A DNA stretch of 59,632 nucleotides, the filler included. It is 8 parts of 8 records of this genome, joined end to end, with 100 filler letters (N's around TTAATTAATTAA, not from the genome) between each part and the next. Parts side by side here need not be neighbours in the genome. Positions count along the whole stretch, not along the records: positions 36,844 to 47,270 come from SRR31156797_38188; 7 more parts are not named here. One strand, written 5' to 3'. This document shows positions 1 to 59,632 of this stretch, piece after piece (the first letter of the stretch is position 1; each line of letters begins with the position of its first letter). The notes under the pieces are model-generated. The model ran no database searches and was not told the DNA's origin. It saw nothing but the letters and a program-made list of their open reading frames with translations. A program made the translations under genes and the position numbers.

Positions 1-824
1 GATATATGTTACCATGGGGACAAATGTCTTTCTGGGCTGCACAAGTTATCACTAACTTATTTGCTGGTGGTTCTTTAGAAGCTTGGGGACTTGTTGAATG
101 GATTAGAGGTGGTTTCTCTGTTGATGATTCTACATTAACAAGATTCTTTATGTTACACGTATTTCTTTTACCATTAGTGATTATCAAGATTATTGTTATT
201 CACTTCTATACTTTAAGAATCCCACACGTTAATAACCAAGAATCAGAAGAGCTTGATTATGATGCGGAAGCTGAAAAATATCTTGCTGGAAATAAAAAAG
301 AAGCAAAAGTTATCCCATTTTGGCCTGTATTCTTATCTAAAGACTTTGCAGTACTTGGAATATTCTTAATTTTCTATTTCTATCTAGTATTCTTTAACTA
401 TAACTTTGCGATGGATCCAGTAAACTTTGATCCAGCAGATCCAATGAAAACACCAGCACATATTTATCCTGAGTGGTATTTCTTATGGTCATATGAGACA
501 TTAAGAGGACCTTTCTTTGATATGCTTGGTATGAAAGCTATGGATATCGGACTTATCATTTTTGGATTTGCACAAATTGCATTCTTAATTATTCCATTTA
601 TTGATAAAGATCCAGATATCTTACCTGCTCATAAACGACCTAGATTTATGATCTGGTTCTGGATTATGATCATTGACTTACTAGTACTTACAGTATATGG
701 TAAATTACCTCCAACTGGTGCTAATGCATGGGTAGGATTCTTCGCAACTGGAGTATTCTTACTACTATTTATTTCATTACCTTTTGTATCTAAAGCAGAC
801 GCAAAAGCTAGAGGAGCGTTATAA
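1..824 (+). CDS. petB: Cytochrome b of the bc1 complex (5' truncated by window edge)
   Basis: [17 protein letters not shown] and HIYPEWYFL (PEWY) motifs; multiple TM helices. Confidence 0.95.
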
Positions 825-1708
825 TGAGAGAGATTAAAATATTAGCAATATTAGTATTCTTTACAGGTGTACTATATTGGGGAGTTGAGCCTTTTGCTCA
901 CTCACAAATGCACCCACATGTTGAAGCTCCTGATTATAGCTTTAATGATGTTGATGGATTACAAGGTGCTACAGGAAATGCTGCAAAAGGTGCTGAACTA
1001 GTTGCTGCAAACTGTACTGCTTGTCACTCTATTGAAAAAGCTGGTTTTCCTAAGATCATGGATGATGCATCTTCTGCTGCATCGTATGGAGTAGTTCCAC
1101 CAGATCTGAGCTCAGCTGGTAAACTTTATGATGCAAACTTTTTAGCTGCATTTATTAAAGATCCAGTAAAAGCTACTAAAACTGAACATAAATATGTTGA
1201 TGGGAAAGTGCACCCAATGCCAGGATATGGTTGGATGCAACCACAAGAGATCGCTGATATGGTTGCATATCTTCAATCTATTGCACCTGAGCAAATGACA
1301 AACAAAGAAGTATTTACTGATGCTTGTCAAAGATGTCACTCTATTAAATATGGGGACTTTAGATTTGATGGAACAAAAAGTTCAATGTTAGCTTTTACTC
1401 CAGATGAGAATATTAAAACATATATGGGAACATTACCACCAGATCTATCTCAACATATCAGAAGTAGAGGGGAACAATACTTACATGAGTTTATTAATAA
1501 TCCACAAAAACACCTTCATGGAACTTCTATGCCTAGAGTGGGATTAACACAAGAGGCAGAAAAGCAAGTGATTTCATATATGACTGAAGTTGGTGATAGT
1601 AAAAAACCTGAACGTGAAGCATTAGCTGGTCCATTCTTAGGATATCTTGTGATCTTTGCTATCTTTGCATGGCTATGGAAAGCTAAAATCTGGCGAGAAG
1701 TTCACTAA
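824..1708 (+). CDS. petC: Dihaem cytochrome c1 of the bc1 complex (Campylobacterota type)
   Basis: Two CxxCH motifs (CTACH, CQRCH), PPDLS motifs, GTSMPRVGL, C-terminal TM anchor; overlaps petB stop (TAATG). Confidence 0.92.
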   Translation: MREIKILAILVFFTGVLYWGVEPFAHSQMHPHVEAPDYSFNDVDGLQGATGNAAKGAELVAANCTACHSIEKAGFPKIMDDASSAASYGVVPPDLSSAGKLYDANFLAAFIKDPVKATKTEHKYVDGKVHPMPGYGWMQPQEIADMVAYLQSIAPEQMTNKEVFTDACQRCHSIKYGDFRFDGTKSSMLAFTPDENIKTYMGTLPPDLSQHIRSRGEQYLHEFINNPQKHLHGTSMPRVGLTQEAEKQVISYMTEVGDSKKPEREALAGPFLGYLVIFAIFAWLWKAKIWREVH

Positions 1709-1725
1709 GAATAAGGAGAGAAAGT

Positions 1726-2118
1726 ATGAAACTAACAAAAATTGCAATGGCTGCTGTTCTTAGTATTGGATTTGCTCACGCAGATCCAATGACAAAATCT
1801 ATGAACATTATGCAACAAGGAATTGAGCAGGTTCAATTTGGATTTATTAACAATAATGAAAAAATGATCAGAGATGGTTTAGAGCAAATCAAAAAAGGGA
1901 ACACAATGTTCTCTGATGAAGCAATAATCAAAAAATATTTACCAAATGATAAAAAACACATGGTAAATGTTGCTTCAAATGCATCGAAAAGAATTCATTT
2001 AGATGCAAATGTAATTGAGCTTAATCTTGATGACAAAGCATATACAAAAGCTGCTGAGGGTTACTCAGATATGCTTAATGCATGTTCACGTTGTCATGGA
2101 ATCATAAGAAGTTGGTAA
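1726..2118 (+). CDS. Periplasmic monohaem cytochrome c, probably class II (cytochrome c'-like helical bundle)
   Basis: Sec signal peptide (AHA|D), helical body, CSRCH haem motif at the extreme C-terminus, AGGAG RBS. Confidence 0.7.
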   Translation: MKLTKIAMAAVLSIGFAHADPMTKSMNIMQQGIEQVQFGFINNNEKMIRDGLEQIKKGNTMFSDEAIIKKYLPNDKKHMVNVASNASKRIHLDANVIELNLDDKAYTKAAEGYSDMLNACSRCHGIIRSW

Positions 2119-2128
2119 TACCAACTTC

Positions 2129-2575
2129 TTATATGTAACTAACTACCCTTATATTATCTTTATCAATATTTCTCATCTCATCATATAATTTTTGATATTT
2201 TAACTTTAACTCTTGTGATATAGGGACACGAATAGATTTATATTCAACCAATTGACTATCTTTATAAACTCCACTAATCGTTGCATGAACCCAATAAAAT
2301 CCTTTATCTTTTCGAAGATTTTTTACGATCCCTTCCCATCTTTGTTGTTTATGAAGTTTGTCCCACATCTCTTTAAAAGCACGTTTTGGCATATCAGGAT
2401 GACGTACTAGATTGTGAGACTTGCCAACTAATTCATCTACACTATATCCACTGATCTGTGCAAACGTTTCATTGGCATAAGTAATAATCCCTTTAAGATC
2501 AGTTCGTGATATAATCAATTCCCCCTCAGGAACAATAGTTTCAATTAAAAATTCACTCTCATTAAACTCTTTCAT
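2129..2575 (-). CDS. Stand-alone PAS-domain protein (Aer/CetB-like, probable FAD sensor)
   Basis: SRTDLKGIITYAN, HNLVRHPDMP, NLRKDKGFYWV are Aer-type PAS motifs; abuts napD. Confidence 0.85.
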   Translation of the reverse strand: MKEFNESEFLIETIVPEGELIISRTDLKGIITYANETFAQISGYSVDELVGKSHNLVRHPDMPKRAFKEMWDKLHKQQRWEGIVKNLRKDKGFYWVHATISGVYKDSQLVEYKSIRVPISQELKLKYQKLYDEMRNIDKDNIRVVSYI

Positions 2576-2959
2576 CTATTCAACCTTGTCAAACTCAGCA
2601 GCAAAACCTTCTAAGTTTTTTCTTTTTAAATCACCTCTATAGATGATCTTATCAGGATCTACATTTTCATCATTAAGCATCTTTGGTACTGCATCAGCAT
2701 TATTTAAAACCTCAATATGCTCATCAAGTTCATCTTCACTATATGCCATCTGCATATCTGCCGAGATCACATGAGGTATAGCCTCTATTACTCTAAGCTT
2801 CTCTAATTCCTCTTTTACACCGTTTCCCTCAATAGTAACGATAACTCTTCCCTTTTCATCATGCAAATGATAATCACACACCTCACACTCTTGTAAACTT
2901 TTAACAACCTCTTCAAGATATTTTGGAACTGTTTGTACAACGATACTTGATATATTCAT
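2576..2959 (-). CDS. napD: NapA chaperone NapD
   Basis: MNISSIVVQ...GRVIVTIEG signature; position in nap operon. Confidence 0.9.
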   Translation of the reverse strand: MNISSIVVQTVPKYLEEVVKSLQECEVCDYHLHDEKGRVIVTIEGNGVKEELEKLRVIEAIPHVISADMQMAYSEDELDEHIEVLNNADAVPKMLNDENVDPDKIIYRGDLKRKNLEGFAAEFDKVE

Positions 2960-2969
2960 TACTTACTCC

Positions 2970-3917
2970 TTATTTTAAGTTAAAATAATTGATTTGTGAG
3001 TCATCACTACTGGTGAAAACTTCTTTTTCATTTATAAATAATATTTGCGTTAGAGTTGCTCTTTGCCCTTGTAAATTATAAAGTTCTTTATGGCTGTTAA
3101 TATCCACAATCAATACTTCATTTTGCTCATTATAAGCAACAGCACCTAGTTTTCCACTAGGACTTAAGCCACAACTGTAAAGTAAAAAATCATAATGAAA
3201 AGCATATGATGAGTGATTTTTATACACTACTGCTTGTCTATCTTGACCTGCGGTGAAGATCACTCCGTTTTTATAATCAAGTTGATACACTCTATCTAAG
3301 TTTATCGCTTTTGGCTGCTCTATCACTTGTCCTGTTTGAACATCTAAAACTCTTACGATTCCGCTTTCATCGGTTGTGGCAAGTTTTGTTTTATCCTCAT
3401 TTAGCATAAAATGTGAAAATGACGAAGGACTAATTTGGATTAAATATTTTAAAGTTTTTGTTTTAAAATTATATACTCCTACTTGATTGCTTAATAGTGC
3501 AAATACTATTTCATTACCTGATATAAAACTTGCTTTTTGGATAAAATATTTTTTTTCTATTCCTATAATTTTTTCTAGTTTTTCATTTTCAAAAAGAAAA
3601 ACATTTCGATACCCTTTCATCCCTTGTGAAACGATAAGTACTTTATCATGGAATAGATCGATTGAGTATATTTTTGCAGGTATCGTATCTCCCATAAAGT
3701 CTTTTATATCAGGAAGTTTTATCTCTTTTATTTTTTTAGCACTCTGTTTATCAAAAAGCTCAACTGTTCCGTTACTTGTCCCTGCATATAAAACATTATC
3801 TTTAAAGCTAAGACTTTGTACGGTCCCACTTGATTGAAATATCTTGGTCGGTTCTAAATTTTCTACTGATAGAAGCGTAGAAACAGATAAAAATAAGAGT
3901 ATTAATTTTTTAAGCAT
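2970..3917 (-). CDS. napL: NapL, periplasmic WD40/beta-propeller accessory protein (likely start MLKKL at 3917)
   Basis: Signal peptide, WD40-like repeats, LPDIKDFMGD motif, position between napF region and napD. Confidence 0.8.
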   Translation of the reverse strand: MLKKLILLFLSVSTLLSVENLEPTKIFQSSGTVQSLSFKDNVLYAGTSNGTVELFDKQSAKKIKEIKLPDIKDFMGDTIPAKIYSIDLFHDKVLIVSQGMKGYRNVFLFENEKLEKIIGIEKKYFIQKASFISGNEIVFALLSNQVGVYNFKTKTLKYLIQISPSSFSHFMLNEDKTKLATTDESGIVRVLDVQTGQVIEQPKAINLDRVYQLDYKNGVIFTAGQDRQAVVYKNHSSYAFHYDFLLYSCGLSPSGKLGAVAYNEQNEVLIVDINSHKELYNLQGQRATLTQILFINEKEVFTSSDDSQINYFNLK

Positions 3918-4221
3918 TTGGATTGAACCCACTTTCGTTTTCATTATTTTGCTCCATCTGTGATATCTCATTAGCATACTCTTTTTGAAGCTCTGCCATT
4001 TTTGCTTCTAGGTCTTGATAGCTTGCTAATGATAAGCTTTTTGATTTATTCCATACTACCTCTATATCATTTCCATACTGTGCACCCATATCTTCAATAT
4101 TTTGTTTATATTCATTTAGATCTTTACAAACAACACTCTCATTTGATAAAGTATCACGAAGTTCAATAAACCAATTTCCAGCCTTATCTTCATCAACATA
4201 CGATATAAACTCTACTGCCAT
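3910..4221 (-). CDS. Acidic hypothetical protein inside the nap operon
   Basis: 103-aa ORF packed tightly between napF and napL, overlapping the napL start. Confidence 0.7.
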   Translation of the reverse strand: MAVEFISYVDEDKAGNWFIELRDTLSNESVVCKDLNEYKQNIEDMGAQYGNDIEVVWNKSKSLSLASYQDLEAKMAELQKEYANEISQMEQNNENESGFNPNA

Positions 4222-4224
4222 TTT

Positions 4225-4713
4225 TTATCCTTTATCTTTTATAATAATTGCATTTGTTGGACAAACCCCTACACAAAATCCACAGCTTGTACATTTTTCG
4301 CTATTTATACTTGGTTTAAATATCCCTAAAAACTCTATAGCATCTTCTAAACAAGGGTCTTTGCAAGAAAAACACATGGTGTTACTCCAACTCATACATT
4401 TTAACATATCTATTTCAATATCTACTGGGATATTTGCTTTATTCTCAACTGATAAAACCTCTGTTGGACAATGAATAGCACACTCATCACAATAAGTACA
4501 TCCACTCTTTTGAAAATCTAATTTTGGAATACCATTCTCATCTAATACTATAATATTCTCTTGACAAAAAGTACTACATGGTGAATCTATACATTCACTG
4601 CACTCTTTATAAAAAGAATCTACCTCTTTATAGTATGGTGGATAAATTATAAGCTCTTTTTTCTCTTTTCTCTTTGAAGAGAAAAGAGAACTAAATAGTT
4701 CTCTTCTATCCAT
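4225..4713 (-). CDS. napF: Ferredoxin-type protein NapF
   Basis: MDRRELF N-terminus, four Cys clusters (e.g. CTYCDECAIHCP, CTSCGFCVGVCP). Confidence 0.9.
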   Translation of the reverse strand: MDRRELFSSLFSSKRKEKKELIIYPPYYKEVDSFYKECSECIDSPCSTFCQENIIVLDENGIPKLDFQKSGCTYCDECAIHCPTEVLSVENKANIPVDIEIDMLKCMSWSNTMCFSCKDPCLEDAIEFLGIFKPSINSEKCTSCGFCVGVCPTNAIIIKDKG

Positions 4714-4715
4714 TA

Positions 4716-5378
4716 TTATTCTCCAAGAAGTGTATCAAGTCCCTCGGTCAGTTTACTTCCTGACCAACTTGATTTTTTAGCACCATCTTTTGAAGTAAAT
4801 TCTGGTGTAAATGTATTCTCTACTAATTGCCCTTCACTTTGAGGTGCGTGACATTGTGAACAGTTAAATCTTGCTCCTGATAAACTACTCATTTTTTTAA
4901 TTGACACATGTGATAATTTATCACTTGATGTATTATCAACTGCCGTACCATTTTTTGTAATTCTTCCATCATTTGCAAGAGATGTTTTAGGTCTAAAATC
5001 TGTAAAATGCGAGCCTGGAATCGGTGTAGCATTCATGCTCACTGCAACTTCAGGCATATGACAACTTGTACATTGGTTATTATTAATAGTGATCGGTAAC
5101 ATCCCATCAACATCATGTGGGATCATTGGTGGAGCATCTTGAAATGCTCTATTGATCGTATGTCCACTTCCTGCATAATTTGTAGCGTATTTTGTTTCAT
5201 CTGGAGTGACTGTATTTTCACTATATAGATCAACTTTTCTTAAACCCAAAGACTCTTCAGAGATCGTCGGCTTTACGACTTCTTGTTTCATAGGTGCTGC
5301 ATTACTCTCATTGCACCCTGTAAAAAACAATACGGAACAACCCACAATACTCAGTGTAATTTTTGTAGCTAGTTTCAT
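4716..5378 (-). CDS. napB: Periplasmic nitrate reductase dihaem subunit NapB
   Basis: RAFQDAPPMIPH, CTSCH, RFNCSQCHAPQ. Confidence 0.93.
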   Translation of the reverse strand: MKLATKITLSIVGCSVLFFTGCNESNAAPMKQEVVKPTISEESLGLRKVDLYSENTVTPDETKYATNYAGSGHTINRAFQDAPPMIPHDVDGMLPITINNNQCTSCHMPEVAVSMNATPIPGSHFTDFRPKTSLANDGRITKNGTAVDNTSSDKLSHVSIKKMSSLSGARFNCSQCHAPQSEGQLVENTFTPEFTSKDGAKKSSWSGSKLTEGLDTLLGE

Positions 5379-6196
5379 ACTAATTCCCCTTTATTATTTT
5401 TTTTGACTAAATTTCGAATTGAAAAATTAAGTGCATCGTCATCACACACCTCAATACATCTTGCACAATTTGTACATTCCCCCATCAATACCTGCTCGCT
5501 TGATTTTCCAACCATAAACAGTACTTGATTTTCCGGGCAAACCTCTTTACATTTCATACAAGCTGTACACTTCTCTTCATCGTGTTTCACTCGAATAAGA
5601 CTAAATCTTCCAATCAAAGAATAGATTCCTCCAATTGGGCAGATATGTCCACACCAACCGTTTTTTAATACAAAAAGATCAAATAAAAATATCACTACGA
5701 TTGCTGCCCATCCAAAACCAAGACCAAAGATGATCCCTCGATGAACCATAGCAACAGGCGAGATAAATTCAAATGCCGTGATCCCAAAACCAAAAGATAT
5801 CACCAAACTTATAGCGATCACCCAATATCTCATACTTCTAGTTGCAGGCTGTCTTTTTTGAACTTGATTAAATCCAAGTTTTCTTCTTAAATAATTTGCC
5901 AAGTCCGTGATCATATTAACTGGACAAACCCAAGAACAAAATGCCCGACCGCCGACGATCCCGTAAAAAGATACCGCAATAACCATTCCTAAAAATATAT
6001 CTGAAGCGATAACCGCACCAGCAACAAACATTTGCAATACTGCATAAGGATCACTCATAGGGATCGCTCCTAAGATAAGTGAAGAACTTAAATTTCCAAT
6101 AATAAAGTCCCATCCCCAAGCATTTGCTCCAAAGTAAAGGAGCATCAAAGAGATCTGAGAGATTCGTCTAAGGATTAAATATTTATTCTTAATCAT
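5375..6196 (-). CDS. napH: Quinol dehydrogenase membrane subunit NapH
   Basis: GRAFCSWVCP, GWCGHICP, two 4Fe-4S motifs, four TM segments. Confidence 0.95.
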   Translation of the reverse strand: MIKNKYLILRRISQISLMLLYFGANAWGWDFIIGNLSSSLILGAIPMSDPYAVLQMFVAGAVIASDIFLGMVIAVSFYGIVGGRAFCSWVCPVNMITDLANYLRRKLGFNQVQKRQPATRSMRYWVIAISLVISFGFGITAFEFISPVAMVHRGIIFGLGFGWAAIVVIFLFDLFVLKNGWCGHICPIGGIYSLIGRFSLIRVKHDEEKCTACMKCKEVCPENQVLFMVGKSSEQVLMGECTNCARCIEVCDDDALNFSIRNLVKKNNKGELV

Positions 6197-6222
6197 CTAA
6201 AAGTCCTCCCATATCATTTAAT
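6189..6222 (-). CDS. napG: Probable 3' end of napG (contig edge)
   Basis: Frame LNDMGGLLDD* overlaps the napH start, the position expected for napG; only 10 codons visible. Confidence 0.5.
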
Positions 6223-6322
6223 NNNNNNNNNNNNNNNNNNNNNNNNNNNNNNNNNNNNNNNNNNNNTTAATTAATTAANNNNNNNNNNNNNNNNNNNNNN
6301 NNNNNNNNNNNNNNNNNNNNNN
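6223..6322. other. Artificial contig spacer
   Basis: N-run with TTAATTAATTAA (stops in all six frames); composition changes across it. Confidence 0.98.
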
Positions 6323-6915
6323 GGGCCTATTCCCTGGCCAATCCGCCCCATGACAAAAATATTCTCATGCTCAACGTACGTATTGCCACACCGCCGCCGG
6401 GCACAGAAGGCATTCCCCCCGGCTTTGGTTCATCCTATGTGTTCGGGCTTAAATCCGGGGACCGGGTGATGGTGTCGGGTCCTTACGGGGATTTCATGGC
6501 AAAGGATACGGACCGGGAAATGTGCTTTATCGGCGGTGGTGCCGGCATGGCGCCTTTGCGTTCCCATATTCTGCACCAGCTGAACGGTATCAATTCCGGC
6601 CGCACCATCTCTTTCTGGTACGGGGCCAGAGCCCAAAAAGAGATGTTTTATGACGAAGATTTTAAAGAACTGGCTGAAAAATATCCTAATTTTTCCTACC
6701 ATGTGGCCTTGTCCGCCCCCGAAGCAGATGATAATTGGACCGGGCGGACCGGGTTTATCAACACCTGTCTTGTGGATGAATACCTAAGCCCCCACGAAGA
6801 TCCGGCTGAAATTGAGTATTACCTGTGCGGCCCGCCGCCCATGATTGATTCCGTGATTAACACCCTTTATGAGATGGGTGTGGAAGATGATATGATCTTT
6901 TATGACAAGTTTTAA
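6323..6915 (+). CDS. nqrF: Na+-NQR subunit F, C-terminal part (5' truncated)
   Basis: (R)AYSLAN upstream in frame, LNVRIATPPP, GGGAGMAPLRSH, EYYLCGPPPM, terminal FYDKF. Confidence 0.88.
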
Positions 6916-7201
6916 AGGATAGGTTCATGTTGCCTTTCAGGATCTTATTTGATCAAAAGCTCTACAAGGGAATGGAGCAGAGCCCTTCCTCGTTGGCCGA
7001 CATTGTTTTATAAGAAAGTCCGGGTAAATTTCCTATATCTTTCCAACTTTGTTGTGGGCTGTGCCTGGCAACTGATATGCCAGCTCAGCTCATGGCTGTT
7101 ATATCAAAAAAACAATGCTTACCTTTTTTTCCTGGCTGTTTGCATCAATCCGTTTGATCCGGACGCAACAATTACTGTAACGAGATAGTACCCCCCCAAC
7201 A

Positions 7202-7885
7202 TTAGTCCATCTTCTTTGATAAGTGATCAAGATACCACTTCATTGGATCAAACAATTCAAATCCCTGCTTGATGAGCTTCGCTTTTATTGTTGCCACATT
7301 ATTGGTCAACAGATAGGGGAAAACTGCCCGTTTTTCTTTATCCCAATATTTTGCCACAAGGACACTGCCCAACGAGACCTTCTCTTCTGCTACGATATCG
7401 ATGATTTTCTTCATCTGCCCATATTCTTCTTTCACCAGGATACACAGCAATGAACCGGGGTCTCCAATACCCATGATATTGACAAAGGCGCTCATCAGAT
7501 CTCTTGTTGACATCATGCCTCTGAGCTTGCCCTCTTCGTCCACGACGGGTAAGGCACCCACCTTTTTCTTCCGACCCATGATTATAAGGGTATCCTGCAG
7601 GGTAAAATATACCGAAATTGTCGTGGGGTCAGGTGTCATTATTTCTTCTACACGATGTTCCATAAGTTTCCCGTAGGACGCGTTATATTCATCCTCCGGT
7701 AACAACTTCGACGGCATGGCATCACGCATGTCACGGTCCGATACGATGCCGATCAGGTTCTCGTCGTCATCAACAACAGGAATATGGCGAATGTTGTTTT
7801 CCGTCATTGCCTGCCACACCACCGATAATTTTTCCTTCGGACCTATGGTAATAAGATCGGTACTCATGGTTTCACTTACAAACAT
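7202..7885 (-). CDS. CBS-pair + ACT-like protein (AcuB family)
   Basis: Two CBS domains (IRHIPVVD, VGALPVVD, GIVSDRD) plus C-terminal ACT-like region; next to deacetylase and acs. Confidence 0.8.
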   Translation of the reverse strand: MFVSETMSTDLITIGPKEKLSVVWQAMTENNIRHIPVVDDDENLIGIVSDRDMRDAMPSKLLPEDEYNASYGKLMEHRVEEIMTPDPTTISVYFTLQDTLIIMGRKKKVGALPVVDEEGKLRGMMSTRDLMSAFVNIMGIGDPGSLLCILVKEEYGQMKKIIDIVAEEKVSLGSVLVAKYWDKEKRAVFPYLLTNNVATIKAKLIKQGFELFDPMKWYLDHLSKKMD

Positions 7886-7924
7886 AATCCCTCCATTAAT
7901 ATTGGCAGTTACCCTTTATTTCGC

Positions 7925-8875
7925 TCATATTCCAGCTAACATCTTCACATGATCCACAACCAGTTTGGACAGTACCTCAAGATTATATCCACCCTCGAGG
8001 ACAGATATTATCCTGCCGTCTGTATATCGATTTGCAATATTGACAATTGTCTCATTGATGAAATCGTATCCATCGGCTGTAAGGTTAATCCCGGACATAA
8101 GATCTGAAGCATGGGCATCAAAACCAGCCGATAACAGCAGAACCTCCGGTTGGAATTTTTCCAACGCCGGCACCATATCAGTGGTGATTTTTCTTTTGTA
8201 ATCACTATCTCCCTGCCCGGGTAATACCGGCGTGTTACAGGTGAAACCAAGCCCCGTTGCCACACCCTCTTCAAACTCCCGCCCCGTTCCGGGATAAGCA
8301 AAAGACGGGTGCTCGTGGATGGAGTAATAAAACACTGTATCATCCTGTTCGAAGGTATGCTGCGTACCGTTGCCGTGGTGGACATCAAAATCGATTACGG
8401 CAACGCGCCCAACACCCCAGTTCCGCTGCAGATAGCGGGCTCCGATGGCAACATTATTGAAATAGCAGAACCCCATGGCATGATCTGCCTCCGCGTGGTG
8501 TCCCGGAGGCCTCACCGCACAAAACGCATTGTTTACCTCTCCCGTCATCATTTTATCAATGGCACAGAGAACACCACCCGCCGCCAGAAAGGCGGTATCA
8601 TAGGTATCCCGACAGATAGCGTTGTCCTGGTGGTCAAAGTCAGGCATTCCCATGATACAAGCCTCTTCGAACCGCATGATATAGCGTATATCATGCACCA
8701 TTTCAATCCAACGCTGATCGGCAGGTTTAGCCTTGATCAATACCAGTTTTTCCAATAGACCGGACGTCTTCAAACCATTCAGAATAGCCACCAACCGTTC
8801 AGGGCACTCCGGGTGACCTTTTCCCGTCACATGCTGTAAATATTTCGCATCAAAAACAAATCCAGTTTTATTCAT
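7925..8875 (-). CDS. Zn-dependent histone-deacetylase-family protein (AcuC/AphA-like); likely start MNKTGF
   Basis: HPECPERL, RPPGHHA, GFCYFNN, DFDVHHGNGTQ, SAGFDAH, LEGGY motifs. Confidence 0.92.
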   Translation of the reverse strand: MNKTGFVFDAKYLQHVTGKGHPECPERLVAILNGLKTSGLLEKLVLIKAKPADQRWIEMVHDIRYIMRFEEACIMGMPDFDHQDNAICRDTYDTAFLAAGGVLCAIDKMMTGEVNNAFCAVRPPGHHAEADHAMGFCYFNNVAIGARYLQRNWGVGRVAVIDFDVHHGNGTQHTFEQDDTVFYYSIHEHPSFAYPGTGREFEEGVATGLGFTCNTPVLPGQGDSDYKRKITTDMVPALEKFQPEVLLLSAGFDAHASDLMSGINLTADGYDFINETIVNIANRYTDGRIISVLEGGYNLEVLSKLVVDHVKMLAGI

Positions 8876-8955
8876 TATTGCATCCCATCTTTTGCAGACT
8901 GCCACCCGGCAGTCTTACCAGGTCTTCGATGTGAACTCGCCCTCTCCTCTGGCAT
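8875..8955 (-). CDS. Putative 26-aa leader ORF (MPEERASSHRRPGKTAGWQSAKDGMQ) coupled to the deacetylase
   Basis: GGAGG RBS upstream; its stop overlaps the deacetylase start (TAATG); not in the ORF track. Confidence 0.4.
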   Translation of the reverse strand: MPEERASSHRRPGKTAGWQSAKDGMQ

Positions 8956-9173
8956 AATCACTTGCCTCCAATCGTTTAAATCCGTCTTCCCTTATGTAAA
9001 AATAACATATCTTTTACGAATCGTCACCCCGGCAGGCCGCAACAAATAACATATCAATTTTTCGTAGCCATTTTTTTTAACCCAATTGCAATATCAACAC
9101 TTTTATGGTAACTATTATAATATGTTATGTTGGAGTTGGCTTAGTTAACCAAATACTTCAAAGGAGCATAGGT

Positions 9174-11207
9174 ATGAGTGACGAAAAGAAAGTTCAGGCA
9201 ACGTCAGAGGCGGAAATTGCGGTTCATTGGCAGGAAGAGGATTATTTTTACCCCTCTCCAGCCTTCACGGGCCAGGCGAATCTGACAGACGAAACGATCT
9301 TTGACCGTTTCAACCTAGATAATTTTCCGGATTACTATACAGAATTCGCTGAACTTTTAACATGGTACAAGTATTGGGATGAGGTCTTGGACACAAGCGA
9401 CGCCCCATGTTGGAAATGGTTTAAAGGCGGAAAGCTCAATGCCAGCTATAACTGCATTGATCGTCATCTCAAGGCTGATAAAAACAAGACTGCCATTCAC
9501 TTTGTACCTGAGCCCGAAGAGGAACGTACTGATCACATAACATACCAGGAACTTTACCTCCGCGTTAATGAATTTGCCGCTCTTCTCCGTGATTCGGCCG
9601 GTTTAAAACGCGGTGACCGTGCCACAATCCATATGCCCATGTCAGTTGAGTTGCCCATCACCATGCTGGCCTGTGCCCGGTTGGGGGTTATTCACTCCAT
9701 GGTCTTCGGCGGTTTCTCCGCCAGTGCCTGCGCAGACAGGATAGAAGATTCTAATTCACGGGTTCTCATTACCATGGACGCCTACTACCGGTCGGGTAAA
9801 CTTCTGGATCATAAAGCTGTGGATGATGAAGCCTGTAAACTGGCAGAAGACATGGGTCAAAAGGTAGACAAGCTGTTAATCTGGCAGCGCTATCCAGGCA
9901 AGATGTCCAGCAAGGCCCCCCTGGTTGAGGGGCGGGATGTCGTAGTTAATGACGAAATAAAGAAATATTACGGCCAACGTGTTGAGCCCGAGCAGATGCT
10001 GGCCGAAGAGCCGCTTTTCCTTATGTACACCAGCGGTACCACCGGCAAACCCAAGGGGTGTCAGCACGGCACCGGCGGATACCTGTCCTATGTCGCGGCC
10101 ATGTCAAAATATATCCTGGACATCCACCCTGAAGATGTCTACTGGTGTATGGCCGATATCGGCTGGATCACAGGCCACTCTTTCATTGTCTACGGCCCCT
10201 TGGCTATCTGTGCTTCAACGGTCATTTACGAGGGTGTGCCCACCTATCCTGATCCCGGACGTTCCTGGAGAATTGCCCAGGAACTAGATGTTAATCTCTT
10301 TCACACGGCGCCGACAGCCATCCGTGCGCTACGAAAGGTCGGACCCGATGAGCCTGCCAAGTATGAATATCATTTCAAGCACATGACAACGGTTGGTGAG
10401 CCCATTGAACCCGAGGTATGGCGCTGGTATCAGAAGGAGATCGGTAAAGGAGAAGCGGTTATTGTGGATACTTACTGGCAGACAGAGACGGGCGGTTTCC
10501 TCTGCAGTACCGTTCCTGGCATGGCTCCGATGAAGCCCGGCAGTGCAGGACCAGGCGTTCCAGGTATCCATCCCATCATACTTGACGATGAAGGCAATGA
10601 GATTCCAGCCGGTTCCGGCAAGGCTGGTAACATCTGCATCCGGAACCCATGGCCAGGCTGCTTCCAGACCATATGGGGCGACCGCAAGCGTTTTGTCGAC
10701 GCCTATTTCAGTCTGTATAATAAAAACCCGGACAGTAAAGACTGGCGCGACTGGCCATACCTCACAGGCGATGCTGCTGTTCAATCTCAGGATGGTTACT
10801 ACAGGATTCTTGGCCGTATTGATGACGTTATTAATGTCTCCGGTCATCGTTTGGGTACCAAGGAGATTGAATCTGCGGCACTCACCGTGGAAGAAGTCGC
10901 CGAGGCTGCTGTTGTCCCGGTCAATCACGACATTAAGGGCAAGGTGCCTGAGCTGTATGTATCACTCAAGCCGGGTTATAAAGCATCCGATGCCATTGTC
11001 CGGAAGGTGGCTGATGCCATCGTTGTCCAGATTGGTAAGATCGCCAAGTGTAAGAACGTCTGGATCGTTCCTGATATGCCAAAGACCAGATCAGGAAAAC
11101 TCATGCGGCGAGTACTCGGAGCCATCTCCAACAACGGTGATGTCGGTAATGTGATGACCCTGGCAAACCCTGAAATTGTGGAAGAAATCCAAAAAATGAT
11201 TGATTGA
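9174..11207 (+). CDS. acs: Acetyl-CoA synthetase (AMP-forming); likely start MSDEKK
   Basis: YTSGTTGKPKG, DTYWQTETGG, GRIDDVINVSGHRLG, PKTRSGK (acetylatable Lys); AAGGAG RBS. Confidence 0.95.
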   Translation: MSDEKKVQATSEAEIAVHWQEEDYFYPSPAFTGQANLTDETIFDRFNLDNFPDYYTEFAELLTWYKYWDEVLDTSDAPCWKWFKGGKLNASYNCIDRHLKADKNKTAIHFVPEPEEERTDHITYQELYLRVNEFAALLRDSAGLKRGDRATIHMPMSVELPITMLACARLGVIHSMVFGGFSASACADRIEDSNSRVLITMDAYYRSGKLLDHKAVDDEACKLAEDMGQKVDKLLIWQRYPGKMSSKAPLVEGRDVVVNDEIKKYYGQRVEPEQMLAEEPLFLMYTSGTTGKPKGCQHGTGGYLSYVAAMSKYILDIHPEDVYWCMADIGWITGHSFIVYGPLAICASTVIYEGVPTYPDPGRSWRIAQELDVNLFHTAPTAIRALRKVGPDEPAKYEYHFKHMTTVGEPIEPEVWRWYQKEIGKGEAVIVDTYWQTETGGFLCSTVPGMAPMKPGSAGPGVPGIHPIILDDEGNEIPAGSGKAGNICIRNPWPGCFQTIWGDRKRFVDAYFSLYNKNPDSKDWRDWPYLTGDAAVQSQDGYYRILGRIDDVINVSGHRLGTKEIESAALTVEEVAEAAVVPVNHDIKGKVPELYVSLKPGYKASDAIVRKVADAIVVQIGKIAKCKNVWIVPDMPKTRSGKLMRRVLGAISNNGDVGNVMTLANPEIVEEIQKMID

Positions 11208-11327
11208 CCGCCGGCAATAAACCAGAATCGCTAAGTTACTGTTACTCGATAATCCGGTTTTTAGGGAATTTGTTCAAATTCACGGCGGAAACAATTATTA
11301 ACCGGAGGAATATACAATATATTTTGA

Positions 11328-11427
11328 NNNNNNNNNNNNNNNNNNNNNNNNNNNNNNNNNNNNNNNNNNNNTTAATTAATTAANNNNNNNNNNNNNNNNN
11401 NNNNNNNNNNNNNNNNNNNNNNNNNNN
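11328..11427. other. Artificial contig spacer
   Basis: N-run with TTAATTAATTAA. Confidence 0.98.
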
Positions 11428-11692
11428 CCTTTCAGTTTTTTTTAGGAACTTGAGTTATCGCTGATAACTGCTTCGCAATTATCTCTGACTTCTTTGTGAA
11501 CAGTTTGTGTTTTCGTAGCAAAAAAACAGCCGCTCACAAAGTGATGCCCGCTTCGCGAAGCGAGCCCGAGGGCAATACGCACCCGCGTTGCGATGCCTTC
11601 GGTACGAGCTATTAATTTTGCACTTATTTGATCATTCAACCAAATAAGGCTTTGATTATCAATTGGAATGATTGCCAGCCCGGGTTGGAAAT

Positions 11693-11729
11693 AAAAAAAC
11701 CCCGACGGCCGGATAACCATCAGGGTTTT
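11693..11729 (-). terminator. Probable intrinsic terminator of the M28 peptidase gene
   Basis: Imperfect inverted repeat AAAACCCcGAcGG...CCaTCaGGGTTTT with A-tract, just past the stop codon. Confidence 0.55.
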
Positions 11730-11752
11730 GAAAATATCTTTTTTGTTACTGC

Positions 11753-14700
11753 CTATTTTATCATTAGTTTTTTCGTGATATTAATCGCCGAATTACTCAA
11801 TTGAATAAAATAAACCCCTTCGGATAAACCGGTAAGGTCAATGGCTGAACCTGAGTAGTTGCTCACTGATGTTATCAACCGGCCTTTTGTATCAAAAATA
11901 TGAACATTCACTGCATCAGCTTCAAGACCTGAGATGGTAACATTATTTGTGGAAGGATTCGGGAAAATCACAATATTATTTTCAAATTCAGTAATTCCCG
12001 TGTTGTCAAACTGAAGGGTTTCAAGCTTCGAAAGGCCTTCATTTGCATAGTTACCCTGATTGGGCATTGAAGCATCAAAACCTGCTATCAAAGCATATTC
12101 TAAATTCGTGGACGAACGATACATCCTGAAATTAAACACCTCCTCTTCCATCATGCCATCTTGTTCAACAGTAGTGCTGTCGTCGCCGCAAGCCACCATG
12201 GCCAGGTCATCATCAAAATTCTCTATCTCAACAAAACCGGTACAGCCATCCTCATTATTGAATACCCCAATCTGGTCACCGATCTCAAATATTTCCAATA
12301 ATTCTGCAGGAATTGAGATAACATGCGAATTTGCTGTTGGTGGCATCAAATCCCAGCCTTCCCGAATTTTGGTGCCGGGCTTTTGAGGTTGCAATTCCTC
12401 TACCCCATCAAATGAAATGGTTACAGGATTTTCAACCTTAACCACATAAGCTTTAGATGGCATCAGGGAAGTAAGGGTCTGTATATTTTCACCAGGCCAA
12501 AAAACTTCTGTTCCGGCAACTTCCTTCACAATCACTACATCATCCATAACTGAACTGAACAAGTCACTGCAACTTACCGGATTTTCCGTCAGTACGGGAA
12601 TCAGGTTCCAGCCTTCAGCAAGATTGATGGTTTGATTCACTTCCGAATAACCGGCTACCTGCAAGGTTGCATCAGACGACAATTTAATCTTATACCCCGA
12701 TTGTCCGTCCCAGTCACCGATGGTATTTACACCAGCTCCGGGCCACCATACTTCATTCATATTTTGCACGATCACGATTTCATCTTCAATGGTAGCCAGT
12801 ACGTCTTCGATAGCTGAATATTCTGGTGTAACGTAACTGGAAATTCCTGACCATCCTTCGGGAATCTGAATGCTCTGGGTCATCATACCACCTTCGGCGT
12901 TAATCTCAAAATCGTCAATATACATTCCATCTTCAGTAATATAAACATCACTGTAGAAGTGGAATCGAAGTACCACATAAGGTTCATCCAGATAACCGTT
13001 CAGTGAGTATGTCTTTTGTGTCCAAGAATTTTGGCTGCCATTATACTCATCCAGTTCCGTCCAGTTGGAACCATTGGTTGAGATTTCGAACCACATGTAG
13101 TCGTAGTTGGACTCCAGGTCATATTTTGTCCAGAATGAAACGGAAGCCTCGGTGAAACCTTCAAGACTAAATGCGGAGAGTGTTGCGTAAATCTCCTGGT
13201 TATTTCCATATTCACCGGAAGGGCTTTCACTGATCGAATGTGATGGCGAATGAGATGCTTCTGATGACACACCCCAGGTATCTTCGAAATCCCAGTATGG
13301 TGCTCCGTTTTCAAAGTCCTGCGTTAGCGGCAGGCCCATGGGTGGCATGGGTGTGGCATAAACCACATTTGAGGGATCGGATTCTTCACCTCCCGAGGTA
13401 TAAATGCAGGTTACATAATATTCATATTGAGTTCCATTCACAACGTCCTCATCCAGATATTCTGCTTCCAGCGGACTTGCAATCAGGTTTCCATCACGAT
13501 ACACATTGTAGTTGTCGATGTCGTACATTTCTCCCCATTGCAGCTGCACCTGCCCGTCGCCGGGAATGGCCACAAGGTTCTGGGGTGGCGTGATCCGGTT
13601 GGCCAGCGAAACGGCCGTTGCCAGAATAGCTTTGGTAAATTCAACAGCTTGTGCTTCATTATTTACGCTGGGGCCAATTAGATCGTTTGATGTGTGTATG
13701 TAAGGGCTGTAATCGGAACCGTCTTCAAACGGGAAAATACCCATAAATCCTGCGTTATTAAACGATGTATGATCGCTGTCGCCACCAACCAGCGCACCGG
13801 GTTCAATCGGAAAATCAGGAAGATAGGTGGCACAAACATCCGTATAAAAGTCAGCAAGCTCTTGTGCCGATGAGGGATAAATCAGGTCGGTATGAATATA
13901 GCTGCCCGGTTCCAGGTAACCAATCATATCCATATTGAGGTAGCCGTGAATATTCATGCCGGCGGCTGCACAACTGTCGGCATAAGCTTCACTGCCGTAA
14001 AGGCCGTATTCTTCGCCTGAAAATGCACAGAAGATGATGGTCCGGTCAAATTCATACTGGCTCAATATGCGCGCCACTTCCATCACACCGGAGGTTCCGG
14101 AAGCATTGTCATCAGCACCGGGCTCAGGGCCGGAATAAGTAAGCGAATCGAAGTGCCCGCCAATCACAATAAACTCATCAGGATATTTGGTGCCCACCAG
14201 TGTGGCAATCACATTATCACTGGCCGGACCGCCGGACATGGGAAAATCCTGAAGTCGCACCGAAAGCCCCATATCCTCAAATTGCTGACGAATCCAATTC
14301 TGGGCCTCCACACTTTCGGGTTCATAGCAATTGCGTGTGCCGTAATCCTCAAGATGTTGAATGGTGGCTATAATGTTCGTTCCGGAAACTTCTTCCAACA
14401 GGTCAACAATAAATGGATCCGGATCAAACCTTCCGGAAGTATTGAAAAACATTTGTACGGGAAGTGCCACTTCGTTGTTTGAAATTCTAATCGTACCATC
14501 GTTTTTAGCAGGTGGCAACTGGCCGTATATGGTTTCGTCAATCCTGACAACCAGGTAGTTTCCTCCATCGTGAAGCACATCGGCAATATTATTGATGCGG
14601 TTGTAATATGCTTCTTTATCAACAGTTTCATCCACATAAACGAGGTAATAGCTAAAACTATCCTGCCACGGATTTTTATCCAAAAGCACATAGTCCGACT

Positions 14701-14881
14701 TAAACTTCCCATCCAGGGTAGCGATGATAAACTCATCCCTGTAAAAGTTAACCGCAAGTGTTGGATTTTTAAAATGGGTTTTGGTTTCATCAAGATTTTT
14801 GGTTGGGATCAGCACAAGGTCTGAAGCAAAAATTTGTAATGCAAACAGGTTAATGATAAGTAAAAACAAAAAGCGTTTCAT
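11753..14881 (-). CDS. T9SS-secreted M28 family metallo-aminopeptidase with FN3-like and accessory beta domains
   Basis: Signal peptide; GGHFDS, GADDNASG, FSGEEYGLYGS, NMDMIG, SDHTSF, YIHT; C-terminal IFPNPS...GVYFI...KKLMIK T9SS type A domain. Confidence 0.9.
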   Translation of the reverse strand: MKRFLFLLIINLFALQIFASDLVLIPTKNLDETKTHFKNPTLAVNFYRDEFIIATLDGKFKSDYVLLDKNPWQDSFSYYLVYVDETVDKEAYYNRINNIADVLHDGGNYLVVRIDETIYGQLPPAKNDGTIRISNNEVALPVQMFFNTSGRFDPDPFIVDLLEEVSGTNIIATIQHLEDYGTRNCYEPESVEAQNWIRQQFEDMGLSVRLQDFPMSGGPASDNVIATLVGTKYPDEFIVIGGHFDSLTYSGPEPGADDNASGTSGVMEVARILSQYEFDRTIIFCAFSGEEYGLYGSEAYADSCAAAGMNIHGYLNMDMIGYLEPGSYIHTDLIYPSSAQELADFYTDVCATYLPDFPIEPGALVGGDSDHTSFNNAGFMGIFPFEDGSDYSPYIHTSNDLIGPSVNNEAQAVEFTKAILATAVSLANRITPPQNLVAIPGDGQVQLQWGEMYDIDNYNVYRDGNLIASPLEAEYLDEDVVNGTQYEYYVTCIYTSGGEESDPSNVVYATPMPPMGLPLTQDFENGAPYWDFEDTWGVSSEASHSPSHSISESPSGEYGNNQEIYATLSAFSLEGFTEASVSFWTKYDLESNYDYMWFEISTNGSNWTELDEYNGSQNSWTQKTYSLNGYLDEPYVVLRFHFYSDVYITEDGMYIDDFEINAEGGMMTQSIQIPEGWSGISSYVTPEYSAIEDVLATIEDEIVIVQNMNEVWWPGAGVNTIGDWDGQSGYKIKLSSDATLQVAGYSEVNQTINLAEGWNLIPVLTENPVSCSDLFSSVMDDVVIVKEVAGTEVFWPGENIQTLTSLMPSKAYVVKVENPVTISFDGVEELQPQKPGTKIREGWDLMPPTANSHVISIPAELLEIFEIGDQIGVFNNEDGCTGFVEIENFDDDLAMVACGDDSTTVEQDGMMEEEVFNFRMYRSSTNLEYALIAGFDASMPNQGNYANEGLSKLETLQFDNTGITEFENNIVIFPNPSTNNVTISGLEADAVNVHIFDTKGRLITSVSNYSGSAIDLTGLSEGVYFIQLSNSAINITKKLMIK

Positions 14882-15061
14882 AAGTAGTAGATTTTACAAT
14901 TAGTATTTGAGTTTCAAGTACAAATAAACATAAATACGTACAATTATAAATATGTTAATTGTTGATATAGTGCAATTTAGAAAGCTTTTAAATACCGGGA
15001 AATTGTATTTATCAACCACAAAAAACTCATAAATGGCAAATGGTCAGGGTTGTGAGCAGGC

Positions 15062-15097
15062 AAAAAAAAATCCCGGCTAATTGAATAACCGGGATTT
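15062..15097 (-). terminator. Intrinsic terminator of the C1A peptidase gene
   Basis: AAATCCCGG...CCGGGATTT stem followed by a U-tract on the minus strand. Confidence 0.75.
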
Positions 15098-15114
15098 AAG
15101 TTCAAATCATGAAT

Positions 15115-17251
15115 TTATCTAATTATCAACTTTCGTGTGATATTAACATTTTCATTTTGGATACGTATGAAATAGATGCCTTCAGGAATGCCTGTTAGTG
15201 AAATCTGGTTTCCGTTGAATCCATCAAGAGTTTCAACCACCTGACCATTCAGGTTGAGAATTTCCACATTAGCAGCGGATTCCAATCCGGCAATAAAGAG
15301 TGTTTCTTTGGCAGGATTCGGATAAATGGAAACCTGGGTTGATTCGACAATAGTTGGTAAACTGGTTGCCACATCAACCGGCGGGAAAAGAATCTGATCA
15401 ATCCAGCCACAATCTTCACCATTACTTACTGAGTAGTCCTTGTCGTAAACCCACTTAAATGTATGCTCACCCATTTCCACTTCATAAACAGCCTGCTCCC
15501 AACCTACTTCACCTGACCATGAATCCTGCATATTTCCATCAATGTAAAATTCGAGGAAGTCGTAGGTTGCTTCGGATGAGACCTTATAGTAGAATGACAA
15601 TTCACCATCGGCCAAAACATTCATCGTAATCTCAAGCACAGTTTGCGACTGGTCTCCAATTTCCCCTGATTGGGCAGCATAGTCTCCGGAATAAACCTCA
15701 CTGCTTGTGATTTCCCATTCATTATCGCCGGAGGTTATCCATTCATAGGCTGTAAAATCACCACTTTCAAATCCTTCTTCAAGCAGCCCAACTGCCATGT
15801 TGAGGTCATACTCATAGAAGAAGAATTCACCATTAGACATACACTCTATCGACATCTTTCCGGTAATGATATATCCGATTGGCGTTTGAACGTCAACTGT
15901 AATATTCATTGTTCCTGTAGCTTCTTCGCCAGGTGCAATTGCGCCAAAGTCGAAATTTGATTCATTGATCACGAGATATGGATCCGAGGAGATATATTCG
16001 CACAAGATATCGGTAACATCATACAAGCCATTGTTTTTGATGGTTACTTCAACATCCGCTGTTTCACCCGGATCGAGGCGGCCATTATTATTTCCTTCCG
16101 GATCATAGATCTGAACGCCGCCCATATTCATGTCGTATGCTGTTTGAGCCAGCGCTTTGATACAGAAGTTACCTGTATTCTGGAATCCTGAGGGATCATC
16201 AAAATTGTAGAAATCCACCCAGTCGCCGTCCATTTTGTAGTAACTTTCACCTTCACTGGCAGTCGATTCAACAATGGTTTTTGAACCGCCACCAAGCAGA
16301 ACCGGAACATCAGAAGTACGGTCGTAAGGTATACCGCCATCAGAAAAACTGACGTAAACATAGAAATCGTCATCAGCCTCAACAGCAATCGGAGTGCTAA
16401 GGTCTACAGTGTGTAAACCCTGGTGTGCATAAAAGCCGGATTCTTCGAAGAGCACATTTTGCAATTCACCATCAACATAGTCATCATAAATGGCAACGGT
16501 GTAGGTAACGTCATCTGCAGCAGTGAAGAAGTTAACTGCAGAAATTACATCGTTGGATTCTGCAACAAAAGCGTTAAATGCTTCCTCAGCAATTTCCAAT
16601 TCATCGCGCCAGCCGTGATAATCGTGATAGTAAACTTTGGTGTAAGGCATCAAATCAACATCAATGAACGAGATGGCTCCCATCTGTGGTTCCCTTCCGG
16701 CCCATTTATCGTAGTACGAAATCCAGAAATAGCCGTCAAGACCCCAACTTGCGCCCCAACTGTTTTTGCACAGCCATGCACCATCTTCAGGAGCCTGGGT
16801 TTCTTTTTCGTCATCCCAACCTACAATGGCAATGGAGTGGTTTGGCAGATCGCTACTCGTTGGTGGCTGATAGTGAACATAATTTGAGATATATGAACTG
16901 CTATAGCACATGCATGTAGCCATTACACCATACTGCATTACCTTCATCTTCACCTCATCGAGGTTGCCCAGGTCTTCGCCTACATTATACCATTCCACAT
17001 CGTGGGCATAATATTTATGATACGTATCAGCCATTCTTGCCGGTGGATTATCATAACTATTTCCGTCAACCTCACGTGTTGATCCTTCACCTCTTGAGAG
17101 ATAAGCAGTCGTAACGCGGTAGTCGCCACCCTGATGTACTTCAAGACCGCTTCCCGAGGGTGGGTCAACGTCGTCGTTGTTATTGTCGTTAAAGCCATTC
17201 CACCAGTCAAGGTGATATTCTGCCAGTGCAGGTTCGCCGGTTTCGCCGGCA
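15115..17251 (-). CDS. T9SS-secreted papain-family (C1A) cysteine peptidase with lectin-like domain (5' truncated)
   Basis: NHSIAIVGWDD, WLCKNSWGASWG.DGYFWISY; frame stays open from 17034 to the contig edge (AEYHLDWWNGFN...); T9SS C-terminal domain IYPNPA...RKLIIR. Confidence 0.88.
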
Positions 17252-17351
17252 NNNNNNNNNNNNNNNNNNNNNNNNNNNNNNNNNNNNNNNNNNNNTTAAT
17301 TAATTAANNNNNNNNNNNNNNNNNNNNNNNNNNNNNNNNNNNNNNNNNNNN
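17252..17351. other. Artificial contig spacer
   Basis: N-run with TTAATTAATTAA. Confidence 0.98.
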
Positions 17352-17399
17352 CTGCATGGGAACCCGCATGACAAGCGGTAGGTAATAAAGGCAAAGAGT

Positions 17400-17834
17400 T
17401 CATTCGCGGGGTTCTTGCCGGGGACCTTCAATGGGCCGAGGGAAAGGGGGCCGTCCTCGAAAGCGCTTTTCCAGTCTTTCATTTATTTTATCAAACTTTC
17501 TTTTCTGTTTATCATTCAGCTTTGCTCTGATCCGGGTCTTGACCCGCTCCAGATCGGTCTTCATTTTTGGGAAAAATCGTCGCCTCATATTAAACATCTT
17601 TTTATCAAAGGCCATGATAATGGGCCGGATTTCCTCCCGTTGGCTCGGCGTGAGGTCGAGTTCATGGGTAAGCCGCTCAACAATTCTTTCCCCTTTGGGC
17701 GGCCCACCATGAAACATCTTTTCGATTCGGCCTTCGAAATAGATGCCCGCGCCCAATACGCCCGCCAATACGCCCACAAAAAAGACAAGCCCCACGCCGG
17801 CTATAAATTTCAATTTTGATCCGTTCCCCGTCAT
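17400..17834 (-). CDS. Membrane-anchored Spy/CpxP-like (LTxxQ) periplasmic protein
   Basis: N-terminal TM, ELDLTPSQREEI and LNDKQKRKF motifs; third gene of ECF module. Confidence 0.7.
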   Translation of the reverse strand: MTGNGSKLKFIAGVGLVFFVGVLAGVLGAGIYFEGRIEKMFHGGPPKGERIVERLTHELDLTPSQREEIRPIIMAFDKKMFNMRRRFFPKMKTDLERVKTRIRAKLNDKQKRKFDKINERLEKRFRGRPPFPRPIEGPRQEPRE

Positions 17835-18160
17835 GATGCACCCAATATCTGGAAAAATGAATTATCCCAGGAAGTCCCCATAAACACCCTCGCCATTTCG
17901 CAATCGGAAAGAAAATCCAGCTGTTGGTAAAGGAGACCGCCGAGAACCAGAAGCATGAGGGCAGCGGCCGGCGCCAGGCGCCAGACATGCCGCTCAAAAA
18001 GCGCCATGAAACTCGGTTGGGGCACGGAAGGTCCCAAGCCTCTGATGCGGACCATGACCCGATTCTTCCAGGCATCGCCCACCTCGTTTGTCCCATCCGC
18101 TCGGTAAGCGGAGGAGAGCGCCCGTTGGATTTTTTTGAACTCCTCCACCTTGAGCTTCAT
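17831..18160 (-). CDS. Putative single-TM anti-sigma factor (likely start MKLKVEE)
   Basis: Directly follows the ECF sigma gene; WKNRVMVRI helix then a TM segment. Confidence 0.7.
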   Translation of the reverse strand: MKLKVEEFKKIQRALSSAYRADGTNEVGDAWKNRVMVRIRGLGPSVPQPSFMALFERHVWRLAPAAALMLLVLGGLLYQQLDFLSDCEMARVFMGTSWDNSFFQILGAS

Positions 18161-18164
18161 CCCA

Positions 18165-18752
18165 TTATCTCCTCTCTTTCCAGATTTGGGAAAGCAGTTT
18201 TCGCAGCTTTCCACGGGACCTGAAAGCGCGCACCTTCACGTTCGTCGTGGTCCATCCCAGCATTTCCGCGGCCTCTTTTCCGGTCATCCCTTCCAGGTAA
18301 ACCAGCTCCATTACGGAACGATCTTCCGGTGATAACCGGTCCAGTGCCCAGTTTATAACCTCTTTTGCCTCTGCTTCCCGAACCCGTTTGTTTGTTGCGG
18401 TGGTTGACTCCGATGAAATGATACCCTCCAACCATTTCCGGTGCTTTTCCGATAGGGTGCTCATGGGCGATTCCCGTGTGCGATAGACCTTTCTCCAGTA
18501 ATCATAACACGTCCTGACGGCAATTGTGGAGAGCCATTTTGCAAAATGACTCTCCGGATCAAACCTGGGCAACGACTGATAGGCCTTCACAAACACCTCC
18601 TGGGCCATGTCCTCCACTTCCGACGGAGGGACGCGTTTTTTAATAATCTTGAGGGCATGGTCCTTGTAGCGGTCCAACAGGAGTTCAAAGGCATTCACCT
18701 CTCCCTGAAGTACACGGCGTACGATTTCTGAATCTTTGGGTGGCTTCAACAT
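18165..18752 (-). CDS. ECF RNA polymerase sigma-70 factor
   Basis: Region 2 (EDMAQEVFVKAY...KWLSTIAVRTCYD) and region 4 (LSPEDR...EAAEMLGWTTTNVKVRAFR). Confidence 0.93.
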   Translation of the reverse strand: MLKPPKDSEIVRRVLQGEVNAFELLLDRYKDHALKIIKKRVPPSEVEDMAQEVFVKAYQSLPRFDPESHFAKWLSTIAVRTCYDYWRKVYRTRESPMSTLSEKHRKWLEGIISSESTTATNKRVREAEAKEVINWALDRLSPEDRSVMELVYLEGMTGKEAAEMLGWTTTNVKVRAFRSRGKLRKLLSQIWKERR

Positions 18753-18906
18753 CCTCGGTATGTCTCATCACGGATCACGCTCATTTAACAATAGGTCATT
18801 TTCCATTCCACCGGAACCGCAAAAAAATCATCGGTCCCCGTATTCCCTCCATTTTTTTAAAATTTCCATTGAATGATTCAGACTATCTTTAAGCGGACCC
18901 CTTGCG

Positions 18907-19776
18907 CTACTCATTGTTTCCCCGGCCGGATTGATCCTTTTTTGTAAGGGTGACGTCCAGCCATAATTCAAGAGGTTCAACCTTTTTACTTCCGGATTTT
19001 CCTCCTTTTGCACCCGTCGATTCACCTCTCATGCCGCCTCTCATCCTTCCGGATTTGCCCCTGCGGCCTTCGGGGCTGTGGACGCCCCTTGGCGTTTGGT
19101 TCCCCATAAACCCGGACGTTCCGTCTTCCTTATCACCCGCTTGAAAGCCCAACCGAAATCCTTCTTTGCCGGGATACAAAAGCGCATAACGAATATCTTC
19201 GGTTCTGGTTATGGGTATTTTGAGTTCGTAAACCAGATTCTTTTGTGTTTTGTTGATGTTTACATCAATATTATATTTTTCAATTTTCTCAAGGGGCATG
19301 GTTATCTGTTCATATTCGTTCGGCCCCAGTAATTGGATTTCCCCCTGGGCTTTTTTGACCAAAGCCTTGAGAGGATCTTGTTTATCCAATAAAGGGCCTC
19401 CAAATGGGGTCGGTCTACTTTCGCGGGGAAGCCCTACCGGAAAATGAACACCGATTTTTCTTTTGTCTTCACCCTTCTGCTCAAGCCACAGGGTAAACCC
19501 TTCTACAAGGATTTTCCTCTGGATGCTTTGTTTGTTCCATGAAAGTCTTACGAAGAGGAACTTTTCATCATGAAGAAGATTGATTAATGTCCTCGAGTCT
19601 TCATCATAATATTGGGGGCATCCCTCCCACTCCCGGTCTTTTCCGTCCACGCAGATTTCGCGGTCCCGCCAGGAACACTCCGTTTTTGCTTCTTCCTTGC
19701 AGGCCGTCATAAACATGGTCAGGCAAAGCAGGCTCACAAGCAGCGCTGATCTCACTTCCTTGTGATTTGATTCCAT
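18907..19776 (-). CDS. Lipoprotein of unknown function (likely start MESNHK)
   Basis: AAGGAGG RBS, lipobox MTAC, VDGKDREW and LVYELKIP motifs, Gly/Arg-rich tail. Confidence 0.7.
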   Translation of the reverse strand: MESNHKEVRSALLVSLLCLTMFMTACKEEAKTECSWRDREICVDGKDREWEGCPQYYDEDSRTLINLLHDEKFLFVRLSWNKQSIQRKILVEGFTLWLEQKGEDKRKIGVHFPVGLPRESRPTPFGGPLLDKQDPLKALVKKAQGEIQLLGPNEYEQITMPLEKIEKYNIDVNINKTQKNLVYELKIPITRTEDIRYALLYPGKEGFRLGFQAGDKEDGTSGFMGNQTPRGVHSPEGRRGKSGRMRGGMRGESTGAKGGKSGSKKVEPLELWLDVTLTKKDQSGRGNNE

Positions 19777-19796
19777 TTTCTCCTCCTTTTTTCTCT

Positions 19797-19825
19797 TACA
19801 TCGCAAACGCCTCTCAAAAGGTTAC
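19797..19825 (-). promoter_or_regulatory. Putative ECF-sigma promoter for the lipoprotein-sigma operon
   Basis: GTAACC-N15-GCGATGTA, identical boxes and spacing to the divergent copy at 19884-19912. Confidence 0.65.
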
Positions 19826-19883
19826 GGTTTTATTGCCGGGCCCGTTTATTTTGGGTTTCATCCCCATAAAGCAATTGGATCCT

Positions 19884-19912
19884 GTAACCGTTTACCATTC
19901 ACAGGCGATGTA
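19884..19912 (+). promoter_or_regulatory. Putative ECF-sigma promoter for the small-protein genes
   Basis: GTAACC-N15-GCGATGTA. Confidence 0.65.
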
Positions 19913-19960
19913 GTTATCAGATTGAAGCTAAGCTTTAGGGGTATTTGTCAGGAGGAAAAC

Positions 19961-20089
19961 ATGGAAATGGACCTAAAAGATCGTGATGAGGACCTGGCGT
20001 TGATCGATCTATTTCTGATGCCCATGGCGATCGGAACGGGCTTGCTGGGATTAGGTTCGGGGGCCCTCATCTTTTTTTGGGTCTGGTAA
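19961..20089 (+). CDS. 42-aa single-TM small protein (MEMDLKDRDEDLALIDLFLMPMAIGTGLLGLGSGALIFFWVW)
   Basis: GGAGG RBS at 5-nt spacing, downstream of the putative ECF promoter, hydrophobic C-terminus. Confidence 0.6.
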   Translation: MEMDLKDRDEDLALIDLFLMPMAIGTGLLGLGSGALIFFWVW

Positions 20090-20120
20090 AGGGTTTTCCA
20101 GTGGATAAGGAGAAAATGAA

Positions 20121-20297
20121 ATGCTGAAAAGCAAAATTTTGTATGCAATTCAACTTTGGGATCATTACGGCCTATACAAGCAGTGTATGGTGCTGATTGT
20201 GGGCATCATTGCATTGATCGGTTTAGCGTGTTCATCGGCCACCTTTGATTCAAAAATGGCGCCATGGGGCACTCCGGGCAAAACCACAAGCCTTTGA
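20121..20297 (+). CDS. Small putative lipoprotein (58 aa, possibly frameshifted)
   Basis: AAGGAG RBS; hydrophobic stretch ending in the lipobox-like GLAC. Confidence 0.4.
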   Translation: MLKSKILYAIQLWDHYGLYKQCMVLIVGIIALIGLACSSATFDSKMAPWGTPGKTTSL

Positions 20298-20493
20298 TGG
20301 GCTTTGTCATAGACCTCGCCGACGAAGCGGTCCAGGTCGCCGCTGAGGATCAAAAGCGGCGTTGCCCACTGCCTGGGCCCCGGTTTCCCTCATAGTCATT
20401 TTCGGCCGTGTTTTTATCGGCGATCAACATATTGTTATGATCGGCGTAAACCCGGGAGGGATCCCTGCGATTACGCTCAACGGGCCGGATCCC

Positions 20494-21939
20494 CTAAGAA
20501 ACGGCGTTTGCCAAATCCAGGGCCATCTTTTTTTTGCCTTCCAAATCGGCGATCCGGTACAGGGCGACATACTGACTCTGGTTGGGACCGGATCCCTGGT
20601 AGGTACCGAGACCGTGAAGCCCCGCCACCCAGTTCTGGAGGAATCGTGCAATGCGCATCCTCTCATGGGCGGGAGCGGCCGCCTTGAGATATTTGGTAAT
20701 ATAGTCCATGGTTTCAGGATTTTCCAGTTCCTTTTCACTCGGCATGGTCGCGGGGATGCCGCCGGCAATATCCCCCGCAAGGGCCATGACTTCCCAGAAG
20801 CCGTCATTGGTGTTCAGTTTGGCGATGTTGCCCATGGTTTCATCGGGCATGAACACACCGGAACCCTCCGGCTCTTCCCTGCCGAAGTAGGCAGCGGCGG
20901 TGGCGCAGGCCAGCGATGTGTCGTTGAGCTGCAGCATGCGGGTTATTTTCTGCGCCACATGGGAGGCTCCCGACAAACCGTTGTATTCGGTCATCAACTG
21001 GGTGGCCCCAATGATCAAATCCATGAAACCCACCTTGCACGCACCGCCGCAATTCATGCGGTGGGTTTTGGCAAAACGGGTGATGAATTTCTGGGTGTAC
21101 TCGGTTTCACCGCACATGAACACCCGTTCCCAGGGAACGAACACATGATCAAAAACAATCAGGCAGGTCTCCCGCTGGCCGTAAAGGGGGTTTCCCAAAA
21201 TTTTGGGATTCCCTTCATATTCCCGTTCCACGCTGAAAGGATTATACTGCCCGATATAGGTGATTCCGGGACTCCCGTTGGGAATGACAAATGCCAGGGC
21301 ATAGTCTTCCTCTCCGGGTTTTGAAGAAATGCCGGGCAACACCAGGGTTTCATCGGCGGCATAGGCCCCCGTGGCATGCTGTTTGGCGCCGTTGACCACA
21401 ATGCCGTCGGCCTTTTTTTCCACCACATGTACATAAAAATCCGGGTCCTGTTCAAGGGGCCTTTTGCTGCGATCCCCTTTCGGGTCCGTCACAGATCCGC
21501 TCACCACCAGGTCGTTTTCCTGGGCATGGCGCATATAGGCGTTGAACCGCCGGTGATACTCGGTGCCCTTGTCCCGGTCCATTTCCCAGGTGGTGGCCGC
21601 CAGGGAGGGGAGCATCTCATTTCCGGGGCAGCGATAGTTGCAGGTTCCCAGCTTTTGACTGCTCAATCGCGCCATCTCCAGACGCTTAAAAAGGTCTTCC
21701 TTGCTTTGATGAATGTGCAGGGCCCGGCTGATGGGTTCGCCGGTCAAATGGGATACGGCAGTCATGATCTCGGCATATTGAGGATCCATGGTCAATCGGT
21801 AGACCCGAGCGGTTGCATCAATGACCCCCCTGCTGACCGGATGATCGTTCAGGTTTAAAACCCGTTTGCCGCCGAAGAAGAGTTTCGGCCTGAGTTTGTC
21901 CATCCGCTCTCGATATTCCTGTTCCGTCTTGATCGCCAT
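20494..21939 (-). CDS. 4-hydroxybutyryl-CoA dehydratase (AbfD)/HpaB-family flavo-iron-sulfur protein
   Basis: GTCNYRCPG (CxxxC), SVTDPKGDRSKRP, GAKQH, FDHVFVPWERVF, THRMNCGGACK matching AbfD His/Cys cluster ligands. Confidence 0.85.
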   Translation of the reverse strand: MAIKTEQEYRERMDKLRPKLFFGGKRVLNLNDHPVSRGVIDATARVYRLTMDPQYAEIMTAVSHLTGEPISRALHIHQSKEDLFKRLEMARLSSQKLGTCNYRCPGNEMLPSLAATTWEMDRDKGTEYHRRFNAYMRHAQENDLVVSGSVTDPKGDRSKRPLEQDPDFYVHVVEKKADGIVVNGAKQHATGAYAADETLVLPGISSKPGEEDYALAFVIPNGSPGITYIGQYNPFSVEREYEGNPKILGNPLYGQRETCLIVFDHVFVPWERVFMCGETEYTQKFITRFAKTHRMNCGGACKVGFMDLIIGATQLMTEYNGLSGASHVAQKITRMLQLNDTSLACATAAAYFGREEPEGSGVFMPDETMGNIAKLNTNDGFWEVMALAGDIAGGIPATMPSEKELENPETMDYITKYLKAAAPAHERMRIARFLQNWVAGLHGLGTYQGSGPNQSQYVALYRIADLEGKKKMALDLANAVS

Positions 21940-22037
21940 GTTTAATCCTCCCCATTTTAATTATCGTTGATTTGATTGAAAATTAGACTATAATTCAAGG
22001 TTAGTAAAGCGATTAAAACTAACCGTATGGGTAAGCA

Positions 22038-22985
22038 ATGCTAACGCAAATCGATTTGAACCGCCTGCGCGTATTTTACCTGGTATTTCTACAAAAAAGC
22101 ACCGTTGGCGCCGCAAAAGCGCTGGCCATCTCCCGATCCGCCGTGAGCCAGCAATTGCAAAAACTGGAGCATGAAATCAATGCGCCGCTTTTCACCCGTT
22201 TGCCGAAACGCCTGGTGCCCACGGCCGAAGGAAAAAGGCTTTTTGACTTCCTTGAACCTTTCTTTCAAAATTTGGATCAGGGGATTTTAAATATTCACCA
22301 GAGCGAAAAAAAACCTGCCGGACTCTTAAAAATCGGTGCACCCGTTGAATTCGGAAAGAAATATTTTCCAAGAATTATTGCTTCATACCAGGCCGAGCAC
22401 CCCCATGTGGTGTTCCACCTGAAGCTGGGCAATCCCTCCGTGCTCCTGCCCATGGTGAGCAAGGGGACCCTTGACTTCGGTTTTGTGGATATGTTTTCCA
22501 CCAAAGCCGGGACCTATGAGCGCCTGAACCTTCAAAGCGTCGCCACCGTCTTTCAAGAGGTGATGGTTCTTGTCTGTTCGAAAACATATTATGACAAGCA
22601 TATCAAGGGGGATCATTCCTTCCTGAACCTTCAACAAAAGGATTTTATCGCCTATCAAGAAGAAGCCTTTGCTCTCCAAAGCTGGTTTCGACATCATTTT
22701 GAACAAACAACCGTTAACCTTCGCTTGAAATTGATTGTGGACAGCGTTCAGGCGGTAATCCAAGGGATTATGCAGCACATGGGTTTGGCGGTGGTGGCGT
22801 CGCACCTCGTGAGTAATGAAATCGCACAAGGGAAAATCATTCCCATTGCAACGGAAAAAAAAGATGAGGGGAATGTGATTTCCTTACTTCAACTGAAGGG
22901 AAAAATGCCCAACCTGAGAGAGAAGACATTTCAAAAACACTTTATAAAATCCATCGGAAGGATCGGCAGGGAGGGACATTCTTAA
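22038..22985 (+). CDS. LysR-type transcriptional regulator
   Basis: DLNRLRVF...SRSAVSQQLQKLE...LFTR HTH; divergent from the dehydratase gene. Confidence 0.93.
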   Translation: MLTQIDLNRLRVFYLVFLQKSTVGAAKALAISRSAVSQQLQKLEHEINAPLFTRLPKRLVPTAEGKRLFDFLEPFFQNLDQGILNIHQSEKKPAGLLKIGAPVEFGKKYFPRIIASYQAEHPHVVFHLKLGNPSVLLPMVSKGTLDFGFVDMFSTKAGTYERLNLQSVATVFQEVMVLVCSKTYYDKHIKGDHSFLNLQQKDFIAYQEEAFALQSWFRHHFEQTTVNLRLKLIVDSVQAVIQGIMQHMGLAVVASHLVSNEIAQGKIIPIATEKKDEGNVISLLQLKGKMPNLREKTFQKHFIKSIGRIGREGHS

Positions 22986-23256
22986 TTCATTGACTTGGCC
23001 GCTTAATGCATGTTTGCCAAAGTCGGTACCCATGCCAGGACAAGCCCGGCATATGTATTTTTTATCTGGTAGCTTTTCAATTTTAGGTTTACAAGTCATT
23101 TAAAATGAATTTAAATTGGCCAAAATGGCATACGACAGTAACGCCGGAAGCCGTTTCCTGCAACCGGATAATTGACAGATCCTCTATTTTACGGTTGCCG
23201 GAATTCTCGGTGTGGTTACGAAGGTCGAGAGGTGAGCACGAAATGAGGGGAATCCC

Positions 23257-25152
23257 ATGAACACAAATGCGAATCGGTTTTTCCGATTCCGCCTTATGCG
23301 CCACGTATGGGCGATGGTGTTCGCCTGCCTGGCTGTTGTGTTGTCACTGGCGCCCTTCGCCTTCGGCCAGACGTTTTACGAGATGACGGTGCACAACAAC
23401 TTTGGTGCGGGAGAGTTCTACAACGCCACACCGACGGACGACCAGATTTGGTTTTTGAGTAATTTGAAGTTCGATTACCAGGAATCAGGAGGCCGTTGGA
23501 GATCCGGAAATAATACGGCCGGATCATGGGGGGTCGTCAAACTGAGCAACATCGACCAGGGCAAGGTACGCATCTACCGCACGAACGGGGGCACCCGTAT
23601 ATACGCCATTCTGAGCGACACCCGGCCAACGGCCGCACAGCCGGACCCCTCCACGCCTCAGCCCAATAACTATTTCGAGTGGAGTTTCGACAACGCCGGG
23701 AATCCCGGCACCCTCGATCTCAGCTGGATCGACCGCTTCGACTTCCTCACCCGCCTCGAGGTGTCCAACCTCCCGTCTTCCGCCCCCACAATGGTCTACG
23801 GGTCGAAGCAGGGCCAATCCACCGCCGCCGTCGGCGCAGCCATGGCAGGCTACACCCCTCAACCGGACTTCGCCTGGCTGGGCACCGGTGCCGGCGGCTT
23901 TTCGCAGACGCTCTCGTTTCCAGGTGCCACCAATCCCATCGGCTGGGTAACGCGGAATCAATACACGGGCTCCGGGTTCGCCTCCCACATGGTCAGTTTT
24001 ACCAATGCGCTGGACCGGGCCATCGCCACGGCAGCGGTGTCGCCGGCATGGCCGGGGTTGACCTCCGGCACGGGACCGAACTGGACCACGGCAGGTTTCC
24101 GTGTGGGCCTGCCCCAGACCATGAAGGATCCCGCCACCGGAACGGCCACGGGCAGTGCCTGGACGGCCTACGTCGGATTCACGAAGGATGGCTCCGGCGC
24201 GTATACCATGCGGCTGACGGACTTCACTCTCTACAACAACAACGCGGCTGGAAGCGGCACTGTATCCTGGTCGGCGGTGAATGACGCCGGCGGGGCCGTC
24301 TACGAAGTGACCCAGGCCCAGGGAGCCCTCGATTGCATCTGGACTTCATCATGGAATAATCTCGCCGCGACGCCGTTGTGGGTCACCAACCTCGGTGGTA
24401 ACGGGCCGAATGTCATGTATGCCATCTACAACGCCCTTGCTTCGGGCATCATCCACCTAGATTCCTTCGTCAACAACACGCCGCTTCCCACCACGGGCGT
24501 CTGGACGGGATATGTGCCACGCATCGTCGGTGTTGACACCTACAACTTCGAAATTTTCACTTCGGGGGCACCGGTAACAAACGATGGCCGGAACCAGGGG
24601 CTCGGGGGGCTTCTTAATGGCCAAGACATGATCAACCTGCTCGACGGCCGGCAACAGGCGAACGCACTGGTGAATCCATACATGCCGGAATTGCTGCGCA
24701 CGCAGGAGGTTACGCCGGCCTATCTGTATCCATCCCAGGACGTCTGGGCGTTCCATGGCATCGCCGGCGCCTCGCCGGTGCTCGGTTTGCAGACCGGCCC
24801 GCTGAACGGCCAGGCGGTTTTCGGCGACGCCGCGACCTTCCATTGGTATCTCGGTGGGGGCGGGGGCCTGCAACACCATCTGTACGTAACCACCGATGGA
24901 AATTGCGGTGACAAATCCCCTTGCTACAGCTCAATCCAAGCGGCAATTGACGGAGCCGGTACCGGATCAACCATTTTGATAGCGGCTGGGACGTACACAA
25001 AAGCCATTACCCTGAACCAATCCAAGACGCTGACCTTTCAGGGGGGCTGGGATTCATCCTTTACAACACAAACATCAAACACGACCCTCATCAAGGCACC
25101 GAAAGTATCACAAGGGTCGCTTACCCTTCAAATGTTAACGGTAAAACCTTGA
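23257..25152 (+). CDS. Secreted protein: possible GH64/thaumatin-like N-terminal region plus a ~95-aa C-terminal beta domain
   Basis: Signal peptide (AFG|Q); GTRIYAIL and YFEWSF..GTLDLSWIDRFDF resemble GH64 motifs; GGGGG linker then LYVTTDGNCGDKSPCYSSIQAAID. Confidence 0.55.
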   Translation: MNTNANRFFRFRLMRHVWAMVFACLAVVLSLAPFAFGQTFYEMTVHNNFGAGEFYNATPTDDQIWFLSNLKFDYQESGGRWRSGNNTAGSWGVVKLSNIDQGKVRIYRTNGGTRIYAILSDTRPTAAQPDPSTPQPNNYFEWSFDNAGNPGTLDLSWIDRFDFLTRLEVSNLPSSAPTMVYGSKQGQSTAAVGAAMAGYTPQPDFAWLGTGAGGFSQTLSFPGATNPIGWVTRNQYTGSGFASHMVSFTNALDRAIATAAVSPAWPGLTSGTGPNWTTAGFRVGLPQTMKDPATGTATGSAWTAYVGFTKDGSGAYTMRLTDFTLYNNNAAGSGTVSWSAVNDAGGAVYEVTQAQGALDCIWTSSWNNLAATPLWVTNLGGNGPNVMYAIYNALASGIIHLDSFVNNTPLPTTGVWTGYVPRIVGVDTYNFEIFTSGAPVTNDGRNQGLGGLLNGQDMINLLDGRQQANALVNPYMPELLRTQEVTPAYLYPSQDVWAFHGIAGASPVLGLQTGPLNGQAVFGDAATFHWYLGGGGGLQHHLYVTTDGNCGDKSPCYSSIQAAIDGAGTGSTILIAAGTYTKAITLNQSKTLTFQGGWDSSFTTQTSNTTLIKAPKVSQGSLTLQMLTVKP

Positions 25153-25226
25153 TGCGGTCAGATCTCATACGGCAAAGCATGGGGACCACCTCACTTCTTT
25201 GTTCTAATAAAATAACGCCCATAATC

Positions 25227-25617
25227 TTAACCTTCCGGTCCTTTGTCCAGCACCTTTCGAACGGTTGCGGCCAGATCCCTAATCACAAAGGGCTTTATTC
25301 CCAACTTCATGGCCTGTTCTTTCGAGATCGGCAACGGCCGGCTCATCATCAACAAAAGTGTGCACCAGTTCTCGCATGGCATTTTTCCGATGAATTCTGC
25401 TGATCTCTTTCAGGTCTCGTTCCAGTACATCCAGATAGTCCTGAAGAATTCGTATACGGTATTCGTCCGAAACGTTCTGGACCTCGGGAAATCCCCCCTC
25501 CTGAAGATAGGTCCGCAAACGATTTTCAAGAATGGAACGTTTTTTCGATCCGGGTCTTTTCCGGGATCCGACATCAACACCTGCGTGATCAAGAGACTCT
25601 GTAAAACTGAATGCAAG
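25227..25617 (-). pseudogene. Mosaic remnant: pieces of two AAA-DUF4143 ATPases fused to deleted receiver-domain fragments
   Basis: FSFTESL...YLQEGGFPEVQ...ILQDYLDV, then a 71-nt patch matching the ATPase at 29242-29312, then FVDDEPAVADL and (other frame) EQAMKLGIKPFVIRDLAATVRKVLD*. Confidence 0.75.
25357..25427 (-). repeat. 71-nt direct repeat of 29242-29312 (66/71 identical)
   Basis: Direct alignment of both segments. Confidence 0.9.
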
Positions 25618-25662
25618 GCAAATGTGTCTTTCCAAAAAAGACAACATGTCTAATTGTTGGTC

Positions 25663-28590
25663 TTATAGAAGGGATATGCTCTTTATCAACTCATTGGCGA
25701 TATTGGAGCTTTCAATGCGCATGACGCTTTCTTGAGCGGTGCCGTAACTCAAGAAATTGATGCTGCCATACCAAACGATTTTTTGATCCGTGATTGCGAA
25801 TTTCTGATGGATATTGGATTTAAGAATAATACTGATACCGTTGTTTTTCAGTTCCTCCAAAACCTGCTGCAAAGCCATTCGATCTTTGGCTTTAAAATCC
25901 TCAGCCGGCCTGGTTACCACAATTGTTCGGATGCCTTTATGGAGGGCATTTCTCAGCTGTTTCAACATTTGCATGGAGCGCCTTTTTCTCACAAAGGGGC
26001 TTACAATTATAATTTCCTTCTTGGCTCCCGCGAGATCATTACTGAAAACAGGAAAAAAACTATTCTTATCAAAAATGATATCCAATGATGCTGACGGGAT
26101 ATCCTCGCCTTTTGCCTTGTATCCCATGGAGGCATACCCGGTGAGTCTTTTCTGATACATCCTTTCCAGCATCTTGATATGGATATCCACATAATCGTAG
26201 ATCTGAACTTCCTTTTTATCCGTAAACAGTCGATGAAGCCTTCCGGCATATTGCTGCAGCGTGCCTTTCCATGATATGGGCATGGCCAAAAACAGCGTAT
26301 CAAGACGAGGTTCGTCAAAACCCTCTCCGATAAAAGCCCCTGTGGCTACCAATATTAGATTCTTGTCTGCTGGTGTGTTCGTGATCTGTTTAAAGACCTC
26401 CCGTGTTGTCTTTGAGCCCATTCCACCCATCAACACAACAACATCCTGAACTTCTTTACTTATTTTCTTTGCAAGCAATTCAACGTGAGCGGTTCGCAAT
26501 GTCAGAACAATGCAGTTTCTACCACGTTTATGGCTCTCTAGAACGTCTTCGACAATTTGTTGATTCCGGGCGCCGTTATCCACAACTTCGGAATACAACT
26601 CCTGGATGGAAACATCCATTTCGTCACTATTTAAAGGAATTCTCAAGGATGTAAACCGTGGAATAATGTAGTGCTCAAAAGGTCTTTTCTCAGCCTGTTT
26701 TTTGGCATCATCTCGATATCGTATTGGGCCGCAATGCATAAATAGTATGGGATGATGTCCATCCTTTCGTGTCGGTGTTGCTGTCAGGCCATAAATATAT
26801 CTTGCGTTTGTGGCTTTCAGAATACTTTCATAGCTGAAGGCTGACGCGTGATGACACTCATCGGCGATGACCATCCCGTAGTCTTTAACACAATCCTTTA
26901 CCTCTCCCTTCCTGTTGAGAGATTGCATGACGGCAATATCAACAATACCACTCAGGGCCTTTTTCCCTCCGCCCAGCTGGCCAATTAGGCTTGCTTTTTT
27001 CTTCCGCCCTCTTTTCTTGCCTGCTGTAATAGGCATTTCCGGCAATGTTTCGTTGATAATCAGAAAATCAGATAGACTTTTTCGCCATTGTTGGAGCAAA
27101 TTGATTTTATCCACTAAAACAAGCGTGTTGACCTTTTTTTCGGCGATCAGTTTGATGGCTACGACGGTTTTTCCAAAAGCGGTTGTCCCGGAGAGTATTC
27201 CGGTATCATGCTCCAACAGCTTTTCCAGTGCCAGGGGTTGTTCGTCTCTTAAATGGCCATTGAACGCTACATCTATTTTTTTCCCACAATGGGTCTTATC
27301 CTTAAAATGAACATCCACACCGTATTGTTCCAATTCAGAAAAAAGGTCTGTTTCGCACCCTCTTGGCAAACATAGATAATTCGTTGTTTCATCCGCGCAC
27401 GAGATGATCGGTGGATGCCCGTACGTTGATAACCGCATGGCCTGGTGTTTGTAAAACATTGGGTTCTTGAAAGACGCCAATCTCTTCAGGCGGTTCAATG
27501 CCCTTTGGGAGATATTTCTTTTTGGAATAAACAACATGTTTGCTTTCACGACGTCAATTTGTTTCGGAAAATCGCTCTTTTTCAGGCGGACTGGGTGGTG
27601 TGTCTCCCATGGCTTTTGAGTGTTCTCTTCGTCGATTTTCAAGATCCCCAGTTCATGGTCATGACAAAGTGCCTTTGTGAGATTTTCGATTCGATCTTCG
27701 GGAATCTTTTGAACCGACGATAAAAACGCCCATTGGTCACGGTAGGATTCAAACCCTTCATTGATAAATTCGCTGTTGTTGTTCTTCCTTGCGGATTTTT
27801 GGAATGGCAGAGCAATCAGATTTCCAAAACCTCCCTTGGGCATCGTGTCCTGACTGGGAAACAATCTGTCATAAGATTTGAAAGGTATTTCATGTCTTCG
27901 GTTCATGGAAAAGGTCAAAATGGCGGCGCCGAACTTTCTGGCAGCCACGGCAGACAATCGGTTTTCAAAGAAAAACCAGAGGTGCCCGCCATTACCGGAT
28001 TGTGATCGCTCCGCTGCCACAGGGATATCAAACTCGGTGCAAACCTCTCTCACTGTAGTGACATCGTCTTGCCAGCCTGCTTCATCAAAATCCATTGCCA
28101 GGAAATGGCAGGTCTCATCCGGAAGCATGGGATAGATGCCGGCAACCATATTCCCTCTCAGATGGTTTTCAATAACATGTTCATCCAACGCGGCATAGTG
28201 CTGATTGGCGCATTTGGAGCAGGGCGTTTTTGGCTTGCCGCACAATCCAACCTGCCATTGATTCAGACAAACAGGCGAATACCCCGATGCGGCCTTCTTT
28301 TTGTTTTCCCATTTCTTCGCATATACATCATCACGACCTTTGAAAAGTGACATGAATAGTTTGATTTTTGAAATTGAATCCGACGAGTTGTTGACATCTG
28401 AAAACGAGGTGCTTTCAGTCGGTTCATCTTCGAGTATTTCTTTTTCGGTGGCAGATTTAGGCATGGCGTTTTCAGATGGCTTGGGTTTCATCTTCCCAAG
28501 CAGCGCTTTCAGCCTGCTGTTTTCTTTTATCAAGCGGGTGTTCTCACTTAATAAAAGATTGTATTTTTCAAGCAACTCTTTGTAGTCCAT
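25663..28590 (-). CDS. Fusion of archaeo-eukaryotic primase (TOTE-type AEP), SF2 DExH helicase and PLD-family nuclease
   Basis: AEP motifs LAMDFDE, ERSQSGNGGHLW, DRLFP; helicase motifs GTTAFGKT, DECHH, TAT, GEGFDEP, QQYAGRLHR; PLD motif HQKFAITD...GSINF. Confidence 0.85.
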   Translation of the reverse strand: MDYKELLEKYNLLLSENTRLIKENSRLKALLGKMKPKPSENAMPKSATEKEILEDEPTESTSFSDVNNSSDSISKIKLFMSLFKGRDDVYAKKWENKKKAASGYSPVCLNQWQVGLCGKPKTPCSKCANQHYAALDEHVIENHLRGNMVAGIYPMLPDETCHFLAMDFDEAGWQDDVTTVREVCTEFDIPVAAERSQSGNGGHLWFFFENRLSAVAARKFGAAILTFSMNRRHEIPFKSYDRLFPSQDTMPKGGFGNLIALPFQKSARKNNNSEFINEGFESYRDQWAFLSSVQKIPEDRIENLTKALCHDHELGILKIDEENTQKPWETHHPVRLKKSDFPKQIDVVKANMLFIPKRNISQRALNRLKRLASFKNPMFYKHQAMRLSTYGHPPIISCADETTNYLCLPRGCETDLFSELEQYGVDVHFKDKTHCGKKIDVAFNGHLRDEQPLALEKLLEHDTGILSGTTAFGKTVVAIKLIAEKKVNTLVLVDKINLLQQWRKSLSDFLIINETLPEMPITAGKKRGRKKKASLIGQLGGGKKALSGIVDIAVMQSLNRKGEVKDCVKDYGMVIADECHHASAFSYESILKATNARYIYGLTATPTRKDGHHPILFMHCGPIRYRDDAKKQAEKRPFEHYIIPRFTSLRIPLNSDEMDVSIQELYSEVVDNGARNQQIVEDVLESHKRGRNCIVLTLRTAHVELLAKKISKEVQDVVVLMGGMGSKTTREVFKQITNTPADKNLILVATGAFIGEGFDEPRLDTLFLAMPISWKGTLQQYAGRLHRLFTDKKEVQIYDYVDIHIKMLERMYQKRLTGYASMGYKAKGEDIPSASLDIIFDKNSFFPVFSNDLAGAKKEIIIVSPFVRKRRSMQMLKQLRNALHKGIRTIVVTRPAEDFKAKDRMALQQVLEELKNNGISIILKSNIHQKFAITDQKIVWYGSINFLSYGTAQESVMRIESSNIANELIKSISLL

Positions 28591-28665
28591 ACTTTACCAT
28601 AAAAATTGAGTGCCCTACTGATGGATCTATGTATGAAGCAGTGTCGCCTTTTCTCTGTTATGGTT

Positions 28666-29898
28666 TTAAGACCACAAAAGACCAAAAGGGACTGCCCACA
28701 AGTTATCACCGAAAGAGGCGGGAAATTCCCCCGTATAGAGAATGATACCGATAAACGTCCGGCTTTTTGTAAGCTTCTTCTGGAACCATCGCATATGGTT
28801 AAAATCTTTTTTTCCGACAGCAGAACCGGCTTTGATCTCAATGCCAAGCAATGCATTATCTTCCCGTTCTATTAAGAAATCGATTTCCCGTTTTTCACGG
28901 TCACGGTAGTGAAAAAGTTCATAGCGGCCATCTCCAGCGTCAACTTGTGCCGTAATTTCATTGAAGGCAAACGTTTCAATCAGTTTTCCGGAACGTTCGG
29001 TATCCAAGCGTACTTGGTCCATTTTCAAGCTGAGCAGGGATGTCATCAGACCGCTGTCTACCATGAAGAGCCTGCTTTGTTTACCGACACGGGCATAGTC
29101 GGTTTTCGTCCAAGGGTATACGCGCTCCACCATATAAAGGGTCTCCAATGCGTTGATGTAGCCTACGATTGTGGGGCGCCGGATGGAAAGACCGGAGCCG
29201 ATGGCGGATAGGTCCATGAATTTTCCCGACCATGCTGCGAGAGTGTGTACCAGTTCTTTCATGGCATTTTTCCGATGAATTCTTGTGATCTCTTTCAGGT
29301 CTCGTTCCAGTATGGCATTAACATAGTCGGTGTGCCATCGCTTTCGACCACGATCCTGAAGGTGCATCGGCTCCGGGAAGCCGCCTCTGAATGCGATTTC
29401 CAGGAGGGCATCACGATCATAGTGGATATGGCTGCGAGAGAACGATTGATTAAACGCGGAATCAATAAACCGGGAAGCAGTTTTTTCGATTTCTCCCTGG
29501 GCGAGTGGGTGTAAGCGGATTTTGGCGATTCGTCCGGCTAGAGATTCTCTAACGGTTGGAAGCGATTGAATGTTGGTGGATCCAGTCAATAGATACTGCC
29601 CGGGATTTGTGTCTTCGTCTACAGCTTTCTTAATTGCCGAAAGCAGGGATGGAATGCGTTGCACTTCGTCAATAATCAATGTTTTGGTGCTGCGTTTGAT
29701 GAATCCTTCCGGATCGTTGCCAGCAGCTTCTCTAAGTGTACCGTCATCAAGGGTCCGGTATTCCGTCTCATCGGATTCCAGTTCACGTGCCAGTGTGGTT
29801 TTACCACATTGCCTTGGACCGCTCAGCAGCAGTACGCGCCTTTCCAGCATGAGCTGTTTGATGGTCGCCTTTTGCCACCTTGGGTAACGTTCTATCAT
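28666..29898 (-). CDS. AAA+ ATPase (AAA_14) with DUF4143/PD-(D/E)XK C-terminal domain; likely start MIERYP
   Basis: GPRQCGKTT, IIDEVQ, LLTGS, ESLAGR, GGFPE, YRDREKREIDFLIE...IEIK. Confidence 0.9.
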   Translation of the reverse strand: MIERYPRWQKATIKQLMLERRVLLLSGPRQCGKTTLARELESDETEYRTLDDGTLREAAGNDPEGFIKRSTKTLIIDEVQRIPSLLSAIKKAVDEDTNPGQYLLTGSTNIQSLPTVRESLAGRIAKIRLHPLAQGEIEKTASRFIDSAFNQSFSRSHIHYDRDALLEIAFRGGFPEPMHLQDRGRKRWHTDYVNAILERDLKEITRIHRKNAMKELVHTLAAWSGKFMDLSAIGSGLSIRRPTIVGYINALETLYMVERVYPWTKTDYARVGKQSRLFMVDSGLMTSLLSLKMDQVRLDTERSGKLIETFAFNEITAQVDAGDGRYELFHYRDREKREIDFLIEREDNALLGIEIKAGSAVGKKDFNHMRWFQKKLTKSRTFIGIILYTGEFPASFGDNLWAVPFGLLWS

Positions 29899-29912
29899 TT
29901 CGGAATTCCCTG

Positions 29913-30004
29913 TCGCCAAATGATTATTATTAGTACCGCTATTTTTGTATTTTAAGATCCGCAGTTTTACAATTATTATTACCGCGTTTTAGCATTTTTT
30001 TTAA
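29913..30004. repeat. Four degenerate direct repeats with 23-bp period upstream of the ATPase
   Basis: YCGC cores at 29913, 29936, 29959, 29982, each followed by an AT-rich tract. Confidence 0.6.
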
Positions 30005-30340
30005 ATCGGAATACGGCCCGGATAGTTGGGAGTTTTGGTTTGCGTATTTCTCTGGGGGGATTACTTCTTGGAAACGCAGATGATGCTCATGAAGGTCCAA
30101 AAGGTAAATCGTCGGTGGGCACTTTTCAGCACCTTAAAACAAACATTCACCGTTCATTTTTTTGGTTTAAACGAGAGAGGAGAGAGCGCCAGCTCAAACG
30201 TTAGGTGGGCTTTCGGACACTCTATAATATTTAATACTGATCAATATTTGATTAGACTGATCTTGAATTAAGAAAAGATTCTAAAAACAGGAACATGATT
30301 TCAGGCACTTACAGACGTTGATTTCTGCCTAAAATCCGAG

Positions 30341-30362
30341 TGGGGGTCACATGGGGGTCACA
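30341..30362. repeat. Perfect tandem 11-mer TGGGGGTCACA x2
   Basis: Seen directly in the long intergenic region. Confidence 0.85.
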
Positions 30363-30670
30363 AAGCGAAAAAACGGTTGAAAACAGATTCTTGTTTGTGA
30401 TTTAAGTGATTGTTTTATCATGAATTATAGAAAAAACTCGGCATCTCCAACCGGAAAGTCAGCACCTTCAACTTCCTCGAAACTTTTCTAATGTGATCCA
30501 GTCATTTTTTCAAGGATCTAATGGAAACCCCATACAGAAGTGTGTGGATTGGTTGAGTGCGGGAGGGTAATGAGTGGAATCTCGTTGCATTTTGATCATG
30601 TGAAGGGTATTTTGAAAAGGTAGGTAAATGAACCTGTTTGCCAATAGTCGTTAGAGAGGAGTATTTCGTC

Positions 30671-30907
30671 ATGGCGCCATCGGTGAATGAACAGTACATC
30701 GTCGACGAAAAGGGAAACCCAACAGCGGTTATCCTCCCAATAAAAGAATACTTGAAGATGCTTTCCATCATGGACGAAGTCGAAGACCATAAGGAAAGCA
30801 GGATTCTTTCTCAATCTTCGGAATTTAAGAAGCTTGTCAAAAAAGGGTTGGACGATATCAGTTCAGGCAGGACAAAGCCCTGGAAGGAAGTCTGGGATGA
30901 ACTATGA
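30671..30907 (+). CDS. Type II antitoxin (likely start MAPSVNE)
   Basis: QYIVDEKGNPTAVILPIKEY N-terminus, acidic C-terminus GRTKPWKEV; overlaps the toxin start. Confidence 0.75.
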   Translation: MAPSVNEQYIVDEKGNPTAVILPIKEYLKMLSIMDEVEDHKESRILSQSSEFKKLVKKGLDDISSGRTKPWKEVWDEL

Positions 30908-31247
30908 TGTTCACCTAACTGAGACCTTCCAGAAATCGGTCAAGGCACTGAAAAAGAAATATCCCAAAATCAAGAAAGACCTCCTGCGTCAAATCAAAGT
31001 ATTAGAGGAAGATGCGTCTGCCGGAGATCCCATTCCGGGTTGGAACAAAGAGATATGGAAAATTAGGGTCGCCAGCTCTGATGTAAAGAAGGGAAAGCGG
31101 GGCGGCTATCGGCTCATCTACTCTTGGAAGGCGGGCGAAGTGGAAATCTATCTTCTGGTGGCCTATTTCAAGGGCGAAAAGACAGAAATCACCAAGAAGG
31201 AGATAGAGACCTTGCTTAAAAAGCTCAACCGGGAATTAGGATGGTAA
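30897..31247 (+). CDS. RelE/ParE-superfamily toxin (likely start MNYDVH)
   Basis: TFQKSVKALKKKYP, WKIRVASSD..KGKRGGYRLIY, LLVAYFKGE. Confidence 0.85.
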   Translation: MNYDVHLTETFQKSVKALKKKYPKIKKDLLRQIKVLEEDASAGDPIPGWNKEIWKIRVASSDVKKGKRGGYRLIYSWKAGEVEIYLLVAYFKGEKTEITKKEIETLLKKLNRELGW

Positions 31248-31373
31248 AAAACTTAACGCATTTTAGTTTATTTTTTCTGGCTTAGCGACCCTGTTTAGCA
31301 CCTACCATATTTCCGGCAAAAACCAACCGTGAATCCGAAAGAAAGTAAAGAATCCGGGTCCAGAGGACCCGGC

Positions 31374-31473
31374 NNNNNNNNNNNNNNNNNNNNNNNNNNN
31401 NNNNNNNNNNNNNNNNNTTAATTAATTAANNNNNNNNNNNNNNNNNNNNNNNNNNNNNNNNNNNNNNNNNNNN
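31374..31473. other. Artificial contig spacer
   Basis: N-run with TTAATTAATTAA. Confidence 0.98.
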
Positions 31474-34400
31474 ACGGATAAATTTGCTTCTCTATCTTAC
31501 CCTGCTGGTTATAAGTGTATTTATAGGTGAAAATATCACCGTTAAAATTAAAATGAGCGAAACTCAAACGACTCAATGGATTATAATCGAAAGTTTCCCG
31601 GTACGATCCTTTAACCCGTTCGGCGGGCAGGCCGACCCCATTGGGCCGGACGTCCCAGTCAGTTAGTACGGTTTCCTGCTTCTCTGCTTTTTTGCGAACT
31701 GTCTTTACGGTCCGGCCCAGGCTGTCAAAACTGTTTTCAGTCGTTGTGCCGTCATTGGCAATAGTCTTATATTTAAGATCCAAGCCGTTATAAAAGGTTT
31801 GGGTCACCCCCGTTGTCGGTTCCGTAATCTTCACGCGCCTTCCTAAAACATCATATTCCATAAGGGTGATATTTCCCTTAACGTCTTGGCTGGACTTAAG
31901 CTTTCCTGAGGCGGTATAGTTGAATTTGATTTTACTTGCATCTTCGAATCTGATTCCAATTTTCTCGTCGAGTGCGTTTAACACAATGGTTCTATGACGG
32001 CCTAATGCGTCAATTTCGATTCGGTTCAGACCATCATAGACCACCTTGCTTATTGAGCTGTCAGCTCGGGTTTGTGTTGTCAGGCGTTGCAGTTCGTCAT
32101 AATCGTATATGGTAAAAACAGGCTGTTGGTCCTCGAAGTAAGGATTTGACTCCCTTTGGACAAGCCCCGCGTCAGTATAGGAAGTGTCCACATGAATCCA
32201 CCGTCCGCCAAACCCCTTGACTGACTCTCGCACAACCCGTGATTGACTGTCATAAAAGACTATGCTGTCTGCTGATCCGGTGGCCTTGTTCAACACAAAA
32301 TAGGCCGCTTGCGGAGGTGAGTTCTGGTGTCGCCAGAAACGCTCCACAATTTCAAACCGGCCGTCTTTATGGTTTGTTTTTTGGATGTCACCCCAAGAGT
32401 CAAATACGTTTTCAACCCAAAGGCCGTTAGGGTCCGTGATTTTTTGGGGCCGCCCGAAAATTTTATTGGTTTCGAATTTTGTTTGATGGCCCAGAGCATT
32501 AATGGTTGCTTTTATAAAACCAAATTGATCATACTCAATAGTTGATGCAAAGACATCGCCGGGTAGCCCATTGGCGTCAGAGATTTTTATCTCCTCCTTT
32601 ATGGGAAGTCCGAGGCTGTTGCGAATATAGGTTACTTTCTTTTCAAAAGGAGTTCCCGGCTCTGTAATTTCAGATTGTAGGACGCCGTTCTCATATGTAA
32701 AAGCGGAATGTTTTATCTCGCTATGATCTCCTCGACGATAAGTCACACGTGCACCAATGAGTTTATTGCAAATCCAATTTTCTAAATCGTTGTCAAATTC
32801 ATTCAGCGTATCAACCACGTAAATGCCGTGCTTGTCTTTTATTTCCACCCTTGATTCGGTAAGGTTTAAAAATTCGTCAAACTGCTTGGTTGTTTTTTTT
32901 TCGGACAGCTCTACTCCTGTTTCATCCAGGGACAGCTCTTCAACCGAAGGGTTTAAAACCTGATAAAATCCGCCCAAATCCCTAACTTTCCATTCGTGAC
33001 GAATCCGGTTGATGAGAACTTGATCGCCCTTCCAGTTGACAAATGTTTGCTTGCGCTCAGGGAAAAGCATTTCCAAATCATCAACGAGATGGACATAATC
33101 CGTGACATGGGTAATATTTTTGCCAGTTGAGATTTCCACCTTTTTTGAAAAGCCTGCGAAGCGATACACTTCTTTTTTGGAAACCAGGGGATTTTTGTAG
33201 CGATACTCAAGTGTTTCCTGGTATCCTGATGGCCCGGTCGTGGTCAACTGCCGTACTGTGGTAAAGTTGTTGTTAAAAATCTGAAATCGTTTTTTGTCAA
33301 AACGAAAAGGTTGAATCTCAACGGTGTTTTTTTGGTTTCCCATATCCCAGTCAATTTTTATCCGATTCTTCAAACCATCTTCAATCGTTTCGAGATAAAT
33401 CGGTTGGTCCCCGTTCCGCACTGCAAATAATTCTCTTTGGTGCAAAACCAGAACATCCGTGACGGTGTCATTGTCCAGATCGGAAACAAAAACACGATGG
33501 AGTTCAGGATTGACGGCAGCGTAACCTGGAGTGAATTGAACCGTTTCGGCCTCAACATTGACTTGTCCAGTCCCATACAACACATGGATTTTGTTTAACC
33601 GGGAGGCAATGAAATCGATACGTCCGTCGTTATTAGCATCCGAGGTCGTGATGACACTGTTCTGGCTGTTAAAACTGGAAGCATTGATTCGCTTGTTCCA
33701 AACCACAGGCGAGTTAAAGGATGAGCCATTATTTAAGGCTGCGTGAAGCCCGGAATTATTGACCACAAAAATGTCGGCTAACCCGTCTTTGTTTAGGTCG
33801 CTCAGTCCATGACTAAACTTCGCGGAGCCGGAAAAGAGAAGCACTGGGGACCGACTCCAACTTTTTGGTTCACTGAAGCCTTCGGCCGTTCTTAAAGCGA
33901 CAAGAACGTCGGTTTTGCTAATGCCGATAAAATCCTTAAAATCGTCCCCATTCATATCCGCAAAGTAAATGGGCCAGTCGGCCTGCCAATTTAACCGTTT
34001 GAATCCGCCGGTAATTTTACGTTTAACTGCAAAGCCCCCGGTTTGCTCCTCAAAGACAAGCAGGTATGTTCCATCTTTTTCAACGGCGATGATGTCAAGA
34101 TCGCCGTCGTGATCGAAATCCGTCAGTTCCCGCTTGGCGTCATTTCTCGCAACGCCGATTATGGCGTCGGAGCTTTCAAATTCCTGAAAAAAACCATTAG
34201 GTTTGCCTCTGATGAAATTAAAACCATTTTTGTGGAATGCGAGAATATCGGCAAAACCGTCTCTGTCAATATCAGCGATTTGAACAGGATACTTCCTTTC
34301 CCATGAACTCAAGCCAGAATGGGAGATCATTGTTCTCGGCGAGAAGCCTTGTCTGCATCCGTAACTCAAATGGATTTGACTGGCTCGGACGCCTATCAGG

Positions 34401-35389
34401 TCCGGATACCCATCATAGTCGAGATCGGTTGTAAGCCGTAGATCCTTGGTCGAACTCCAGGGAAATTCATCCATGGTAAACATGTTGCCCATGCTCTTTG
34501 CCTCAAACAACGGATTGGAGGTCGCTCCCACATAAGTAAATTTTGTAGCAGGCAGGCAGTTTGAAGCGGAAGAGCACTTTTGAATGCTCGACAGAACATG
34601 GACCCCGGAGTCGGTTTCATCCCATTGGAGATTGTAGCGCCAAACCGTCTTGTCAAAACTCAATACGGTGATTGTTTTCGGAATTGCATTGTTCGCCTGG
34701 TTGGTCCCGAAACGATAGCTCGGAAGAGCGTCAACTGCGTCATATTCAATTTCGACATGACGATAGTGTTCCAGTTCAGCGGCTTCATTGCCCCCATAGG
34801 ATATTTTTTTCAAAAACCTTTGAGAACTCTCATCACCGTGATAATGATAGGTTACATAGTTTCCGTGGCGATCCTCAAGCCGGGATAATAACCAAGTTAC
34901 CGTTTCGCCGTCAGTGTTTTCAATGGTTTGCCCTATATAAAATTGCCTGTCCCCGTTTTTTTTCTCGACCACAAATCCGTCGCTCCGCTTAGTGATTCGA
35001 TCCAGATTATCGACGCGATTTCTGTACTGACTATTGTTAGCGCCATAGACGCCATTTGTCAGAACCATTTCCTGTCCATTCAGGCAATATGTCAAGTCCG
35101 TATCCAGCCTTTTGGCTCGATCATTTCTGAAACATTTATCGATTTTTTCAACGGGCTGGATAAACCAACCTGCAGCTCCTGAAACCCTTCCTAACCCTGA
35201 ATGGAAAGCCAGACTTACCTTAGGATTGATCCCGACGGCCGTCGGGATCGTTTCTATGGGGATGGTATATGTAACTTCGCCCTTTTCACCTACGTCGATC
35301 GTTCCAACTATGGAACCTACATTGTTGTCTCCCGCCAATACGGGGGAAGCGAATAGCAAAAGCGAGATAAGCAGTAATCTTTTTATCAT
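31474..35389 (-). CDS. Secreted SpvB/TcB-like + FG-GAP propeller + YD/RHS-repeat protein (3' truncated; start MIKRLLL)
   Basis: AGGAGG RBS, Sec signal peptide, GEVTYTIPI...VSLAFHS SpvB-like start, seven DxDxDGxxD-type repeats, YD repeats (YDQFG, YDELQR, YDVLGR). Confidence 0.85.
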
Positions 35390-35420
35390 GATGTACCTCC
35401 TGATGGACAAGCCACGTTCC

Positions 35421-36509
35421 TTAAAACTCGTGGCTCGGAACACCGCTATCGCAAGAACGATGCAACGTGGTTCTCACTACCCTGCTTTCACCGTCATCGC
35501 AGCGCATATTGCGAGTCTTCCAAAGCAATCCTCGGCAATTATCTGTCTCGGTCCATTCGTCTCCATGGTCATGAAGCCCAATGCATCCCCTTTTTCTCGC
35601 GCACTTATTTTCCGTATTAACCCATCCGTTAAAAACAAGAGACGACGCGCTCGACAGATTATTATTCGCCTCGCATGTAAAGGTCGTTCTTGTAACACTG
35701 CAATTTCTGCGAAAGACCCTGCCGGCTGGAAAAGAAGCATTGTTAGGACCGTTTCTGGATTGTCCCACCGTCAGTGCGCCGGCCGGTGACACACAGCCAT
35801 CCACACAACTGGAGCCACTAAGGACGCCGGTCCGTATTGAAACAATTTCCTCGTGGATATTCCCCCTCGCGTCGCAGGAACGTCTGATGGTTCTTTTCGT
35901 GCACGTTCTGCTTGAACTGTCGGCGTCCACTCTTTCGAAATCACGGCTTTCTCCGGCGCGTATAAGCTCTCCCTGAAAATTACAGCCTGGCCGACAGGTC
36001 CCGTCTATAAAAACCTGGCCCGGAGGACAGCCTTCGTTACAAGTTGCGTTAATGCTTCCTGAACAATACAAAGGCTTAAAGCCCGGTCTGCTGTTATCCA
36101 GGAGCGATTGAAATTTCGGGGTTTTTCGATTAGTCTCCAGCTTCGTTTGATTGGGCGTAAGAACTATTCTTTCACGAACCGTCTCCTGAACCGTCGGAAA
36201 ATCGTCGCTTTGTATCAATGCGCAGCCGTCAACGTTATTTTCCAGATCGTAAAGCGAATGGATGGTTGTAAAAAAGACGTCGCAATGCTGCACCTTATTA
36301 ATTTTGTTTGTAATCCGATAGCTGTACCCCCCTCGGTGCTTAGCATCATTTTTTATACGCTGATCCTCGGTGAGGTCTGGATTGTTGTTTCTGTCAATCG
36401 AGAAGCACGCCTCGAACGAATTTGACTGATCACAGATTTCCTGAGCCGCGGCAATTGAAATGCCGAAACATAGAAATAAAACTATGATATATGTTAGATG
36501 TTTGTTCAT
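35421..36509 (-). CDS. Secreted cysteine-rich protein of unknown function
   Basis: Signal peptide (AAA|Q), many Cys, repeated GC..G...G.SR...C...R.C modules; AAAGGA RBS. Confidence 0.75.
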   Translation of the reverse strand: MNKHLTYIIVLFLCFGISIAAAQEICDQSNSFEACFSIDRNNNPDLTEDQRIKNDAKHRGGYSYRITNKINKVQHCDVFFTTIHSLYDLENNVDGCALIQSDDFPTVQETVRERIVLTPNQTKLETNRKTPKFQSLLDNSRPGFKPLYCSGSINATCNEGCPPGQVFIDGTCRPGCNFQGELIRAGESRDFERVDADSSSRTCTKRTIRRSCDARGNIHEEIVSIRTGVLSGSSCVDGCVSPAGALTVGQSRNGPNNASFPAGRVFRRNCSVTRTTFTCEANNNLSSASSLVFNGWVNTENKCARKRGCIGLHDHGDEWTETDNCRGLLWKTRNMRCDDGESRVVRTTLHRSCDSGVPSHEF

Positions 36510-36743
36510 TTTTCATAATCCTTTTTATGTTAGAAGAAAAGGGGACTTCGCCTAATTTATATAAAACCTAAATTTATGAAAAACTCATGAAACTCTATAA
36601 AAATAGTGTATTGCAGAGTGATTTATCAACTTGTCTTAATAGGAATTTATTTTTTTACTTCTACTTATAGCATTTTTCAGCTACCGGTTTAAGCAGGGAC
36701 ACCCCCGTAGAACAAGGATCTTATGGGGTGTCCTATTTTTGAG

Positions 36744-36843
36744 NNNNNNNNNNNNNNNNNNNNNNNNNNNNNNNNNNNNNNNNNNNNTTAATTAATTAAN
36801 NNNNNNNNNNNNNNNNNNNNNNNNNNNNNNNNNNNNNNNNNNN
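36744..36843. other. Artificial contig spacer
   Basis: N-run with TTAATTAATTAA. Confidence 0.98.
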
Positions 36844-36866
36844 CAGGGAAAACATTTATTGCTCGT
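36844..36866 (+). repeat. Terminal direct repeat (23 nt), left copy
   Basis: CAGGGAAAACATTTATTGCTCGT, identical to the last 23 nt of the same contig. Confidence 0.97.
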
Positions 36867-37746
36867 TATCGGGGTTATGATTATATGGGGAGTCAACTTC
36901 TCCGCTATCAAGTTGGGAGTCAGTCAATTAGACCCTTTTCTTATTGCAGCGGCGCGATTCTTCTTAGCCACGTTCCCCATCATATTCTTCGTGCGTAAAC
37001 CCAAGGTTCCAATGCGTTACTTCATCGCTTACGGATTAGTCTTTGGTACAGGTATCTGGGGCATGGCCTATTGTTCTATCGCTTTTGGGCTTTCATCCGG
37101 TATGGCATCTGTACTGTTGCAGCTTGATGTACTGACCACCATTGCTGTTGGTGCTCTGTTATACAAAGAAAAAATCACCAAACAAATGTGGATGGGAATT
37201 GTTGCTGCGTTGCTAGGTTTGGCATTATCCATTGTCTACACCAACGGAAACATCACTTTGCTAGGCATCGTATTCATTAGTATTTCAGCCATATGCTGGC
37301 CTTTGACTGGCGTAATTATCCGTCACTCAGGCACCCAATCACCGTTCGCGTTTAATATCTGGGGCATGTTGTTTGCGCCCGTACCATTGGTACTGTTAAG
37401 CATTTCAATCAATGGGCTTACTGGGCTGGTTGAAACCTATCACCAATGGAACAATAGCGCGTGGTTCTCAGTACTGTTTCAGGCTTACCCAACCACGCTT
37501 TTCGGTTATTGGATTTGGAACAAAATGATTTTGACCTATCCAATGTCAAAGCTTGCACCACTAACCCTACTAACCACCGTGTTTGCTTTGCTATCTGGTT
37601 ACATATTCTTTGGTGAAACACTGTCTACCGTGCAGTGGATTTCTTGTTCTCTGTTTCTTGCGGGGATTACGGTGGTGCTTTATCCAGCAAAGCCTGAGTT
37701 CGAGAAACCGACGAATACAACAGCACCAATAACTCTGAATGAATGA
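36844..37746 (+). CDS. EamA/DMT family exporter; its ATG lies at the other end of the contig (47245)
   Basis: IWGVNFSAIKLG, AARF, two EamA repeats; joining the ends gives MQGKHLLLVIGVMIIWG in frame. Confidence 0.9.
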   Translation, partial: QGKHLLLVIGVMIIWGVNFSAIKLGVSQLDPFLIAAARFFLATFPIIFFVRKPKVPMRYFIAYGLVFGTGIWGMAYCSIAFGLSSGMASVLLQLDVLTTIAVGALLYKEKITKQMWMGIVAALLGLALSIVYTNGNITLLGIVFISISAICWPLTGVIIRHSGTQSPFAFNIWGMLFAPVPLVLLSISINGLTGLVETYHQWNNSAWFSVLFQAYPTTLFGYWIWNKMILTYPMSKLAPLTLLTTVFALLSGYIFFGETLSTVQWISCSLFLAGITVVLYPAKPEFEKPTNTTAPITLNE

Positions 37747-37758
37747 GTTATTGTTAAA

Positions 37759-37781
37759 GAGAGTCAGACTTCCTGGCTCTC
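37759..37781 (+). terminator. Hairpin after the EamA gene
   Basis: GAGAGTCAG-acttc-CTGGCTCTC. Confidence 0.6.
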
Positions 37782-37886
37782 AACGTTTTATAATCCCTGT
37801 TAACTATTAAACGGGAGCTATACCAACAATTAGTCCTAGTTGCCTGGTTAAACTGGTGTTGTTGACCATTCTAAGGAACACGCAGT

Positions 37887-38729
37887 TTGCTTAAACAACT
37901 TCACTTTGACAATGTCAATCTTCAAATCGACACCTTAGGTGGGCAAGTGTGCACGTTTGAAGTCAATAATAACCCTGTATTCCACCCTATCAGCGCAAAT
38001 TCAGACGGCCCCCAAACTGGCGGCCTGTTCCCTATGGTTCCAATAGCAAACCGAGTAAAAGAAAACGCATTTTTGACTGAAGGAAGAATTGTCCAACTTC
38101 CTAAGGTAGATTGGGACCAAGAATTTTTCCTTCATGGTGACGGATGGAAAAAAGTGTGGACCGTTCAAAGTGAACAGCAAAATGAAATAACACTCACCCT
38201 AGAATCGAATATCAGTGAGGACATTCACTATCAAGCAACGCTTAACTTTAAAATAACTCATTCTCAATTGATGGTTACGTTGAAGGCAAAGAACCTATCT
38301 TTACACCCATTCCCTTTTAATATTGGTCTTCATCCGTTCTTTTGCTCTAGTAATAAAAGTGATTTGCGTATCCCTCACTTAGGTTACTGGCCTGAAGCAG
38401 AAAAGCACTTACCATTACCTTATAAGGAACACGTTCCCAAACAATATAATTTCAAAGTCTCAAAATTGCTTGATCAAGGGTGGATAAACCACTGCTACAA
38501 GCTCTGTTTGTCTGTTACTGAACTGATAAATCATGACATGGGTTATAAGGTAGAAATAACGCACAGCAGCGATTATCTAACCATCTATCAACCAGAACGC
38601 TCAGCGCCCTTTGTTTGTATTGAGCCTCAATGTTTTCCTATTAACGCACATAACTTTATGAACGTTCCATCCATTGCCCCAGGAGAAGAACAGCAAATTA
38701 CAATGAAGATAAATGTAAAAGATATTTAG
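37887..38729 (+). CDS. Aldose 1-epimerase family protein (YphB-like)
   Basis: FPMVPIANRV, LHGDGW, GLHPFF, FVCIEPQ. Confidence 0.88.
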   Translation: MLKQLHFDNVNLQIDTLGGQVCTFEVNNNPVFHPISANSDGPQTGGLFPMVPIANRVKENAFLTEGRIVQLPKVDWDQEFFLHGDGWKKVWTVQSEQQNEITLTLESNISEDIHYQATLNFKITHSQLMVTLKAKNLSLHPFPFNIGLHPFFCSSNKSDLRIPHLGYWPEAEKHLPLPYKEHVPKQYNFKVSKLLDQGWINHCYKLCLSVTELINHDMGYKVEITHSSDYLTIYQPERSAPFVCIEPQCFPINAHNFMNVPSIAPGEEQQITMKINVKDI

Positions 38730-39922
38730 AGGTTTTCTAATCCTTGCTCAATAAACAGATAGCCAATACCTTTCAGTAATTCCGAATCAGATAAATCACC
38801 AAATCGAATACTGGCTTTTTGCTCTTTCACCTTCACCACATTGCCTTCAAAAGGATTGTACAACGCTTGCTCTTTTATAACTTCCAGCCAATCATTCCCA
38901 AGCTGAGTTGCTTGCCCATAAAGAACAATATCGTTCACGTTCATCGTAACAAGAAAGTTGTAAATACTTATTCCTAAAGTGCTCGCCGCTTTATTGCATA
39001 CTCCGGTCACTAGAGGATCCTTATACCGGTATAGCTCAGCACACTGTTCGAAGTTGAGATGCTCTAGATGTATTGCGCCTTGGGATAGTCTATTTTTAGA
39101 CAGTTTACGAATATCCGTTAGCATTGCCTTGGTTGACGAAATCGTTTCAAGGCAACCGTAGCGACCACAAGAACACTTACGTCCATCCTGATCAATAATA
39201 GAATGTCCTATTTGACCACTTCCATACAGTGGTCCACGGAACACTTGGTCATCAATTAAAAACGAAGAACCAATCCCATAATCGATATTGATGACACAAA
39301 AATCTCGCGTATGAGCTGGGGTTAACCATTTTTCCGCTAGAGCAAGCATCACACAATCGTTGTCAACCAGAACTTCTGTATCTAACTCTTCTTCCAATAT
39401 GTACTTAAAATCAATAGGTGTATCCCAATCTACCTGAGGCATAAACATTGATGTGCCGGAGTGGATATCCACTTGCCCATGCAATGCTAAAGCAATGTTG
39501 AACTTCCCAATTCCAAGGCTTTTAACACACTCTCGATACACACCGAGTACATCTTTAACTAAGTGCTCTGGAAGTGTTGGAGATATCTCCCAAATTTTAC
39601 GCTCTAAGAGTACTTCCATTTTACCGTTCACCACCAGCGCAGAAATTTGACTTGGGGTGATATGTAAGCAAATGATCGGTGTTAGGTTAGGTGATATTTG
39701 ATACCCACCGCTGGAATTTCCTCTCCCTTTATGCTCAGTATCAACATGTTCTACCCAACCTTTATCTTCCAAAAAGGTTAAGATTTTACTAATGGCGGGA
39801 ATACTTAAATCCAGATAACGAGATAAGTGAGATTTGGAGAGTTGATGATATTGATAAAGGAGCCTAACCGTCAGCTTTGCATTAAACTTTCTTACTGACT
39901 GATTGTTCATGCCTTTCAGCAT
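38726..39922 (-). CDS. ROK family transcriptional repressor (YphH-like)
   Basis: N-terminal HTH LSIPAISKIL, DNDCVMLALAEKW, GQIGH..CSCGRYGCLE. Confidence 0.92.
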   Translation of the reverse strand: MLKGMNNQSVRKFNAKLTVRLLYQYHQLSKSHLSRYLDLSIPAISKILTFLEDKGWVEHVDTEHKGRGNSSGGYQISPNLTPIICLHITPSQISALVVNGKMEVLLERKIWEISPTLPEHLVKDVLGVYRECVKSLGIGKFNIALALHGQVDIHSGTSMFMPQVDWDTPIDFKYILEEELDTEVLVDNDCVMLALAEKWLTPAHTRDFCVINIDYGIGSSFLIDDQVFRGPLYGSGQIGHSIIDQDGRKCSCGRYGCLETISSTKAMLTDIRKLSKNRLSQGAIHLEHLNFEQCAELYRYKDPLVTGVCNKAASTLGISIYNFLVTMNVNDIVLYGQATQLGNDWLEVIKEQALYNPFEGNVVKVKEQKASIRFGDLSDSELLKGIGYLFIEQGLENL

Positions 39923-39949
39923 ATTAGGCTCCTTTTATTATTGTAAGAA

Positions 39950-40951
39950 TTAACCCTTTTCAGCGAGTCTCTGACGATATTGGTCAGCACCAACCGCCAA
40001 TAGAAGAATGCCACCTCTGACTAAATATTGATAGAAAGAATCCACATTCAATAAGTTAAGTGCGTTTTCGACCGTGCCCATAATAAGAACACCAACCGCA
40101 ACACCGATCACGCTAGCTTTACCGCCATTAAGTGATACACCACCTAAAACACATGCAGAAATAACACTCAATTCAAAACCTAATGAAGCATTAGGCTGAC
40201 CGCTGGTTATACGCGATGCCAGAATAACACCAGCAATAGCACATATAATGCCTTGAATAGCAAAGTTAGCGATTCGAACATTATCAACATCAACACCAGC
40301 GAGTTTTGCAGCATCACTGTTACCACCCACCGCTAACGCGTTTCTGCCGTAGCTGGTATTTTTCAATAAGAATCCAAACAAAGCGAAACACAAAATTGTG
40401 ATAACAATTGGTGTCGGAACGCCCAAAATCGTTGACTGACCTAGCATAAAGAAATTCATATTAACAACACCGACAGCATTACCGCCGGAAATGATATAGG
40501 CCCCACCGCGAACAATCTCCATCATAGCAAGCGTTGCAATAAGTGCGTTAACACGGACTTTTGTCACGAAAATTCCGTTCATTAATCCGATAAACATTCC
40601 CGCAACCAACGCGCCAATGATCCCGAGGAAGAAGCTATCAGTGGCGTTAACAATCAACGCTGCCAGAACCCCGTAAAATGCGACCTGAGAACCTACCGAT
40701 AAATCAAAGTCCTTAGAAGCAAGACAAAACATCATCGTACACGCGACCATGCCAATCTGAGATATCGACAGGCCAAGACCAACCATATTTCTTAGAGAAA
40801 AGAAGTACGGCACAAATACTGAAAGTGCGATAAATAGCAGGATGTAAACAACAATAATATTGAAGTTTTCACTATTACGAATTGCCGTCCATGTTGTACT
40901 GTTTTTTTTGTCTGAAACCATAACTTCAGCCGTTTTATTTAGTGCTGTCAT
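39950..40951 (-). CDS. Monosaccharide ABC permease (AraH-like)
   Basis: MFCLASKDFDLSVGS, YGRNALAVGGN, SRITSGQP, ISACVLGGVSL. Confidence 0.9.
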   Translation of the reverse strand: MTALNKTAEVMVSDKKNSTTWTAIRNSENFNIIVVYILLFIALSVFVPYFFSLRNMVGLGLSISQIGMVACTMMFCLASKDFDLSVGSQVAFYGVLAALIVNATDSFFLGIIGALVAGMFIGLMNGIFVTKVRVNALIATLAMMEIVRGGAYIISGGNAVGVVNMNFFMLGQSTILGVPTPIVITILCFALFGFLLKNTSYGRNALAVGGNSDAAKLAGVDVDNVRIANFAIQGIICAIAGVILASRITSGQPNASLGFELSVISACVLGGVSLNGGKASVIGVAVGVLIMGTVENALNLLNVDSFYQYLVRGGILLLAVGADQYRQRLAEKG

Positions 40952-42453
40952 ACAGTCATCTCCTGTTCAGGAAAGGCTTTAGAAAGTATGCTTTCCTCTT
41001 CATATTCTTCACGGTTAAATTGGGCAGATATTTGATTCTCTCGCATCACATACAAGCGATCAGTGATTCCCATAATTTCAGGCAACTCACTTGATATAAC
41101 TATGATAGAGATGCCCTGATTCGCGAGATCGTATAACACGTTATATATCTGGTTTTTTGCCGAAACGTCGATCCCCCTTGTAGGCTCATCAACAATCAAC
41201 ACATTGATTCTGGATTCGGCTAACCATCTGGCTAAGATAACTTTTTGTTGGTTACCACCAGACAGAAACTGGATTTCTTTCTGTAGAGAAGGGGTTTTTA
41301 TATCTAGCGTGCTAACAAAATGTTCAGCAATGTCCATCTCTTTAGATAAATTAAGAATACCCCCTAACTTCCAAAAATTACGACGGCTACTTATAGAGAT
41401 ATTTTCCCAAACCGATCGGAAAGTGATATTGCCCTCTTTCTTCCTGTCTTCAGAACAATAAAGAATCCCATTTTTAATCGCCTTCTTCGGTGTTAGGTTA
41501 GGCAGTGATTTGTCGTTCAAAGTCGCGTCAATTTCTTTACAAGACATCGCACCAATAATTGATTTCATCAGTTCGGTTCGGCCTGATCCCACCAATCCAA
41601 AGAAACCCAGAATCTCACCTTTCTTCACATCAAACTCGACAGTTTCGGGAAATTGGGTACTGACAATATGATTTAGAGCAAAGTTGGTTTCACCTAATTC
41701 TCTTGGAGAGTAGTCGTACATATCACCGATATTACGTCCAATCATCTTCTCTATGATGGTTTGACGATCGATGTTATCCAAATCGTCATACGAAATAACG
41801 TGTTTACCGTCTTTCATAACCGTACACGATGTACATATTTCGAAGATTTCAGCCATTCTATGGGAGATATAAATCAGAATTTTACCCTGAGACTGTAACT
41901 GTTTTATCACTCTGAATAATACTTCTGTTTCTGCTGCAGAAAGACTACTGGTCGGTTCATCCAGAGCAATAATATTCGCATCGAGAATCAATGCTTTTGC
42001 AATTTCAACCATCTGCTGCTGCCCCATTGATAATTTAATAACCTTATCGGTAGCGGCAAACGTCAGACCTAACTCTTTTAGCTGTTGTGTGGCTAACTGA
42101 TTCATCCTATTCCAATCGATTTTCCCATTTTTAGAAGGCATACGACCTAAGAAGATATTTTCAGCAACAGTCTGTTCAGGAACGAGTTGTAACTCCTGGT
42201 GGATAATAGCGATACCATTCTGTATTGCTTCTCTGGGTGAACGAAAATTCACAGCTTGGCCATTGACAATCACTTCGCCAGAGCTGGCTGGATAAATGCC
42301 ACCTAGCACTTTCATCAACGTACTTTTACCTGCGCCATTAGCGCCTATCAATCCATGAACTTCGCCATGACCAATTGAAAAATTGATAGAATCAAGAGCC
42401 TGTACACCGGGAAAACTTTTTGATACATCACGAAACTCAAGTGTGTTCTTCAT
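40948..42453 (-). CDS. Monosaccharide ABC ATPase, two nucleotide-binding domains (AraG-like); likely start MKNTLEF
   Basis: GANGAGKST, LDEPTSSL, LSGGNQQK, VDEPTRGIDV. Confidence 0.93.
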   Translation of the reverse strand: MKNTLEFRDVSKSFPGVQALDSINFSIGHGEVHGLIGANGAGKSTLMKVLGGIYPASSGEVIVNGQAVNFRSPREAIQNGIAIIHQELQLVPEQTVAENIFLGRMPSKNGKIDWNRMNQLATQQLKELGLTFAATDKVIKLSMGQQQMVEIAKALILDANIIALDEPTSSLSAAETEVLFRVIKQLQSQGKILIYISHRMAEIFEICTSCTVMKDGKHVISYDDLDNIDRQTIIEKMIGRNIGDMYDYSPRELGETNFALNHIVSTQFPETVEFDVKKGEILGFFGLVGSGRTELMKSIIGAMSCKEIDATLNDKSLPNLTPKKAIKNGILYCSEDRKKEGNITFRSVWENISISSRRNFWKLGGILNLSKEMDIAEHFVSTLDIKTPSLQKEIQFLSGGNQQKVILARWLAESRINVLIVDEPTRGIDVSAKNQIYNVLYDLANQGISIIVISSELPEIMGITDRLYVMRENQISAQFNREEYEEESILSKAFPEQEMTV

Positions 42454-42504
42454 GCGTTTGTTCCTCCGTGAAATCGGGGCAGTAACTGCCCCGATAATTC
42501 TCAC

Positions 42505-43494
42505 TTACAAGCCTAAATCTTTGCGTACCGCTTCATAGTTATCACGAGTTGCAAGATAACCCGATGTATAAACGAGTTTTTCAGGTTGAACACCATTCGC
42601 TACCCAGTTATACATATTGATTGATGTCTGATAACCGTGAGCTTTCGCGCTGAGAATAATCGTCCCATAAAATCCGGTTTCTACAGGTTTACGGAATTCG
42701 TTAATCGCTTCTTCGGTACCATTAATACCGAGACCTATGATGTTTCCTGAATCAATACCGTTACCTTCTAGCGCACGTACGCCACCAATAACCACCTGAT
42801 CATTCATCCCATACACAATCCATTTCTTGTATTGGCCTTTCTGTGTAATAAGACTGTTTGCTGCGTTAAATGCCTGCTCGGTGTTATCAAGACGATGTGG
42901 CGTCTCAAATATGTTTTCCGAAGGATAGTTTGATTCATTAAGAACGTCTGTCGCACCTTTTGTTCTTTCAAATGCTGTGGGAAGCTGTTTATACGTTAGC
43001 GCCATTACGCCGACATCTTTAGGGTCCCAGCCTCTGGCTTCAATTTCACCAAGCAATGCAGTACCAACTTCGCGGCCAATGTTATAAGCAGATATCCCCA
43101 TATGAACAACGTCTTCAATAGGATTACCTTTCCCATCGACTAATCGGTCATCGACCGACATCAGCTTCAAGCCATTGCGTTTTGCTGAAGCTACTACCGC
43201 AGACCCTAGCTTCACGTTAGGGACACACACGATAACGCCGTCAGCTTGTTGAGTACCTAAGTTATCTAGTGCTGACATCAGCTTTTGACCATCTTGTGCA
43301 CCAATTTTAATTAGCTCAAAACCTTTCTCTTTTGCGGCCACTTCAGCGAACTTCCATTCATCCTGAAACCAACCAGCTTCTGGCTGTTTAACAATAAAAC
43401 CTATCTTTTTAGTTTCAGCGGCAGCGTTTAACGAAGCAGAGCAAATAGAGGTTACTAATATTACTTTGCCTAAGTTCTTGTAGAGTTTTTTCAT
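42505..43494 (-). CDS. Periplasmic sugar-binding protein (AraF-like)
   Basis: Signal peptide; KIGFIVKQPE..WFQDEW, MSVDDRL, GMND..V.GGVRA resemble the L-arabinose-binding protein. Confidence 0.88.
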   Translation of the reverse strand: MKKLYKNLGKVILVTSICSASLNAAAETKKIGFIVKQPEAGWFQDEWKFAEVAAKEKGFELIKIGAQDGQKLMSALDNLGTQQADGVIVCVPNVKLGSAVVASAKRNGLKLMSVDDRLVDGKGNPIEDVVHMGISAYNIGREVGTALLGEIEARGWDPKDVGVMALTYKQLPTAFERTKGATDVLNESNYPSENIFETPHRLDNTEQAFNAANSLITQKGQYKKWIVYGMNDQVVIGGVRALEGNGIDSGNIIGLGINGTEEAINEFRKPVETGFYGTIILSAKAHGYQTSINMYNWVANGVQPEKLVYTSGYLATRDNYEAVRKDLGL

Positions 43495-43639
43495 AATTTA
43501 TCCTATCCATGTAGACCATATCGGTGATGCATACGGCTTCTTATAATTAATATTGCTCACCTGAAACGGGATATTTGTGTATCACTGTTATTGTGTAAAA
43601 AAGTTTAAAATAGTGTTGTTATTCGGTTCGGATGATCTG

Positions 43640-43669
43640 TCACGCTATTTAGTAATCTTTGTTAAGTAA
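43640..43669 (-). promoter_or_regulatory. Putative ROK operator with adjacent CRP-like half site, upstream of the binding-protein gene
   Basis: TCACGCTATTTAGTAATCTTTGTTAAGTAA, 26/30 identical to 47141-47170. Confidence 0.6.
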
Positions 43670-43729
43670 TCACCTCCTCCATTTAATATATTGCTGAATA
43701 AACCTCACCCCTTACCCAGCTTCTCGCGG

Positions 43730-43754
43730 GAGGCACTATGTTAAGCAGTGCCTC
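43730..43754 (-). terminator. Hairpin after the yphG-like gene
   Basis: GAGGCACT...AGTGCCTC stem. Confidence 0.55.
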
Positions 43755-43765
43755 TAATTTTGGAA

Positions 43766-46700
43766 TTACATAAACTGGGTAAGAATTGGGTAGAGTGTGT
43801 CTATCAATGCTACTTTATCGTGGCTCGGATCCAGCCCCAGAACAGCCTGTCGCGCACTATCGACTTCCGCATTCCCCTCATCTGTTAGAACGCACAAACC
43901 TACGCGTGCCAGATATTGAACATATCGACAATGCAACTGATGATTGCGAACAATGTCACGATCGAAAACAATTAACTCAGGCAATGAAACCGCAAAGAAA
44001 TCTTCTTTTACGTCTTGACCAAGATGCTCTTCCGCCCACTGAACCATAATATCTAATCGATGCTTTGCTTCAGCGAAATCACCTTGTTTAGCCAACCCAA
44101 GAGCCTGAAATAGCAGGTAATCTGCAGGCTGGTCATTGTAGTAACGGCTTTCAGTTAGCTCACTGGAACCACAAGTTGATTTGGACCAGTACATAGCAGC
44201 ACTGTCACTATCGTTTTGTGATTGAGCAATGCAGCCAAGCAAGAAGTACAAATCGTTGTCAGTTTGTCCGACTAAGCGACCTTCACTTAAATTGTCCGGA
44301 TAGGTTAATGCTTGCATCAAACACTCTTTAGACTGTTCAAATTTTTCATCAACAACGTATTGAACCGCCTGACGTATAAGTGCATTACGATACTGCCCGG
44401 TGACTTTTCCTTCGCCGCCCTCCCAAGGGTGGAATTTTTTAGATTGAAGAAGGTTTAACGCCTTCGTTGATTCACCTGCAATATTGAGTAGTGCTATCCA
44501 CTCTGAACTTAAATCATCCCTACGCAGTACCACATCCTGATGACTGTTTAATAGCGCTAATCGTTCTTCAACTGATTTACCGACGAGCTTATTCAGATGA
44601 TCAAGCTCGAACAAAACACGAGCGTCTTGAGGGTCTAATCTCCACGCTTCATTCATATGAGAAGCTGCGGTCTCAAAATCCTGTTGTTTATTAGCGAAGT
44701 AAACCGATAGATTCCTATGACATTCTTTAAACTCAGGTCTTTTAACCAACGCACCCTGCCACAATTCAACTGCTTTCTCGTATGATTTTTTAGAGTAGTA
44801 AAAACAACCCAAAAGATAATCAGCGAATGGGTATCCCGAAAGCTGTGTTAGAGCAAACCATTCTATGTAAGCATTTGGGAACAAGACATTTTTTGAAAAA
44901 TTCTCTTCGGCTTTCGCGACTAACTGATCTTTGCCTGTTTCTGTTAAAGCCGCTTTGATAAGCAAAGCATTTGCGCCACACGCTTCGATCCAATCGATAA
45001 CTTCAACAGCAAACTCATTAAGACCAATCGATTGATACAAACCAGAAATATGAATGGCATTCGCCAAACGTCCCTGACAGAGTTCCGTAAAGGCTCTTTT
45101 CGATTCTTCGGTACCATCAATGCGCGCCTTTTCAGCGTATAAGCCATATGCCAGTGGAAATTTCTCTATTGCCGTCGATACGTGCGCAAGGGCGTCCTCT
45201 TTTTTACCTAATTTTTCAAGTGTCGCTGCTTTAATGAAATAAGCCTGATAACTGGTTCCGTTTAACTCAATGACCTTGTCAACTTCTTCCAACGCTTCAG
45301 CGTAATGTTGTTGAATGAAAGATACTCGGCTTGCTCCTAACAGCCCGACATCACGGCAATTTCCGCTCCAAGTCGATTTATAAAAGTCAGCATAAGCAGC
45401 ATCCCATTCACCGAGCTTTTCATAAACGCAGCCACGTAGGTAACTCGCCTTACCACATGCCGGGTTTTTGTTGTATCTGTGTGCTCGTTCAATAGAACGA
45501 TTCAGAAGTGATAATGCTCTATCAAAGTCGCAACGTTGGAACTCACGCGTCGCTAGCGCAAGGTTACAACGATAATCTAACGGATCTCTAAGCAGCGCTT
45601 CCTGATAATAGTCTTCTGGCTTACCACTTGCGTGATGATATTGCTCTAAATGTTGACCAATTAAATATAATTCATCCACAGATGCCACGAGCTTAGGTTC
45701 AAGTGGCTCGTCTGCAGGGTCAGGTTTTGCGGCTTCTGCTTGATCCAATTCGGTATAACTCAGCAATTGCTGACCATGCTGAGAAATCACCGTCATAGTT
45801 AATTTCTCTTGTCCAGAGTACTGCATCGTATCTTGATCGACCTGACATGGATCTAATTCAATATTACGACTAACCAGAACTTCTGAATCCGTTCGAATAA
45901 TGACACTACACCCTCCAATATTTGATATAGCGTAAATACCCCACTCTACAGAATCACCCGTCCTTTTTAGCTTAACCGCCACATCTGTATTTGCCTGATG
46001 GACTTCTCCTAACTGGCTATACGGCAAGAAGTTTTGTACAAAACTTTTCTCTTCGTTCGAATCTATCCAAGTGAAGTCCGGCTGGTTGTCAGTGAATACC
46101 CCTGTCATCAGCTCAATATAAGGTCCACACGAATCGGTTAGGTTTTTGTCCCAGGCTAACCCGAAATCACAGTTGCCCCATGTCCACTGCTTTTTACCGG
46201 GAGAGATATGATGATTGGCGACATGAAGTAAGCCACCTTTTTCATCATGGCTATATGCGCCAACAAAGTTATAGTCAGAAGACGCTGCCATATAGGAGGT
46301 CGGAACCGGCAAATTCTTATATCGAGAAATGTCCGTACCCGGTGAGTAATCCACTTTATAGTAAGTCCCTCTTGCAATTGGGAACTCACTTACATCTCGC
46401 TTACCATGATCATAAACTGCGGATACATCAGGCGGAAAAATACTCTGATGATCATCGCCGCCTTTCACAGCAGGATTCGCCCACCACAAGAACTGACTTG
46501 GTGTTGGGTTGCCGTTGTATACTTTACCTGTAATCTCGATTAGTGCTTTATGGGGATAAAGTTTAAATCCAGCACTAATTTGCAGACCGTACATATGTTC
46601 AACTTCACCAAGCCAAACTTCCGCACTACCATCGTCGTTAGTCCGGATATTCACATCAACAGGCATATAAGTTGTAGGACGGTGGTGTTGGGGCCAGTTA

Positions 46701-47053
46701 AACTCTATGCCGCCAGAAATCCAAGGACCGATTAAACCAACAAGCGCTGGCTTAATAACATCATTACAATAAACAAAATCACGCTGGTTAATCTTGTCAT
46801 ACGCTTTATGGATTCGGCCACCAAGCTGTGGAAGTAACATGACTTTAATGTAGTCATTCTCTAGGAAAACAGCATTATACTCCTGATCCACCCACTCATC
46901 CTGAATCGAATCAATAACGCCGTAAGGGTAAACTGCACCTGAAGAACCTTGATAAACACGCTTTTCCAAAAACAGTGGATTAGTATCAACAGGGCCGGTT
47001 GGGTAAGTCGGCAAAGACACACTTTCCGACCATACTTTGACATTATTTCCCAT
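43766..47053 (-). CDS. DUF5107 + TPR protein (YphG-like)
   Basis: KRVYQGSSGAVYP, VIKPALVGLIGPWISGGIEFNWPQHHRP, FHPWEGGEGK; long TPR region. Confidence 0.9.
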   Translation of the reverse strand: MGNNVKVWSESVSLPTYPTGPVDTNPLFLEKRVYQGSSGAVYPYGVIDSIQDEWVDQEYNAVFLENDYIKVMLLPQLGGRIHKAYDKINQRDFVYCNDVIKPALVGLIGPWISGGIEFNWPQHHRPTTYMPVDVNIRTNDDGSAEVWLGEVEHMYGLQISAGFKLYPHKALIEITGKVYNGNPTPSQFLWWANPAVKGGDDHQSIFPPDVSAVYDHGKRDVSEFPIARGTYYKVDYSPGTDISRYKNLPVPTSYMAASSDYNFVGAYSHDEKGGLLHVANHHISPGKKQWTWGNCDFGLAWDKNLTDSCGPYIELMTGVFTDNQPDFTWIDSNEEKSFVQNFLPYSQLGEVHQANTDVAVKLKRTGDSVEWGIYAISNIGGCSVIIRTDSEVLVSRNIELDPCQVDQDTMQYSGQEKLTMTVISQHGQQLLSYTELDQAEAAKPDPADEPLEPKLVASVDELYLIGQHLEQYHHASGKPEDYYQEALLRDPLDYRCNLALATREFQRCDFDRALSLLNRSIERAHRYNKNPACGKASYLRGCVYEKLGEWDAAYADFYKSTWSGNCRDVGLLGASRVSFIQQHYAEALEEVDKVIELNGTSYQAYFIKAATLEKLGKKEDALAHVSTAIEKFPLAYGLYAEKARIDGTEESKRAFTELCQGRLANAIHISGLYQSIGLNEFAVEVIDWIEACGANALLIKAALTETGKDQLVAKAEENFSKNVLFPNAYIEWFALTQLSGYPFADYLLGCFYYSKKSYEKAVELWQGALVKRPEFKECHRNLSVYFANKQQDFETAASHMNEAWRLDPQDARVLFELDHLNKLVGKSVEERLALLNSHQDVVLRRDDLSSEWIALLNIAGESTKALNLLQSKKFHPWEGGEGKVTGQYRNALIRQAVQYVVDEKFEQSKECLMQALTYPDNLSEGRLVGQTDNDLYFLLGCIAQSQNDSDSAAMYWSKSTCGSSELTESRYYNDQPADYLLFQALGLAKQGDFAEAKHRLDIMVQWAEEHLGQDVKEDFFAVSLPELIVFDRDIVRNHQLHCRYVQYLARVGLCVLTDEGNAEVDSARQAVLGLDPSHDKVALIDTLYPILTQFM

Positions 47054-47140
47054 CGCTATGCCTCAAAAGTAAATTTCTTTAGTGAACAAATTTGATAAGG
47101 AAATGTTATGTGCTTATTGAGGCCGTGAATTACCGATGGT

Positions 47141-47170
47141 TCACGCTATATATTAATCTATGTTTAGTAA
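47141..47170 (-). promoter_or_regulatory. Putative ROK operator with adjacent CRP-like half site, upstream of the yphG-like gene
   Basis: TCACGCTATATATTAATCTATGTTTAGTAA, 26/30 identical to 43640-43669. Confidence 0.6.
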
Positions 47171-47247
47171 ACGTTTAGGACATACAGTCCTGATTTCATC
47201 GCTCAAGTAATCCTCTGAACATAATTCAGCCATCAAGAAATATCATG

Positions 47248-47270
47248 CAGGGAAAACATTTATTGCTCGT
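47248..47270 (+). repeat. Terminal direct repeat (23 nt), right copy, preceded by the EamA ATG at 47245
   Basis: ATG-CAGGGAAAACATTTATTGCTCGT. Confidence 0.97.
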
Positions 47271-47370
47271 NNNNNNNNNNNNNNNNNNNNNNNNNNNNNN
47301 NNNNNNNNNNNNNNTTAATTAATTAANNNNNNNNNNNNNNNNNNNNNNNNNNNNNNNNNNNNNNNNNNNN
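47271..47370. other. Artificial contig spacer
   Basis: N-run with TTAATTAATTAA. Confidence 0.98.
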
Positions 47371-47424
47371 AATATGTAATAGACTTTTTAATGCATATTC
47401 TGGGTTAAATAGGAGAGTAATCTT

Positions 47425-50319
47425 TTATTTTAGTTGGTTAAGGTATTCGCTTGGGGTAATACCAAGTTCTTTTTTAAAACTTCGGTAAAATGATGATTTT
47501 GATTTAAAACCGCATTGTTCAGCAATGGCCATAATGGTGTATACACTCATATCAGCCTTGTTAATACGCATTTTAAATTCTTCTACTCTGTAGTGGTTTA
47601 TAAAGTCCCTAAAATTTGTGTGAAGTTCCTGATTAATAACCTGAGATAATTCGTGTAGTGGCACATCAAGATAGGTGGCCACTTCAGTTTGCTTGAGGTC
47701 ATCGCGCAGAAATGGTTGCTGCTTAAGCATATGTTCTTCTAATCTGGTTTTAATATCTGCTATCATCGTTTCATTCAGTTTCGATGTAGAGTACTTTTCC
47801 CTATCGGATTCTACTTGTTCAGGAATCACTTCTGCACTGTTTTGCTTTTTACGAATAATAAAAATGCCAGCGGCAAGTATTAAAACAATAAAAATTAGCA
47901 GGTAATATGGATTAAAAAGAGAGGGTTTAATATGAATTTTTAAAGATGCATCTACTTCATCTTCTCCGGAAGCATTTTTTAATTTAAAAATGTAGTTTCC
48001 GTGTTTTAGGTTTTGAAATGTTACTGCATTGGCATCTTCAAGTTCTTTCCATTCCTTGTTATAACCTTCCAGTTTATATAAATACTTGTTTTGAGGATTA
48101 ACAAAGTTTATGGTATGAAAGCTGAATGTAAACGTGTTTTCGTTTGATTTTAGAAGAATTGATTCTGTTTCGAAAAGAGGGTTTTCTAAAAGAATACGTC
48201 CGTTAAACTCCTGGCCAGATAACACCGGTTTGTTATCGATATATAAACCATCCAAAATGACTTTTTTATAATGTGACTGAGATGTTTCGGGAATCAGATC
48301 CGGGTTAAAAGTCAGAATTCCGTTTAGGGTTCCATAACAGAAGTATCCATTTTGTAAGGCGCATACCGAACCTCTTTTGAATTCGTCATCCAATATGCCA
48401 TTTCCTTTACCAAAAGTCCTGATCTGACCCTCTGGTGAAATTCGGGCAATATTCTTCTGGGTAGCTACCCAAATATTACCTCTGCTATCCTCTTCTGCTG
48501 CCATCACCACATTATCCGGAAGTCCTTCTGATTGCGCATATGTTTTTATGGAATCTAAATTAGCGTTAAGTACGGATATGCCTTTACCTTCTGTACTCAC
48601 CCAAATCTGTCCTTTAGAATCTTCCATAATATGGTTAATTCGGCATTCATTAATGACTGAATAATCAGAAAAGTGCTCGAAGAAAGGAACTTTGGTGGAT
48701 TTATACTTTTGCAGGTCAAACATATCCAGTCCTAAATAGGTACCTGCAAAAAGTCTGTTGTGGCTATCTATTAACAAAGAAATAACCATATTACCTTTTA
48801 TACTTGTGCTATCATTGGGATCGTGGTGATACTTAATAATTGTATGATCATCTCGATTGAAATTAACAACACCAATCTCCTGAGTTGATAACCACAAATT
48901 TTGATCATTATCTTCTTTAATTCTCCAAAAGCAATCTAGGCCATATTGATCGGAAGAGTTAATGACTACTTTTTCTTTGCTATATCCATTGCGGTTTTTA
49001 GTAAGTTTTAAAAGCCCGCCTGTCCATGTTCCTGCCCATATGGTATTGTTTTTATCCTGATAAACATCCAGAACTTTTTCAGCTACTTCAATAGTACTGT
49101 TTTCAGGAGAATGCATAAACTCACCTTTGGAGTTTATGGTTTGACTTTGGATTCCACCATAATAGGTTGCGTATAAAAGTTTGTCTTCATCTAATTCCAG
49201 AATGGAGGTAACCATTTTGCCGGATTTACTATTAGCTTCAGTATAGTCGTAATTAAAAATACTTTTTTGTAATGAGGTTTTGATAACACCATCATCACGA
49301 GTACCAATCCAAACCTGATGTTTCTTATCAATATAAACGGTTGTTTGCTCTTTAGGAGATATTGAAGATAAATTGAGCTTGGTAACTAAACTATGATTTG
49401 TGGGATTGAATATGTAAGTCTGATCTCCAATCACCCATAAGTTGCCATATTCGTCCTGCGCTTGTTTTAAAGCATATGATGTATTAAAGGTTTTAAGCAG
49501 GGAAAGCTTTACTTCATTCTCTTGAGAATGATCTCCAAACAGATAAAGTTTATCATCGCAATTTACCCAGTAATCGCCATTGGCAGTAATGATTGCCTTT
49601 TTACTTTTTCGATCAAAACCAGAAACTTCCGGATATGAGAAGTGTGTAAAAGAATCATTTTTTGCATTGTAAAGCTTGATGGAATCACTTCTGGAAAAGA
49701 GAATTAATCGCGACTGCTTATCTAAACCAAAGTCTGTAATGCCTTCTTTAACCAGGAAAGGGTATCGGGTAAATTCAACCTGTTTTGTACCTTGAGTAAT
49801 ATCAAAGGAACTTAAATCCAATCGACTTAAGCCATTTTCATCTGATGAAATCCAAAGAAAGTTATGGATACTATCGTAATATAAATATGAAATGGTATTG
49901 TGGATTAGACTATTGTCATTTTCTTTATCCGAAACGAATTGATGAAAACGGTTTGTTTTATAATCATATAAATTTAATCCGGCCGTGGTTCCAACCCAGA
50001 CTCTGTTGTCACCATCAATTTCTAAAGCATGTACCCGGTTACTGCATAAACTGGTAGAATCATTTTCATTATGAAGATAGGTGGTAAAATGGGAGCCATC
50101 GTATCTGGCCAAACCATCATAGGTAGCCATCCAAATATATCCCAGGTGATCTTCTACAAAATCAACAACTGTATTGTTGCATAAACCATCTTTGCTGCTT
50201 AGTTTCTGAAGACTAAGTTTATTGTAGTCGATTGATTGTGCATGAATAGATTGAACAATAGCAAGGAAACAGAAAAATGTAATTAATATTTTCAACTGTA
50301 TGTGAGTAAATCTTGCCAT
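47425..50319 (-). CDS. Membrane-spanning one-component regulator: Reg_prop beta-propellers + Y_Y_Y + TM + AraC HTH
   Basis: EDHLGYIWMATYDGL-type propeller repeats, YLYKLEGY...GNYIFK, TM, NFRDFINHYRVEE and CGFKSKSSFYRSFKKELGITPSEY. Confidence 0.88.
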   Translation of the reverse strand: MARFTHIQLKILITFFCFLAIVQSIHAQSIDYNKLSLQKLSSKDGLCNNTVVDFVEDHLGYIWMATYDGLARYDGSHFTTYLHNENDSTSLCSNRVHALEIDGDNRVWVGTTAGLNLYDYKTNRFHQFVSDKENDNSLIHNTISYLYYDSIHNFLWISSDENGLSRLDLSSFDITQGTKQVEFTRYPFLVKEGITDFGLDKQSRLILFSRSDSIKLYNAKNDSFTHFSYPEVSGFDRKSKKAIITANGDYWVNCDDKLYLFGDHSQENEVKLSLLKTFNTSYALKQAQDEYGNLWVIGDQTYIFNPTNHSLVTKLNLSSISPKEQTTVYIDKKHQVWIGTRDDGVIKTSLQKSIFNYDYTEANSKSGKMVTSILELDEDKLLYATYYGGIQSQTINSKGEFMHSPENSTIEVAEKVLDVYQDKNNTIWAGTWTGGLLKLTKNRNGYSKEKVVINSSDQYGLDCFWRIKEDNDQNLWLSTQEIGVVNFNRDDHTIIKYHHDPNDSTSIKGNMVISLLIDSHNRLFAGTYLGLDMFDLQKYKSTKVPFFEHFSDYSVINECRINHIMEDSKGQIWVSTEGKGISVLNANLDSIKTYAQSEGLPDNVVMAAEEDSRGNIWVATQKNIARISPEGQIRTFGKGNGILDDEFKRGSVCALQNGYFCYGTLNGILTFNPDLIPETSQSHYKKVILDGLYIDNKPVLSGQEFNGRILLENPLFETESILLKSNENTFTFSFHTINFVNPQNKYLYKLEGYNKEWKELEDANAVTFQNLKHGNYIFKLKNASGEDEVDASLKIHIKPSLFNPYYLLIFIVLILAAGIFIIRKKQNSAEVIPEQVESDREKYSTSKLNETMIADIKTRLEEHMLKQQPFLRDDLKQTEVATYLDVPLHELSQVINQELHTNFRDFINHYRVEEFKMRINKADMSVYTIMAIAEQCGFKSKSSFYRSFKKELGITPSEYLNQLK

Positions 50320-50370
50320 TAGTTTTTCTTAATGCTCATTGTTAAAAGTTGGTTAGAAAACCAGGTGATA

Positions 50371-50922
50371 TTATTTAACTTTGTTTGGATTGTTGGTAAT
50401 AAATTCTTTCCAACTTTTTACGGTTTTACCTTTCTGAATGTTTTTGTTCTGAAAAAAGTGACATAAAGCTGCGGCAACACCATCTGTTGCATCCAGGTAT
50501 TTCGGCTCGGCTTCTATTTTTAAATATTGCGATAAAAAATGAGCCACTTGTTCTTTACTTGCCCCACCGTTTCCGGTTATAGCTTGTTTAATCTTTAAGG
50601 GTGCATACTCAAAAACTGGCAGATCTCTGGAAAGCGCAGCAGCCATAGCTACACCCTGAGCTCTTCCTAACTTAAGCATTGATTGTACATTTTTACCAAA
50701 GAAAGGTGCTTCAATGGCCAGCTCATCAGGTAGGTACTGATCGCACAATCGAACAACGGTATCGTATATTTTTTTTAGTTTGATGTAATGATTGTCGTAT
50801 TTTTTTAGCTCCAGCACACCCATAGACATTAAAGATGGCTTATTACCTTTTATTTTAATAACGCCATACCCCATAACAGTTGTGCCGGGATCAATACCTA
50901 AAATAATTTTTTCTTTAATCAC
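50371..50922 (-). CDS. ruvC: Holliday junction resolvase RuvC
   Basis: [36 protein letters not shown]. Confidence 0.95.
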
Positions 50923-50928
50923 GCAATT

Positions 50929-51228
50929 TTAAATTGACTTTAAAATAGTACTAAAGTAAACGGCTTCCTGACCAAACTCTGTGGCCATCTGACCTAAAAC
51001 AGTTGGTGATTGCTTATTAATAGTCTCCAGCTCACTGGGTGTACTCACTTTCCATTGTACTGAAATGGTTTTGTGATCACCTTTATCATTTGATAATACC
51101 TCAAAGGCATTTACTTCGCAAGCAGGAAGTAGTGTTTTAAATAATGGTTTATACGTATTGTTCAGCCAGTTTTGCCAATCGCTAAATTTGTTGTGACTAA
51201 CTACAAATGTGGTATTAAATATAAACAT
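50929..51228 (-). CDS. DUF4286-like protein
   Basis: MFIFNTTF N-terminus, FG...YFSTIL C-terminus; typical of Bacteroidota upstream of ruvC. Confidence 0.7.
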   Translation of the reverse strand: MFIFNTTFVVSHNKFSDWQNWLNNTYKPLFKTLLPACEVNAFEVLSNDKGDHKTISVQWKVSTPSELETINKQSPTVLGQMATEFGQEAVYFSTILKSI

Positions 51229-51264
51229 AACGTCCTTTGTTTTTCTTCCCCTCTATAATAAATG

Positions 51265-51300
51265 AAAAGGGTAATGCTTAAAAAAGAATTACCCTTTTTT
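51265..51300. terminator. Hairpin after serS
   Basis: AAAAGGGTAAT...ATTACCCTTTT. Confidence 0.65.
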
Positions 51301-51304
51301 ATGT

Positions 51305-52582
51305 CTATTTTATCATGTCAAATCCACAGTATGGAACCAATACCTCAGGTATCTTAATTCCATCAGGAGTTTGATTATTCTCTAATATGGCAGCAACAAT
51401 TCTTGGTAAAGCCAATGCACTTCCGTTTAAAGTATGTGCTAATTCCGCTTTTTTCATATCCTTACCTTTGTAACGACATTTTAGTCTGTTAGCCTGATAG
51501 TTTTCAAAGTTAGAAACTGAGCTTACTTCTAACCAACGTTGCTGTCCAGCAGAGTACACCTCAAAATCATAAGTTAAAGCAGAGGTGAAGCTAATATCAG
51601 CACCACAGAGAGTAAGTATACGGTAAGGTAGACCTAATTTCTTAATTAAACTTTCAACATGAGCCACCATACCATCTAGAGCTTCGTATGATTTTTCAGG
51701 ATGCGAAATCTGAACAATCTCTACTTTGTCAAACTGGTGTAAACGGTTTAAACCACGTACATGTGCTCCCCATGAACCTGCCTCTCGACGAAAGCAAGGT
51801 GTGTAAGCCATATTTTTTAACGGTAGATCTTCTTCATTAATGATAACATCTCTATATATATTGGTTACAGGAACTTCAGCTGTTGGAATTAGATATAAAT
51901 TATCGGCAGTTGCATGGTACATCATACCTTCTTTATCCGGTAACTGTCCTGTACCAAAACCAGAATCTTCATTTACAACAATCGGGGGAAGTACTTCGTT
52001 GTATCCGGCTTTTTCACCTTCATCTAAAAAGAAATTGATTAAAGCACGTTGTAAACGAGCCCCTTTCCCTTTGTATACAGGAAATCCGGCACCGGTTATC
52101 TTTGTACCTAATTCAAAATCAATGATATCATATTTTTTAATCAGCTCCCAATGAGGAAAGAACTCAGCCTCAAATACTGGAATATTATCGTCACAAATCT
52201 TCTTTACAAAATTATCATTTTCATTATCACCCTCAGGCACTTCTTTATTTGGCAAATTTGGTAGCTTTACCACTTCACTATCTAACTCCGTATTAATTTC
52301 AGTTAACTGCGTATTCAGTTCTTTGATAATTTCTTTGAGTTCCGAGGTTTTGGATTTAGCCTCGTTAGCTTCTTGTGCTTTACCTTGTTTAAAAAGCATT
52401 CCAATTTCTTTGGAAAGAGCATTCATTTCTGATTGCTTCTGATCAACGGTGCTTTGCGTTGATTTTCTTTTGTTATCAAGGTTAATGATATTTTCAACCG
52501 TTTCTGCAGCATCAAAACGCTTTACTTTAAGGCGTTTAATTACTTCGTCTTTATTTTCTTGAATAAATTTTAGCGTAAGCAT
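51305..52582 (-). CDS. serS: Serine--tRNA ligase
   Basis: LIPTAEVP, FRREAGS, RLHQFDKVE, HTLNGSALALPR. Confidence 0.97.
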   Translation of the reverse strand: MLTLKFIQENKDEVIKRLKVKRFDAAETVENIINLDNKRKSTQSTVDQKQSEMNALSKEIGMLFKQGKAQEANEAKSKTSELKEIIKELNTQLTEINTELDSEVVKLPNLPNKEVPEGDNENDNFVKKICDDNIPVFEAEFFPHWELIKKYDIIDFELGTKITGAGFPVYKGKGARLQRALINFFLDEGEKAGYNEVLPPIVVNEDSGFGTGQLPDKEGMMYHATADNLYLIPTAEVPVTNIYRDVIINEEDLPLKNMAYTPCFRREAGSWGAHVRGLNRLHQFDKVEIVQISHPEKSYEALDGMVAHVESLIKKLGLPYRILTLCGADISFTSALTYDFEVYSAGQQRWLEVSSVSNFENYQANRLKCRYKGKDMKKAELAHTLNGSALALPRIVAAILENNQTPDGIKIPEVLVPYCGFDMIK

Positions 52583-52686
52583 TATTAGGCGTTATTGTAT
52601 TGTTGATATAAGGATAAAAAAAATCTCCTGAATTCGTTACGAAAGTAACAAAAACAGGAGACTCATAAAATCTTTCGAAATCTTTT

Positions 52687-52948
52687 TTATTCAGCAGCAA
52701 AAGGTTCTACTGATACATAAGATTTGTCGTTTCTTTTCTTACGGAATGTAACTGTTCCATCAACAAGTGCAAATAAAGTGTGGTCTTTACCCATACCCAC
52801 GTTGTCACCTGCGAAATGCTGAGTCCCTCTTTGACGAACGATGATGTTTCCAGCTTTAGCAGCTTGACCACCAAAGATTTTAACACCTAAACGTTTACTT
52901 TCGGACTCTCTACCGTTTTTCGAACTACCGACTCCTTTTTTATGTGCC
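52687..52948 (-). CDS. rpmA: 50S ribosomal protein L27 (start codon cut by contig edge; missing from the ORF track)
   Basis: [28 protein letters not shown]...[10 protein letters not shown]...[12 protein letters not shown]. Confidence 0.97.
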
Positions 52949-53048
52949 NNNNNNNNNNNNNNNNNNNNNNNNNNNNNNNNNNNNNNNNNNNNTTAATTAA
53001 TTAANNNNNNNNNNNNNNNNNNNNNNNNNNNNNNNNNNNNNNNNNNNN
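52949..53048. other. Artificial contig spacer
   Basis: N-run with TTAATTAATTAA. Confidence 0.98.
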
Positions 53049-53189
53049 ATAGTCAAACTCTCTGATCTTCTCTACTGCATCTTTCATATCCAGTAGGAGC
53101 ATTTCTTCAAAGTTAACTTTATTATACTCTTTGACAAAAGAGCAGAAAAGCATTTTCTCCTTTACAAACCTGCACGATGCGAATCTCAT
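53049..53189 (-). CDS. 5' end of the next T2SS gene, possibly GspL
   Basis: GAGGTG RBS right after gspK; identity inferred from position only. Confidence 0.4.
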
Positions 53190-53198
53190 GCTTTCACC

Positions 53199-54407
53199 TC
53201 AGCCTTCTCTGTAATAATATATATTTCCTTCTTTATCTACTACCATTTCAACCCAGCTTTCTACACCCTCTTTAATACCTGTAGCTTTTATACGATATAC
53301 ACTACCTGCCACATCAAGCACCTTGCTGATATCTTTGCTGAGCTCAACACCTTCAGTCTGACAGGCAGAGACAAAATCAGTAACCTTGGAAAACCCGTCC
53401 TTTGCTTTTTTGGCAAGGATCTTTCCAAGGAACTCTCTCATGCTGTCTTCATTATAAAAAACCGTTGATGCCTTATCCACCGCGTATGCTCTGATCAATG
53501 CTTCAAGCATAAATGGTGTTGCCTTATTAATATTTATCTTTCCAGTTGAATAGATCGTTGTATGCGGATCGAGGATTCTATAAATAACCGGTGTTACACC
53601 ATAAACCATCAAGAGTTCCTGCTTTGTATCAAAACGGGAGTTCTTGACCTTATACTCCGGAAGAAAATCATCGTAATCAGACTGTTCATCACCACCTGAA
53701 ATATACTTTTCACCATCAGTGAACTTATCATCCCCAACATCCACCCAATCGACTATATTCTGAATCAATTCAGTGCGTTCCACATATTCTGGTCTCGAAG
53801 TGTTCTCTAGAAAGATGAAGTCATAGAATTCCGGTTCAATTATACCTTCAAGCATCTTAATAACTGCGGCTTTACTGCCATATGCAAGATGATTAAGGTT
53901 GATCTTTGTATCCTCACTTTCAAAGTCTATTCTAAAATCTCCAGGAAATTTAAAAATTGGATCTCCAGTTTCAGTGAAAGTTTCATCAAGCTCTGCATTT
54001 TGAATTGATCCAGCCGTTTTCTCATTTTCCTGAGAATCACTTCCTGCCATCACATCTTCAACGTCAACAAATGGGCCTGCAGTTGTGAAACCTCTAAGTA
54101 GCTGAGTATCAAAAGGCACAATATCCCATATCTCGATCGACTGTCCCATGTTAAATTTTTTAAGCATTGATTCGACCTGCTTTTGAAGATCAAAAACAAC
54201 AACAGCAAAATTAACCGCACTGGATGCCAATGCCTGAGCTTCAGCCTTTCTTTTGTAATTCATGGCAAGATCAAACTCTGTCTTTGCCTCATAGTTCATA
54301 TCGGTAACAATAGGCAGCATGATAGCGATCATAACAACGATTATTACAAGGGCAACACCCTTTTCTTTGCTTTTGATCCTAATTAACTGTTGTAAAAACT
54401 TCTTCAT
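53199..54407 (-). CDS. gspK: T2SS minor pseudopilin GspK
   Basis: KG|VALVI cleavage site, ESEDTKINLN, IVDWVD, ELLMVYGV, KININKA. Confidence 0.88.
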   Translation of the reverse strand: MKKFLQQLIRIKSKEKGVALVIIVVMIAIMLPIVTDMNYEAKTEFDLAMNYKRKAEAQALASSAVNFAVVVFDLQKQVESMLKKFNMGQSIEIWDIVPFDTQLLRGFTTAGPFVDVEDVMAGSDSQENEKTAGSIQNAELDETFTETGDPIFKFPGDFRIDFESEDTKINLNHLAYGSKAAVIKMLEGIIEPEFYDFIFLENTSRPEYVERTELIQNIVDWVDVGDDKFTDGEKYISGGDEQSDYDDFLPEYKVKNSRFDTKQELLMVYGVTPVIYRILDPHTTIYSTGKININKATPFMLEALIRAYAVDKASTVFYNEDSMREFLGKILAKKAKDGFSKVTDFVSACQTEGVELSKDISKVLDVAGSVYRIKATGIKEGVESWVEMVVDKEGNIYYYREG

Positions 54408-54414
54408 TTTCTGC

Positions 54415-55080
54415 CTAAAAACTAATTGGTCTTGTCATTTTGAGCTTTATCACTGTTTCGATCTGCTTATCAGTATCGCCAAGCTCTCCTTCTTCAATAA
54501 TGATGGTCACCTTTACCTTCGTGGGAAGCGAATTAATATTACTTGAGCTTTCTGAATTCCACTCTTCGCTCCACTCTTTGCTCATAGGTTTCCAGTATTC
54601 AAATTTAATTTCCTTAAAACCTTTAAAAACAGGAAAGACATTTCCTCCTCTTTCCGGAAAATCATCCACCCACGGACTTTCTCTTCTAAAAAGAACGTTT
54701 TCGTCTCCAACTCTATCTCCATAGTATTCGATCTCAGTCTGGTCACACTGCTTTACATCAGCCTGCATCCGAACATGGTTGAGAGTTGTCATTGTAAGGT
54801 GAGATACAGGACTGTCAGGCTCGCTCTTAAAAATCGTCTTATGTGTTTCTTCGGGAACGCCCTTATTCATTGAAAGGTAGGAATTCTTTATATCGTTCCT
54901 GATCATATCAAGAGTGTAATAGATCTGTCTTTCCCTGTTCATGATCTGACGAAGCCTTGATCTGCCGATAAGAATGTTGGAAAAGGAAAAATACACAGAA
55001 ACAACAAGAATTGCTGTAATGCTCATTGCAACGAGCACTTCTATGAGTGTAAATCCTTTAGCTTTCATATCATTTCCCAA
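54415..55080 (-). CDS. gspJ: T2SS minor pseudopilin GspJ
   Basis: KG|FTLIEVL; W.EEW.S...LP.KVKV C-terminus; gene order. Confidence 0.8.
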   Translation of the reverse strand: MGNDMKAKGFTLIEVLVAMSITAILVVSVYFSFSNILIGRSRLRQIMNRERQIYYTLDMIRNDIKNSYLSMNKGVPEETHKTIFKSEPDSPVSHLTMTTLNHVRMQADVKQCDQTEIEYYGDRVGDENVLFRRESPWVDDFPERGGNVFPVFKGFKEIKFEYWKPMSKEWSEEWNSESSSNINSLPTKVKVTIIIEEGELGDTDKQIETVIKLKMTRPISF

Positions 55081-55702
55081 ATTTCATTCTGTTTTTCTGC
55101 ATGGGAGGATTGGATAGATTCTTATTTACAGGTGAATTAAAAAGTTTTCCTCTGTTTGGAGTATTTCCAGTTTTTTGACCCGGGGCTCGTCCTTTGTACT
55201 GCTGAAACTGCTTAACAGTTCCAGTTGTTGTAAGAAACATTGTGAACTCAACTTTCTCAGATTCTTTCACTCCTTTTCCCCAGGTGACAATTACTGTAAG
55301 TTTTCTTATTCTTTCCTTAAAAAAGTCCTCAATATTACCTTTTGCAAGCGACAGCATCGAAGCTGCTTCCTCCTGTCTTCCTTCAGTACCGTCATTGGAC
55401 CCTGTAAAGTCAGGAAGTGGAATAAAAACTCTTTTTATTGAGTATTTCCATTTAAATCCTTCATAAGCTTCATCATCAAAATCACCCTCTTCTTCAAACT
55501 CCATCTCAGGAAGTCCGTCTTCTTCTATTTTAAGCTCAATATCGTGAAGTTTAAGTCTTGCAAGCTCAGTTCCCAGATAGATATTGTCGATCTTTGAAGC
55601 ATAAAGATAGCTAGCAGAGATTATCCTTGTAACAGCAAAAAGCACTCCTGCCAAAATAGTTGTTGCAGCAAGAACTTCTATGAGAGAAAAGCCTTTTCTC
55701 AT
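55070..55702 (-). CDS. gspI: T2SS minor pseudopilin GspI
   Basis: KG|FSLIEVL; IRKLTVIVTW; gene order. Confidence 0.75.
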   Translation of the reverse strand: MRKGFSLIEVLAATTILAGVLFAVTRIISASYLYASKIDNIYLGTELARLKLHDIELKIEEDGLPEMEFEEEGDFDDEAYEGFKWKYSIKRVFIPLPDFTGSNDGTEGRQEEAASMLSLAKGNIEDFFKERIRKLTVIVTWGKGVKESEKVEFTMFLTTTGTVKQFQQYKGRAPGQKTGNTPNRGKLFNSPVNKNLSNPPMQKNRMKFGK

Positions 55703-56526
55703 GACTTTCCCTCCGCATCCTGATCTTCAAATAGATCGGTAAAATCCTCCAGTTCCTCTTCAAATCCTCCGGGCTTTATCTTTATGTTCATAAACATGTC
55801 AGAAGTAATATAGGCAAAACTGTCAAGATCACCATCCTTTTCCTCTCCAAGTGAAAGATAAAAAGGTTCAATACGACCTTCAGGAAAGATGTAGATATAA
55901 ACATTCTTATCCTTTTCCTTATCTTTTTCAGACTCAGCTTCAAGAGTTATCGGTGTAACGACTTCAGGAGTGTGGTACGCATAAAAAGCTGTGATCAATA
56001 TGCTCTTATCAAATTTCTTTTTATCAGATTCTGTTTCAAAGGCAGGTTTAAGAACTTCTTTTATAGATCTTCTGTCAGGAATAAAGTTCTCGTAATTATA
56101 AAAGTCGTCATCAAGCTCATCTTCGCCGCCCATAAGCTTTGCCTTCTGAAACATATTATCAGCTCCCAGAGCCATTCCCATGTTCTCAAAAGGGTCAGAA
56201 TTATTCTGATCTTCCATTTTCTCGATCAACTCATCGGTTATTCTTTTCTTTTCAAGTGTCTTTTCTCCTGAAGAGAGAAAGAAAGGAGTTTCGCTGCTTT
56301 CAGCCCAGAAAGCATTTTCGTCCATATTTACAGCAATCCGTATGTACTTTCTGTCTCTAACAGCTTTCATAAAGTTAGATCTTAAAAATGAATTGAATTT
56401 CCCAAGATCTGAAGATGCACGAAATCGTCCAAAACTTCCAACGCCGACAACGATCGAACCTGCAACCATAACTATGACTGCAGCAACGACCAGCATCTCT
56501 ATCATTGAAAACCCGGACTTTTTCAT
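55699..56526 (-). CDS. T2SS minor pseudopilin GspH-like
   Basis: SG|FSMIEML; IYIFPEG motif; follows gspG. Confidence 0.7.
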   Translation of the reverse strand: MKKSGFSMIEMLVVAAVIVMVAGSIVVGVGSFGRFRASSDLGKFNSFLRSNFMKAVRDRKYIRIAVNMDENAFWAESSETPFFLSSGEKTLEKKRITDELIEKMEDQNNSDPFENMGMALGADNMFQKAKLMGGEDELDDDFYNYENFIPDRRSIKEVLKPAFETESDKKKFDKSILITAFYAYHTPEVVTPITLEAESEKDKEKDKNVYIYIFPEGRIEPFYLSLGEEKDGDLDSFAYITSDMFMNIKIKPGGFEEELEDFTDLFEDQDAEGKS

Positions 56527-56528
56527 AA

Positions 56529-56963
56529 TTACTCGTCGTCTCCTTCCCAGTTAGTTATGTCATCTTCGCCACCTTCTCTTCCATCTTTTCCAAAAGAGTA
56601 GAGGTCAAATCCGTCATCATTGTTAGATCCAGGGTAAATATAGATATATTCATTTCCCCAAGGATCCTTCGGTACTTTCTTTTCTTTAAGGATCTTTTCC
56701 TCAACTAGTCTGCCAAGGCCGTCATCACTTTCAGGATATCTTCCAAACTCTGTTTTATAAAGGTCAAGCGCATTGGCAATAGTCTGAATATCCATCTTTG
56801 CCTGTTTAACTTTAGACTTATCCAAATACCCCATAACTCCAAGACTGACAGCGCCCATAATGGTTGCCATGATGGTCAAAACAACCATGATCTCAAGAAG
56901 TGAAAATCCTTTAGATGTACCTTTTGCACTCTCTTTGAGTAAAGCTCTGATAAAACTTCTCAT
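56529..56963 (-). CDS. gspG: T2SS major pseudopilin GspG
   Basis: KG|FSLLEIMVV, ALDLYK...GRYP, PKDPWGNEY, DLYSFGKDG..GG.DDI.NW. Confidence 0.93.
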   Translation of the reverse strand: MRSFIRALLKESAKGTSKGFSLLEIMVVLTIMATIMGAVSLGVMGYLDKSKVKQAKMDIQTIANALDLYKTEFGRYPESDDGLGRLVEEKILKEKKVPKDPWGNEYIYIYPGSNNDDGFDLYSFGKDGREGGEDDITNWEGDDE

Positions 56964-56984
56964 AACTGAACCTCCAATAATTAT

Positions 56985-58214
56985 TTATCCAACTGCATCA
57001 TTTATCTTAAGTATCGGCATTACAACAGCAAAAACGATAAAACCGATACCAACAGCCATTCCAACGATCATGATAGGTTCCAGCATTGCTGTAAGTCTAT
57101 CAAGCGTGTAGCGGACTTCCTTTTCGTAACTTTCTGAAAGTGTTTCCAGCATCTCCTCAAGTTCTCCACTCTGCTCACCGATCGATATCATCTGGATAAC
57201 AATTGGTGGAAATTCGCCACTTCTTTTAAGTGGAACTGCGATCGATTCACCTTCTTTAATGTTCTCTCTGGCGCTTGCTACAGCCATTTCAAGAACTTTA
57301 TTATCAATAACCAGCTTAACAATATCCAGTGCTTTTAGAATTGGCACACCTGATTCAAGAAGTGTAGAAAGCGTTTTTGAAAAACGACTGATTGCGACCA
57401 TTCTGTTTATACGCCCGAAAATCGGCATTTTAATAAGAAAGCCATTCCACTTTACCTTTCCGGTCTCTGTCGAAATATACTTTTTGAAAACTATGATCGC
57501 CACAACATTGACAATAGCTATAAGCCACCACCAGTTACCTATAAATCCGGAAAGCCAGATTAAGACCTGAGTCTGAAACGGCAGAGCCATTTCTACAGAT
57601 TCGAACATTTTTGAAAGTTTTGGAATAACAGTTGTAAAAATTACAGCTACAACAATTATCGCAACGAACATAAGAATAATGGGATATGTCATCGCGCCTT
57701 TAACTTTATTTCTTAGATCGACCTGAGATTCCATAAAACCGGCAAGTCTCATAAGAACCTTATCCGTTGCACCACTTTCTTCACCAGCAGCTATCATATT
57801 ACAGAAAAGATCGTCAAAAATGTCAGGAAAATCTCTTGCACTTCTACTAAAACTGTAACCCTCGTTCATCTTTCCTTTGATAATGATGAGAGTTTCTTTT
57901 AATGTTTCATTTTCCTGCTGCTGAGCAACTGCATCAATTGATTCAACAAGTGGGATCTTTGCCTTTTGAAGTGTTGCAAGCAGTCTTGTCATTGATGAAA
58001 CTTCATCAAGAGATACCTTACTTCTACCCAAAGATAAAAGACCTTTGAGATTCCCGAGGCTGAAACCTTCACGGCTACTCTTTTCCCTAATCTCAGTAAT
58101 GTAATAACCTTCAGAAAGGAACTTACTTTTTACTGCTGACTTGTTAGCACATTCAATATTCCCTCGGATCTCCTTTCCATTGGAATCTATTATCTTATAT
58201 GCGTATAGGGGCAT
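56985..58214 (-). CDS. gspF: T2SS inner-membrane platform protein GspF
   Basis: AAGEESG, AMTYP, LLESGVPILKAL, IGEQSGELE, MLEP. Confidence 0.92.
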   Translation of the reverse strand: MPLYAYKIIDSNGKEIRGNIECANKSAVKSKFLSEGYYITEIREKSSREGFSLGNLKGLLSLGRSKVSLDEVSSMTRLLATLQKAKIPLVESIDAVAQQQENETLKETLIIIKGKMNEGYSFSRSARDFPDIFDDLFCNMIAAGEESGATDKVLMRLAGFMESQVDLRNKVKGAMTYPIILMFVAIIVVAVIFTTVIPKLSKMFESVEMALPFQTQVLIWLSGFIGNWWWLIAIVNVVAIIVFKKYISTETGKVKWNGFLIKMPIFGRINRMVAISRFSKTLSTLLESGVPILKALDIVKLVIDNKVLEMAVASARENIKEGESIAVPLKRSGEFPPIVIQMISIGEQSGELEEMLETLSESYEKEVRYTLDRLTAMLEPIMIVGMAVGIGFIVFAVVMPILKINDAVG

Positions 58215-59632
58215 TAATTATCCTCCTGAGTTCTAAGAAGAACCTCTTCCGGAGATGTAATTCCTCTAGTTGCTTTCAAAGCACCATCTTCTCTTAGGTT
58301 TAGCATTCCATTTGCAGCTGCGATCTTTCTAATGTCACTGGCATCCTTTCTGGTAACAACGGCTTTTCTCAGGTCATCATCCATCATAACCAACTCAAAG
58401 ATACCTGTTCTGCCTGCATATCCTGAGTGTGCACATTCTTCACAACCGACAGCTTTATAAAAAGGATGATTATTATATTCTTCCGGGTTAAGACCCAGCT
58501 CCTCAAGAACAGTTTTGTCCGGATAATAGACTTCCTTACATTTTGTACAGAGCTTTCTAACAAGTCTCTGAGCAAGAATACCTACAACAGTGGAAGAAAT
58601 AAGAAATGGCTCGATTCCCATATCTATCAATCTGGTAAACGCTGTAGGAGCATCATTTGTGTGAAGAGTCGAGAAAACAAGGTGACCGGTAAGAGAAGCA
58701 TTAATAGCAATGTCAGCTGTTTCCTTATCACGAACCTCACCAACCATAATTATGTCCGGATCCTGTCTAAGAATTGATCTAAGTCCACTGGCAAAAGTAA
58801 GACCGATCTTTGAATTAATATGAATCTGATTGACACCTTTAAGCTGATACTCAACGGGATCTTCTTCTGTAATTATTTTTACATCAGGAGAGTTAATTTC
58901 GGTCAATGCAGAATAGAGAGTTGTAGTTTTACCACTTCCTGTAGGGCCTGTAACAAGAAAGATCCCATGCTTCATTCGTATGATCTTTCTCATTTTCTCA
59001 AGATCAACTTTTGTAAAACCGCTATCATCAAGCGAAAGTCTCTGTGATCTTTTATCTAGAATACGCAGAACAATTGACTCACCATGAACACTTGGAAGTG
59101 TTGAAACACGAAAGTCGATGTCATTTCCTGCTATCTTAACCTTAATATTACCATCCTGCGGCAGTCTTTTTTCCGAAATATTAAGTCTGCTCATGATCTT
59201 GATCCTTGTTATAAGACCTGCCTGAGCAGCTTTTGGAACTTTCTGCATAGGATAGAGTTTTCCATCTTTTCTAAATCTTACGATCACTTCGTCTTCAAAA
59301 GACTCAAAATGAATATCACTTGCCTTTTCCTTTACAGCTTTAGCAATTGTGTTATTCACAAAACGAATGATCGGTGCCTCATCATTAGAATCAATAAGAT
59401 CAGGTATCGCCATATCCATATCACCGGCCATATCTGCGAATTCTTCCGCATTAAGAGACTCTTCATCACTGTCGATCTTACTGTAAGCATGATTTATCAG
59501 TTCAGTCATTTTTGATGGTGCACAAAGATATGGAACAACATTCTTTTTATAGATCATAAAAAGCTGATTCATTAAAAGAGGGTCAGCTTTTGTGATAACA
59601 ACATGAAGGTCGTCTTCCAGACAAAGTGGTAG
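58214..59632 (-). CDS. gspE: T2SS ATPase GspE (5' truncated by window edge)
   Basis: [42 protein letters not shown], CxxC..CxxC Zn motif; frame open to the window end. Confidence 0.93.

Follow-up and report, generated by a model that had tools for sequence, protein, structure and literature searches.

Gene content and distribution of the locus

The stretch of DNA analysed (the window, 59,632 nt) consists of eight contigs with N/TTAATTAATTAA spacers between them, and the locus described here fills one of these, the 10,427-nt contig at positions 36844-47270. Domain and profile matches confirmed the seven genes that had been read on it from the sequence (Table 1). The intergenic gaps measure 140, 27, 271 and 191 nt, so that the largest stays below the 300 nt given in the original prediction. 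That prediction had also reported no replication, integrase or transposase gene; indeed, the profile search detected no replication, partition, mobilisation, integrase, recombinase or transposase domain in any of the seven genes.

Table 1. Features of the 10,427-nt contig, in window coordinates.
Feature	Position	Strand	Evidence or remark
23-nt overlap, start copy (EamA codons 2-9)	36844..36866	+	identical to 47248-47270
Final 30 nt of R, the inferred 37-nt exact repeat	36844..36873	+	k-1 letters in common with record 2
EamA-family (DMT) transporter gene	36844..37746	+	PF00892, 4e-30; start codon (ATG) comes from the repeat
Aldose 1-epimerase family gene, weakly YphB-like	37887..38729	+	PF01263, 3e-31; 28% to E. 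coli YphB
ROK-family transcriptional regulator, YphH-like	38726..39922	-	PF00480 and N-terminal MarR-type HTH
Sugar ABC permease, AraH-like	39950..40951	-	NF008441 AraH, 461.9 bits (cut-off 378)
Sugar ABC ATPase, AraG-like	40948..42504	-	NF008442 AraG, 688.4 bits (cut-off 689)
Periplasmic sugar-binding protein	42505..43494	-	PF00532 and PF13407
30-nt AT-rich motif, candidate operator, upstream of the binding-protein gene	43640..43669	.	87% to 47141-47170
DUF5107 and TPR protein, E. coli YphG homologue	43766..47053	-	PF17128, 6e-57, and TPR repeats
30-nt motif, second copy, upstream of the yphG-like gene	47141..47170	.	conserved in L001
Internal novel junction, yphG-upstream region (U) to displaced EamA promoter copy	47184..47187	.	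switch of homology in L001
Displaced partial EamA promoter/start-codon copy (P_B)	47187..47270	+	second conserved box, right half only
Initial 30 nt of R, the inferred 37-nt exact repeat	47241..47270	+	k-1 letters in common with record 8
23-nt overlap, end copy	47248..47270	+	identical to 36844-36866

The gene set is of the type found in yphBCDEFGH of E. coli K-12 (b2544-b2550), an uncharacterised sugar ABC-transport cluster. A full-length YphG homologue with DUF5107 and TPR repeats (48% identity over 1092 aa) adjoins a ROK regulator of the YphH type (42% identity, 401 aa) and a sugar ABC importer of the same class, whose permease and ATPase share 33% and 37% identity with YphD and YphE, respectively; the similarity of the epimerase to YphB is lower (28%). 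However, the locus on the contig lacks the YphC dehydrogenase, and its binding protein shows no recognisable similarity to YphF; in BLASTP searches (E<=1e-3), none of the seven proteins matched YphC or YphF. In addition, the permease and the ATPase score as AraH and AraG, the regulator lies at the operon end instead of being divergent from yphG, and an EamA gene is attached to the locus. No NCBIfam equivalog came close to its cut-off with the binding protein. Among the literature matches listed for yphG/yphF, no function of the cluster was described, and "DUF5107" appeared in one unrelated paper. The candidate operator is present in two copies, both of which match one 29-nt sequence in Agarivorans L002 at 93%. 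Judging from family membership only, the locus would serve the ROK-repressed ABC uptake of a sugar, together with an aldose epimerase and a YphG-type DUF5107/TPR protein, and would adjoin a predicted MocR-controlled EamA exporter.

A Vibrio sp. MAG (L001; 566-kb contig) was the best relative, with 85% nucleotide identity and colinearity over bases 1-10341 of the contig, which bears out the Vibrionaceae origin guessed at the outset. In L001 the same genes are flanked by a MocR-type gene on one side and a GH3 gene on the other, and no integrase or transposase was found near them among ORFs of at least 70 aa (10 kb plus 3 kb of flank). No relative more than 85% identical was present among 401 family and 285 genus genomes, and the whole yph-like locus occurred in one of the 401 family genomes searched; the distribution of this sugar-uptake locus in a Vibrio-like organism is patchy. 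In metagenome contigs the YphG-like protein had at least 593 relatives among at least 600 stretches, none exceeding 54% amino acid identity among the matches listed, and five of the seven proteins had no exact match in a collection of 15 billion proteins. Megablast of the contig retrieved no similar plasmid (0 of 72,556 records) and no similar phage (0 of 50,697 records). A plasmid or other autonomous replicon is not supported, since none of the seven genes serves replication initiation, partition or mobilisation and the plasmid records gave no match. Nor was an integrase, recombinase or transposase, as expected of an integrative mobile element, seen on the contig or in the scanned flanks of L001 (10 kb plus 3 kb).

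The EamA promoter and the internal junction

Pairings of MocR regulators with EamA/DMT genes are common. A gene for a MocR-type regulator (GntR plus aminotransferase fold) is divergent from the EamA orthologue in all five relatives examined, and the intergenic region of ~100 nt contains two conserved ATTGTA...CTGRTT boxes in each of them. These divergent pairs are among the closest known arrangements to that of the contig, whose EamA protein is 83-84% identical to the orthologues adjoining MocR genes. The proposed link to MocR-controlled EamA promoters is borne out by the relatives, as is the remark that the contig itself has no MocR gene; the promoter copy at its end retains only half of the second box. 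The CATACAGT box singled out in the original prediction fared less well: it spans the junction and is not itself a conserved box, although its right part, GTCCTGATTT, is a remnant of one.

The junction had been placed near 47171-47190, and alignment to relatives narrows it to ~47185-47187. Homology to the yphG side of L001 stops at ~47184-47185 and homology to its EamA side begins at ~47187. From there on, the sequence aligns not with the yphG side but with what lies upstream of EamA in L001 (74%) and in G304 (79%). No exact match to a 50-mer spanning the junction was present in viral_contigs.

Terminal overlap, neighbouring contigs and depth

The first and last 23 nt of the contig are identical, which is far beyond chance. 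When all eight contigs of the window were compared, a terminal direct overlap of at least 8 nt was found in this one alone, as had been predicted, and no overlaps existed between the ends of different contigs. The claim that joining the ends restores the EamA gene also held on end comparison and translation: the ATG at 47245 and the shared 23 nt read in frame into 36867 onward, and the joined frame, MQGKHLLLVIG..., is the same as the start of the EamA relatives. For this apparent circle the original prediction had offered three explanations, namely an excised circle mobilised in trans, a collapsed tandem amplification and a loop in the assembly graph, and had suggested checking whether 23 equals the k-mer overlap of the assembler. 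According to the Logan preprint, Logan (Cuttlefish2/Minia3) uses k=31, no 31-mer occurs twice in one accession, and a circular contig is identified by having the same 30-mer at its two ends. The equality thus fails, k-1 being 30. The contig belongs to the same collection as the circular contigs described there and resembles them in its shared end letters, but its overlap measures 23 nt instead of 30 nt and its ends are shared with other contigs.

Those other contigs were found in the Logan k=31 assembly of run X1, a possible source, which comprises 1.53 million contigs (915 million letters) and contains the identical 10,427-nt contig (0 differences, depth 2960.2). Record 2 of X1 (7,695 nt, depth 3074.8) starts at the first base of the module contig, and its bases 1-37 lie on 36844-36880 with one difference, the two being unlike thereafter, that is, after EamA codon 12; the 30 nt visible past the repeat show no resemblance to the L001 flank. 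Record 8 (21,105 nt, depth 3076.1) stops at the last base of the module contig, which it matches over 81 nt with five differences and one inserted C behind 47240, exactly 30 nt from the end. Record 8 continues as ...AAAATTGTATCTGTA, and the 30 nt visible past the repeat hold the second conserved MocR-side box found in five Vibrio genomes, that of the canonical EamA promoter. Since the end 30-mers of the contig are common to two other contigs, its node is not an isolated cycle. An excess in the first bin of X1 fits a further record of 30 nt with a depth of ~5,600 (about 2x), which would be the repeat unitig; we infer a length of 37 nt for this unitig, as well as the position of the lone mismatch of record 2. 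X1 also contains one record that fits two places and one that runs over its ends.

Around this exact core, an imperfect direct repeat of ~95 nt, comprising promoter and 12 codons, brackets the segment; its copies differ at 7 of ~95 positions (~93% alike), and it is absent from L001. Both variants at 47240 were also recovered, at similar depth (3.61 of 6.54), in run X2 from an independent study (P2), which shows that both repeat copies coexist beyond the possible source run. In runs X2-X4 the stretch was partly uncovered, including 36844-37191 and, in X3, also 47112-47270. The two variants could alternatively come from two co-occurring strains, one with the order MocR, promoter, record 2 and the other with the module closed on itself. 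X1 is indeed a mixed community, the window contigs ranging in GC from 0.34 to 0.49, with T9SS-sorted proteins and NapB on others, and further low-depth contigs of X1 touch the stretch. However, two strains would need to be equally deep (2960 versus 3075), with the module cyclic or in tandem in one of them, and X2 shows both variants at similar depth in another study, which leaves this reading very unlikely.

The ratio of module to neighbour depth is 0.96 (2960 versus 3075 and 3076, as contig mean k-mer depths and not raw reads), which falls within the 5% abundance-encoding error given in the Logan preprint. This ratio bears most directly on the collapsed tandem amplification, in which the chromosome would contain at least two head-to-tail copies of 10.4 kb. 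The junction between U and the promoter at ~47185-47187 is that expected from a promoter-to-U tandem duplication, and a two-copy array has the same 31-mer set as the one-copy state. Nevertheless, two copies would give about twice the depth of the flanks, whereas the module is no deeper than they are, and the remnant of a second copy amounts to only ~95 nt; with 7 differences between these repeats over ~95 positions, any duplication would be old. Tandem amplification, for which a unit depth of at least 2x the flanks was the threshold, was rejected on these mean k-mer depths and must be regarded as extremely improbable.

Linear or circular order of the locus

A toy k=31 graph was built from a flank-R-module-R-flank arrangement with a 37-nt exact repeat, the flanks being forced to differ beside the repeat. 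The linear arrangement yielded unitigs of 37, 3030, 3030 and 10,427 nt, the last of which is exactly the contig with its 23-nt self-overlap, whereas an isolated circle yielded 10,434 nt with a 30-nt overlap. With a repeat of 37 nt and k-1 = 30, the overlap is 2x30-37 = 23. The contig is thus very probably no circle but linear, single-copy DNA from a Vibrio-like chromosome; its apparent circularity would arise because the assembler broke the sequence at a 37-base repeat present on both sides. The linear order, in which we have the same high confidence, is based on depth parity, conserved synteny and parsimony, and on no read that spans the repeat.

According to this linear reading, the source organism would carry the ~95-nt segment, in which ~59 nt from the end of the EamA promoter are followed by EamA codons 1-12, twice in direct orientation with the 37-nt exact core. 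The native copy would lie between the gene for the MocR-type regulator and EamA, and the displaced partial copy just past the upstream region of the yphG-like gene. The exact repeat would be opaque to a k=31 de Bruijn graph, and the sequence would break there into four contigs: the 37-mer, the module, the flank on the MocR side and the far flank. At either end the module contig would retain 30 letters (k-1) of the repeat, and these overlap by 23 nt. The predicted order is then the 21.1-kb contig with the MocR-type gene and promoter, R, the module, R, and the 7.7-kb contig of unrelated sequence, the module running from EamA through the epimerase, ROK, the ABC permease, ATPase and binding protein and the YphG-like gene to its upstream region and the partial promoter copy. 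Of the original interpretation, the graph loop was essentially right, and the junction site and the MocR link stand as well, whereas the tandem amplification falls on the depth ratio of 0.96. The circle mobilised in trans is not supported, in view of the overlap of 23 versus 30 nt, the ends shared with equally deep contigs and the toy graph, in which the linear repeat-flanked arrangement reproduces the contig and an isolated circle does not.

A real 10.4-kb circle could also exist beside a chromosome that lacks the module, either looped out via the ~95-nt repeat or not yet integrated, with roughly one circle for each chromosome or with circles in part of the population. In the toy graph, such a circle together with a module-less chromosome has a 31-mer content identical to that of the linear state, and the join yields an intact EamA reading frame. 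Direct repeats may serve as substrate for homologous loop-out, a role that the 37-nt exact core could play here. However, the circle would have no replication, partition, mobilisation or recombinase gene, and a non-replicating circle at 0.96 copies per chromosome would be unexpected in a population sequenced ~3000-fold. Furthermore, joining would leave EamA with ~59 nt of promoter and most of the conserved boxes lost, it is the linear order and not the circle that restores the MocR-EamA arrangement of all five relatives, and neither the plasmid and phage records (0 of 72,556 and 0 of 50,697) nor, for the exact junction 50-mer, viral_contigs held a match. We therefore consider this circle unlikely.

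Integron cassettes, IS26 translocatable units and loop-out circles are likewise bounded by direct repeats and lack replication functions of their own, but the contig differs from these non-autonomous circles in having no recombinase, attC-like site or IS copy, and in a copy number equal to that of its flanks. It is quite unlikely, although conceivable, that the ~95-nt repeat is a Campbell-type integration scar or an old segmental duplication through which the locus with EamA may still loop out as a non-replicating circle. If this were true, the circle could disappear, or spread by transformation and enter a chromosome again through homologous recombination, which would amount to gene-cassette-like behaviour without a dedicated recombinase.

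Returning to the linear chromosomal order, the contig offers a caution for assemblies of the Logan type at k=31, where a terminal self-overlap shorter than k-1 points to a contig bordered on either side by the same short exact repeat and not to a circle. With the rule that the overlap equals 2(k-1) minus the repeat length, one class of spurious "circular elements without replication genes" would be filtered out of such scans. The biology that is left is modest: a patchily distributed yph-like sugar-uptake locus, accompanied by a short copy of a MocR-type promoter in a displaced position.

Gene content and setting of the contig with overlapping ends

The contig at 36844-47270 is 10,427 nt long, and its initial 23 nt are identical to its final 23 nt. 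Such a terminal direct overlap was found in this contig only, among the eight of the window, and no end-to-end overlap was detected between different contigs of the eight. From the ATG at 47245, the reading frame runs through the shared 23 nt and carries on at 36867, within EamA. Searches against Pfam and NCBIfam confirmed seven genes, with a largest intergenic gap of 271 nt, and revealed no replication, integrase or transposase domain in any of the seven proteins. The features described in the original prediction were all borne out.

Features of the contig 36844-47270 and of the MocR-EamA intergenic regions in the Vibrio sp. MAG L001 and the related loci L177 to L180
Feature	Location	Annotation or context
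EamA	contig 36844-47270	Pfam/NCBIfam
Aldose 1-epimerase	contig 36844-47270	Pfam/NCBIfam
ROK regulator, HTH at N-terminus	contig 36844-47270	Pfam/NCBIfam
AraH-like permease	within 39950-42504	exceeds NCBIfam AraH equivalog cut-off
AraG-like ATPase	within 39950-42504	0.6 bit under NCBIfam AraG cut-off
Periplasmic binding protein	42505-43494	Pfam/NCBIfam
DUF5107+TPR protein (yphG-like), 1,095 aa	contig 36844-47270	Pfam/NCBIfam
30-nt AT-rich motif, copy 1	43640-43669	upstream of binding-protein gene
30-nt AT-rich motif, copy 2	47141-47170	upstream of yphG-like gene
MocR-EamA intergenic region	L001:20235-20334	two boxes
MocR-EamA intergenic region	L177:2485-2587	two boxes
MocR-EamA intergenic region	L178:2479-2581	two boxes
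MocR-EamA intergenic region	L179:926-1028	two boxes
MocR-EamA intergenic region	L180:2461-2563	two boxes

The locus resembles the yphBCDEFGH cluster of E. coli K-12, since the DUF5107 protein matches YphG along its entire length at 48% identity, the ROK regulator matches YphH at 42%, the epimerase YphB at 28%, and the permease with the ATPase YphD and YphE at 33-37%. In contrast, no similarity to YphF was detectable for the binding protein, nor does any NCBIfam equivalog come near its cut-off for it, and YphC is absent from the contig locus. Judged by the AraH and AraG cut-offs together with this binding protein, the ABC importer looks hybrid. Family membership suggests a ROK-controlled ABC uptake system for a sugar; a function for the yph cluster was not found among the literature matches listed. 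The two copies of the 30-nt motif are 87% alike, and both are matched at 93% by a single 29-nt segment in the Agarivorans locus L002. The yphG-side copy is also conserved in L001, and the motif is a candidate ROK operator.

The window (59,632 bases) consists of eight contigs with N/TTAATTAATTAA spacers between them, whose GC content ranges from 0.34 to 0.49. These contigs carry genes of unrelated bacteria, including NapB and cytochrome genes, genes for peptidases sorted by the type IX secretion system, type II secretion genes and a TOTE-type conflict gene, so that the source is a mixed community. Two large secreted peptidases at 11753-17034 (contig 11428-17251), one M28 and one lectin-like and papain-like, bear type IX secretion C-terminal sorting domains, which places their contig in a Bacteroidota-type organism, whereas contig 36844-47270 is Vibrio-like. 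In contig 17352-31373, unrelated to 36844-47270, a 975-aa protein (25663-29919) combines a TOTE conflict-system archaeo-eukaryotic primase with ResIII helicase and PLD nuclease domains, and adjoins an AAA_14/DUF4143 ATPase, forming a defence-like pair.

Relatives of the locus and its internal junction

The best match of the DUF5107 protein was found in L001, on a 566-kb contig (91% amino acid identity), followed by an Agarivorans chromosome (69%), with all remaining matches at or below ~54%. Bases 1-10341 of the contig are colinear with L001 at 85% DNA identity. The final 84 nt (47187-47270) match instead the region directly upstream of EamA, both in L001 and in the related genome G304 (79%), placing a novel internal junction at ~47185-47187, in agreement with the original guess of 47171-47190. 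To the left of the junction lies DNA from upstream of the yphG-like gene, and to the right the EamA promoter, represented by its last ~59 nt.

The corresponding genes of L001 are bracketed by a MocR-type gene, divergent from EamA, and on the other side by a small ORF with a GH3 gene behind it. No integrase or transposase was detected among the ORFs of at least 70 aa scanned in these flanks (10 kb and 3 kb). The complete seven-gene arrangement was present in one of 401 family genomes and one of 285 genus genomes, in both cases L001. Several other searched genomes contain the ROK-ABC-yphG part alone (69-73% nucleotide identity) or EamA alone, indicating that the segment is a chromosome stretch of two separately conserved units and not a conserved cassette.

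The MocR-type gene, encoding a GntR HTH and an aminotransferase fold, is divergent from the EamA orthologue in all five genomes compared (L001 and the best four EamA-only matches in the search of family genomes), which supports the proposed link between the junction region and MocR-controlled EamA promoters. The intergenic regions of these five Vibrio genomes, of ~100 nt, conserve two ATTGTA...CTGRTT boxes, AAATTGTACTGRTT and AAATTGTATCTGTACTGRTT, spaced ~20 nt apart, a pattern that looks like a direct-repeat operator of the MocR-type regulator. The promoter copy at the contig end retains just GTCCTGATTT from the second box. A second EamA-family gene (L001:21689-22630) is convergent with the MocR-type gene, so that the regulator lies between two EamA genes.

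Assembly graph, depth and the state of the module

The sequencing run X1, the possible source of the window, was examined as Logan contigs with their depth values and includes a contig identical to 36844-47270 (10,427 nt, 0 differences, depth 2960.2). Two further X1 contigs, records 2 and 8, terminate at precisely its end bases. Record 2 (7,695 nt, depth 3074.8) starts at 36844 and matches over 37 nt with one difference, beyond which its sequence is unrelated (from codon 13 onward in the EamA frame). Record 8 (21,105 nt, depth 3076.1) has its final base at 47270, and its match extends from there to 47190. Within this match there are five differences and a single inserted C, which follows 47240 at a distance of exactly 30 nt from the end. 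Past the match it reads ...AAAATTGTATCTGTA, corresponding to the second of the conserved boxes between MocR and EamA.

According to the Logan preprint, k is 31, every 31-mer is distinct within one accession, and circular contigs are recognized by a 30-mer end repeat; by that description, an overlap of 23 nt does not identify a circle in Logan. A repeat-bounded contig keeps 30 repeat letters per end, so that an exact repeat of length L (30 to 60) yields an end overlap of 60-L. Hence 23 nt fits a repeat (R) of 37 nt (47241-47270 plus 36867-36873). Indeed, when random flanks were added to the sequence of the contig itself in a toy k=31 graph, in the order flank-R-module-R-flank, the graph returned unitigs of 37, 3030, 3030 and 10,427 nt. 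The longest of these equalled the contig and overlapped itself by 23 nt, whereas an isolated circle gave 10,434 nt and an overlap of 30 nt. The circularity originally proposed is very probably an effect of the assembly graph, an option which that prediction had also listed and to which the ends shared with records 2 and 8 conform.

R is the exact core of a ~95-nt imperfect direct duplication (7 differences) that covers the EamA promoter and the gene start up to codon 12; the second copy lies at the distal end of the sugar locus. The duplication is missing from L001 by sequence comparison, and may be a segmental duplication of old date that was truncated afterwards, or else a single-crossover integration scar. 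In the far flank, on the record 2 side, the 30 nt visible resemble nothing in L001.

In the toy script, 31-mer content did not differ between the linear order, a module-less chromosome accompanied by a circle, and a tandem array of two copies, and other evidence than the graph is needed to choose among them. The depth ratio of the contig to its neighbours, 0.96, falls inside the 5% error that the preprint gives for abundance encoding and is the expectation for a single chromosomal copy. A collapsed tandem amplification, one of the original options, is rejected by this ratio, as the contig is no deeper than its neighbours, and is scarcely credible. A real circle, either 1:1 or in a subpopulation, is unlikely: lacking replication functions, it would need a coincidence to be held at one copy per chromosome, the circular join leaves a truncated EamA promoter without most conserved boxes, and megablast retrieved no similar plasmid or phage. 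The last-bin depth of 3704 is accounted for exactly by the contig together with 81 nt of record 8, and the first-bin excess fits 30 nt of a record ~5,600 deep (~2x), probably the 37-mer repeat unitig. The X1 comparison also counted one record fitting two places and one running over the contig ends, either of which may be this unitig. In run X2, from another study, the module was found at ~99% identity and ~5x depth, with both variants at 47240 at similar depth (3.61 of 6.54), so that the two repeat copies coexist in another sample. A two-strain artefact is considered quite improbable.

The contig is therefore very likely a linear chromosomal piece. The order would be record 8, contig, record 2, which would restore the MocR-promoter-EamA arrangement of all five relatives. 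As a rule, a terminal overlap shorter than k-1 marks a repeat-bounded linear contig.
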